Notes under the pieces: generated by a model
Databases searched by the model: none
Told to the model about the DNA's origin: nothing
Seen by the model: the letters and a program-made list of their open reading frames with translations, nothing else
Assembly: GCA_004431415.1 (NCBI GenBank)
Contig: QPMI01000263.1
Location: 48,156 to 112,155 of the forward strand
Source: Cyanophora paradoxa CCMP329
Lineage: Eukaryota; Plantae; Glaucophyta
Reading direction: 5' to 3'
Length of the DNA stretch: 64,000 nucleotides
Translations under genes and position numbers: made by a program
In this document: in pieces, positions 1 through 64,000 of the stretch
Numbering within the stretch: the first letter of the stretch is position 1
Layout of the letters: each line of letters opens with the position of its first letter

Positions 1-97
1 CACAGCTGCGCAGCTAGCGGTTTGTATAGCATTGTGAGGCAGGACAGCAGCGGCAATAGCGCGAGGCCTCGGCGCCCCGACGCAGCGACGCGGCGAA

Positions 98-3000
98 ATG
101 CCGATCGCACGGATCACGCAGGAGCTCATTGAGGAGATCCTGCAGCGGACGAAGCGTGACTACGCCGACCTGCACGCGCTCAATCTGTCGAACAATGGTG
201 CGGGCCGCGGCTAGCGAGATCTAGACCACCGCGCTGCGGACAGCGCGAGACGGGCTCCGCAGAGATCGAGGTGATCGAGAACCTCGGGCGGCTGACGCGG
301 CTGGCGCGGCTGAACCTCTCGAACAACCGCATCGAGCGGATTGACGGGCTCGAGACGCTCGGCGCCCTCGTGGAGCTCAACCTGTCCAAGAACCGGATGT
401 GCGCCCACCGTATCCCGCCCGGCATCGCCCGGCGGCGCGGGGCCGAGGGCGGGGCCGGCCGGCAGCTCGCGGCTGGACGGGCTGGAGGCGGCGCGGGCGC
501 TGGAGCTGCTGGACCTGTCGCAGAACCGCGTGGCGGACGTGGCGGAGCTCGACCTCGTCGCCCGCCTCCCCGCCCTCCGCCACCTCACCCTCGCCGGCAA
601 CCCCGTCTGCTCCCTCCGGTGCCCCCTGCCCCTGCCCGCCCCCGCCCCGCGGGGCCCGACGTGGCGCGCGGGCGGCAGGGAGTACCGCGTGGAGGCGCTG
701 CGGCGAATGCCGGCGCTGCAGTCGCTGGACGGGGCGGAGGTCTCCGCCGAGGAGCGCGCCTACGTCCGCGTCCTCGCCGCCGACGCCGGGTGCGCCGCCT
801 CCGCGCCCCGGCCCGCGCCCCCGCCCCCCTCACGCCCCGATTCAGCCGCAGCTCGCCGCCGCCCCCGCCGCCCAGCCGCCCGCCTACGCCCCGCTCTCCT
901 ATACCTCCCCGGCCGCCCGGCGTCCCACTACGCCCCCGGCCCCTCCGCGCCCCCGCCGCGCCGCCGCACCGGCGGCGGGTACAGGTCGGCGTCGCCGCCG
1001 GCGCCGCTGCCGCCGGAGCTGCCGGCGGGGTGCCGCCGACGCGGGAGGGGCGCCTGGAAGCGCTGCTGGCGCTGGAGCGCGACCGCAGCGCCGACGCCTC
1101 CGCCCAGCTCCGCCTCGCCCGGTGCGCCGCCCGCCCCTCCCGGAGCCCTCCGCGCCGGCGCGAGGCGCTGCGGGGCAGGGCGGAGGCGGAGCGGCTGCAG
1201 GGGGAGCTGCAGGAGCGCGAGGCGGCTTTCCAAGAGCGCGCCGACGCCCTGGCGCGCCCCTCCCCTCCCCGCCCCGCCGTCGCGGGCGGCGCTGAGGGGC
1301 GAGCAGGTGCAGGAGGGCCGGGGCCGGATCGAGCGGGCCGAGGCGGCGTACGCGGCCCTCCGCGCCGAGCTCGATCGCGAGCGCGCCCTCTCCCGCCAGG
1401 CCCGCCCCCGCCCCCGCCCCGCCCCCGCGCTCCTCCTTGCAGCAGGCGAGCCCCGCCGCAGCTGCGCGCCTACGTGGGCGACCAGGCCGCCGCGGGGCAG
1501 GCGGCGGGGCCGCCCCGGCGCCCCCGGGCCCGCCCAGGCCGGCCGATGTGCTGGAGGAGGAGAACGAGGCGCTGCGGAGCCAGCTGGACCTGCTCAAGGC
1601 GCGCCGGACCGCCTTGCGCTCCGCGAGCGTGGGGCGAGCGGGGGCGCAGGTGCAGGCGGAGAGCCTGCAGAACGTGATGGCGATCCTGGAGGCGGAGATG
1701 GCGGCGGCGAAGGGCCGCGGGCCGGGGGCGCGCCGCGCGCTGGAGGAGCGGGTGGCGGGGCGGTGGCGCGAGAAGGTCTTCCAGCTGCTCGTGCGGGAGA
1801 AGCAGGAGCGCCTCCGCCGCGACGACGAGCGCCGCCGCTTCGACGACGAGGCGCCGCCCCGCCGGCCCCGCCGCCCCGCCAACCGCCCCGCCTGACGCGC
1901 GGCGCCGGCCAGATCGCGGCGCGGGACGAGGCGGTGCGGGAGCTCGAGACGGAGATCCGCGTGCTGCGGGAGAAGGGCGAGGCGGCGCGGGCGGCGGCGC
2001 AGGCGGAGGCGGCGGCGCTGCAGGCGGCGCGGGCGGCGGCGGCGCGGGCGGAGGCGAGGGAGAAGGAGCTCGCGGCCCGCTGGCGGGAGCAGGCGATGCA
2101 GACGAGCCGCCTCGCCGAGACCGTCCACGCGTCCGCCCCGCCCCCCGCCGCCTTCGCCGGCGCCGCTCGAGCCGGGCGGGGCGGGGCTTGCGCAGGCTGC
2201 ACGGGCAGATCCTGCACTTCGACGCGGCGATGCAGGCGGGGGAGCGGCGCGTGGCGGGGCTCTCGCAGCGGGTGGCCTTCGCGGCGGGGCGCCTGCCCGT
2301 CCTCTCGGCCATGCTCGAGGCGCGGGACCGGCAGTGGCGCGGGCGCGCGCACGCCCTCCAGGACCAGCTCCGCGCCGTCCTCGACCGAGTGCGTTCGGGC
2401 CCCGCCACGGCCGGCCCCCGCCCCTCACTGAAGCCCCGGCAGCGGCGCGCCGAGGGCGGCGACACGGCGTCGAGCTCGGGCCTCGGCACCGATCGGAGCT
2501 ACCTCGAGCAGCCGCCCCGGACCTCCTGGTGCGCCCCCGCCGCCCACCGCCGGCCGCCGCCGGCCGCCGCCCGCCGGCGCCAGCCGTGAGCGGGGCGCCA
2601 GGCGGGCGCTGCTCGACGGCCCGAGCGACGCGGCGACGCTGCGGCGGGAGCTGGAGCTCATGGCCGAGGTCCGCGCCCCCGCCGCGCGGGGCCCCGGGCG
2701 GCGCGCGACGCCGGGCGGGTGGGCGCAGGAGCGGGACGCGCTGGCGCGGCTGGCGCGGCAGGCGGCGGACGACGAGGCGCGCCGCGTCGCCACCGCCCGC
2801 GGCGAGCGTGCGCCAGCGCCCCCCGCCGCCCGCGCCTCGCCTGCTCTGCGGGCGACGGGGCGACGGGGCGGCAGGGGAGGGGGAGGTGCGGGCCTGCGGG
2901 AGCGGCTGGCGGAGGCGGAGCGGGAGCTCTCGGACACGCGCGCCGCCCTCCACGCCGAGCGCGAGGCCCGCCCCGCCCCACCCCGCCCCGCGCGGCCCGC

Positions 3001-4254
3001 TGAGGGCGGGGGGCAGCGGACGGCGGCGCTGGACGTGCGGCTCTCGCGGACGGCGGAGGAGGCGGCGGAGCGCGACCGCGAGGCGCGCGCCCTCCGCCGC
3101 GAGGCCGACGAGGCCCGCCGCGCATCCTCCCGCGGTCCGCACGCACGCCTGCCGCCAGGCCCGCGGCCGGGCGCCGAGCGAGCGGCGCGCAGCGACGTCG
3201 GAGGAGGTGGAGCGGGCGGAGGCGGAGGCGGCGCGCCTGCAGCGCGAGCTCGCCGCCTCCCGCCGCGACCTCGCCAAGACGCGTGCGGCTCCGCTCCGCT
3301 CCGCCCCGCCCCGCCCCGCCCGCTGCGGCTGACGGCTCCGCAGAGGCGGCGCTGAAGGCGCTGGAGCGGCAGGTCGCCCGCGAGCGGCTGCGGACGACCC
3401 GCGAGGACCGCGCCCGCGTGCGGCCCCGCCCCGCCCCGCCCCGCCCCGCCCCGCGGCGCGCGCCCGCGCGCCTCACGGGCTGCGGCAGCTGGAGGAGCTC
3501 GAGCGGCAGCTGGAGGCGAAGGAGGCGCAGCTGCACGCCGCCCGCCGCGAGCGCAACGCGCTCCTCAGCGCCGCCCGCAAGCAGGAGCTCGGGGCGCTCG
3601 GCAGCCCCGGCCCCGCCCCGCGCCGCGCCTCCTCCGGGCCCCGCTCGCGAGTGCGCCGCCCCCGACTCCCTCCGCCCCGCCCCGCGCCGACGCCACCGCC
3701 GCAGAGTGCATCTCCGCAACGGGGCGGGGCGCGGGGCGGGGCGCGGGGCCGGGGCGGCCCCGGGGCGATCCCGGAGCGCTGGGCGCGGCTGCTGGACCCG
3801 GAGGGGTACGAGGAGCGGCGGCGGGAGGAGGAGCGGGGCCGGAGCGGGCGCGGGCGCGGCGGGTCTCGCGCTCGGGGTCGCCGCCGGGGCGGGGGCGGGA
3901 GCGCGGGCTCGAGCGACTCGTCGAGCGGGGAGGAGGCGCTCGTGGCGCAGGCCGGCCTCCTCCGCGCCGCCCCGGCCCCGCCCGCCGGCCCCCGCCCCCG
4001 CGTGCCCCCTCCCCCTCCACCACCACCGCCAGCGAGCCGCCCCTGACCCCGAGGAGGCCCTCCTCGCCCGCGGCCGCGCCCTCGCCGCCCGCGGCCTCGC
4101 CGCCCGCGCCCCTCGAGCAGGTGCCGCCCCCGGCCCCACGGGCCCCGCCCCGCCCGCCACACGCGGGGCCGACGCCTGGCCGCGCGCAGACCAGGGCTAC
4201 GCGAGCCGGCTCTCTGAGGCCACGCGGGTGGCGCTCGGCGAGCGCTTCCGGTGA
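98..4254 (+). CDS. Multi-exon protein: N-terminal SDS22-type leucine-rich repeats plus CCHCR1(HCR)-like coiled-coil region; probably centrosomal or basal-body associated
   Basis: The spliced read from ATG 98 gives LRRs (LNLSNNRIERIDGLETLGALVELNLSKNRI, LTLAGNPV, LQSLDG cap). Later exons give RWREKVFQLLV, LSQRVAFAAGRL and RRERNALLSAARKQE, which resemble CCHCR1 motifs as I recall them. Exon borders are approximate in places. Confidence 0.7.
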
Positions 4255-4640
4255 GGCCAGAATGTAGACAGCGGTTCTTTGAAACACAAGCAGACGGGCC
4301 CGCCAAGAGGGCGGCCCCTACCTATACAGCGCGAGCGCGTCGCGAGGCTGCAATACTATACACGAGAAGCGATGCCACTGATTGCGAAAACGGAGGCTGG
4401 CTTTGAAAACAGGCCGCCGACGCCGGGGCCGGAGGGGGTAGCCACATAACCGGAGACAGGCCGCAGGAATGGGGAGGGGGTAGCCGGCAGGGGACAGCCG
4501 TTACGAGGGTACACCTTCTGACCGCACGGGGCGATACAAGAACATGGTATCGCCGGTGCACGTGATGAGGGGAGAGGGGGGGCGCGAGAAGAAAGGAGAG
4601 AAAAGAGGAGGAGGGCGGGCAGGGAACAAGACGGGCGGGG

Positions 4641-5437
4641 CTAGCCGTTGGCGCTGAACCTCCGCACCATTGTGATTTCGACTTCCTGGGCGGCGCTGGG
4701 CTTGCGCGCCGCCTGCGCAGCGTCGACCATCTCCTGCGTCGTCGGCCTGTGTATGGCGGCGTTGACCTCCCCGTCGGAGAGGACGCGCTCCGGCGACGTG
4801 GGCGAGAGCGGCCGCGTCGGCTGCCACTCCTCTTCGGGCTTGCTGTTCTTGTGCGTTGCCCGCAGGTCTTCCGGCACCGCCATCCACTGCCCACGGTGGT
4901 CGCCTGCGCCGAGAGGGGCGGGTCGGGCGGGGCCCGAGGCGTACGACCGGCCCCCGCGCACTCTTCACTTTGAATTCGTGTCCTGTGTCCCCGTGCGCTC
5001 CTTTCAAGTAGCACATCTCGCAGAGGTCGAAGCGGAAGCACAGCAGACACTTGTACCGCCACCCGACGATCGGCTTCACTCCGCACCAGTTGCAGCGCTG
5101 CGGGCACGGCATGTGGGCCTTCCGAAGCTAAAGAAACACATCGCACGCGCGATCTACCTTTTGCCTGATGCGATTGCCGTGGACGTTGGTCTCGTCTGCG
5201 ATCCATCAGCACACGGAGCTACCCAGCTGCGCGAGATGGCCAAAAGAAGAAGCACTAGCATACCGAACGAGGTCTGCCTCTTAAACTGCCTTGGTAGACG
5301 CTCACGCAGGGCCTCCATTCGCCTGCGAGATGCAAATGATCAAAAGCCGCTCCACAGCTTCGCATGCTGACCAATGACGAAAGTAAACGCTACTGTTTGA
5401 GAATATGGGCCTTGGGCCCACAGGTGATGTCGGCCAT
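4641..5437 (-). CDS. ZZ-type zinc-finger protein (start uncertain)
   Basis: CNWCGVKPIVGWRYKCLLCFRFDLCEMCYLKGAHGDTGH matches the ZZ pattern. The last exon ends at TAG 4641. Joining the upstream exons needs a 30-nt intron or passage through a TAG near 5128. Confidence 0.65.
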
Positions 5438-5944
5438 CTCTACGTTGTCGTGGCCATGTTGTACGCCACTGCTGGATCCAGCGCGATCCAGGTTGCCTAA
5501 GCTTCCTACCCTAACCTGATGCGAGTTCATGTCCGCTGAGAGGCCACTCGATCCTTAGCTGGAGAGCTAGTGGATCGGCAGGTGCTGGTGGTGGTCCGCA
5601 GATCGACGCTGCCAACGCCGCGGAGCTCGTCACCTCGACTTTCCTCAAGCTTTAGGGCTGCTTACTCAACTTGCGAAGTGCGATGAGTGGGATGAATTCG
5701 ACTACCCCTCGTGGTGACTGGGTCACTGGGAGGGAACAGAAGGACTTCGCAGGATCAGATCGACCGGCGGTCATTTTCGGAAGTCGGACCCATCGATATC
5801 GATATCGGAAGTTTTAGGCTCGCAACTGCCGTCACTAAGCCTCTATATCGTAAGCTTACAACCGCAATTTTTCCCTTGAGCTTGCAGCCTAACAGGGAAG
5901 CGCACAGCAGACCGCGGGGCAGGGGCCGCGGTCGAGGGCGCCGC

Positions 5945-8900
5945 TCACTTCTTCGCCTTGCCGCGGCCCTTCTTCGCCGGAGCAGGTGCCGGAGCCGCTG
6001 CCTCCTCCGCTGGCGCCTCCTCCTCCGCCGCCGGCGCCGCGCGCTTCTTCCCGCGCCCGCCGCCAGACGTGGCTGCCGCCTTTCGGCCCCGCTTGCCCTT
6101 CGCCGGGGCCTCCTCCTCCTCCTCCTCGGCCGCCGCCGCCTCGGAGGGAGCCTCGGCGGGCGCGGGGGCGGGCGCCTCGGCGGGCGCCGGCTCCTCGGCC
6201 GCCGTCTCCTCCTCCTTCTTCTCCTCCTCCTCGGTCTCCATGGGCGCCGCCGCCGGCTCCGCCCCGCCGTCCTCGTCGCGCTTCCGCCGCGCGCGCACGC
6301 CGGCCTCGTCGCCGGCGCCGGCCGCGAGCGCCGCCGCCCCGAGGGCGCCGGGGCCGCCTCCGCCGCCACCGCCTCCGCGCTGATGGGCTTCGGGATCGCT
6401 GCGGGGCGGCGGCGTCAGGGCGAGGGGGGCCCGCGGCGGGGGCGCCCGGCGGGCCTGCGGTGGAGACGCGGGCGATCTCCTCGGCGATGAGGGCGCTGGT
6501 GCCGGCCTCCTCCGCCGCCTGCTGCTTCCGGATCTCCGCCAGCTGCTTCCCGAACTCCGCCTGCATGCTCTGCGCCTGCGCGGGGGTCAGGCCGGCCGGC
6601 CGGGCGGGGGGCCGGGGCGGGGCGCGCCTCCTGGAAGGTTTGGACGCTCTTGTTGTAGACGAGGACGGACATCTCGTGGACGTCGGCCACCTCCTGCACC
6701 TGCGCCGCCCCCGCCCCGCTCGGCCCCGCCCCCGAGGGGGCCGGCGGGGCGCGGCCGCACCGCGTCCGGGGCCGGCTTGGTGGAGATCTCGCGGGTGGCG
6801 GGGAAGCGCTCCGAGGGGACGAGCTGCAGCTTCGTCGGGCGCGCCAGCATCTGGCTCAGCGCCGGTGCCAGCTCGTAGCTCTGCGGGCCGGGCGCGCGCT
6901 CAGGGCGGGACTTGGGTGCGGGCCGAGAGGGGCGGGGCGGGGCGGGGGGGCGGGCCTGCTCGAAGAGGGACTTGCGGCAGAAGATGTAGAGGCCGAGGCG
7001 GGCGCGGGAGAGGGCCACCACCAGGCGCCGCACGTCCCTGCGCCGGCCCGGGCCGGGCCCGCACGTCAGCCCAGCCCCCGCCGCGCGGCACCGCACAGCG
7101 CCCGCGCACCGGATGTGCCCGATCGCGCGCGTGCGGACGAGCGAGAGGAGCACGTCTGCGGGGCGCGTGAGGCGCGCCGGGGGGCAGGGGGGCGGGGCGG
7201 GCGGACAGTCGTTCTGCTGGCCCTGGTACTTGTCGACGGTGGAGATGCACGCCGGCTGCCCGAAGAACGGGTTCCACGCGCACCGCTGCGGCGCTCTGTC
7301 AGGGCGGCGTGGGGGAGGGGCGGGGCGGGGCGGGCGGGGCGGGGCGGGCCTGGGCGATGACGTCCTTGAGGAGGTGCTTCTGGCCGTTGTACGTCGTCAA
7401 GATGCTGATCCGCGACGCCGGGTACCTGCGCAGCGCGTCAGGCGGGGCCGGGGCCGGGGGTGGGGGCGGGCGGGAGCGGCGGGGCGGGGGCGGACCCGAG
7501 GAGGCGCATGTACTGGTAGACGGCGACGATATACTCGGCCTCGGCGAGGTTCTGGTAGAAGAAGGGGGTCGGGTCCGACTCGCCGACGCCGTTCAGGGGG
7601 CCCACGTCGATGAGCTGGAAATCGTGCGCGAAGCTGCCGCCCCCGCGTGAGGGGCGGGCGGGGGCGGGGCGGGGCGGGGGGCGGGGGGCACCCGGCGTTG
7701 GCGAGGCGGTACTGGGAGTCGGAGTGGACGTTGGGGAGGTTGCCGAGGAACTTGTAGCGCCAGGAGTAGAGGTCGGCGATGCTCGGGCGGGCGCGCCCCT
7801 GCAGGTTGAGGTTCACCGTCGGCACCCCGAGGCGCACGAAGCGGGAGAAGAGGGACTGGTCGAGGTGGGAGTACTTGGCGAAGGCCAGGTTCTTGATGAC
7901 GGGCGGCAGCTGGTGGTGGTCCCCGATGAGAACCACCCGCTTCAGCCGGCACTGCCCGTCCTGCTGGTTCTGCAGCAGCAGCGGGATGAACGTCTCGATC
8001 TCCATGATCTGGGCCGACTCCTCCATCAGCACGTTGTCGTACTGCGCGCCCGGCGTCAGCGGTGGGGGCGCGCGCAGGGCGGGGCGGGGCGGGGCGAAAG
8101 GCGCCTTGAAGCCCATGTTGACGAAGTCGCGGCGCTTGAGGGCGGCGTGCGTGCAGGTCATGGCGATGATCTTGGCCTGCTTGGAGATGAGGTAGTTGCC
8201 GCGGTCGCGCATGTTGCGCAGCAGCTCGAACGGCCGGCACATCTCCAGCTCCTCGAAGATCTGCGCCCCGCCGCCGTCAGCCACGCCCCCGCCGCCGCGG
8301 CGCGCCGTGCGCCGGCGGCTTGCCTTGCGGATGTGCTTCATGCAGCCGTCGGCGGTGCGGAGGTCGCCCTCGTAGCTCTGGCCCTTGAAGAGGGGCTGGG
8401 GGGCGGTGCGGAAGAAGCGGGTGAAGGGGAAGAGCTCCTGGAGCTTGGCCGGCGTGCGCTCGGCATCAGGGAGGCGGGCGAGCTTGAGCTGGAAGAGCTC
8501 CCAGCGGGCCACGACGTGGAAGAGGTAGAAGTGCTGCGCCGCCTCAGCGGCAGGGGCGCGGGGGCCGGGGCGGGGGCGCGGGCGGGCGCGCCTGGGCGGT
8601 CTCGCAGGTGTAGGCGGCGTCGTCGGAGAGTTCGAGGCTGCGGGCGAGGCGGCCCACCTCGTCGAGGAACTCGAGCCGCCGCGCCTGCCCCGCACATGCC
8701 GCTCGGCACCGCGCCGCGGCGGGGGCGGGGGCGGGGGCGGGCGCACGAGCATGTAGTTGACGCGGCCGGCGCGGGAGAAGTCCTTGTCGGTGGCGAGCTC
8801 CTCCTCGCCGGCGCCGAGGCGCAGCAGGTGGATCTCGTTGACGTCCCGCTCCATGATCTTCTCGAAGAGGTCGTTCAGCGCGTTGTTCGAGTGCGTCACG

Positions 8901-11900
8901 ATCAGCGTCCGCTGGTCCGGGAAGTTGTGGTAGATGTTCGAGATGATCTGCGCCCCGCCGGCCCCGCTCAGACGCCGGCGGCCGGGCTGGGGCTCGGGGT
9001 CGGCCGGCTCGCCTGCACGGCAACGTCCGTCTTGCCGGTACCGGGCGGCCCGACGACCATCGTCAGCCCGTGGCTCATCCCGCTCTTGATCGCCTCCACT
9101 GCACGCCGCCGCGTCGGGCGGGCGCGGCGGGGGCGGGCGGCGGCGGGAGACGCACGCTGGACGGGGGTGAAGGGGACCTTGTTCTGGCGGGGGATGTCCT
9201 GGGGGTACGGGCCCGGGTCCGGCGGCAGGTACGGCTCCGCCACGATCGGCTGGTCCTTCGCCTCCTGCGGCCCGCCCGCTCGCGCGCCGCCCGGGGAATT
9301 TGAGGGGGGGCGCCGGGGCGGACCTTGTCGGGGAAGGTGACGCGGAAGGGCGGGCGCAGCAGGGCCTTGTCCTCCGTCGAGAACTTCACCTTCTGGTCGG
9401 GGAAGCACGAGACGAGGTGCTCCGGCGACACGAACGTGTCCTGCCGCGCCGCGTCGGGCCCCGGCGGTGCCGCGGGGCGCGGGGCGCCGGCGGGGCGCAC
9501 CTGGAAGTCGAAGGTCTTGACGGGGTTGGGCATGTTGTAGTAGGCGGCGGCGGCGGGGTCGCCGTAGCCTGCGCGCGGGGCGGCTCGGGGAGGGGCGCGG
9601 GAGAGGCCCCGGGGGCAGGCGGACCGAGGAAGACGTCGTGGAGCCACTCGGGGACGACGAAGGGGGCGTTGCAGAGGTCCCGGATCGTCTCCAGCACCGC
9701 CTTGAAGTTGTTCTCCTGCGCGCCCGTCAGCCGCCGGGCGGCAAGGCCGGGGGCGGGGCGGGGGCGGGGCGGGGCGGGCCTTGGGGTTGCGGCGGAGGAC
9801 GATGTTGAAGGTCTTGTAGGGGTCCTCCCCCGTGCGCTTCATGAGGAGCTGGTCAGCCTCGTACTGGGAGGCGTCGAAGGAGACCTTGAGGCGCCGCCAG
9901 TCGCCGATCGCCTCGTGCTCGTGCTGGTCCTTGTGCTCGTCGATCCGCACGTTCTTGCTGTCCAGCACCGCCTCGATCTCGGCGCCGCGCACGTAGACGA
10001 GGCCGTACTGCTGGGGGAAGGGGAGCCAGGTGGGGACGTCCTCGGGGCCGCTGCCGACGGGGTTGGAGGCGCGGATGGTGAGGAGGAAGATGACGTCGTG
10101 CTGCTTGAGGGTGTCCCACTCGCGCCGCACGTGCGGCTTGGCGTTGCGGACGTTGAAGTGGACCTCGCCGCGCACGCGGCTCGGCTTGGTCTCGCCGAGG
10201 CGCGGCTTGCCGATGTCGTTCATGTCGACCTTCTTGATGGGGATGGCCATGCGGGCCCACCCCTCGAACACCGTCTCCCCCTTGAAGGTCCGCTTCGGGT
10301 TCAGCCGCCGCACCACGTCCTCCACGTCCTCCCGGATCTCGTACCTGCCCCGCGCCCCGCCCCCGCTCGGCCCCGCGCCCCCGCGCCCCGCCCCGCGAGC
10401 GCCCCCGCCGCGCACGTCGACTCGAGGCGGAAGAGGTTGAAGTTGCGGAGGAGGTAGTCGTGGAAGGTCAGGAACTGCAGGTTCAGCTTCGGCAGCGCCT
10501 GCGCCCGGCCCCGCGTCGGCGGCCCGCCGTGCGCGGGGGCGGGGGCGGGGGCGGGGGCGGGGAAGGGCACCAGGCAGGTCTCGCCGGTGTAGGAGCCCGT
10601 GGGGACGAGGTTCTCGTCGAAGAGGACCTCCTGCGGGGCCGTTAGGCCAGGCACACGGGCAGCGCGGGGGCAGCCGGCGGGCCTCGGTGGGGTACAGCGG
10701 GATGGCGTTCATCTGCTCCAGCTGCAGCCGCCGCTTCTCGTGCGTCAGGACGAGCAGCTCGAGCATCAGCTCCCGGCTCTCCGTCGGCTTCTCCGCCTGC
10801 GCGGGGGTCGGCGGGGCGGGGCGGGCGGGGCGGGGGCGGGGGACCTGGGGCAGGAGCTTGAGGCGCCAGCAGAGCTCGAAGAGCTTCTCGTCGGTGAGGA
10901 GCCCGAGGTGCCGCAGGAGCGCCTCCCGCTGCTCGAAGCGCCCGATCGACGTCATCGCCAGCTCCTTCAGGTCTGCCGCCCCCGTCGCCCCGCGCCCCCA
11001 GAGCGGGGGCCGCCGGGGCGCCCGCACCGCCGAGGAAGTACTTGTACGCGATGTTCTGCAGCGTGGAGAGGCGCGTCGTGTGGATCGCCACGAGCTCGTC
11101 CTCCGTCTGCGCGCCCCGCGTCGGCGGCGGCGGGGCGGGGCGGGCGGCGTGCGGGCGGGGGCGGACGAGGAAGGAGCCGGTGTGGTCGTTGATCTCGAAG
11201 CCCTGGTAGAACGCCAGCATGTCCAGCAGCTGCGCGTACAGCCTGCGCGCGCGACGCTCGGCCCCGCCCCGCCCGCCCGCCCGCCCGCCCGCGCGGGTGG
11301 CGCCGGCGTGAGGCGCACCGGCCCTCCGGCATCGTCCGCAGAGGGTGCATGCGGGCCTTGAGGACGATGTGGTGGTCCTGCGCCCGACCCGGAGCGCTCA
11401 GCGCAAGACAGCGGGGGCCCGGGCGCCGGGCCGGACCTCGAGGACGGCGCGGAAGAAGCGGCGAGTCGGGAGCTGGCCCATGAGGTCGACAAGCAGCTCG
11501 AGAGAGCGCTCCAGGAAGAGGACCGTCTCCCGCGAGGCTGGGCGGAGCGTCAGGCGCCGGGGCCGCGGCGGGCCCGGGCGCGACGCACGGGTCTGGTCTC
11601 CCGTGACGCCGGAGAGGGTCGCGAGGAACTCCTTCAGCATTGAAGGAAGGAAGTTGACCTGCGCGGCGGCTTGGCGGGGTGGGGCGGCGCGGCGCAGGCA
11701 GGCCGCGGACCTCGTGGCGCGGGCCGGTCGGCGGGTTCTTCGCCTCCTTCTGCTTGAGGACCTTCCAGTGCTTCTGCAGCTGCGGGTACGCGCTCAGCTC
11801 CTTCTCCAGCTTGCCCGGCGAGAGCGTGTTCCAGATCGGAAGGGAGACGAGTCTGTGGGCGAGGGCGCGGCTCAGCTTCGACGCGGGCCGTGCGAGAGGT

Positions 11901-12635
11901 ACGCGGTGGCGCACTTGAGGCACTCCTTTCGGACCATCTCGTCCTCAAGGCTCTGGAAACAATTGATGAAGAACACGATGTAGGCGGTCCGCTCCGCCAG
12001 ACTCATCTCCTTGTGCTCGTCCCGAAGGCCCAAAGCGCGGTTGAAGAACGCCGAGAACACACCATCTCGCTTGTGGAAGGCGCCTGCACGCACGCACATA
12101 AGGCGCTACTATGAGCGGGGCCCGGGACAAGGGCGATGGGCGGCGCGAGGGGCTAGCTGGAACGAGCCAGGCGGCGGCACGGCCCAGCTCCCTAGCTGCC
12201 GCACTTCGAATGACGGTCAAGGCGGGAGAAACGAACCCCACACGGGCACGTTCTCGCGGAACTTCTCGTTGACCATGACGAGGATCGACATCGTGTGCGC
12301 TACGGACGACGCCTTCGGATCGTAGTGCGGCCACAGATAGCTGCAAGCGCGCGGGGCGTGAGGCCCAGCACGGGCCCGGGGCGGCGGGCGGCGGACCTCT
12401 CAAGGTACGTGCTGAACTCGAGCAGCATCTTGCGCGTGACTGGCATCGAAACGAGGTCCTCATCCTTGTAGATCCGCTCCACCACCTTCTTGTCGAAGGG
12501 CTTCTTCGCGTTCGCGCCGACCCAACTTTCCGACGCGATCTGTGTCAGGGGATCTGCATTGAGCTCCTCGATTGTCGGCGCGTGAACGCCTTTCCTGGGC
12601 TTCGCCTTTCCGGGGGCCTCGTCGCCCCGCGGCAT
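5945..12635 (-). CDS. AQR: Intron-binding spliceosomal RNA helicase Aquarius (IBP160), ~32 introns
   Basis: Exons give [55 protein letters not shown], Walker [63 protein letters not shown] and [14 protein letters not shown], then an acidic/basic low-complexity tail. Confidence 0.96.
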
Positions 12636-12683
12636 CGCTGCTCCGACTGGGTACGCGAACTCAAAACACAACCACCCTGCCCG

Positions 12684-14189
12684 ATGTTCGCGGCGTCTGC
12701 GGCGCCCGCCAAGGTGCGGTTGACCTCGTCCTGGCCTTCTGCGACAGCCCCAGCGGCGGCGTGCCAGGCGTCCCCCGATCTCCGCAGCTCGTGTTCGTCC
12801 TCCGTCTCCGTGCGTCCCCGGCCGAGCCCCCGCGTTGTTTCATTGGATATAGTCCCGTGCTTATGCGGCGACGATCGTACGCCACGGCGATCCGCAGGCC
12901 TTCGCGGGCGCCGTCTGTGATCGGAATAATGCCGTGGCGTCGGCGCCGCTACACAGATCCAGGACGACATTCGGCGGATCGTTGTTTGCGCTCCATGCCA
13001 CTTTCCGGTGCGTCCTCTCAGAGCGGAGGCGTTGGCGGCGCTTTGACGCGCGGCAACCCGCGCAGCGGGCGCCGCTTGTCGTGGCGGGAGGCGGAACGGC
13101 TCCCGGTGCCACCCGGCGTCGTGATGGCAAGCGAGGAGCACCAGGATGCACCCGAGCCGGACCCGCGGAAGGAGAGGCTGGAGCGCTCGCTCTCATCGCT
13201 GCGGGGGCCGGCGGCCGCGCCGGGGCGGCTGCACGCGTCCCTCGTGCGGGCGGTGGACGCGGCGGCAGAGGCGGTGTGCCGGGCGACGGGCGTAGATCCG
13301 CCGGAGGAGCGGCGGCGGGCGCTCCGCTCCGTGCTGCTGCTCGTCGGCGTGCCCGCGACGGTGATTGCCGCGAGCCAGGTCCTCCCGACCCCCGCCGTCG
13401 TCGCCCTGGACATCGGTGCGCCGCCGCCCGCCCCCGGCCGCGCCATCGCCGGCGCGAGGGCTCCGTTCGACGCGGGGCGGGGCCAGGGGTGCTGGCGATG
13501 AACATGCTCTGGTGGCTGGACCTCTCGGCGATCCAGGTGGCGCAGAAGCGGATCGAGGCGGACGTGGACGCGCTGCTGCGGGAGCAGGCCGAGGTGGACC
13601 GCGAGCAGGAGCTCCTCGTCGCCATCGCCGCCAGCAAGCACGCCGAGCTCGAGGCCCGCCGCCCCGCCCCGCCCCGCCCCGCCCCGCCCTGCAGCGGCCT
13701 CTGAGGCCGGCGCAGGAGCTGCGGGAGGAGACGCAGCGCGTGGCGGCGGCGCAGGCGGGCATGTCCCCGGGGGAGGCCCTCTTCCGTCGCAGCCGCCTCC
13801 TCGTCCGTGCCCGCGAGGTCCTGCCAACCGCCCCGCCCCGCCCCTCGGGGGCCGGCGCCGAGGCGGGGCGGGGCGGGGCGCAGGTGCAGGAGGACGTGGC
13901 GACGGCGTACGCGGCGGAGGCGCACGTGCGCGGCCCCGCCCCGCGCCCCCCGCGCGCCGCCCGAGGCGAGGCGGGGCGGGCGGCGGCGCAGGTGATGAAC
14001 CGCATGGCGGAGCTCTCCAAGGAGGCCGACGGCATCGCCATCCGCTCCGAGGTCCCCCGCCCCAGCCCCGCCGGCCCCGCCGCCCCTCGAGCCCCGCCCC
14101 CGCAGGAGCTCAAGAAGCGCGCGGACGCCGTGCTCGCCCCGGAGTGGATCGCCCCGGAGCCCTGGCAGCCCTGGTCCCGGCCCCGCTGA
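12684..14189 (+). CDS. Hypothetical membrane + coiled-coil protein with a putative plastid transit peptide
   Basis: The spliced read starts MFAASAAPAKVRLTSSWPS (Ser/Ala-rich, Phe at position 2). It continues through hydrophobic stretches (VLLLVGVPATVIAASQVL; VVALDIGVLAMNMLWWL) and a coiled coil to TGA 14187-14189. The 5' exons are less certain than the part from ATG 13124. Confidence 0.6.
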
Positions 14190-14691
14190 GCTCTCGCCCG
14201 CCGTCAGCCAGCACCTCCCATTCCTCGCCTTTCCCCCGACTCGGTGACTTCCACCTTCTTTCATTTTACGCTCGGTTTTGATTATCGGCTCGGTTTTCAT
14301 TAGAACGGGAGCTCTCTATCTTCTTTCATGCATATGGGTAAATTTTGAAGGTTGTGTGCTTTAGGCGTGGGTGTACATTCGCTGTTGTTGTACTCGTAGC
14401 TCTAGTCAGTTGTCGTGTGCTTGAGTAGGAGCGCTTCCTAGGTCTAGATCTTGCTGTTGAACCCATTCACTCCATTTTCGCTGTTTGTCATTAGTACCCA
14501 CTCCCTTCCATTACATTACGCCAACTCTCGACATGTTATGCGCCCCGGCGGGGGCTACTGAGGCCCCCGTTCGGCGAACGGGGCTGGTCATGGCTGCGAG
14601 TGGTTTTCGCCAGGCCGTGCCCGTCCGCCACGAGTGACTCAGTGACGGTCTCACATGTGCACCGGTACCACCAATCATCAAATCACGGGAT

Positions 14692-17600
14692 TCAGCGGGT
14701 CGCCCCGGCCTGCGGATGCCGTCAAAGGCGCCTTGAGAAAGAGCGCGGGCAGAGGCGCACGTCGGCGGCGCTGTAGGCGAGGGCGCCGGCGAGCTGGATG
14801 CCCTCCTGCTCGGCGTCCTCCGGCACCGGCGCCTCCAGGGAGCGCCCGGCGTGCCCCGGCGCGGGGCCCCCTGCAGTCTCCTGCCGGCGCCGCATGAGGC
14901 GATCGCCCGCTGTGTGCCCAGGAAAGGAGCCACGACGCACCCGCTCCTTCCCCTTCTCGCGCGCGGCGGCCTGGCTGCGCGCCCGGGTGCTCCCGCTCGG
15001 GCCGGCCATCGCCTTGTCGCCCGCGAGGGCCGCGGCGCGCGCGGCCGCCGCCTTCGCCGCCCGCTCCCGGGCGCTGGGCCTGCGGCGGCGGCGGGTCAGG
15101 TCGCGGGCGACGGGCGGGGGCGCGGGGCGTGGGGCGGGGGCGCGGGGGCGGACAGAGGGCAGTGGGCGGCGGCGGCGAGCTCGGGGAGGGCGTCGAGGTC
15201 GAGGCGGGCGGCCTCGCACTGCTTCCGCAGCTGCTCGAGCTTCTCCTCGCTGAGCTCCAGGAGGGCCCCCTCCGCCACCCGCCCCAGGTCCTCCAGCACC
15301 TCCTGGATCACCTCCCGGTACCCCCCCGGGATCTCCCGGAAGAGGCCCTCGAACTGCCTCCGCAGCGGCTTCTTCACCTGCGCCCGCAGCGTGGCGGCGT
15401 CAGCGGGGCGCGAGGGGCGTTGGGCGGGGCGGCGCGCCTGGTTGCAGACGCTGCCGAGGGTCTCGATGTAGGTGGCGAAGGGCGCGTTGCGGTACCTCCG
15501 CCGCATCGCCTCGAGCACGTGCTCCAGGCGCAGCTCGCCGGCCGGCGCCTGCCTCTGCGCCGGCGTGTGGGGCGCGGGCGCCGGGCGCGGGCTGCGCGGC
15601 GGGCGCGCACGGCGAGCCTGGAGCGGAGGCCGGCGAGGAGGTCGGCGAGCTCGTGGCGGAGGCCCCGGAAGAAGGCCGGCTTGATCGTCTTCTCCATGAA
15701 CGCCCGCACGTCCCGCACCACGCTCCGGTACAGGTACCCGTGCACCTCCGCCTCCAGGCGCCTGCGGGAGGTCGGCGCCGGCCGGGGGCGCGGGGGCGGG
15801 CGCGCTGCGCACTCGTTGTACTTGTCGATGATGGAGGCGGCGGCGATCTCGACGGGGTCCCCCGACTCGAGGGCGGCGGGGCGCTGGAGCAGCACGGGGC
15901 TGCACTTGGCGCGGAGGGTCTCCTCGCAGCCGGGGAGGATCCCGTCCACGAGGGCCCGCCGGATTGCGTCGCCCATCTCCGCCGGCACCGCCTTGACGAA
16001 GGGCTTGAGGAGGAGGTTGAAGAGCTCGGAGAGTTCCAGCTGCTTGCGGTCCAGGTCGCGCACGATGCGCCTCGGGTCGTCGCTCAGGTCCCCGAACTCC
16101 TCCCGCGCCTTCTGCAGCGTCTCCTGCTCACGCGGGTCAGGGCCTGCGGAGTGTCCCGGAGGGGGCGGCGCGCGCGCGCACGGGGCTGCTGAAGTGGGCG
16201 ATGGTGTCGCGCTTGCCCCTCTCGAGGACGTCGCGGTCGATCCCCCTGAGGGCCTTCTCGAAGACGGCGTTCCAGACGTGCTCGAAGCTCAGCCTCTCCT
16301 GCTCCCTGAACTGCTCGAGCGGCCGCCGCAGGCACCCGTCCGCGTCGGCCAGCGTCGCCTTCAGCCGCTCCCGGTCCGCCCCGCTCAGCGAGCGCAGCTT
16401 GACCGTCTGCGGCCGCCCGGGCGCTTGAGCGCGGGTGCGGCGGGGCCGGGGCGGCGCGGGGCGGCGGCGCACGCTCTCGAAGAGGAGCATGGCGCGGCAG
16501 AGGGTCGAGTGCGCCGCCTCGAAGACCTCCCGCCGCAGGCGCCGGGGCACGATCTCGCGGCGCAGGGCCTCCAGGCGCTGCTTGATCGCCTCGAACTCCG
16601 GGTGCTTCTCCTGCTCCATCGCCGCCGCCGCGGCGTGCCCCTTCTCCGCGAGCCTCTCGAAGTACTCCGTCGCCGCGTTGAACGACACGAAGGAGACCCG
16701 CTTCATCCTGCGCGGCCCCAGCGTCGGCGAGGCTGCGGCAGGGGCGGGCGCGGGGGCGGGGCCCGCACGCTGCCTCCTTCCGCATCGCCGCGCCGCGCGC
16801 GCCGCCCGAGCTGACGGCGGGGGCGCTGCCCTGCGCCTGCACAGCGCTGCTGGGCTCGAACTCGGCGAAGTGGCTTTCCCATTCCTGCCGGCCCGCCCCG
16901 TGACGACGGGACAGCAAGGGGCGCGGGCAGGGCGCACCGAGGTGGCGACGGGCTCGCGGGCGGCGATGGAAGCCTTGATGCGAGTCTCCCCGCGGACGCC
17001 GGAGATGTACCGCGGGTCGAAGGCGATGACTACGCCGTGCTCCTCGGGGGCGGTGAGGAGGTCGAGGACGGGCCGGCGCAGGGAGGTGAAGAGCGTCTTG
17101 GGGGTGTCCTTCGCCAGCACCACGTGCACGAGCACGTCCACGGGGCCCCCCACGAGCGCCGCCTCCCGCCGCGCCGCATCGTAGTCCGTCGCCCCCACCC
17201 CGTCCACCTGCCGCTCGCGTCACGGGGCGCTGCGCGCTGGCGGCCGGCGGCGGAGGGCGGCACCAGGCGGATGCCGACGCAGCTCTTGCTCGGGACGCCG
17301 ACCTCGACGCTGCTGACCAGGCCCCAGCAGCCGCCCTTGACGTTCGCGGTCATGAGGGCCAGGTAGCGCTGCACCGCCTGCACCGCCTCCTCCCGGCGCG
17401 TGTCCGCTGCGCGCCGGCGTCGGCGCCGGCGCCGGCGTGGGGCGGGGGCAGGCGGCGGGGCGCGGGGGGCGGGCGCACCGGGGAAGTAGAGGACGCTGCG
17501 GCCCAGGAGCCGCTCGAACGCCTGCAGCTCGCGGGGCAGCTCAAAGTGCTCCGCCCTGCCGCCGGGGGTCGGTGGCGGGCGGGGAGGTCACGGGCAGGAA

Positions 17601-20600
17601 CTCGGCCTCACCTGAGCTTGGCGTACATGCCGGCGGTGGGCACGACGGGGGCGTCGCCGTTCACCGGTGTGTGCGACAAGAGGTGCTCGTTGCCGGCCAT
17701 GGCGAGGGCGCGCGCGACCGCCGTGTGCTGCTGCATCCCGATGCGCACCTCGCCGCCGCCCTCCGCCAGAGCGGCGCGGATCTCCTCGAGCGCCGCGAGG
17801 CCGGCGGCCTTTGCCTCCTCGCGCTCCGCCGCCGTTATGAAGGTGATGACGACATAGAGGAACGCCGAGAAGACCGTCGCGATGGGCACGCTGCGAGGCG
17901 GTGAGGGGGCGCGTGGGAGGCGGGGGCGGCGGGGGCGGCGCGCCTGCTGGTGGCGTTGGTCGTGCGGCTCGGGAAGATGCTGCCGGGCATGAAGAAGGCG
18001 GCGAGGTCGGCGCCGGCGCGGGCCGCGAGCGTCTCGACGAGGCCGCGCACGAGGCCGGCGACGGCGGGCGCCTCCGGGGCCCGCAGCGCCTCCCCCAGCC
18101 GCTCCAGCTTCGCCGTCACGCGCGCCGGCATCCCCGCCGACGCCGCCCAGCCGTAGCGCTGCGCGCGCCGCGTCGGCGGGGCGGGGCGGGCCGGGGGCGG
18201 GGCGGCGGGGGCCCACGTGGAGGGAGGGGGCGGGGTCGTGGGGGAGGGCGGCGAGGGCGGCGACGGTGTGGGCGAGGGCGGCGAAGCCCTCGGGGCCGGG
18301 CATCCCCGAGTAGACGAACCCCGAGGAGAGCGTCGACTTGCCTGCCGCCCCCGCTCGCTCCGGCGCGCGCGCACCGGCGGGCGGGCGGGCGGGGCGGGGG
18401 CGCACCGACGCCGTTCCAGCCGACGACCTGGACGAGGAGCGGGAGGAGCTCGTCGAGGCCCTCGAGGAGCGCGAGCGCGTGGTCGCCCATCTTCTCGACC
18501 TGCGCGCGGCCGGCCCGGTCAGGCGGCCAGGTTCCCGAGGCGCCGGCTCGCGGGCGGCGCGCGGGCCTCCTTGGAGAAGAACTTGAAGAAGCGGGCGTCG
18601 GGGCCCGAGGCGGCCGCCCGGTCGAAGCTGTTCATTACCCGCTCCGCCAGCCGCCGCATCTGCCGCCGCAGCACCTCCACGGGGCCTGCGCGTCGGTCGT
18701 GAGGGGCGGGCGCCGGGGCGGGGCGGGGCGGGCGGGGCGGGCCTCCGAGAGAGGCGTCGCCGAGGCCGAGGGCGTGGAGGAGGCGCATGAGCTGGTCCTC
18801 CGAGGAGCCCGGCAGGACGACGTCCCCGGCGCCCGCGAGCCGCTCCTCGTACACGGCGCGGCACGCCCACACCATCTCTTCCGCCCCGCTGCGAGTGCAG
18901 CGCCGCCACAGCTCGAACGCCTGCTTCTCCTTGTTCAGCCGCGACTGCGAAGCAGCCGAGTCAGCTCGAGGCGATGGAGGTAGTGCAGCGGAACAGCCAG
19001 GACGCACGATGAGGACGGACTCGCCGGGGTTCTGCGGGTCCGGGAGGTGCGTCGCCTCGTCGTCGGCGGGCACTGCGGAGGGCGGTGGGCGGGGGCGGGG
19101 GCGGGGGCGCGCGGGCGGGGGCGCACCCCAGGTGATGAGGCCCGGGATCTCGACTTGCTCGTGCTCGGGGACGAGCACGCGGGCCGGCGCGGCGGCCGCC
19201 CGCGGGGCGCACGGGCGCAGGAGCGCGTAGGTCGAGCGGCCCTTGGCCTCCGAGGCCGCGAGGGCGAGGACGACCCGCGGGGCCTCCGTCGCGCCGTACG
19301 AGCGCCCCGCGAGGCACTTCCTCTGCGCTCGAGTGAGGCGGGGCGGGCGGGGCTGGGGGGCTCGGGGGCGGGGCGCGCCTCGTTGCGGTAGAGGATATCG
19401 ACGCGGAGGCCGGGGAGGCGGGCGGCGATCACCGCGAGGGTCGCCTCCTCCGCGAGGCGCTGGAACTCGGCGCCCCGCGCCCCGCTCTCCAGCGCCGCCG
19501 CGATCGCCTGCGTGGCGGACGCCGCCGCCGCCTCCTTCTTGGGCAGAAAGGAGCGGGCGAGCTTCGCGAGCCCCGGCAGGCGCGGGTGCGAGGCGTAGTC
19601 GGCTCCGTTGACCTGCCGGCGGGGTCAGCGCGGGGCAGCGACGGGGGCCGGGGAGGGGCGGGGCGCGCCCTCAGCTCCGCGACGATGGCAGCGAGCAGGT
19701 CCCCCTCCGTGACGGCGTCGCGGCTGTGCGCCCCGTGAGGTCCCCGCTGCAGCGGCGCGGGGCGGGCGGCGCACAAGAGGCCGGAGGCGAGGACGGCGAG
19801 GAGGGGGCCCCGGATGGGGTCCTCGAGGCAGCCGATGGAGGGGTAGAGGTCGCGGAGGTACACGATGCGGACGGCGGCGCGCTCCTTGACGCGGTCGAGG
19901 AAGGCGCTGGCGGCGGCCCTCTCGTCGGCCTCCATGGCGGGCACCTTGCTCGCGAAGTAGGCGAGGTCCTGCGCGCGCCGCTCGGCGCCGGGCGGCGGGG
20001 GAGCGTGTTGGAGGCTGCCCCGCACCTTCACGACGACCAGCGCGGGGCCCTCCTCCTCCTCCTCCTCGCCCCACGAGAAGCCGCCCTCCGGCAACACCTC
20101 CTCCTCCTCCGAAGAGGAGGACGAGGGGCCCGACGGGCCGGCCCCGCCCTCCGCCGCCTCCGCCGGCGGGGCCTCCTGAGCGGGCAGCGCCGCCGGGGAC
20201 GCGGCGCTCTTCCTTGCGCGCTTGCCGCGGGAGAGGATGTCGCCGGAGGCGTAGACGAGCTTGGCGAACTTGCCGAGCGTCATCGTCCGCCCATCCTCCA
20301 GCGTCAGCTCCGCGTACTGCAGCGCCTGGAGCGGCGGTTTCGCGTTCGTCCCGTGGACGATCTTGTAGACCTCGCGAGCCCACGACGGGCCCATCCAGGT
20401 GTACCGCTTTCCGCGCTCTTCCACCTGCACCGCCCCGGCGTACTTCGCGTCCTGAACCTGTCCCCGGCTTCAGGCAAAACGAGGAAAAAAGAAAATGCAG
20501 GGCGGCGCACCCGGCAAGAGTAGCCCAGGTACTTCAGCTCCGTGCCCGGGAGGATCTTCCCGTGGCTGACCAGCAGGCCCAGCAAGTACCTCTTCTGCGC

Positions 20601-20780
20601 CCGGACCTTCTGCATGTCCGCGATGCGAATAGTCTCGCTCAGCAGAGGGCGCTGCGCGGGTGCGGGGCGCAGGCGGTTAGGAAGGCCAAGCACGAGGGAG
20701 GGGAACGCGAACGTTCGCGGTCGCCTGGACATTAGCGTTCGCCTGCTCGTTCGAGGCCGACTGGTCGCCATTCTGCGCAT
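14692..20780 (-). CDS. Large multi-exon P-loop GTPase of dynamin/SLIP-GC (NUGGC)-like type, with a possible N-terminal RAMA-like domain
   Basis: Spliced G1 is VVGWNG|AGKSTL (~18430-18330). WGLVSSVEVGVPSKSCVGIRL|VDGVGATDYDAARR resembles the G3 region of SLIP-GC-like proteins. The C-terminus is long and helical. The N-terminus reads LLGLLVSHGKILPGTELKYLGY...GPSWAREV. Confidence 0.55.
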
Positions 20781-21955
20781 CCTGAAGTCATTTCAGCATT
20801 CAAAGTAAAACAATGGACCGCTGGGGGCTCGTACCGCGCCGGCGGCACATTGACGGGCGTCCGACTTGCGCTTCGTGCCGGGCATGGTCTGATCGCAAAA
20901 TGTCAGATAAAGACTTTATGTACTGTTTCCACACGCAATCGCGCGCAGCGTTCACCGAAGCGAAGACTCAGGTGAGGTCTCGCCACGTCGAGCACGACGA
21001 CGAGGCCGCGGAAAGCGACGCTTTTCGACCTGTATAGGTACAGTTAGAAGTGCTGGGAAGGGTTTCACGCATGTACGCGGAGGCAATGGCGTCCCCAGGG
21101 AAGGTGAACGCGAACGCTCCTATCCTGCGGCAAAGTGCGAGCTAGGTGGCTATTCGCCCAGACAACGCAGCGGACCGTCTAGGAGATGTCACAGGACGCG
21201 TCGCTCGAGTGCGGGAAGGGGTGTTGAAGAAGTTTGGGGACTTGTCGAGTGTAGCGTACCCCCGGCCATCCCCAGCTGCTATACCCCCAACTTTCACCGA
21301 AAACGCGCTCTCCTGCCATGTTGGAGCTGTCTTGCTTGCCAGAATCGACGGGATAGCATCGCGGGATGCTAGACGAAGCGATTTCCTAGATCGGCCGGAG
21401 GCGTCAAACTGCCTCGTGTTTCGGCTCGAGACGGCCACTCAGTCTGTGCTCTACGTACGCAATCTACTGATCTGGCTTAATTCTATCGCTGACGCGCGGG
21501 TTGCCTCGTCGATCGGTCGGAACTGGGATCGCCGAGAGTTGCAAGCTTGGCTAGGGGCACGTACGTTTTCTGCATAGCACAGAACGAAAGATCGCAAACA
21601 GCTTCGTGCTGGCTACACCGAACTTCAAATCTCGGCTGCACTCGACAGCGTCGGCAGCTGCGCTGCTGCGCCGCGGCCTGCTGCTTGTGTGCAGCGCTAG
21701 CGCATGAGCTCATGATCATGGAGCTGTCCCGCTGACACTGTACGCGACTGCTGACTTGGCGCGGCAGACGGTTTGCACGACGTTGACGGCCAGTTTGCAA
21801 TTCTGGGGCTACAAGCACATGCGCTCGAATTCGACTCGGCGAATTTCGAAGTAGCTTGCGCTCGCGTGCAACGGACGAAGTTACGTATAATTTAATAAGA
21901 ATTGCCGACAATGAGGCAAGAGCGAGGAAGGGATATCTAGGGGCCGGCGGGCGGG

Positions 21956-24900
21956 TCAGCCCATCTCGAACTTGCCGAGGAGGGCGCCCTCGCGGCGCAG
22001 CTCGACGGCCTTGCCCGACGCCTGCCACGCCACCGTGATTGATGCCAGCGCCCCTGCGCCCCGCCCCCGTCAGCCGCCCCGGCCCCAGGGGCGCCCCGCC
22101 GGGGGCGCGCCGGCGGCCGGCTGGAACTCGGGGCTCCGCGGCAGGCTGTAGGTGCGGATGCAGTCGACGCGGAGCATGGAGAAGAGGGAGCGCGAGGTGT
22201 GCCACGCCCGCAGCCTGCGCGCTCGTCGCCTCGCGCGAGGCGTGCAACGCGGCGGGGCGGGCGGGGCGGGGCGGGGGCGCGGACGTGTGGTCGTGGGCGG
22301 AGAAGGAGGCGAGGGTGGAGCCCGAGGGGGAGAGGGCGAGGGCCGTGATGGGGCCCCCGTGGCCCTCCAGCACCCGCCTGCCCCCCGCCCCGCCCCCGCC
22401 TCAGCCGCCCCCGCGCGAGCTCGGGCGCGCGCGCGGGCGGGCCAGCGGGTGGCGGTGCGGAGGTCGTAGATGACGATGGGGCCCTCCATCGTCCCCACCG
22501 CCAGCTGCTGCGTCTTCATGTTGAACGCCACCTGGGCGAACCTGCCCGCCCAGCCTCGGCGCGCGCCGGCGGGGCGGGGCGGGGCGGGAGCGGGGCGGGG
22601 CCGCGCGTGGAGGTGAGGAGGTGGAGGACTTGGGTGGCGGGCTTGAGGCAGCTCTCGCGCAGCTCGGGCACGCTCGGGTCCAGGCACCTGCGCCGGGCCC
22701 CGCGGCCGGCTCGCACCAGGCGCGGCGGGCGGGGCGGGGGGGGCCGGCGCGCTTGAGGATCGCCTCGACGGCGCTCGGGAGGAGCGGCACGATGCTCGCC
22801 GGCGTCTGCGCCGCGTCACGGGCGCACCGCGTCGGGGCGGGGCGGGGCGGGGCGGGGCGGCGCGGCGCGGGGCGCGCCTTGCGGACGAGGGCGGCGAGGC
22901 TCAGGAGCGCCGCCGCGCGCTCCTCCGGCTGCATGTGCGCCCGCGCCGCCTGCCGGCCCCCCACCGCATGAGCGCGGACGGAGCGCAGGCGATCAAGGGG
23001 CGCGCCTCCTGGCCCATGGTCTGGAGGAAGAGGGCCGGCTCGAAGGTGCCGACGAGGGTGAGGGCCTGGCGCCCCGTGGCCCCCGCGGGGCCAGCCGGCG
23101 CCCGGCTGAAGTGGTAGAAGAGCAAGCGGAGGAGGGCCGCCGGCTCGCGGATGTACGTGCGCCACTGGGGGTACCCCTTCGCCATCACGTCCGCCACCAT
23201 CACCCGCACCTGCGCAGGCGCTCAGGCGGTGGCGGGGCGGCGCCGGGGCGCGGGGCGGGGCGGGCCTTGGGGCCGGCGCGCTCGAGGAGGGCGAGGAGAG
23301 AGCCGACGACCTGGGCGGTCACGCTGCAGCGGGGTGAGGCGCGGGGCGGGGCCGGGGGGCGGGGCGGGCGGACTCGGAGGGGAGGGGCACGGGGTTCTGG
23401 TTGAGGGAGGCGAGGAGGGCGAGGATGAAGACGGGGGCGACGGGCGGCAGCGACGGGTCGTTGATGACCTCCATCGGCAGCTCCGGCAGGAACGGCACTG
23501 CTGCCGGCGTCAGCCCGGCGGGGCGGGCAAGGGGGCCGGGGCGGGGCGCGCGGCGGGAGGCCCAGGCGCGGACGGCGAGCTTGCGGGCGTCGGGGGCCAG
23601 GCACGCGACCGCCCCCTCGAAGAGCGCCCGCGCCGCCATCTGCAGCTCCTCTGCCCCCGCCGCCGCTCGGCCGCCGAGCGAGAGGCGGGGCGGCGGGGCG
23701 CGGGGGCACACCGCAGGGGTCCACCCAGTAGGCGACGAGGAGCGGGAGGGAGGGGAGGGGCGCCCCCTTCGGCGCCAGCGCGTGTGGCCGCAGGTTCCCG
23801 TAGTGCGTCAGCAGCCGCGACCAGACCGAGGCCGCGTCGGGCGCCCCCGGGGCCGGCGAGGGGGCCCCCATGAGCGCCCGCGCGAGGGCGAGGCAGGCAG
23901 CCGACTGCTGCGCCGCGGCGTGGGGCGAGAGGCGCAGCACGCCCCGCGCCGGGCCGCCCGCGGCAGCACGAGCGAGAGGCGGCCACCGGCGCCGCGCAGG
24001 CCGACGCTGGGGGGCGGGAGGGCGATGGGGAGGGGGCCGGGGGCCGGCGTGGGGGGCGTCGTGGAGGCGGCGGTGCGGGAGGTGGAGGCGGAGCGGGGGA
24101 GGCGGGCGTGGGTGGGGGCGAGGAGGGAGCGGAGCTCGGCGTCGAGGGGCATGTCGACCCCCCAGCAGTGCAGCGCCCCGAACAGCGCGGCGCCGGCGAG
24201 GGTGCGCTCCGAGGGGCCGCCCGGGGCGCCCTCGGGGGCAGCGGCGGGGGCGGGCCGGAGGGCCTCGAGGTAGCGCGGGAGGTGGAGGGTGAGGACGGGG
24301 ACGAGCGGGTCCCGGCCGCGCTGCCCCACGGCCGCCTCCGTGAGCTCGAAGCCCGGCCCCGAGCGGCCCTGGGCGGCCTCCGCGCCGTACGACGTGTCCT
24401 TGACCTGCACGAGCCCGGCGAGGGCCGCCAGGTGCGGCGGCAGCCGCCGCTCCAGCGCCCCCGTCGCCAGCTGCGCCCCCTCAGCGCCCCCCACGAGGGC
24501 GCGCGGGGGCCGCCTGCGAGGCGGGGCGCGCCTGCCAGACGTAGACGGAGCCATCGCGGCAGGCGGCGAGGAGGCGGTCGTTCGAGAGCCACCAGCGCAG
24601 GCGCACCACCGGCGAGCTGCCGCGGCGGGCGTCAGCGGGAGGGGCGGGGGGCGGGGCGGGGCGGGGCGGGCCTGTGGCCGCCGAAGTGGCGGACGACGCC
24701 GCCGGCGTCGAAGGCCTCCTGCTTGCGAGCGTGGCCCATGGGGAAGAGCTCGGGGACCACCGCGCCCCCGGACGCGCTCGGCGTCGGCGGCAGCGGGCCC
24801 GGCACCTCGTACTCCCCCGACACCTGCGCCCCGTCACGCGGCGCCGCCGGGACGGGGCGGGGCCGGCGGGGCGGGCGCGCGTCGGAGCGGAAGGAGGTCA

Positions 24901-27900
24901 TGCGCATCTGGGCGAAGGCGACGGAGGCGGCGGCGGCGGTGCGGGCGGCGTCGGCGTCGTAGCCGCCGGCGCAGAAGTCGCCGTCGGGGTCCTCGATGCC
25001 GAGCACGTCGGCCTCGACGGGGTCGAGCAGGCGGGGGAAGACGAAGCGGGGCACGCAGGTCGGCCGCAGCGCCACAACGAGCAGCGTCCCGCCCTCGTCG
25101 GCCGCCGCCAGGCAGTCCCCCCAGATCGCCTCCGGCCGCGACCCCAGCAGCGACGAGCCGGCCCCGGCCCCCGCCGAGGCGGCCGCCTGCGCGGGGGGCG
25201 ACGCCCGGGGCGCGCGCAGGAAGGGGTTGCCGGCGTGGGCCCCGCCTCGCCCTCGCCGGCGTCGCTGGAGCCCGAGGCGGGGGCGAGGGGGCGGGCTTGG
25301 GGGGAGGAGCGGGGGCGGGAGGAGGAGGGTAATGGGGGAGCACTGGCGGGCGACGCGGCAGATGAGGGAGCCCTGGAGGAGGTCCCAGACGCGCAGCTCG
25401 CCCGCGCGTCACCCGAGACCAGCTTCGGGGCCCCCACCGAGAGCACCGCCAGCAGGCACGTCACCCGCGCCTGCGCCCCGCCCCCTCAGCCCCGCGACGG
25501 CCGGGGCGGGGGCGGGGCGGGCGGGGCGGCGCCTGGTGCCCGCGGAGCTCGCGCCACTCGCAGCCGGGGGTGCCGGAGGCAGGCGGGGCGGGGGCCTGGG
25601 GCACGACCAGCACGGGGCCGTCCTCCAGGCCCAGGATGACGAGGAGCGTCATGCTCCCCGCCGCCCCGGGCACCGAGCGCGGCCACCCCGCCCCGCCCGC
25701 CTCCAGCGCCACGCTCGCCGCCGCCGTCACCCGCCGCCGGGGGGCGTGGGCGGGGCGAGGCGGCGCCCTCGCGGGGGCCTCCGGGGCGGCGGGTAGGGCC
25801 CAGGCGTCGGCGAGGGCGGCGGCGGCGCAGCGCTCGGCGCCGCGCGAGGCGAGGCCGCTCCAGAGGAGGACGCTCCCCGCCGCGCCGCCCGTGACGGCGA
25901 GCGCCCGCCCGCCGACGCGCACGGCGGCGAAGGCCTCGCCGCCCTCCGGGGCCGCGCCGGGGGCCTCGGGCGGGGCGAGCGAGAGGCCCGAGGCCGGGGA
26001 GGCGGAGCGCGCGGGGCGCCCGTCGCCGCCCCGCCGCACGCTCTTCACGTGGCCCGCCTCCGCCGAGCGGCCCTCGAAGCGCTCGCTGCCCGCCCCCGTC
26101 GGCCCCGGCCCGCCGGCGCGGGGCGGGCGGGGGCGGGGGGACCTGCGCCCGTCCTCCTCCTCGTCGTCCTCCTCCTCCTCCTCGGGCTCCTCGGCCTCCT
26201 CGGAGCCCTCGTCGATGTACCCTCGGGAGAGGGGCCGCGTCCCGCCCCGCCGCCCCAGCGGCGCGAAGGTCGCCCGCGGGGGCCGCCCCGGGGCCCGCCC
26301 AGCGCCCCTGCCCGCCCGCCTTGCCGGCCTTGCCGAGGGCCCCAGGGCGCTCAGCTTGAGGCCCTCGTACCTGCGGCGCCTCAGCCGGCGGGGCCCCGGC
26401 GGGGCGGGCCGGGCGGGGCGGACCAGCTCTTGCTCTGCTTCATGGCGCCGGGCTCGCTGGGGTGGAGGTCGGCGCTGGCAGCGCGGGAGCGCCCCGAGGC
26501 GTCGCCCATCATGCGGGCGAGCAGGTCGGTGCCGCCGGCGCCCCGCCCGCCTGCCGGTCCGGCGAGCGCCGCACCTCCCCGGGGCTCCGCGCCCCGAGCC
26601 GCTCGAGGAACTCCATCACGGGCGTCCCCGCCCGCTCCCGCCCCGCCCCTTCCCGACGACGACGGCCGCGGCGGCGACGGCCCCGGCAGCGGCGAGGGGC
26701 CGCCGCCGGTGCCGGCGGGGCGCCGAGGCGGGGCGGCGGGGCGGGGCCCGCTCCTGCAGGTCGAAGGCGGGGGTGGAGCGGGAGTGGTGGATGGGGGCGT
26801 CGGTGGGGGCGAGCGCCGCGGGGCGACCCGGGCCGAAGGAGGAGGGGGGGGCGGGCCGGGAGGTGAAGGCGCGGCAGCGGAGGAGCTGTGGGGGCCGGAA
26901 GGGCCCGAGGGCGTAGCGGTAGGCCTCGAGCGTGCCGTCCTGCCCGCAGAAGAGGAGGGTGCGCTGGGAGACGAAGCAGCCGGCGACCCAGGGGCTGGCG
27001 GCCGGGGCGCGGCGGGCGAGGGCGACGGCGTCGAGGTCGTGCCCGGCGAGCACGACGGCCGACGTCGCGCTCGTCAGCAGCAGCTGCCGCCCGTTCGGCC
27101 CGACCGCGATCGAGAGGACGCCCGGAAGGATGGCGCCCCGCGAGAAGTAGAGCGGCGGTGTGTCGCCGGCCTCCGAGGCCCGCCGCAGCGAGTGAGAGGA
27201 GGCATCCCCGCGCGTCGGCTCCTCCGCCGACCACGCCACCACCGACCCGTCCCGCAGCGCCGCCACCACCACGGCCCCTGCGCCCCCCGCCCTCGCACCC
27301 CGCGCCCCGGCCCCCGGCTGCGGCGGGCGGCGCACCGGGCGGGGAGCTCGGGTCGTGCGCGGAGGCGGCATGGAGCTGCGGCTGCACGGGCAGCAGCGCC
27401 TGTGGCGGCTCAGGCGCCGTCGCCGCCGGGTCGGCGACCAGCGCGAGGCCCACGACGTAGTCCGGTGCTCCGCGCAGCGCGCGCGAGGTCTGGGCCGCCG
27501 AGGGGTGGGCCCGGAGGCAGAGGGGCAGCGGGGGGCGCCCGTCGCGCACCTCCATGGTGAGGACGTCGACGATGTAGACGGCCGTTCCGCGGCCGCCGCA
27601 CGCAACGTAGCGCCCGCCAGGGAGCGCCGTCATGCACGTAACGGTCATGCCGCCGACGGAGGAGGGCAGCGAGGTGCCGAGGCAGAGCCCGTCGGCCGCA
27701 TCCCACACGCACATCGACCCGTCCTCGAAAGCTGCGCGAAATCGCCCGGCGCAGAACGACAGAGCGTGCGCGCGGCGCACCTGAGATCACGGCGGGGACG
27801 TTCCATTGATGTACGCAAGCTGCAAGGGCGGTGACAGTCGTCGAGTTGCCCGTGAGAAGAACACGGGGGCTGATGCAGTACTCGTCGCTTGATTGCGAGC

Positions 27901-28063
27901 TGTCTCCTTCGACGGCCCAGAGGCAGAGCTGTCCGGTCTTGGCTCCAGTGACGACCGTGCCGACCCTGTTCGCCGGGCTGCCCTTTGCTGCGGCAACGAA
28001 ACAAATGGCCGAAACTGCATGTATCGGCGGATGATCGTCCCAAAATGCCACGGGGAGATGCAT
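21956..28063 (-). CDS. WDR7: WD40-repeat protein of the WDR7/WDR72 family (rabconnectin-3 beta)
   Basis: N-terminus LPVAFWDDHPPIHAVSAI...VVTGAKTGQLCLW...SPRVLLTGNSTTVTAL. Other exons give DGSMCVWDAADGLCL, DGSVYVWQ, CLDPSVPELRESCL, LAVGTMEGPIVIYDLRT and LEGHGGPITALALSPSGSTLASFS. The order matches WDR7 architecture. Confidence 0.85.
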
Positions 28064-28404
28064 CGCGCCCAGCGAGTTGCTTCTCCCCTTCTACCCCCGC
28101 AGAGGAGCGACCCCGACTGGCATGAGGAGCGATCGAATTCGAAGCTTGGAGTTTTGATCATGAACTCGAATCCGAATTCGAAAGCGCACAGTTGAGCAAG
28201 CTTAAGTGCGAGCGGCCGGGCGCGCGCGCGCGCGCTCAAGTCGGCGTCCGCGGCTCGCCGCGGCGCCGCGACTCGGCCTTCAGGCTTCAGGCTTCACTCA
28301 GTGACTTGCCAAGTTGAGTTCGAAAGTCATGATCAATATAATCGAAATTAGAGTTTGCTTGCATTGCAGCACAGGAAAGAAATCAGGGGAACCGGGGGAA
28401 GTCG

Positions 28405-30647
28405 CTAGACGACGGCGATGAGATCGACGTCGGCGGCCCAGGCGGGGAGGTCGGCGGCGGCAGCGGCGAGGGCGGCGCCGGGGCCGGCCTCGTGAAAGAG
28501 GGCCTCGTCCTCGTCCTCGGCGCACGCCGGTGCCTCCTCCTCCGCCGGCTCAAGCGCCTGCGTCGCCTCGTCCAGCAGCAGCAGCCCGAGCCCCGCCCCC
28601 GCCGCCGCGAGCTCCGCCTCCGCGTAGCTCTCATCATACGGCGTCTGCGGCAGCGTGCTCGAGTTGCCGCTGCCCTCGCCCGTCGAGGCGCTCCCGTCGT
28701 TGTACAGCTGGAAGCCGCCCTCGGGCAGCGTCGCGTTGCCGCTGCCCGGCGTCTCCGAGCCCCCCTCGCCCTCCCCGGACTGAGCGAGGAAGCTGTATGG
28801 CGTGATCTCCGGCAGGCTGGCCGTGTTCTCCTCTCCGCCCCCGCTCTCCTCACCGCTGCTCTCCTCGGCCGCCGAGCTGCCCGGCGACACGCCTTGGCTG
28901 GCGGGGGCGGCGTGGGGCGGGTTGGTGGGAGGGGCGGGGGGCTGGTAGGGCGGGGCGTCGACGACGGTGCCGGGCTGGGGCCCGATGGCGAGGAGGCGGC
29001 CGTCGTACTCGAGGACGCCGCCCTGCTGGAGGAAGGCGGTGCTCCCCGGCGGCAGCAGCAGCGTCTCCCCCCTGTACACCACCTCCTCCGCCTTCACCGT
29101 CGGCCGCGCCGCCTGCACCGGTGGCGCGCACGTCTGCTGCGGCCGCGGCCCCTCCCCGACGGACGGCGGCAGCTGGGGGTCAAACGTCGGCGGCGGCTCC
29201 TCGTCCGGCGGGTTGAAGGGCAGGTCGATCTCGCGCGGAACATACTCCACCACCTCCTCGTCGTCCTCGCCGGGCGGAGGCGGCGGTTCGTATGGCAGCG
29301 GGGGCGGCTCGTAGGGCGGGGGCGACGGCTCATATGGCGGAGGGGAGGGCTCGTAGGGCGGGGGCAGGGGCTCGTAGGGCGGGGGCGGGGGCTCGAGGGG
29401 TGGCGGGGAAGGGGCAGGGCCGTCGGGGTCGCCCGGGCAGAGGTCGGAGACGCGGTCGGCGGCGTGGGCGGCGGCGGCGACGATGGCGGCGCGGTCCTCG
29501 GCCTCGTGGAGCTGGGCGGCGGCGCGGGCCGCCTCGACCTCCGCCTTGACCCGCGCGAACATCGCCGGCAGCTCCTCGGGCAGGGGCACGCCGAGCTCGC
29601 CGGCGCGCGCAGCGAGCGCCTCCGTCGCCGCCCGCACCTCCTCGTCGTGCCGCGCGACCGTCCCCTCGATCCCCGCCCGCTCCCCGCGAGGCGCTCCAGC
29701 CGCCCCTCGAGCTCCGCCGCGCGCGCCTCGGCGCGCTGCAGGCGCGGCTCGTCGCGCTCGCCCTCGGGGCGGGCGGCCTCCTCGGCGGCGAGGGCGCGGG
29801 CCTCGTGGGCGGCGGCGGCGACGCGGGCGTGGGCGGCGGCGAGCTCGTCGGCGCGGGCGCCGCGCTCGAAGACGTCGCGGAGCTCCTTCTCGAGGGTCCC
29901 CGCGAGGGCGGCCAGCAGCCCCGCGGGCGAGTCCTCGGGGGGGCCCTCCTCGGCCTCCGCGTACCGGACCGCCCCGGGGCGCGCCTCGTCCTGCGGCGCC
30001 GGCAGGTACCGCCCGTGCTGCAGCGCGCACTTGCCCACCGCGAAGACCTCCGGCACCTGCCGCGGCGCCCGTCAGCCCGAGCGCTCGGGCGGGGCGTGGT
30101 GCGGCGCGCCTTGTCGGCGCAGCGGATGTCGGGGGAGTGGAGCTCGCCGACGAAGGCGGCGCGGTCCGCGGGGTCGAGGGGGCAGGGCTCGTTGGGGGCG
30201 ACCTTGAGGAGGGGGCACTTCTGGAAGCGCACGCGGAGCAGCGGCTCGAGCTCGACGACCCCTGCCGGCTTGTACTGCTCCTCCTCCTGCTCCACCACCT
30301 CCTCGTGGATCGTCACCTGCGCGCCCCCCGCTCGCCCCGCGCCCCGCCCGCCCCCCGGCGGGGCCCGGCGGGACCTTGCGCGGCTCGAAGTTGTCGGGCG
30401 AGGCGCGCTCCCAGGGGCCCCTCCACACAACCTCGTACCTCCTCTCCCCGACCGCCCCCTGCGCGGCACCCTCGCCCAGCGTTCGCCCCCGCGCCCCGGC
30501 GGCAGGGCGGGGCCGGCAGGTCCCCACCTCGCCGTCCGTGTGCTCCTCCTTAGTCTCCTCGCCCTCCTGCCGGTCGTCGTTGTGCTGCCGGATGTACGCT
30601 GCGCGGAGCGTTGGACCAGCTGCGGCCACGGGCGGGGGAGGCATCAC
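28405..30647 (-). CDS. Hypothetical protein with coiled coil, proline-rich PPPYEP repeats and acidic C-terminus
   Basis: Coding-like exons with host-type introns. The long last exon ends at TAG 28405. A frame change near 29670-29690 is either an indel or an unrecognised intron. Confidence 0.6.
29282..29400 (-). repeat. Coding 21-bp tandem repeat, ~6 copies of a (P)PPYEPx heptad
   Basis: Translation: PPPLEPPPPPYEPLPPPYEPSPPPYEPSPPPYEPPPLPYEPPPP. Confidence 0.85.
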
Positions 30648-30741
30648 TCACTGTTGATCTGGCCGAGCTCGGCACCGGGCTGAATGCTGCGCGGCCCGCG
30701 TCTCAGCGCGCGCTCGATGGCGGCCCGCGCAAGGCGACGCA

Positions 30742-32449
30742 CTAGTAACCGGTGATGTCCGCCTGGTCAGTCTGCTCGTACGTGCCCTTGCCGTACTCGA
30801 TACCGTCCTGCGTCCACTCCTTGGTGCACTCCTTGGAGATCGGCTGCTTCCACTTGAGGGTGTGCTTCTCGTCGTACTTCAGCTCGAAGTCCTGCGGCGC
30901 CACGGCGTCAGACGGGCTGGCGGCGGGGGCGACCGGCAGCGCAAACGGACCTGCTTGGCGATGGTCTGGACCTCGCAGGCCGTGATGTCCTCGGTCTTGA
31001 CGACGTTGAAGTTGACGTCCGCCTTGAACAGCGACTCGATGCCGATGTTCTTGGCAGCCATCGCCTTCAGGAGGCCCTTCGGGAGCGTGTTCTGGCACTG
31101 CGCATCGGATCCGCGTCAGGAATTGCCGCAGGGGGCCGAATCGCCGTCGCCCGCACCAGGCGCGGGATGCTGTCGTCGACGTGGAGCTTGTACTGCTTGA
31201 AGTCCTTGTGCTCCACCTCCTGCAGCGAGTTGACCTTCAGCTCGACGTTCTCGATCACGAGGTTGTCGCAGGTCTTCTCCTCAGTGTACTCCTTCGGCCC
31301 CTTGTCTGCACATGAAGCGCGCTCAGCGAGGGGCCGCGAGCCTCGGTGAAACAGAGCGGCGCCGCACCCTTCATCCCGCAGGTCGCGGTGCCGCACTTGC
31401 CGACCATGGGGCCCGTCGGCTTGAAGTCCTGGGTGTCCCACTGCGCCCCGCCGCCCCCGGCCCCGTCGGCGACGCCCGCGGCCCTCGGGGGGGGGACACG
31501 GCCACGCACGTCCCAGGTGGTGGCGCCGGGCTGCCCGGGGATGACCTGGCCGTCGATGATCTGCTTCTCGCCATAGACGACCTTGTCGACCTTGACCTGC
31601 TGCTTCGTCTCCAGGTGCCCTGCGCGGCACCGTCGGCCGCGACCGGCGCGCGCCGGGCGTGGGGAGACGGCGCACCCAGCTCGGTGACCGGGGTGAAGAT
31701 GTCGTCGTGGCCCGTGCGCTCGTACGGCTGCGTGATCCTGCGCGGCGGTCAGGCTGCACAGCAGGCAGCGGGCGGAGCGTCTGCCGCGCACTTCCAGGTG
31801 CCTGGGGGCGGGCGGGGCGTCACGGAAGGTGTGAAATGGGGGCAGGCGGGGCTCACCATCGCGCTCGATGTCGGCCCGGTACGAGGCCTCCCCCGAGATC
31901 CGTATCTTGGCGTTCCCCACGACCTCGCCCACGACTGGCCGCCCCGCGTCAGCGCGCCCCGCTCGCACGGCGCGTTCGAGAGTGCGCACGCTTGAAGGGC
32001 CGGACGTAGTCCACGCTCTTCACGTGGAACCCGTCCTGCGGCACCGCGCACTGCTCCTGCGGCGAGTGCCCGCTGTATCCTGCGGGGGCCACGGCATCAA
32101 CAGCGCCCGATTGCCCTGGCTGACATTAGGGTCAAGAGCGAACCGGCGACAATCCGCTGCACAACCTCGAACGTCTGATGAGCAGCGTGGGTGTCGGCAC
32201 GGAAAGCGACATCGACGCGCCCGGCGGGCGCACGGCCTGTTCATCGTCATAGGTAGCGTATGCCTGCTGTTGAGAGAGCAGGGTTGCTTCGCTCTCGTCG
32301 TCGGCAGGCCCGAAGCCAGGGAGGTCCAGCGTAACGCCGGTGCTCTCGCTGGGATCCCCGAGCGGCCCGGGCTGTGGCAGCACGGGCGGTTGCCCCGACA
32401 CGTGCTTGATCTCTCCGAGGCCGGACATGCTCGCCTCGTCCGGAACCAT
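30742..32449 (-). CDS. Hypothetical beta-strand-rich, Lys/Thr/Glu-rich protein (~12 exons, start uncertain)
   Basis: Strong GC3 codon bias. Exons splice in frame (DGFHVKSVDYVRPFK...ITQPYERTGHDDIF...DFELKYDEKHTLKWK...DITGY*). No family recognised. Confidence 0.65.
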
Positions 32450-33103
32450 CGCGCCGACGCGTCAACGCCGGCACGACGCCACCGGCCGGTGGGCGCTGCG
32501 GGCTCGGGCTGCGCCGCCTAGCGCCTGCGCGCTACGTTGTGGTCACTCACACGCAGCTCAGCCAGCTCGAGCTCGAGAACCGGCCGCGGCCTGAGAGCTA
32601 GCAGCTAGGAGCTCTTGGTGGAAAAAAGGATGGGGCGCCAGGCCCGCCGGGTACCGATACCGTGCGACTTTCGGCGCTGTTGGTGCTTTCGGCGCAGCCC
32701 CCCGCCCGGGCCCCCACCCCCCCCCCCGCATGTGTTCCGCGCGCCGGGTGTCCTGTTTGGAACTTTTAGTGTTCGGAGGTTTTTTACTGGTGATGACGTT
32801 CACCAGATTTTGCTCTACCCAGAGCGGGAGCACTCTGCTCCGAGTAACAGTAGTACAATGAACTATAGTACCTTTTCACCACACTACCAGGCCAGGCTGG
32901 GATTTTGAAACTAGGATATTCTAACTTACCTTTTGCTGCCGAATTTGACGTTTGTGACCTGGAAACTATGGCCGGTCTGAGCTTGGGGAAGCAAAAAAAT
33001 GCCACTGGAAACATCGACCAATGGTGTATTTGTCTCTTTCATTTGTTGAGTAGGAAAAAAACAAGCGGTTTCAGTCTGGGTAGTACTATGGTTTAGTGTA
33101 CCC

Positions 33104-33206
33104 ATGGGACCCTTTCGCTGGCAGAAAATGCCATGGGACCCGTTCGCTGGCAGGAAATGCCAATCGTTTACAACAGTATGGGACCCTCTCGCTGGCAGAA
33201 AATGCC
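33104..33206 (+). repeat. Three 29-bp direct repeats, consensus ATGGGACCCNNTCGCTGGCAGRAAATGCC
   Basis: Copies at 33104-33132, 33133-33161 and 33178-33206. Confidence 0.9.
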
Positions 33207-33437
33207 AATATATTACTACAGCGAGTTCAGTCAAAAAGCTTCAGTCTGAAACTCGGGAGATTTGGCGATTGGTTAAATTACCTTCATGGATCTTTCAAAT
33301 TAGCAAAAAATGGTGATCCAATTGAAAGTTATTAAGCAATTAAGTTTTGAACAGGTATTAGTATAATAATGACTCATATTTTATAAAAGAATACAAGACT
33401 CTGTTATTGTTATGTAAAATACAAGTTATTGTTATGT

Positions 33438-33907
33438 AATTTTAGGGGTACAAACATGCACATGTGACAAAATCTGTAGATATAATTAACTGTTGGTTCT
33501 GCAGAAGTAAAATATCGTATTACTGTTGGTTTATTAGACGAAGTATAGTTTGCCATCAGAATAAAATGATAAAAACAACGTAATTATTACAACAATCCTA
33601 TGAAAAAAATGACATCAATAAGATACTGTACACGTGTCAAATAAAAGAATCGTTATGTAATATATTCGGAAAAGTACAAAAATAAAAAAATGTGTACATG
33701 TGACACAATTTTAGGGGTACAAACATGCACATGTGACAAAATCTGTAATTATAATTAACTTTTGGTTCTGCAGAAGTAAAACATCGTATTACTGTTGGTT
33801 TATTACAAGAAATATAGTTTGCCATCAGAATAAAATGATAAAAACAAAGTAATTATTATACAAATCCTACGAAAAAAAGACAACAATAAGATACTGTACA
33901 TGTGTCA
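33438..33907 (+). repeat. Diverged ~200-bp direct duplication (period 269 bp) in the element's 5' non-coding region
   Basis: AATTTTAGGGGTACAAACATGCACATGTGACAAAATCTGTA...AATAAGATACTGTACA begins at both 33438 and 33707. Confidence 0.9.
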
Positions 33908-34063
33908 CAATGTGAGGGGTATATGTTTTGCATGTGACAGAATCTAGCCAAGAGACAACAGCAGCACAGCAACAGGTCAGTAGCAGCAGCAGTACCAGCA
34001 GAAAGCATCTTTCCAGCAGCCTAGGTTGTGCTTCTTCTTAGCTGCAGCCAGGGCACCATCTAC

Positions 34064-37000
34064 ATGGCAAAGGCTAGTAGCAAGAGGAAGCAAACAGTTA
34101 ATCCAGCAGCTGGTGATCCTGAAGAAGCTGTGGATCAAGAAGAGAAATCAGCAAAGCAAGACAAGAAGGAAGCTTCAAACTGCCCTGCTGGAATGGTGAA
34201 TATGGGTATCTTGTGCGCACAGCGCATGCGTACTCATGTGCTCAACCGCAGGTTCAGGCGCGAGTAGCCGAATCTGTGCAGACCATGCCAGAGGTAAGTT
34301 TTTTTTTAAAAAAAAGAAGAAAAAAAAGCACATTACAACTTCTGCATTACAGGTCGTGCCTGAAACTCAGACCTCAACAGCTTTTGCAAGCACAAAAAGC
34401 CCAATTTTGGTGAGTGCTTAAAAACAGATTACATCTATGTCCAGTATAGGTTTCTATTTGTGAGAACAATTTCACGGCTGCATTGCGTGTATAGTCTTAT
34501 GCTTTCCAATGCAGGAGAATCCTGGAGTTTCCAATGGATTGTCGAATGTGACAAGTTTGAACACACTTCCAGTATGTGCTTAATTGTGTAATGCCGGAAT
34601 GCAATCTATAATTGAAAACAATCGCTTTCTGTCACTGTGCTGATTGCATAATGCACAGAAGTCATCCTCCCCGGCAACCACTACACCGGTCTACAATAAT
34701 GTGAGTCTGTTTATATCTACATTACCGTCTACCAATGTACATCCAATAAATGACACTTCCATTTTACTTACATAATAAGGAATAGAGCAAACGAAGGAAT
34801 GAAACTATCTGCATTGTTTGGGTCGACTATATGTACACAATAAGCATAACTGAACAAATCAGACTTAAATTACATAAGCAACATTTTCAGTGCCGCGCCA
34901 ATAGACTGACTTTATACTTGATTAGGTTCCTGAATACGTGACTACAGCTTCGATGAGATGTCAAATTTGCAATTTTCAAACCAACAGCTTGGAGGTGTTT
35001 CGTGGACATATTTGCAATGGAGCACCAAAGGTAAAAAAACAGACAATTGTCTTCCATATCTTCCAGTATTTTTTCAACAACTCTGTATTACAGATGCAGA
35101 CATGCCTATTATGCTGTAACGTTTTCCCTTCGCAAGAGGTACTTCAACATCACTTGATCACTTGCAACGGTCCCCTACCAGCATCAGGAATCCAAATGGG
35201 TACGCATGTACTGTAAGTCTACAAATAGCCTACATTTAATATACAAACAGGGTCAATGCAACCATTCCCATTTTCATCTGCATCAATTGGAGGCATATCA
35301 GGAGGTTCATTATTGTGATGATAGAATACTGTATTGTAGACTAAATTGACGCACTACTCAGTAAATCAGCAACTTTTTCGTCGTGAATTGTTGCCCCAGA
35401 ATTCGCCTTCGATTTTCAATACTGCATTCCAAGGTGTTTGTCTTTCAAGTACCTATTCCACTTGACATTAACATCAAAAATGTTTAGGAACTCCTCCTTT
35501 ACTACAATTCAACATGTCATCGAAAACTTTACAATCATCTTCCTTTCCGCTACATTCTTCTATGTCATCGCCTGTTCTATCAAGCCCATTGAACCCTTCA
35601 TCTTCTTCAAGTGGTGGTATATATTGAATTCCAGCTTCCTATTGTACAATACTATAATTCACAATTACCTATCAGGTACAATGTTCAACACACCACCACC
35701 AAGTGTTTCGCCAATATCTTCAGGACCTGTTCATTTGCCGTCTTCTGTTAAAAAGAGCCTGAACTTTCAAGATCAAAGCGGATTACCTGTAATACCTTTG
35801 TTGCCAACAAAGTCCAGCCCTACTATAGTGCGTTATATTGCTATTGAATGCATTTCTTTACTTCATCATAACGATGTTATGAAAAGGGCAACAACGCCTC
35901 GACCATGGATTCTCTACTGGCATCTGCCAAGGAGGTATGTGTCAGAATATTTTAAATTGATTCTTTACATTAATTGCAAGTTTCGTAGATTGCTTCAAAA
36001 TCGCCTCATAAACCTGTACAACTACCTCCGGTAGACAGTATTTTAACTATCTTTCATTGCAAATTTCTTCCTGATATACAATTCTAGAACTCTATTGCGA
36101 TCTATGATATTCCTGGCCAGCCGCCAACAATTATCAGCCGTGACGTGCTACAGAACTTGCAGACGCTCGCATCTGATGAAGAGTACCTGCGGTCTGTTAC
36201 GCGGTTGCTAAACTACCCGTATTCCAAACAGACCAATCTCACTGTACACGAAAAACCTGCCAACCCATGGTGGGAAAAAGAATTATGTCAGAACACTTTT
36301 CCACGAGTTGCAGTTCAATTGCACGGTAAACTCTTTGTTTATTATATGCAATTCAATTAATCACATGAACTGTTTCCCTTTTATACAGATGACAGCCAAA
36401 CTCTATTTGTCGGTGGTCCATCCTTGTTATGTGGATGCTTGAAACTGTGTATTGTACGTGGCAGCAAATGGCTTGCTTGCGGCAACATAACTACTGCACC
36501 TCAATGTGAGAAAAATGGAGGGATGCGAAAAATTACGATTGTGGACTCTATGGTGAGAATAACCGTTATGACCTCTACCAAAACATAGACATACCATCTT
36601 TTGCAGACTCGTGACGTTGTTACAAGACAAGATTTACAGGTGTACTTTCCTAACAGTATCAGAAGCTTCCCAAATATTTCCTACTCTGTTTTCACAGTTT
36701 GTTATTTTTCTTTGCCCCTGCCATTCACGTGTATGTCATGCTGACTACTTCCAGTCTTTGCTACCAGACAATGATGACACTGTTCCTGCCGACAAGAAAT
36801 GGAGATTCCTCACAATTGTCTCTCCTTCACAAACCCAAAACATCAAGTCAACACAGCTCACCGAAGACATTGTTGGTGTCCAGGCAATCGGGCAGTCTTC
36901 CACTGTTCATGTACAGTCACCAATGTCACAACAAACAAGTACACCTGTACAGGTAACTGTAACAAAGACTGTATTACTCGTCATCAAATTAATTCAGCAA

Positions 37001-37672
37001 ACATAGAGTCCTATTTCATCACAGATTCTCCCCGGTGATGTTGACATGGTGCTGTAAATTAAAACTATCTAATCATCATTTCGCGTGTTCATATACCTTA
37101 TACAGGACCAGAACATGCTTTTCATTTATCAAGATCTTACAGATACAACTGTGCATTCGTATTTGATTACTGATCCTGTCATGGGTAATTCGTTTCAGTG
37201 TTCACCCCTAATGACGGCTTCTTGAATTTTTGGTTACACAGATGCTATGTTGAATGCTTCTTTTGGTTACACAAATACTCGAGCGGCATATATTGGAGAT
37301 GATATTCAGAAGTACTTGAAAACGGGCAAGCTGTTCCAATCAACAGACGTCGAGACTGCGAAAACCGTCTGTCTTTCTATAATCTCACTATGAACAGCAA
37401 CGAACATCTAATGCAATGAACAGCCATGCAAATGCATCTGTATACGGCCATTAATGCAGAAGAAGGATGCCGTATCTGTGTCTACTCCAGATGCAGAACA
37501 GGTAACAACAATATATCATCATTTCCAATTACCCAGTAACATATTGCAGATGTCCTATGCAATGAGCAAAATTGTGACAAAAGATGCTTCAATTTTACAA
37601 GGTTACCGATCATATATTTCTACAAGCTCTTCACTGGTGCGCATTGCAGATATTCTACGAGTTCAGTCGTGA
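34064..37672 (+). CDS. Element ORF1: >20 small exons, Ser/Pro-rich, with two CxxC...H..C zinc fingers
   Basis: ATG 34064 (MAKASSKRKQ). The frame stays open to TGA 37670-37672 when introns of mostly ~50-60 nt are removed. Fingers: CQICNFQTNSLEVFRGHIC and CLLCCNVFPSQEVLQHHLITC. Confidence 0.7.
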
Positions 37673-38365
37673 CTAGTAAACATTACCTTTGATCATAGAG
37701 AAAAGTATGTAATAGATAGATTTTCCACGGACTTCCAGGAGTCTATTTCTATCGCTACGTTACCGGTAGCTGATATCCAGTTCGATATGGAATCAACTCC
37801 GCCAAAATTCAAATTCATAGCATGCTACATAGAGAGGAAAACTCCAACAGACTTGTGGAAATCATTCATTGATGGTAGATTGTATTCTCAGCTGCAAAAG
37901 CTCAGTGAAACAGGAATTCGTTTCCTACTTTTAGTAGGACCAGAATGTGCTAGTCTGCATACTCACAATTGCCGTGAAAGCTTCCGTCTATTCAATGACA
38001 TCGGCATTCTACACTCCATTCCTACAGTACTAGCAGACTCTGTATCACATATAGAGCAAATTTGCAATAGAGTAAAACAGTCACTTAGTACTGCTACTTG
38101 CTGGCGGCCAATGTTTATGCTTGATAGAACATGTTTAATAGGAGCTTCATCGTTATCTTCTTCAACGTTAACGACAGACCAGAAAATTTTACAAAACATT
38201 ATTTTTCAACTACCACAAATAGGACAAAAAACTTCTTTCCGCATAGCTTCTCAGTATTCTTGTATTGCAGAGTTCCTAAAACTTTTACCTAGCAATTTCC
38301 CCATTCCGAGCATACATATTTCTAAGCAGAAATTGCTTCGTAAGCATTTCCTTGGTACTGAGTAA
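37673..38365 (+). CDS. ERCC4 (XPF/Mus81-family) structure-specific nuclease domain with HhH, in frame with ORF1
   Basis: ITFDHREK (DxRE), TLPVADIQF (LxxG/AD), YIERKTPTDLWKSFIDGRLYSQLQKL (ERKxxxDLxxSxxDGRxxxQ), FLLLVG, and HhH-like QLPQIGQKTSFRIA. The first motifs lie upstream of the first Met (37787). Confidence 0.85.
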   Translation, partial: LVNITFDHREKYVIDRFSTDFQESISIATLPVADIQFDMESTPPKFKFIACYIERKTPTDLWKSFIDGRLYSQLQKLSETGIRFLLLVGPECASLHTHNCRESFRLFNDIGILHSIPTVLADSVSHIEQICNRVKQSLSTATCWRPMFMLDRTCLIGASSLSSSTLTTDQKILQNIIFQLPQIGQKTSFRIASQYSCIAEFLKLLPSNFPIPSIHISKQKLLRKHFLGTE

Positions 38366-41300
38366 TGGTGCCCTCTCAGGTAATTTCGAACTGGATAATA
38401 CAACTTCTCATTTTATGTGCTGTATTATCAACTGCAAATGCGACCAATACCGGATTCGAACATGTGCGCTTCTTAGCAACCAGTCTACAATTACATTTTA
38501 ATACTAATCTGTTTGCAGGACAAGTCTATTGTTGCCTTACTCACCTGCACCAAATGTGCTGCAGTTTATCATCTAACACGATCTTGCAACATAGCGGAAT
38601 GGAAACCCAGTTGCTTACATAATAAAAAACTCATGACGTGGACATGCCTATTATGCAAGGTACGCATTAATATTTGTATATATACATGTACACGATCTGC
38701 AATAAACAGTCTAACATATTCCTAGTTTACCACTTCAACTGTTTTGCGGGAAGACCGTTATGAGTCTCATTTCAAATCACATTTACATACAAGTTCACAA
38801 GACACTGCTGCGAACTTGCACTGGCTTCAATTACATTGCATGAACTGTGCAACAAACAATACACTAACATGGTCTGGACTTGCTGAGTGGGAGCCAACAT
38901 GTGGCCATGAACAAGATGATTACCTCTGGTCATGTTCATTATGTCTGGTAAATTATGCTCACTTGTTTTTACTATTCCATATCTTCCCCACTGATGATCC
39001 AACAGATGGAGAATTTCGTATTATACAAACTTGGAAATATACGACACCACTACGAGTCAAAAAGACATGAAAACAGTACGATGGAAACACTTGCAGGTGG
39101 TGGTCCACGTGCAAAGCGTTCAATGAACCCAGCATTACAAGCAGAAGTGGGAATTGACAGACCGCTTCCAAAATGCAATCAAGAATGCCACGAATTCTTC
39201 CCTCTGTGGCATATACACCCGCTTGCATTTACAACATGTCGACTTGAGCCTCTTCCAAACATTAATGGAAAACAAGGTTACTGCGCTGTTCCTGGCTGTC
39301 AACTGCCCCCCTCCCTATGTCCAACAACCTATACTTTGTGGCCTCCGTATGCTATGGCGCATTGCTGGACATTTCATTCTCAACACATGCATCGTATCCA
39401 GAAACCTACTTTTGCAAACTACCTGCTTCACAGTACGGACAAAGACGTTCAATGGTGTAATGGTGATGGGGATATCATTTTGGCTGCTGACCGTGACAAA
39501 TGGAGACAGCGTCTCTGGGAAAAAATCAACCTCCGTCCTGTCACATACTGCCATTACGATGGCCGCATGCTCTATCCTCACGAAGTTCGCTTTGCAGCTC
39601 CTAACAAGTATCCAGAATTCCATACAACAGTCCCCCAAGCTCCAGGTTACCCATATATTTTACTCAATCTTACCCTACAAATTTTTCATTCAATACAGGT
39701 TCCGTGGCTGGATTTGTCTGTGGGCGATGCTACAACTACATTAAGACCAACAATATCGATTTCTTTAAACCTCTCAACATTCCTTGGGATTATGGACAAC
39801 CACCGGAGTGCATTACAAGTGCATACTCTGGTTGAAATTCATGTTTCTATTAATTCACTGCGTTCAATAGAATTGAACTTCATGGAGCGGTCATGTCTTG
39901 GCGACGTACAATTTATCAGTAAACTAAAGCACAGAGACTGCCTAGGAAACGCCTTTGCATATGCTCATCAAACTGGCCTCGGATATCCGGTTCTTCGTTG
40001 CGCTCAATACGAAGGACTTTCTTCCTTCCCCATTATAAGTGAGTCATTACAGAAGACAAATCCTATTCGGCCGCATGCTGTATTGGAGGCGCGTCAACAT
40101 CTTCAACAAGTACGGCAATCTACATTTGCAATACAGGATCTCCTGACTAGAACCACTCTTCACTCGCAGCCGCGAACTGTGAAATCTGTAATGCAGGAGT
40201 ATTATTCAAAACAGACGGTAGGTTTCTTTTGAACAGTACAATTTACTTATTAACATATTGCACGTGCCGCAGAAAAATATGCCTTCAAATGACACTGAAC
40301 TCAAAATCGTTACCTTACGGCTCTCTTCTGGCAGAACTATTGACATATCTGTTCCCTTGGTTTTACCTTCAACATCCATTCACAAACTCCCGAAGAACCA
40401 TGCAATAGTGCCTGACGAGTTCCTCAAGAACGCTGAAGGTTATGGACTGTTAACTACATCTGCACCATACCATTCTGAAATGGGTGATCAAGACGGCAAA
40501 TTCCCACGTGATCTTTGCATTGCTTTTGAGCAGCGACTGGGCATTCCCCTTCGACTCAAGGATTTCGGTCGACTTGAGTATGAGTTATTTCCACACTTAT
40601 TCTACAATGGTTTAGGAGTCTACAATGGCAGTATATCAGTTCGAGAGCATCTCAAGATAAAACTATGTGGGTATGATGATCGCTTCCGTAACGATCCGAA
40701 GTACATTGCAACAGGCACTTCCTATCTTGATGAGCAGGTCATTCCTATTTCTCTTATTGCACGTTTAAAACAAACACAAACATTTACGACAGTCACTCTG
40801 GGGAATGCCTATGCGCAAAGTAACGCCTACATTTCAGCTGGGTGACACCAACCGATTTGTGAACTCCTCTACCTTTGTTAAAAAGAATGACAAGGGAGAA
40901 ATATTGTACAAGCAAGGACCATCTATCTCTGTTTCTCCAGCATTGCGCGGAAGTGTGCAACGGAAATTGAGTCATCGACATGATATATATGCTTTAGTTC
41001 GCGAACATGGTCCACCACGCTACTTCTACACATATTCAATAAGCAGCAAGTGGCAATTCTGGAAGAATCTTACTAAAGAAGAGCTTCGCTTTCGGCCACT
41101 TGAAACTGTGGAAGGCTTCCGACAGTGGCAGAGAAACATGCAAGAAGGTCTATTTTCAAAGAAATTTGGAGTTTTCCGATATGCAACACACTACTACATT
41201 GTTATCGAATACCAAAAGCGTGGTCTACCACATGTCCACATGCTTGTTTGGGTCGAACCAGGTCAGAGCTCACTTTCTTTTTTGCTCGACTTGTTATGAT

Positions 41301-44300
41301 CCATTCAAATCGTGTAACACAACGTTCAATAGGATCTCCAAGAGTACCAGTAACTGCTTCATTGTCGGATTTCTCTCCTGCTGTACGGGAGCGTGTTATA
41401 CGCAGACACAACATACATGTCTGCCATAAATTATACTGTTTGGCAAACGGTAATGAACTAACTTTGATTATGACGTACATTGTTTTCTTATTGCCCTTAC
41501 CAGGGCCTTGCCGCTTCCATTACCCTCACCCAATACATATTCATGGTAAAGATTGTGAGGATCCCCAGCGCTGCGAGCTACCAGAGCGAAGGACAGAAGA
41601 GGACCGCTACGTTGTGCCCACAAGTAATGACGCTGCTGCTTTCATTCCTTCAAATCAATGTCTTGTGGATCTCAGCGACGATCCCAAAAAGGCTCTTGAA
41701 TTTGTGTACCGCTACATTTCCAAGTATGTAACAAAAGGCGAGCCAACGGAAGACAGCGACATGACAAGAACATTTCTTTCATCACTGCACGAGTCTATTA
41801 CAACAAATGAGGAAAGCAACGTAAGTTTCTCCATTGATTACATTGAGGTTGAATTGATTGATTATGCGCAGGACACTGCTGATAAACCGCCAACATCAAC
41901 AGGGCAACCTGACAAACCTGCAAAAAAGGTACACTAAACCAATCTAATACAATCCTCTTCATTACACATAATTCGAATTTTTCTGCTCAGAAACCAGACT
42001 ATACACAGAAGTATAACAAGCAGGCCAGAAATGATATCAAGCACCGTATTCAAGGCAGCCCTGAAATGATGACAAACATTCTGGGCAGAGTTACCAAGAA
42101 ATCAACAGATGCGGTTCGTTATCTGGAGGTGGCACCCCCGGGACAACGAAACAGATATCTACTCACATTGAAAATCATGCGTGAGCGGTTTCAATTAAGT
42201 CACGATCAAGACCTATCAGCAGAGGACGTAATGTCTGCAACTAAGTGGGAACAGTATTTGAAACGCGACGCCGAATACCACACATACACATACTCCGAAT
42301 TCTGGTCTCAATTTGATAGAGTACGCAACGACTATAAAAAGCGCAACAAACGCATAGTCGTCCGAACTCATATACCCAACATTCATCACAAGCGTGAAAA
42401 CTACTTCTACTTATTGCTGGTCTCATTGTTTCATTGGCCACACGACATAGTCAATTACACGGTACTTTTATTGCGATACTAAAGAAAGCTTATTCAATAT
42501 TATTTACATGCTTTCAGGCGGCAACAGATTACTACGAAGCTCTATTCAACAAACTAATGAGTTCGACACCTGAATTGCAAGAACTGGCTTCATCTATTCT
42601 ACTCAGTGCTCAGACACGTCACACTGACATAAAAATTAATAACCCAGAAATTGATCAGCACCTTTTTGCACGTGGCGAGTTGAAACTCAACTTCATCAAC
42701 GAAGAAATTCCCTACTACTTTACACACCAGTCAGTTGCAGAAACTCTCCAAGATGTCCACGACAGCATTGCTATTGGTGTATCTTCCAGTGACTACATAG
42801 AGCGTCAACTAGCTCTAATCGACCTCGTCCAAGAAGAAGCACAACAATGCATAGGTGGAAAATCTAATTTAAATATAAACAATTATACAACATATATAAC
42901 GACATTTTTACATACATGGTCATGCAGATGATGCGGCGGCCCCAATAGACATAGACGAACAACCCACAACACCGGTTACTCTACAGCCAATGGAAGATTA
43001 TACAACGACAGCAATGGTAATTTTACTACAAAGCTTTTTACTTGAATTCCTACAATTCAATACAATGTTCATGATGCAGGTTGAAGAGAGCACGACTGCC
43101 ACCCCTTCCAAAAGTCTCAAGCGCCGGTTTAATTTCAAGCCGCGAAAGCCACGTTTAAGAAAGCCAAGGAGGACATTCAACCCTACGACTGTTCTCGCAA
43201 CATCTGCAGCCAACGAGGATTCCCCTGGTCTATAATTTATATCACTCTAAATACGACCCGTTATCAAAACACTAACAAATATACACAGATGAAGCAGATG
43301 AATACGAATTGGAAAATTCCATGTCACCAACAGCAATTGACCACCTACTCACCGTTCAATGGAACACAGAACAACAGGCCTTTATACACTCTGTTTTGCA
43401 CAGTACCAACAATCTCTACCTTGCTGGCCACGCTGGAACAGGAAAATCGTTTACTTTGCTCTACTGCATTGCTTCTTTACGGAAATCTGGACGGCATGTC
43501 CGATGCAGCGCTTGGATGCAAAATGCAGCTCAGCGTGTCAGTGGCTACACCGTGGCTTCTCTTACAGGTGTCTATGTTCAAGGCGAGGCTATTGAAACAG
43601 TTGTCAACCGCGTAAAGAACAACAGAAACCTCCAAAATTTTTGGATCGACACTGAAGTCTTCTGCATTGATGAGATTTCAACACTACATGCAGATATATT
43701 TTGCACACTCGATTGTGTCGGCAGAATCATAAGAGAAAAGCAGCTGCCTTTTGGTGGCATGAGACTTGTTATCAGCGGTGATTTTTGTCAGGTAATTTGA
43801 AATTTTACACTTCACGTTATTTCACGTTTCACAAACGTAATACAGCTTCCACCTGTACAACCCAAAGAACCACATCAATCACGTAATACAGGTTCGGGCT
43901 TATCAAAAGAAGTGCACCGGCCCTACGTCTTTACTGGAGAGACATGGGAAAATTGCGACTTTCGAATTTTTGAGCTCACAACTGTTTACCGGCAAAATAA
44001 AGACCCTGGCTTCATTGAAATCGTAAACGAGTTACGGCAAGGTCCGTTTCTTCGTTTTCACTTGCTTTTTCTTGAAAACAAAACCTATCTCTAACCAATT
44101 CTACACAGGAAATCCCCTATCGAACAACATCATTCAGTTCATTCTCTCTAGGATGCAGCCAGTGCCAATTGAAAGGCAGCATGAGCTTATTGATTTGAAT
44201 GGACAGCGCAGGGGAGTTGATCACATTAACCAGCGCCGACTTGAACACCATCCCGGACAACCTGTGACCATCCTGTCTCTTGATGAAAACACTCTCCCAA

Positions 44301-46089
44301 CAGCTGGGACACCTATGGATTTCAACAACACTGGTTTATTACCAGCATTTACTTTCAAGTTCAATGCTCCTGTCGTCCTTCTCAAGAACACCCGTCAAGC
44401 TCGAGTTTTCAACAGCGCAGTGGCAACACTTCTTTTCATGGACAGTACTGTGCGACCTACAGATGATAACATTTATCCAGTGCGAAATCGAATCTTGCGA
44501 GACAAAGTACCTCTTCCATTACGACAAATTCTTGTTGTTCAAGTGCGCATTCACATGGGTTTGAGGCCGACATCCGACTGAAATTTTACAGATGCATGAG
44601 AGTAATGACATTGTCCGTATTCCTGCTTACAAAGCGACTACGAAAAAATACTCCGTAATACACGAAGAATACTACACAATAAGCCGCACACAGTTCCCTC
44701 TTCAATTGGCTTGGGCTGCTACTATCCATCGCCTACAAGGAATCAAAGTCAATGCAATGCGCACCGCTGTTGGACGATCAACAAATTGGGATCCTGGCAT
44801 GACATACACTTCCTGGACTCGAGTCGAATCAGGCAACGATCTTTATTTTCCCATTCCAGCAGGATCCAAAAGACAAGCTTTCGTTGACAACCTACTCAAA
44901 TTTCAGCCGTACACGCACCCACTTGTGAAGCTCGCCATGAAAGTATTTACTCACTACGCCAAAACTCATGAACCATGTCCACGCATTACATCCACTTCCA
45001 CATTCCCAGCAACAATTGTAGGATCCATAGAGTCTACTACTGCATCCGCCGCCCAGCATACAAGATCGGAAACCCTGACAATGGCTTCAATGGGCCCAGT
45101 ACAGTCATCAAATGCTCAGCAGCGCTGCACCTGGTTCATCAACAGTTGCTTTTTTGATGCAAGCCTACTTTGCTTCGAGGCCTGCTACAAGGACGACCCA
45201 GCAGCATGGGATTACAGTTTCGATACCCTACATCCAGCAGAACGGTTACTCTTGTCTTTTTTCAAACAGCTCGACAGAAACTCCATCTCATTAGCAGCAA
45301 TGAACACCACACGAGACACTCTTCGAAAAATGCTGGTTGATGTTGCACATGTCCGCAACAGCAATTCTCCTTACACGACGGAATCCTTTGGAAGCCTCTT
45401 GGAAACTGTAGGCCTCTTCGTGTTTCTATTTCCCAACTTGGCGAAAATTTTCACGACACGGAGAAATGTTCGTCTAACATGTGCCACGTGTGAGTTTGCT
45501 ACAGAATCGGAAGACGCCCTACTACCCTACTTTTCTGTTACACCTGACACAAACAACTCCATCGACCAACCGTGGAATGTTGTTGCACAGCTCCTCCGTA
45601 ATTTTACAGGACATGTACCTACACACCGATTTGCAAGTCAGTGCATTGCCTGCCATGGCGAACTCGAGCCCCATATTACAATCACATCATGGCCTACTGT
45701 CCTTGTGGTTGACATTGGTGGGCCAAGTACTCCTAACAGGCTTCAAAGGTTACCTGAAACAATACAAGTTAGCCCGTTTTCACTACTACTACTGTTGCTG
45801 CTGTTAGAACCCAACTAAATTCGATCAACAGGTACCTAACGTTGGACAGTATAACCTGTGTGCGGTTGCTGGACACCCGCATCTCCATTTCAACGCCATT
45901 GTCAGAATGAAACATTCAAATTACAACTCATTCATCTACAAATACGATGACCTTCCCACAGCCTCTGGTGGCACCAACGGAGCCCTGCTACCCTATTGCG
46001 CCTCGTTTGCTTCTTGCCCCGCTATATCCACTACATTTCCGTTATCACGAGCAGTGGTGCTTTTTTATGTGAAATCCATAGCTTTGTAA
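38365..46089 (+). CDS. Element ORF2: RepHel transposase (zinc fingers, HUH Rep, PIF1 helicase) with a C-terminal USP/peptidase C19-like domain, ~19 introns
   Basis: Rep: FPHLFYNGLG, DDRFRNDPKY, LRGS, GPPRYFYTYS, VIEYQKRGLPHVHMLVW (41201-41251), CRFHYP, YISKYVTKGE (41713-41742). PIF1: GHAGTGKS (43426-43449), IDEIS, PFGGMRLVISGDFCQ|LPPV, LTTVYRQ, RTQFPLQLAWAATIHRLQG. USP: NSCFFDASL, YNLCAVAGHPHLHFNA, YKYDD, AVVLFY. Confidence 0.9.
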
Positions 46090-46320
46090 CAAGTGCCACT
46101 TATTACATGCTACAACGTACACTGCAAAAATAGACGTTACGTATTTAAAGACAATAGACGATCGTAACACATACGCTGTAATACACATTCCGCTGTAGCT
46201 GCCGCTTATTACGTGGAACTTAATACACTGCATACATAGACGATACGTACTCGTAAAATAAAAGGACTCCCCAAGCGATACCAATTACGTCCACGACAAA
46301 AAAAAACCAGACACATATAC

Positions 46321-46380
46321 CCAGCAAGCAAGCGGGGGGGGTGCGGGGGGGGCGGAGCCCCCCCTGCTTGTCTGCACTAG
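46321..46380 (+). other. Right-terminal hairpin and candidate 3' end of the element
   Basis: Stem-loop GGGGGGGC-GGA-GCCCCCCC (~46346-46364), followed by CTTG (46367-46370) and CTAG (46377-46380). Confidence 0.75.
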
Positions 46381-46772
46381 CGCTGCACTCAGATGCTGCA
46401 CTCTGCTGAGACTCTGCAGCTGAGTCTCTGATATCGATTAGACGTCGACCGCAACGATCCACAGCCTGCATCCATCAGCGCTAGCTCAGCGGCTGCTGCA
46501 GTCCTAGTAGCTGCAGGTACTGGCTGCTCAGAACATTTTCGTCCGGTCAGCCGGGCACGCCAGGGGCGCCGGCGAGGTTGATTGCGGAGACGCCGTGCCA
46601 TCATCGTGTATTCTTCTAGCAAGCACAGCGAGCGCGCTTGACCGCCTGCTCACTCGCTCGGCGGGATCTTCCAGAATCAGGATCCAGCCTGCGGCTGGCA
46701 GCCGGCTGGAGCGCTCCGAAGTCTCCGGCACGCGACGGCGCCCTCTCCGCCGTTGCTAGCCCCTGACCGGAG

Positions 46773-48488
46773 ATGGGCGCAATCACTTCCCGGCGAGCTC
46801 GCGTGGAGCCGACGACAGCTGCGGCAGTCGAACCGGATTACGTGACCATCAAACCTGTGCAGAGGCCCCGACAGGCTTCGACGGCCCGCGCTGGCGCTCA
46901 GCAGAGTCAGGTCCCTAGGCCTGACAACCCGCCGGGGGAGCTCGAGGCGAGTGGCGCGACGGAGGGTGTTGGCGTTGTGAGTCGGCTTGGCGCTCTCAAG
47001 GAGCAGATTGCACGCTACATTCAAGAGTACGAGCCCCGGGAGGGCACTGTTCAGGAACGCTCTGCCTGGTACTCTCGCTACTCTGCGAAAGAGGGTGCGC
47101 GGCGCCGCCCGAGCGTCCTCCGAGTCGTCGGCGCGTGCCCGGCGGCCGACGCGTCGGTGGCTGTAGGTTACCGGCTGCTGCTCTCGGCGGGCCTCTCGCT
47201 GCCGGCGCTGGTGGCGCTGGTGAACCACGACCGCTTCGCGAGGCGCTGCGAGGAGTGGGCGCCGGCGCTGCTCGCCCTCGCCCTCTCCGAGCTCGCCGAC
47301 CGCGGCGCTATCCGCCTCGAGCCCTCGAACGGGGTCGCCAACGGAGACCGTGCGCCCTGCCGCGCCCGCCCCGGCCCCGCGCGCCGGAAGCGAGCGCCGC
47401 GCGCAGTGGCGGCGCTCGACTTCGTGGTGGTGCTGGTCCGGTCGGGCGTCGCGCGCGTGCGGTCGCCGCTGCTGAACGACTTGCTGCGCTTCCTGCGGGC
47501 GTCGGGCGGGGCGGCGTCGGCGGCCGGCCTCTGCCGCGCCTACCTCGCCGTCCAGGACATCGGCGTCGTCCACGCCGGCCACGGCGGAGGCTGCTCCCGC
47601 GTGCGCGCCGCCTCCCCCGCCGGGCCGCCCCGCGCCGCCGCCGATCGCGGGCGGGGCGGGGCAGATGGCCTGGGTGGTGGCCGCCGAGCTCGCCGACGCC
47701 GGCCTGAAGCGCACCCTGCGCTCCGCCGTCTCCGCGCCCCGCATCGCCCCCGAGGCGGCGGCGGCGCCGCCGCACCCCCGGGGCGCCCCGTCGAGCGTCG
47801 GCGCGCTGCTGGGGCGCCGCTCGGGCTCGCTGGACCAGGGCTCGACCCTCGTGCAGCCGTTGCGGGAGGCGCTGAAGCGGCCGACGGCGCCGCTGACGGA
47901 GGAGGGGAAGCAGGCGGGGGTGGGGGCGGTGGTGTACGCGCGGGCGGTGCACGAGGCGGAGCGCTGGGGCGGGGCCCTCTCGGCCCTCGCCCCCGCCGAG
48001 CTCGAGGCCTTCCTCGCCGAGTGCGAGTTCGCCCCCGGCTTCGAGCTCCCGCCCTCGCCCGCCCCCTCCCCCGCCCCGCCCCGCCGAGCCCGCCCGGAGC
48101 CGGCGGCGGCAGGAGGCGGGAGGCGGCGTGGGGGTCCCCGGCGCCCTGCTCGGCCAAGGCCTCGCTCTTCCTGCTGGCGCTCTCGGGGAGCAGCGGGGGC
48201 GGCTGGCGCGGCGGGCGGCGCGGCGGGGCCCCCGCGCGAACGTGTGCCGGGCGCTGCCGGGGCTCGCTCGCGACTCGCTGGGCCACGCCGAGCTCCTCTC
48301 CCGCCTCCTTTGCATGAACCACGCGGGCGAGGCCCCCTGGCAGGGCGACCTCCCGTGCGCCCCCGCCCCCCCCCGCCCCCCCCCCCCCGCCCCGCCCCCG
48401 CGCTGAGGGCGCCCGCAGCTGGCAGCACGCCTGGGGGTTCGACTTCTACGCCGACCGCGACTTCTCCGACGCCGACCACGACGACTAG
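46773..48488 (+). CDS. Hypothetical protein, putatively N-myristoylated, with a GPP34/GOLPH3-like motif; paralogue of 49359-51527
   Basis: Starts MGAITS. Contains LSLPALVALVNHDRFARRCEEWAPALLALALSELADRGAIRL...SPLLNDLLRFL...VAAELADAGL. Ends WQHAWGFDFY...DD* at TAG 48486-48488. Confidence 0.65.
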
Positions 48489-49358
48489 CCGCGCTAGAAG
48501 CGTGAGAGGGCGCCCGCCAGCCGGTTGGCCTCGGAGAGGGCACCGATGCTCCCAGTGCTCGCCCCATGCATCGACCCCCCGTCGAGGGGCCTCCGCCTTA
48601 GTCCCTCATCGCTAGTGAGGCGTTTCAATCTCGCTTTTTTTTTCGGCGGCTATTCTCGAGCTCCTCCCCCGCGCACCTTTGCAAGTCTCCATTTTCCGCG
48701 ACACGGTATTTATCACTAGCTGGGGCCTGAAGGCACACGTTATTGCTTTCTTCTCTAAGAAGTGTTCTACACCAGTTTATGATGCTTATAATTAGCTACA
48801 GCTTTAAATTATTTTACGTTGGCCTATTTCGCTGTATCATCTATCGTATTGTTCGCTAGCTGCACAGAACTTGACATCATGGCATAGCTGCTCATAATGA
48901 AGCCATCATACCTGGACGTGACACGCGTACGCCGCGGCGCACTGCGGTACAGCAAACAAACCCGCCCGCGGCCTCTACACTGTGACACGTGCACATCTGT
49001 CAATCACTGATGAGTCATTAAGCCTGAATTCAATGATCATGATTCGAAATTCGAAGCATCAAGCGATCATCATGGCATCCGATATATACTTAAAATGTTA
49101 TCATAGTATACACTGCACGCCGCAGTGCACATGCACATGCATGACTCAGTGACTCGTGATCAGTGACACAGATCCGGAAGGCTGGCGGAAGCATGCGCAT
49201 AGATCACTGAGAGTCAAATTCGTGATGATAATTAATTACCAAGTTACTTGCAGAGATCAGAGAAGCCCGTATAAGTACGCGTACGTGCGCGTATATACGT
49301 AGGCAGCGATTAAGGCGCACACGAAAGCCGCTAAGCTGGCGTCGACGGCAGCCGAACG

Positions 49359-51527
49359 TCAAGTCAGCTTGGCGCGGGCCGAGTCGGCGGCGGCGTGGGA
49401 GGGGTCGAGAGAGCGCGAGCTCGCCACATCACCGTCCCTGTCGCCCTCCTCTTCCCGGCACAGCGCCGCCACCCACGGGTTCTCCCACCTGCGCGGCGCC
49501 GGGGGTGCGCTCGGCGGCAGGCGGAATCAAGGAGGCGCGGGGGGCCAGGGCGCACGTGTGGAGGCCCCAGGGAGGGCGCCCCTCGCTGCGGGAGATGAAG
49601 AGGATGCGGCTGGCGGCGGGGGTGAGGCGGGGCGGGGGGGCCGGGGGCGGGGAGGGCACGAGACGGCGTCGGCCATGTCGATGGAGGGGTCGCCCTCGGC
49701 AACGCGCCCGAGGCCCGGCAGGGGGCCCCGCCCCGCCGAGCGTGCTCGCAGGGGGCCGAAGCGGGGCCGGAGGGCGGGGGGGATGGCGAGGAGGAGGAGG
49801 GCGGCGGAGTCGCAGTCGGGCCCCCCGAGCAGGGGGCGCCCCAGGAGGGCCCCGAACTCGTCGGGGGGCAAGCAGGAGAGGGCGCCCCACGCCGCCTCCG
49901 CCTCCCACAGCGCCCGCCCCAGCACCGCCGCCGCCACCGCCGCACCCTTCCCCGCGTCCGTCAGCCCCGCCGACGGCCCCCGCACGTCAACCGTCTCCCG
50001 CCCCGCCCCCGGCCGCCCGGGCTCCTCCGCCAGTGGTGCGGGCGGCGCCAGCGTGCGCGGCCCGGCGCCCGGCGCCGGCGAGCGCGAGGCGGCGCGGGGC
50101 GCGGGAGAGAGGGAGGGGAGAGGCCGGGGACCGAGGCGCGGCGGGCGGCGGCGGGGACGGGCGCCGCTCGTTGGGGGCCAGCAGCGCTAACGGGACCGCC
50201 GTCAGCGGCTCCGAGCCGCGCCGCCCCGCGCCCGCCCCGGCCGCCCCGACGAGCCCGGCCCGGAGCCGATCCGCGGCGGCCGCGGGTGGCGGGCGGGGAG
50301 GATGGAGAGTCGCTCCGGCGGGCGCGCTCGGGCGCTGATGGGCGGCGTGAGCGCGGGCGGGGCGGGGCGGGGCGGGGAGGGCGGGAGGTAGGGCGGAGAG
50401 GCGGGGCGGGGCGGGCCTGGGGCGTAGAAGACGCGCTTGAAGCCGGCCTCGACGAGCTCGCTCGCCACCAGCCCCGCAAACTGCCGCCCCGGCCCCGCTC
50501 GCACCTCGGCCGCGGGGGGGGGGGGGGGGGGGGGGGGCGGCGAGGAGGTGGGAATGGGTGGCAGGGGAAGGGGGGGGGGGGGGAGCGGATGGGAAGGGGT
50601 GGCGGGTGGGGGTTTGGGGTGGGGGTGGGGCGCCTTGGAGAAGGGCCGCCCGTGGGGCTCGAGCTGGGAGTCCGGGTCGGGCTGCGGGGCCGGCGGGGTC
50701 GGGGCGGGGCGCGGGGCGGCGGGCGCGGGTGCGGGGCGGGCCTGGGCGATGAAGGCGAGGGCGAGCTCGCGGGCGGAGGCGGTGGACTGGCGGGCCACGA
50801 GGAACTGCAGCAGCGCCGCCAGCGGCGCGCTCCGCTTTGCCAGCTCCGGCGGCTCGCTCTCCGAGAGGCCCACAAGAAAGTCCGCCCCGGACACTGCCCC
50901 CGCCCCGCCCCTCGCGCCCCGCGCGCGCGGGGCGGCGGGGCGGCGGGGCGCACGGTCCCCGTCGGCGATGCCGTCGGCGTCGAAGGGGGCGAAGGAGAGG
51001 GCGCCGCGGTCGGCGAGCTCGGAGAGGGCGAGGCCGAGCAGCGCCGGCGCCCACTCTTCCGCCCGCTGCGCGAAGCTTCGGTGGTTCACCTGCCGCAGCG
51101 CTCGGAGGGGCCCCAGGGGCCTGGGCCGGGGCCGGGGCAGGCGGGCGGGGCCGGGGCGCGCCAGGGCGACGAGGGCGGGGAGGGAGAGGCCGGCGCGGAC
51201 GAGGGCCGTGTAGCCCTCGCTGGCGCTGTGCCGGGGCCGCTGGGGCGACGGGGCGCCCGACTCCGCGAAGCGCGGCTCCGAGCTGGAGGCGTGCGCGTTG
51301 GCCGCCAGCCGCGAGCGGAGCAGAGCGCGCAGCGCCTCGAGGTACGGCTGCTGCCCCAGGCTCCAAGGGCAGCCGTGGAGGATCGGAATGGCCTGCACGG
51401 GCGGCGGGGCCGAGGCGCGCCGCAAGCCCATGCCGAGGCTCGCTTTTCGCGGGCGCGGCTCGCTGGTTTGAGCATCGAGCTTGGCTGTTGGCGAAACCTG
51501 CGTCGTCTTCGAGCCTCCTCCACCCAT
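49359..51527 (-). CDS. Hypothetical protein, putatively N-myristoylated, with a GPP34/GOLPH3-like motif; paralogue of 46773-48488
   Basis: Starts MGGGGS. Contains LSLPALVAL|VNHRSFAQRAEEWAPALLGLALSELADRGALSF...APLAALLQFL...VASELVEAGF. Ends WENPW...AKLT*. Confidence 0.65.
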
Positions 51528-51951
51528 CACGCGGCGTTCGAGCCCAGGCCTCCGGCCCAGGCTCCGGGCCTTACCGCGTCACGCGACGGCTCCGAGTGTC
51601 GGGGTCACTGCATAATCGCCGGCGCGCGACGCAGATCGACTACGGGCGAGCTTCTTATGATTACCGGCGGCCGCGAAACTCAGTCGATCTCTTGCTGCCG
51701 GCCACCGGCTGCTAGGAGCGGGCCCCGTTCTGGGAGTGGCGACTGAATTTCCTAACCTCGGGCCTGGTAGAGCGAAAAGAGGGCCCAGCAGGGCTGCCCG
51801 CGAAGTGGGTGGCTGAGTCGCCGAACGATATCGATACCGGTACCGTGGCTGAAGGTTGCTCCGCGTTCGGGGTACGCGACCGTCGTGCCAGCTCGAACCG
51901 GCCTGGCAGTCGCAAACGCGTGCAGTTGCTGAGAAAGCGCAGCCACAAAAG

Positions 51952-54900
51952 ATGGCGCAGCTGGCGAGTGCCAGCAGCGCGGCCACTGCAGCGATCGAAG
52001 AAGAGTGGGCATCGTTTGGGTGGGCGGAGGTCGCTCACCCAAAAGAAGTACTCAATTTCGACTTCAGCTTCAGCAAGGTTCGAGCCCCGCCTCGGACCCA
52101 CGCGCCAGGTGCTACGCCGCGCGTGGGCTCCGAGCCGCTGCAGTCCGCCGGTCCGGTCGCAACGGCGATCCGGGATCACGCCCTGCGCTTCCTGAGCTCC
52201 CCGCACGCACATGATATCCGGTGGCCTCCTAAGCACCCGTCTAATTTTGCCATGCCTTCCGCAGTTGAACGCTGTCCTGATTGCAATCGGCCGCGCTCTT
52301 AAACGCAACAATCTGACGTTTGACAACGTGCGCGCGCGCTACGCTCAACGACAAAGGGGCTGACCGCCCCCCTCAGTTGGCTGCCGTCGTCGATGGGAAG
52401 CCGGACAAGAGCGAAATCGACGGGATCCGCGAGAAGGTCGTCATCATTGAGAAGGCCGTCAGTGACAAGGCGGACAAGAGCGAGGCGCGCGGCCCCTCCC
52501 CCGTCGCCCGATCGCCGGCCCCGCGACGCGCGCGGCGACAGGTTGGGGCGCTGCGAGAACGCCTGGAGGCGCAGGAGCAGAAGCTTGCCGATGCAGAAAA
52601 GGTGCGCTGGGGTGGCGCCCCGGGCCGCCGGGGGCGGGGCCGGAGAGGGGCGCGGCGGGTGCAGGGGCACGCGGAGGCGATGAAGGCGCTCGCCGAGCGG
52701 CTGGCGGGGGTCGAGCAGGCCCAGAAGGACGCCCAGGCGCCCGCCCGCGCTCTCCCCCCTCTCTCCCCTCCCCATCGCCCCGCGCCCGACGCCCGCCCCC
52801 CGCGGTAGGCGCAGCTGGCAGCTCTCCAGGGGCACGGTGCAGCGGCCGCCGCCCCCGCAGCGCCCGTGAACTCCACCTCGGGCGCTCCCGCGGCGTCCAG
52901 CGTCGATGGTGCACCGCACCACGCCGGGGCGCGCGCGGTGCGGCGGGGGGCCGAGGGAGGGGCCGCCCCGCAGGGGAGCGCCTGGGGCGGGTGGAGAGGG
53001 AGCTGGGCGAGCTGCGCGGCGGCGTGGCGGCGCTCGCCTCGAAGAAGGCGCTCGAGGAGGAGACGCGCGCCCTCGCTGCCGCCCTGGACGAGCTCCGCGC
53101 CCAGCTCGCCCAGCTCCCCGCCCCCAAGGTGCCCCCGCCCCGCCCCCCCGCCCCGCGCCGCGGCCTCGGAGCGCAGCGCGACGGGGCGGCAGGAGCTGGA
53201 GCGGGTGCGGGGGGTGGCGGAGGGGCGGCGCCGCTAGCCGACCTGCGGCGCTCGGAGGAGGAGGCGGCGCGCAAGTTCGCCGCCAAGTCCGACCTCGCCC
53301 GCCTCCAGGCGCCCTGCCCCGGCCCCGCCTCACCTCACCCCGCCCTCTGAGCCCCGCCGCCGCGCAGGATGCGATGGCGGCGCTGGCAGCGGCGCAGGCA
53401 GGGCGGGGCCGGGGGAGGGCGCCGGGGCGTCGCCCGCGGAGCTGGCGGCGCTGATGGCGGCCTCTGCGGGCCCGGGGGCGGCGGAGCTCGCCGGCCGCCT
53501 CGAGGAGGGCCTCGCCTCCTGCGCCAAGGTGCCCCGCCCCGGCCCCCGCGCCCCCCGCGCCCCGACCCCGCGCGACGCCGCCGGCAGCTCGCGGATCTGG
53601 ACGCATTGCGGGCGGCCCTCGCGGCGCTCCAGGCCGACGCCGCCGGTGCCGAGCGGCGGGTGCGGGGCGGCGCCGGGCCCGCGAGGGGCGACCCTGAGGG
53701 GCGGGGCGGCAGATCGGCGAGCTCGCGGCGGCCGACGAGCGCGCGCGCGCCGACCTCGACGCCCTCCACCGCGCCCTCGCCGCCCTCGAGGCCCGCCCCG
53801 CTGCCGAGGCCCCCGCCCCGGCCGCCGGCGCCGGCGCCGTGGGGGCCGGCCTGTGGACGGGGTTTCCCGGCGTGGAGCTGGAGGCGATCGCGGGGATCGA
53901 GGCGGCGCTGCTCGAGGCCGGCCGCGAGCTCGTCCGCCTCCAGGCCGCCGCATCCTCCGCTGAACCGGCCGTTTCCTCGTCCGCCGGCCACCCCGCACCT
54001 GCTGATCCCGCTGGAGCTTCCGGCGCCGGGGCGGGTTCCGGTGCCTGGACTGCCGTGCGCGCAGGGGCGGCGCGGCTGCTCGCTCGGCTGGCGTCCATCG
54101 AGGGCGACATAGCCGCTTGCTCCGCCGCCCTCCAGCCTCTCGAGACCGCTGCTGCCGCCGTTGCTGTCGCCGCCGCCACCACCGGAGATTCGCACGGGGC
54201 GGCGGCGCTGAGCGCAGCCGGCCCGCAGCTCGCCGGCTCTCGCCTGCGCCATTGCGGTGTGCACGCGGCCGTCCTCCGCGCGGCGCTGGAGGCGCTGCAG
54301 GGGTCCGGCGTCGGCAGCGGGGTGGGCGGCGCGGGCGCCGCCTCGCCGGAAGTGGCGGAGGCGCTCGAGAAGCTGCGGCGGCGCCTGCGCGAGCTCGAGG
54401 CGCGGCTCGCCGAGCTTGAGAGCGCCGGGCCGCCCCTGCCGGCGGCGGCGGCCGGCGTCTCGCCGGAGCCCGAGACGGCGCGCGTGGCGTCGCCGAAGGC
54501 GTCGGGCGGCTCCGGGGCGAACGCGGCAGCTGCGATCGAGGCGGGGCGGCCGGCGAGCCGAGGCGGGGCGGCGGCGCTGCGGCTCGCGAACGCGCTGCGG
54601 GGCGAGGTGGACGACCTCGGGGGCGGCTGGAGGCGCTTCAGGCCGGGGTGCGGGGCTTGCAGGCCGGCCAGGAGCGCGCCGCCGCCCGCCTCGACGCCGA
54701 GGCCGAGCAGCGCGCCGCCGCCATCGCCGCCCTCCGCGCGTGCGCCCGTCCCTCTTCCCCCGCCGCCGCCGCCCGAACGGCCGCCACCGCAGGGCGCTCG
54801 AGGAGCTTCGATCGCGGCTTACCAAGGCCGAGGCCGACGCCCGCGCCACCGCTGCCGCCGCCGCGCAAAAGGGCGCCGCGGCGGCAGCGGGCGGCGTAGC

Positions 54901-56559
54901 CCCGCCGGCGGCAGCGGGCGGCACGGTCGGCCTCTCCGACATCCACTCGCGCCTCGATGTGCGCCCGCCACGCCGCCGAAGCGCGCCGGGCGGCGGCAGA
55001 GGCGGGGAGTGCGGCAGGGCCTCGGGGCACGGGTGGCGGCGCTGGAGGCGGCGGGACCGGCGCTCCACCTCCACGACGCGATGCCCCTTACGCCCCACAC
55101 GCCCCACGCCCCCGCCCTCGTGCGCGCGGCGCCGCGCCCCCTCCGCAGCTTGGCCGGCCAGCTGCAGGAAGGACCCTGAGCCTCGCTTGCGCAGGGGCCG
55201 GGGGCGACGGGCGCGGAGGAGCTCGCGCGGGCGGTGGCGCGGCTGGAGCACGCCAAGGCTGACACCGCCATGTTCCGCAAGGTTCCGCCCTGCCCCGCCC
55301 CGCCCCGCCCCGCCCCGCCTCGGCGCAGGGGCCGACGCGGCGGCAGCTCGCGGGGGAAACAGCCGATCTGCGGGCTTCCCTCGACGCCCTTCGCGGCCAG
55401 CTCGCGTCCGACGTGCGCCCGCGCGGCCTATACTTCTCAGTCCCTCTCGTGCTCGCCCGACGCCGGCGGGGCGGCAGTTCTCGAGCCTGGCGGCCAAGTC
55501 AGAGATCGACTCACTCCTCCGCGCTCTGGCGAGGCCCCGTGGGCCAGGCCTCGTCCCCGGCGGGCTGACCTCGCCGGCAGGAGGCGCTGCGGGAGTCGGT
55601 GCAGGGGCAGTTGGACCGGAAGCCGTCGCACGAGGAGCTTCGCGAGCTGCGCGACGCCCTTGCTCGCCTCCAGGAGCTCTTCGACAGGTGTGCTCGCCCG
55701 GACGTGCGGCGCGGCGGGTCGTGGCGCTGCGTAGAGGAGCTGGGCTGAGCGGGGGCGGGGCGGGGCGGCGGCAGGCTGCAGGGTGAGGTGCGCGAAGACA
55801 GCGAAGCACGGCGGCGGGCCATTAAGGAGGCCCTCGACCGCCTCCGTCGCCACCTGGAAGACAAAATGTGCGCACTCGGGGGCCGCAACCCTCTTAGCAG
55901 CGTCCAGATTGCCCACTGCCCCTCACTGCCCCACGCAGACACAAGCTGCACGACAACCTCACCCGTACCGATGACACTGACTACACCCGCGTCGGTCCGC
56001 CTGCCTCGCCGCGCAACGCAGCTCGCCGTTCGTGGGGCCCAGCGCAAGTGCAGGACGGGTGCACTACCGGTGCCTGGGGTGCGATCGTCCAACAAAAAAG
56101 ATGATCGGTGTTCCCGTCGAGCACGTCGTCCATGACGCTGTGCGTGTACAACGAGCCCTTCCCTCTGCCCCGCCACTGCCACGTGAGCGAGCTTGGCGAC
56201 AGCTGCCTTTCCGGCCCCCGACGGTGCCGGCGCTGCTCTACGACCACGCCTCGGGACGACCGGCGATCGGCCCGCCCCCGGGTGCGACGATGGGGACTGG
56301 GAGCGGCGCGTCGCCAGCACTGGCCCTGCCGGGCCCCACGAGTCAGTCGATGCTAGCCACTGTCAGCAACTCCACCTCCTCCCTCGATGCGTGCGCCTGC
56401 CCACCTAGGCATCCGTCTGTCCCCAACGCTCCCGACCCGCGAGCGCTGCGCAGGTCCCCCATCAAAGCGATCCGGGGCGCGTCCCCCATTCTGCCTGCTG
56501 TCGTCTCGCCGAGCCGTCTGCCAGGCCCAGGCTTTGCATCCCCGAAGGGTGCTTCCTAG
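51952..56559 (+). CDS. Long coiled-coil protein with KADK/KSD repeats and a C-terminal CxxCDRP motif (DUF4795/QRICH2-like); complete copy 1
   Basis: ATG 51952 (MAQLASASS). Contains KPDKSE, KADKSE, AAKSDL, KADTAM, AAKSEI and GRVHYRCLGCDRPT. TAG at 56557-56559. The family call is from recalled motifs. Confidence 0.6.
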
Positions 56560-56982
56560 CGCAGAGCTCTTACAGGGTCCAGCCTGCCCGCGTGCAAATT
56601 TGCACAGTTCCACCCGCCATGTATAAAAATAACAGAAAACAAGGATACATAAGGTTACACAGATAGTTCGATAGAAATCCGCTCATTTCTATACAATACA
56701 GAACTTTTCGGGGAGAAATAGAAAAGAAGTTGCGGGTACTGCCCTCAGTCTTCCTCTTTGACATAATATCAGGTGTTCGCTAGCTAACCATTCGTAAACG
56801 GCCGATGGCATTGATGCATGCGCAACGGCCAATGGCCAGACTCGTCGCTTACTACGGAACAACATTTACATCGCAAATAAAATCGACGACGACTATCTCT
56901 CGCGACGACAATCCCTGTTTTGAACACACGAGGGTTACCTCGTAAAGCGACCTGGCTTGCTGTGTCCGTGTCGAACTGTGTC

Positions 56983-57124
56983 GAACTGTGCTCTCAAGAT
57001 TCGGGTGCACAATACTATGTGGAACTGTGCTCTCAAGATTCGGGTGCACTATTAATACTATGTTGGACTCTGCTCTCAATGCAAGATTTGGGTGCACAAA
57101 CCTATGTGGAACTGTGCTTTCAAT
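56983..57124 (+). repeat. Minisatellite, ~3.5 copies of a 39-44 bp unit GAACTGTGCTCTCAAGATTCGGGTGCAC(N)ATACTATGTG
   Basis: Units start at ~56983, 57022, 57065 and 57109 inside an AT-rich spacer. Confidence 0.85.
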
Positions 57125-57419
57125 ATACCGCTCAAGAAGTCAGTGATTAATGTTGTTTACTTGCATTATATTACTTACTGTTGTTGATTACTGTTCCTAC
57201 TGTTGAGGCGTTAGAGAGGGGACAAAATAACTGCGCCCACTTTCAAGTTTCGCTTTTGGAAGCGACCAAACAACTTCGCGAAGGACGGGCATGCCGCCGC
57301 CCCTAGCAGGTTGACTGATAACACAGAATCCGCCAAAGTCCGCCAAAATTCCCCTTCAAGGGCCGAAAACCGCCCGTGGAGCGCTTGGCTGGGACGTGCT
57401 GCAGCCAGCAGCGCCAGCA

Positions 57420-60120
57420 GCGCAACGGAGAGGCAGGAGCTGGAGCGGGTGCGGGGGGTGGCGGAGGGGGCGGCGCCGCTAGCCGACCTGCGGCGCTCGG
57501 AGGAGGAGGCGGCGCGCAAGTTCGCCGCCAAGTCCGACCTCGCCCGCCTCCAGGCGCCCCTGCCCCGGCCCCCGCCCCACCTCACCCCGCCCTCTGAGCC
57601 CCGCCGCCGCGCAGGATGCGATGGCGGCGCTGGCAGCGGCGCAGGCAGGGCGGGGGGCGGGGGAGGGCGCCGGGGCGTCGCCCGCGGAGCTGGCGGCGCT
57701 GATGGCGGCCTCTGCGGGCCCGGGGCGGCGGAGCTCGCCGGCCGCCTCGAGGAGGGCCTCGCCTCCTGCGCCAAGGTGCCCCGCCCCGGCCCCGCGCCCC
57801 CGCGCCCGCCCCGCGCGACGCCGCCGGCAGCTCGCGGATCTGGACGCGTTGCGGGCGGCCCTCGCGGCGCTCCAGGCCGACGCCGCCGGTGCCGAGCAGC
57901 GGGTGCGGGGCGGCGCCGGGCCCGCGAGGGGCGACCCTGAGGGGCGGGGCGGCAGATCGGCGAGCTCGCGGCGGCCGACGAGCGCGCGCGCGCCGACCTC
58001 GACGCCCTCCACCGCGCCCTCGCCGCCCTCGAGGCCCGCCCGCTGCCGAGGCCCCGCCCCGGCCGCCGGCGCCGGCGCCGTGGGGGCCGGCCTGTGGGCG
58101 GGGTTTCCCGGCGTGGAGCTGGAGGCGATGGCGGGATCGAGGCGGCGCTGCTCGAGGCCGGCCGCGAGCTCGTCCGCCTCCAGGCCGCCGCATCCTCCGC
58201 TGAACCGGCCGTTTCCTCGTCCGCCGGCCACCCGCACCTGCTGATCCCGCTGGAGCTTCCGGCGCCGGGGCGGGTTCCGGTGCCTGGACTGCCGTGCGCG
58301 CAGGGGCGGCGCGGCTGCTCGCTCGGCTGGCGTCCATCGAGGGCGACATAGCCGCTTGCTCCGCCGCCCTCCAGCCTCTCGAGACCGCTGCTGCCGCCGT
58401 TGCTGTCGCCGCCGCACCACCGGAGATTCGCACGGGGCGGCGGCGCTGGGCGCAGCCGGCCCGCAGCTCGCCGGCTCTCGCCTGCGCCATTGCGGTGTGC
58501 ACGCGGCCGTCCTCCGCGCGGCGCTGGAGGCGCTGCAGGGGTCCGGCGTCGGAGGCGGGGTGGCGGCGCGGGCGCCGCCTCGCCGGAAGTGGCGGAGGCG
58601 CTCGAGAAGCTGCGGCGGCGCCTGCGCGAGCTCGAGGCGCGGCTCGCCGAGCTTGAGAGCGCCGGGCCGCCCCTGCCGGCGGCGGCGGCCGGCGTCTCGC
58701 CGGAGCCCGAGACGGCGCGCGTGGCGTCACCGAGCTTGAGAGCGCCGGGCCGCCCCTGCCGGCGGCGGCGGCCGGCGTCTCGCCGGAGCCCGAGACGGCG
58801 CGCGTGGCGTCGCCGAAGGCGTCGGGCGGCTCCGGGGCGAACGCGGCAGCTGCGATCGAGCGGGGCGGCCGGCGAGCCGAGGCGGGCGGCGGCGCTGCGG
58901 CTCGCGAACGCGCTGCGGGGCGAGGTGGACGACCTCGGGGGCGGCTGGAGGCGCTTCAGGCCGGGTTGCGGGGCTTGCAGGCCGGCCAGGAGCGCGCCGC
59001 CGCCCGCCTCGACGCCGAGGCCGAGCAGCGCGCCGCCGCCATCGCCGCCCTCCGCGCGTGCGCCCGTCCCTCTTCCCCGCCGCCGCCGCCCGACCGGCCG
59101 CCACCGCAGGGCGCTCGAGGAGCTTCGATCGCGGCTTACCAAGGCCGAGGCCGACGCCCGCGCCGCCGCTGCCGCCGCCGCGCAAAAGGGCGCCGCGGCG
59201 GCAGCCGGCGGCGTAGCCCCGCCGGCGCAGCGGGCGGCACGGTCGGCCTCTCCGACATCCACTCGCGCCTCGACGTGCGCCCGCCACGCCGCCGAAGCGC
59301 GCCGGGCGGCGGCAGAGGCGGGGAGTGCGGCAGGGCCTCGGGCACGGGTGGCGGCGCTGGAGGCGGCGGGACCGGCGCTCCACCTCCACGACGCGATGCC
59401 CCTTACGCCCCACACGCCCCACGCCCCGCCCTCGTGCGCGCGGCGCCGCGCCCCCTCCGCAGCTTGGCCGGCCAGCTGCAGGAAGGACCTGAGCCTCGCT
59501 TGCGCAGGGCCGGGGGCGACGGGCGCGGAGGAGCTCGCGCGGGCGGTGGCGCGGCTGGAGCACGCCAAGGCTGACACCGCCATGTTCCGCAAGGTTCCGC
59601 CCTGCCCCGCCCCGCCCCGCCCCGCCCCGCCTCGGCGCAGGGGCCGACGCGGCGGCAGCTCGCGGGGGAAACAGCCGATCTGCGGGCTTCCCTCGACGCC
59701 CTTCGCGGCCAGCTCGCGTCCGACGTGCGCCCGCGCGGCCTATACTTCTCAGTCCCTCTCGTGCTCGCCCGACGCCGGCGGGGCGGCAGTTCTCGAGCCT
59801 GGCGGCCAAGTCAGAGATCGACTCACTCCTCCGCGCTCTGGCGAGGCCCCGTGGGCCAGGCCTCGTCCCCGGCGGGCTGACCTCGCCGGCAGGAGGCGCT
59901 GCGGGAGTCGGTGCAGGGGCAGTTGGACCGGAAGCCGTCGCACGAGGAGCTTCGCGAGCTGCGCGACGCCCTTGCTCGCCTCCAGGAGCTCTTCGACAGG
60001 TGTGCTCGCCCGGACGTGCGGCGCGGCGGGTCGTGGCGCTGCGTAGAGGAGCTGGGCTGAGCGGGGGCGGGGCGGGGCGGCGGCAGGAGCTGGGCTGAGC
60101 GGGGGCGGGGCGGGGCGGCG
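57420..60120 (+). pseudogene. Partial copy 2 of the coiled-coil gene (matches ~53175-55775), truncated at both ends
   Basis: Near-identical to copy 1 including introns. Has many 1-bp indels and an extra 83-bp tandem duplication (units at 58649 and 58732). Confidence 0.75.
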
Positions 60121-63100
60121 CCCCCCGCGGTAGGCGCAGCTGGCAGCTCTCCAGGGGCACGGTGCAGCGGCCGCCGCCCCCGCAGCGCCCGTGAACTCCA
60201 CCTCGGGCGCTCCCGCGGCGTCCAGCGTCGATGGTGCACCGCACCACGCCGGGGCGCGCGCGGTGCGGCGGGGGCCGAGGGAGGGGCCGCCCCGCAGGGA
60301 GCGCCTGGGGCGGGTGGAGAGGGAGCTGGCGAGCTGCGCGGCGGCGTGGCGGCGCTCGCCTCGAAGAAGGCGCTCGAGGAGGAGACGCGCGCCCTCGCTG
60401 CCGCCCTGGACGAGCTCCGCGCCCAGCTCGCCCAGCTCCCCGCCCCAAGGTGCCCCGCCCGCCCCCCCGCCCGCGCCGCGGCCTCGGAGCGCAGCGCGAC
60501 GGGCGGCAGGAGCTGGAGCGGGTGCGGGGGGTGGCGGAGGGGCGGCGCCGCTAGCCGACCTGCGGCGCTCGGAGGAGGAGGCGGCGCGCAAGTTCGCCGC
60601 CAAGTCCGACCTCGCCGCCTCCAGGCGCCCTGCCCCGGCCCCCGCCCCACCTCACCCCGCCCTCTGAGCCCGCCGCCGCGCAGGATGCGATGGCGGCGCT
60701 GGCAGCGGCGCAGGCAGGGCGGGGGGCGGGGAGGGCGCCGGGGCGTCGCCCGCGGAGCTGGCGGCGCTGATGGCGGCCTCTGCGGGCCCGGGGGCGGCGG
60801 AGCTCGCCGGCCGCCTCGAGGAGGGCCTCGCCTCCTGCGCCAAGGTGCCCCGCCCGGCCCCCGCGCCCCCCGCGCCCCGCCCCGCGCGACGCCGCCGGCA
60901 GCTCGCGGATCTGGACGCGTTGCGGGCGGCCCTCGCGGCGCTCCAGGCCGACGCCGCCGGTGCCGAGCAGCGGGTGCGGGGCGGCGCCGGCCCCGCGAGG
61001 GCGACCCTGAGGGGCGGGGCGGCAGATCGGCGAGCTCGCGGCGGCCGACGAGCGCGCGCGCGCCGACCTCGACGCCCTCCACCGCGCCCTCGCCGCCCTC
61101 GAGGCCCGCCCCGCTGCCGAGGCCCCGCCCGGCCGCCGGCGCCGGCGCCGTGGGGCCGGCCTGTGGGCGGGTTTCCCGGCGTGGAGCTGGAGGCGATGGC
61201 GGGGATCGAGGCGGCGCTGCTCGAGGCCGGCCGCGAGCTCGTCCGCCTCCAGGCCGCCGCATCCTCCGCTGAACCGGCCGTTTCCTCGTCCGCCGGCCAC
61301 CCCGCACCTGCTGATCCCGCTGGAGCTTCCGGCGCCGGGGCGGGTTCCGGTGCCTGGACTGCCGTGCGCGCAGGGGCGGCGCGGCTGCTCGCTCGGCTGG
61401 CGTCCATCGAGGGCGACATAGCCGCTTGCTCCGCCGCCCTCCAGCCTCTCGAGACCGCTGCTGCCGCCGTTGCTGTCGCCGCCGCCACCACCGGAGATTC
61501 GCACGGGGCGGCGGCGCTGGGCGCAGCCGGCCCGCAGCTCGCCGGCTCTCGCCTGCGCCATTGCGGTGTGCACGCGGCCGTCCTCCGCGCGGCGCTGGAG
61601 GCGCTGCAGGGGTCCGGCGTCGGAGGCGGGGTGGGCGGCGCGGGCGCCGCCTCGCCGGAAGTGGCGGAGGCGCTCGAGAAGCTGCGGCGGCGCCTGCGCG
61701 AGCTCGAGGCGCGGCTCGCCGAGCTTGAGAGCGCCGGGCCGCCCCTGCCGGCGGCGGCGGCCGGCGTCTCGCCGGAGCCCGAGACGGCGCGCGTGGCGTC
61801 ACCGAGCTTGAGAGCGCCGGGCCGCCCCTGCCGGCGGCGGCGGCCGGCGTCTCGCCGGAGCCCGAGACGGCGCGCGTGGCGTCGCGAAGGCGTCGGGCGG
61901 CTCCGGGGCGAACGCGGCAGCTGCGATCGAGGCGGGGCGGCCGGCGAGCCGAGGCGGGCGGCGGCGCTGCGGCTCGCGAACGCGCTGCGGGGCGAGGTGG
62001 ACGACCTCGGGGGCGGCTGGAGGCGCTTCAGGCCGGGTTGCGGGGCTTGCAGCCGGCCAGGAGCGCGCCGCCGCCCGCCTCGACGCCGAGGCCGAGCAGC
62101 GCGCCGCCGCCATCGCCGCCCTCCGCGCGTGCGCCCGTCCCTCTTCCCCGCCGCCGCCGCCCGACCGGCCGCCACCGCAGGGCGCTCGAGGAGCTTCGAT
62201 CGCGGCTTACCAAGGCGAGGCCGACGCCCGCGCCGCCGCTGCCGCCGCCGCGCAAAAGGGCGCCGCGGCGGCAGCCGGCGCGTAGCCCCGCCGGCGGCAG
62301 CGGGCGCACGGTCGGCCTCTCCGACATCCACTCGCGCCTCGACGTGCGCCCGCCACGCCGCCGAAGCGCGCCGGGCGGCGGCAGAGGCGGGAGTGCGGCA
62401 GGGCCTCGGGGCACGGGTGGCGGCGCTGGAGGCGGCGGGACCGGCGCTCCACCTCCACGACGCGATGCCCCTTACGCCCCACACGCCCCACGCCCCCGCC
62501 CTCGTGCGCGCGGCGCCGCGCCCCCTCCGCAGCTTGGCCGGCCAGCTGCAGGAAGGACCCTGAGCCTCGCTTGCGCAGGGGCCGGGGGCGACGGGCGCGG
62601 AGGAGCTCGCGCGGGCGGTGGCGCGGCTGGAGCACGCCAAGGCTGACACCGCCATGTTCCGCAAGGTTCCGCCCTGCCCCGCCCCGCCCGCGCCCCGCCT
62701 CGGCGCAGGGGCCGACGCGGCGGCAGCTCGCGGGGGAAACAGCCGATCTGCGGGCTTCCCTCGACGCCCTTCGCGGCCAGCTCGCGTCCGACGTGCGCCC
62801 GCGCGGCCTATACTTCTCAGTCCCTCTCGTGCTCGCCCGACGCCGGCGGGGCGGCAGTTCTCGAGCCTGGCGGCCAAGTCAGAGATCGACTCACTCCTCC
62901 GCGCTCTGGCGAGGCCCCGTGGGCCAGGCCTCGTCCCCGGCGGGCTGACCTCGCCGGCAGGAGGCGCTGCGGGAGTCGGTGCAGGGGCAGTTGGACCGGA
63001 AGCCGTCGCACGAGGAGCTTCGCGAGCTGCGCGACGCCCTTGCTCGCCTCCAGGAGCTCTTCGACAGGTGTGCTCGCCCGGACGTGCGGCGCGGCGGGTC

Positions 63101-64000
63101 GTGGCGCTGCGTAGAGGAGCTGGGCTGAGCGGGGCGGGCGGGGCGGCGGCAGGCTGCAGGGTGAGGTGCGCGAAGACAGCGAAGCACGGCGGCGGGCCAT
63201 TAAGGAGGCCCTCGACCGCCTCCGTCGCCACCTGGAAGACAAAATGTGCGCACTCGGGGGCCGCAACCCTCTTAGCAGCGTCCAGATTGCCCACTGCCCC
63301 TCACTGCCCCACGCAGACACAAGCTGCACGACAACCTCACCCGTACCGATGACACTGACTACACCCGCGTCGGTCCGCCTGCCTCGCGCGCAACGCAGCT
63401 CGCCGTTCGTGGGGCCCAGCGCAAGTGCAGGACGGGTGCACTACCGGTGCCTGGGGTGCGATCGTCCAACAAAAAGATGATCGGTGTTCCGTCGAGCACG
63501 TCGTCCATGACGCTGTGCGTGTACAACGAGCCCTTCCCTCTGCCCCGCCACTGCCACGTGAGCGAGCTTGGCGACAGCTGCCTTTCCGGCCCCCGACGGT
63601 GCCGGCGCTGCTCTACGACCACGCCTCGGGACGACCGGCGATCGGCCCGCCCCCGGGTGCGACGATGGGGACTGGGAGCGGCGCGTCGCCAGCACTGGCC
63701 CTGCCGGGCCCCACGAGTCAGTCGATGCTAGCCACTGTCAGCAACTCCACCCCCTCCCTCGATGCGTGCGCCTGCCCACCTAGGCGTCCGTCTGTCCCCA
63801 ACGCTCCCGACCCGCGAGCGCTGCGCAGGTCCCCCATCAAAGCGATCTGGGGCGCGTCCCCCATTCTGCCTGCTGTCGTCTCGCCGAGCCGTCTGCCAGG
63901 CCCAGGCTTTGCATCCCCGAAGGGTGCTTCCTAGCGCAGAGCTCTTACAGGGTCCAGCCTGCCCGCGTGCAAATTTGCACAGTTCCACCCGCCATGTATA
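60121..64000 (+). pseudogene. Partial copy 3 of the coiled-coil gene (matches ~52795-56625), 5'-truncated, runs off the window
   Basis: Near-identical to copy 1. Carries the same 83-bp duplication (units at 61721 and 61804) and the same substitutions as copy 2. Stop at 63932-63934. Confidence 0.75.

Follow-up and report, generated by a model that had tools for sequence, protein, structure and literature searches.

The window, i.e., the whole 64-kb stretch of DNA that was analysed, comes from a eukaryote whose introns are short and whose GC content is very high (70–83%), and includes, at ~32.6–46.4 kb, a low-GC island of 41% GC. In the GC profile, values range between 0.34 and 0.47 inside the island as compared to 0.58–0.85 in the flanks; CpG is mildly depleted in the island relative to the host. 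The original prediction placed two long spliced open reading frames in this island, and we reproduced both with exon models built independently from the sequence, in which phase and stops were verified exon by exon. The element that harbours them is almost certainly Helitron-like. Its features are the following.

32613..46380 (+): Helitron-like element, delimited by the GC profile; its 3′ end is well supported, its 5′ end (TC at 32613-32614) is approximate
32613..34063 (+): 5′ non-coding region, in which a 29-nt unit is tandemly repeated (33102-33221) and ~200 nt are duplicated
34064-38365 (+): ORF1, modelled with 23 exons and 924 aa
34926..35199 (+): two C2HC-type zinc-finger exons (zf-C2H2_ZFHX3, E 1e-4; zf-LYAR, E 0.045; both below cut-off)
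37677..38365 (+): ERCC4 (XPF/Mus81) nuclease with HhH-like tail, in a single 689-nt exon
38363..38367 (+): TAATG, in which the stop of ORF1 and the likely start of ORF2 overlap, from the exon models
38365-46089 (+): ORF2, modelled with 18 exons and 2208 aa
40793..41820 (+): HUH Rep (Helitron_like_N, E 1.7e-18)
43289..44900 (+): Pif1-family SF1B helicase, in four exons (PIF1, E 6.8e-22; Pif1 matches in PDB)
45132..45960 (+): putative USP-like cysteine protease (motifs by eye; UCH_1, E 0.024)
46326..46380 (+): GC-rich hairpin (46326-46370; fold z -2.3), then terminal CTAG (46377-46380)

Both spliced ORFs are predicted to be open throughout, phase-consistent and without stops. All 39 introns are of the GT-AG type, with a median length of 57 nt (48–75 nt in 35 of the 39) and 34% GC versus 43–45% in the exons; 34 of them are required, as an in-frame stop or a frameshift is left otherwise. 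The modelled donors and acceptors score well above background, in a comparison that is partly circular since strong sites had been picked. Independent support for the exon models comes from the ORF2 exons, which align in the correct order on the HLE1 and HLE2 transposase profiles. Intron length in the element matches the donor–acceptor spacing peak of the host (45–69 nt), and the element is, therefore, plausibly spliceable in its host. In style, the introns are reminiscent of those of the glaucophyte Cyanophora. The low-complexity N-terminal half of ORF1 is the least certain part of the models. Searches were run exon by exon, which lowers sensitivity mostly for the intron-split USP-like domain and the middle of ORF1.

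The predicted 3′ boundary (46380) stands, being placed at the hairpin and CTAG, while the predicted 5′ boundary (32614) is compositional, though the change in the flank fits it: AGCT/CTAG-rich, host-like flanks end at ~32613 and restart at 46381, with divergently oriented host genes on either side. The window has 118 CTAG sites, none of which has a better upstream stem than the hairpin before the CTAG at 46377; a hairpin followed by CTRR is the 3′ terminus expected of HLE1. The 5′ boundary at 32613/32614 is a guess from composition. The two copies of the duplication in the 5′ non-coding region (33438-33639 and 33707-33907) are 93% identical, and neither a hairpin nor a clear subterminal inverted repeat was found at the 5′ end. 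Inverted repeats joining the two ends were rejected as candidates, as the only matches were G/C homopolymer runs, in a comparison limited by the uncertain 5′ end. The base after CTAG is C, not T, and a C also stands before the TC at 32613; a canonical A|T target was seen at neither end of this one copy, of which the 5′ end is approximate. No second copy of the element occurs within the 64-kb window. Its sequence suggests that it is probably an autonomous, intact-looking and young insertion.

ORF2 specifies, in this order, Cys-rich repeats, a Rep, a Pif1-like helicase and a USP-like tail. Motifs 1, 2 and 3 (YxxxY) of the Rep are located at 41021, 41207-41239 and 41713-41727, respectively, and the sole PDB match of the Rep exon is Helraiser (7LCC; E 1.5e-5). 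The helicase carries its Walker A at 43426, its Walker B at 43666 and a further motif at 44691. As is characteristic of the superfamily, an HUH/Y2 Rep is fused to a Pif1-like helicase in one ORF, and the Helitron-like identity predicted originally is borne out by the Helitron_like_N, Helraiser and PIF1 matches and by the 3′ hairpin with CTAG. The predicted domain order likewise holds for the fingers (with weak Pfam matches), ERCC4, the HhH-like tail, Rep and PIF1; the USP call was too firm, as the UCH_1 match on 45420-45767 (E 0.024) is below cut-off. By eye, the tail shows motifs in what we take to be the USP order: Cys-box-like at 45132, CxxC at 45480 and 45642, and His-box-like at 45850-45951. 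The tail has no match in PDB and its fold model is of low confidence; the C-terminal domain of ORF2 is, by its sequence motifs, a probable USP-like protease. Such a tail on a RepHel is no novelty: UCH is already known from, and marks, subgroups c and d of HLE2 (PMC11417382), and activity is established for other DUBs of Helitrons (PMC9741609). DUF6570 gave no Pfam match on ORF2 exon 4 or parts of it, with a faint likeness by eye at the exon end, and no AP endonuclease match was found. Matches to NT5C and WD40 were dismissed as chance.

ORF1 runs from a charged N-terminus through two C2HC-type fingers, a Ser/Pro linker and a middle part without domain match to ERCC4 and HhH; ~700 of its 924 aa lie outside the nuclease module. 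The ERCC4 region passes the profile check: the last ORF1 exon matches Pfam PF02732 (ERCC4) with an E value of 1.2e-7 and 32.1 bits, above the curated cut-off of 24, and has the ERK and acidic residues (DHRE at 37691, VADI at 37766, ERK at 37832, IDGR at 37868), with the HhH motif at 38210. In PDB, this exon is closest to archaeal XPF, Hef and Mus81, and via a three-sequence profile, E values against PDB are 1e-11 to 3e-8. Two alignments show the DxRE, D, ERK, D and DGR residues all retained; the Glu that is usual in the next strand, behind the DGR helix, aligns with Val in ORF1, and the first HhH hairpin aligns with Aeropyrum XPF at a low score. Single-sequence folds of the ERCC4 exon and the protease-like tail both had pLDDT <40, so that fold searches were uninformative. 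Going by the profile matches and alignments, the predicted ERCC4 domain is real and keeps its main catalytic residues, and ORF1 probably encodes an active nuclease. Enzymes of the XPF/Mus81 group cut flaps, forks and nicked junctions; archaeal members are homodimers.

The nearest sequences are compact ERCC4+HhH proteins, 26–29% identical to the ORF1 module, one (P0001) on a 1-kb metagenome contig and the other the product of an ORF from an IMG/VR contig of 241 kb, taken for a giant virus. This identity is too distant for the donor lineage of the nuclease to be assigned. ORF1 has in common with XPF/Mus81/Hef and with the compact archaeal/viral proteins the nuclease motifs and HhH-like tail in one module of ~230 aa, but differs from both in adding a zinc-finger N-terminus of ~700 aa and in lying inside a transposon. 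ORF1 very probably is part of the mobile unit, as it lies inside the island and has composition and intron style in common with the RepHel gene. As predicted originally, the low GC of ORF1 argues against recent capture from the present host. Exons 14–17 of ORF1 (36088-36952) show a faint likeness by eye to a degenerate SET domain and post-SET Cys cluster, without a Pfam match in searches of the separate exons. SET cargo is known in the proto-Helentron.

The TAATG overlap of the two ORFs is a new feature, absent from the original prediction. Its ATG is the only one found that keeps the two Cys-rich exons of ORF2 in frame, and alternative first introns of ORF2 (donor at 38380 or 38464, acceptor at 38518) are both in phase 0 from this ATG. 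There is no spacer between ORF1 and ORF2 and no room for a terminator or promoter. One fused ORF was rejected, as the donors before the stop are in phase 1 and the strong acceptor needs phase 0; a weak cryptic acceptor near 38484 would permit the fusion. With the donor at 38464, ORF2 would begin with a hydrophobic, signal-peptide-like stretch (38365-38463), probably an accident of AT-rich intron sequence. Possibly, TAATG links ORF1 to the transposase gene; a 5-base overlap by chance, or an internal promoter, is also possible. To our knowledge, a DNA transposon with TAATG coupling would be an unusual case. Stop–restart coupling at UAAUG occurs in influenza B, a hypovirus and the retrotransposon SART1 (PMC5972666).

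For placement among Helitrons, HLE1 references were collected using a Rep motif; the HLE2 references, from bacterial MAGs in which they are probably contaminating host DNA, are of the RGSPH type only (subgroups a, c and d are probably missing), and plasmid Pif1 genes were included. The Rep exon scores 61 bits on the HLE1 profile versus 29 bits on the HLE2 profile, a comparison biased by the motif-selected HLE1 set, exons 5, 10, 15 and 17 score better on the HLE2 profile, and the N-terminal helicase exon scores highest against stand-alone Pif1. The Rep/helicase phylogeny suggested in the original prediction puts the element outside the well-supported clades of sampled HLE1 and HLE2 in both the Rep-exon and helicase-exon trees, but on very long branches; AU tests on the helicase reject sisterhood with neither HLE1 (p 0.24) nor HLE2 (p 0.20). 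With a position outside both clades and undecisive AU tests, the element is unclassified and, as far as these alignments go, probably deep-branching. Other unclassified lineages are known, the Paramecium clade (PMC13085455) and unclassified HLEs (PMC11417382).

Individual traits are mixed. In Rep motif 2, HLE1 has L without a preceding R, and HLE2 S with a preceding R (PMC4067079); the element has L with no R before it, as HLE1 and not as HLE2. It further resembles HLE1/Helraiser in its Rep–helicase order, 3′ hairpin with CTAG and possible 5′ TC, but differs in its Walker B (DEIS, found in none of the HLE1 references), its helicase exons, which match Pif1 and not Helraiser, its additional ERCC4 ORF and protease-like tail, and the C after CTAG. 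With HLE2 (Helentron, Helitron2), it has in common the DEIS Walker B and a C-terminal UCH-like domain, an HLE2 trait (PMC11417382), whereas it is without RGSPH and without matches to DUF6570 or AP endonuclease, and neither asymmetric inverted repeats nor a T|T target were found, given the approximate 5′ end. Compared by description only, the proto-Helentron of Phytophthora also mixes HLE1-like ends with non-HLE1 protein traits, but its Rep signatures are those of Helentrons and its target is A|T; the third clade in Paramecium, likewise compared by description, is also outside HLE1 and HLE2 (PMC13085455), but its elements are telomeric. ERCC4 is reported for neither. These mixed HLE1/HLE2 traits bear on Helitron classification.

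Homologue searches with exon queries returned no relative among proteins of 0.55–1.75 times the exon length, a range that full-length RepHels exceed, and related-locus scans and exact look-ups also gave no relative of the element. A length-independent search with the ERCC4 exon yielded one weak match among 1.8 billion representatives, i.e., no close ORF1 relative among them. ERCC4 was found beside the Rep motif in 0 of ~180 fetched HLE1 and HLE2 loci, most of which are short; a scan of viral contigs for the Rep motif was blank, and Rfam gave no match. We found no paper that pairs a Helitron with ERCC4, in agreement with the original claim: by title, those co-mentioning XPF/Mus81 are meiosis or genome papers, and ERCC4 is absent from the 19 accessory domains named in the text of HELIANO (20 in its full list). 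The pairing, thus, looks unreported and also unreplicated, in one copy. The label “new system”, for which it was originally put forward as the best candidate, overstates one unreplicated copy for which the searches found no relative; a new Helitron subgroup with an ERCC4 nuclease as a resident gene would be plausible.

The conversion of the single-strand transfer product of a Helitron into a finished insertion is usually ascribed to host repair. In Helraiser, RepHel acts by peel-and-paste via a circle, and the hairpin serves as terminator (PMC4778049). By analogy, the RepHel of our element would nick the left end, peel off one strand and stop at the hairpin, after which a circle would form and integrate by strand transfer (PMC4778049). 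ORF1 would be a long-resident accessory gene of the element itself, probably transcribed together with ORF2, the two being coupled by stop–restart at TAATG. Its product would be a self-contained, probably homodimeric ERCC4+HhH nuclease cutting single-strand/double-strand junctions, and its likeliest job would be flap trimming or opposite-strand nicking at the donor or integration junction, so that filling-in of the insertion would not have to await host repair. In this it would be comparable to two unrelated nucleases of other Helitrons, AP endonuclease and GIY-YIG, whose role is undetermined (PMC8788227). The USP-like tail would shield the transposase or edit local ubiquitin, a role already suggested for DUBs of Helitrons (PMC9741609).

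We give a probability of roughly 0.45 to the reading that the nuclease acts directly in transposition, on branched donor or target intermediates. In its favour we count the Rep, PIF1 and ERCC4 matches, ORFs intact over 39 introns, shared low GC and intron style, the retained nuclease residues, the missing inter-ORF spacer, the precedent for UAAUG coupling in SART1 and viruses (PMC5972666), the host-like intron length, the compact ERCC4+HhH proteins as nearest sequences (one on the presumed virus contig) and the recurrence of accessory nucleases in Helitrons (PMC11417382). Counted against it are the single copy, the lack of relatives in the searches and of ERCC4 at the fetched loci, the Glu-to-Val change, the absence of an A|T target and the fact that Helraiser transposes without any accessory nuclease (PMC4778049).

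That RepHel alone is enough in Helraiser (PMC4778049) also speaks for ORF1 being resident cargo that acts outside transposition chemistry, by limiting DNA-damage toxicity, by attacking rival elements or viruses, or via its N-terminal domains. Most of ORF1 is, indeed, not nuclease and without domain match, and for many of the cargo domains that are stable in Helitrons no role is known (PMC11417382, PMC8788227), but the branched-DNA specificity of the ERCC4 family suits rolling-circle intermediates and the stop–start overlap suggests co-expression with RepHel; we consider such a cargo role somewhat unlikely. It is improbable that ORF1 was picked up just once, from a virus or an earlier AT-rich host, as a passenger that is confined to this family or copy and on which no selection for the element acts. 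Helitrons capture genes readily, the nuclease sits graft-like in one long exon and no second instance was found, but captures are mostly fragments (PMC4067079), whereas ORF1 is intact over 22 introns, has the GC and intron style of the RepHel gene and adjoins it without a spacer. A composite, with ORF1 from a separate insertion, or an island that is a misjoined AT-rich contaminant would accommodate the undefined 5′ end, the missing A|T target, the lack of further copies in the window and the near-identical tandem segments elsewhere in the assembly, but is very improbable as the island ends exactly at the window's best hairpin with CTAG, no terminus-like feature or spacer lies between the ORFs and intron length is host-like.

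Direct action in transposition could be part of a bolder proposal, a third protist Helitron lineage beyond HLE1 and HLE2, spliced and bicistronic, with a stop–restart RepHel and an XPF/Mus81 resolvase needed to finish integration. We regard it as doubtful; if it were true, the second-strand step of Helitron transposition would become directly testable. New at this locus are the accessory ERCC4 nuclease, the possible bicistronic layout and the unclassified position, while the DUB-type tail is of a known kind. A nuclease family with a well-known substrate preference in an intact element offers a direct handle on an element-encoded resolvase.

Two sets of contigs with RepHel genes were encountered elsewhere. 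GVMAG contigs in IMG/VR, assigned to giant virus MAGs (L144, with an open frame of 1676 aa, and L154), carry HLE1-type RepHel genes, either from Helitrons in viruses or from host contamination. Many GTDB bacterial MAGs carry Helentron-type RepHel contigs (L165–L185), most likely eukaryotic host contamination.

Within the window, further small low-GC patches (5000-5700, 14200-14560, 20800-21900) have no similarity to the element. A host gene for the spliceosomal helicase Aquarius lies on the reverse strand at 9078-11492. Right of the element, 47219-47387 and 50919-51090 form an inverted paralogous stretch of 82%, and the gene there has a diverged opposite-strand copy, with a low-GC patch (48600-49300) in between. 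At 52794-64000, a host gene region is present in several tandem segmental copies that are 98% identical, the second of which is preceded by an AT-rich patch of ~800 nt with internal repeats (56600-57380); an assembly artefact could account for this arrangement, as could a non-autonomous element that has transduced host DNA.
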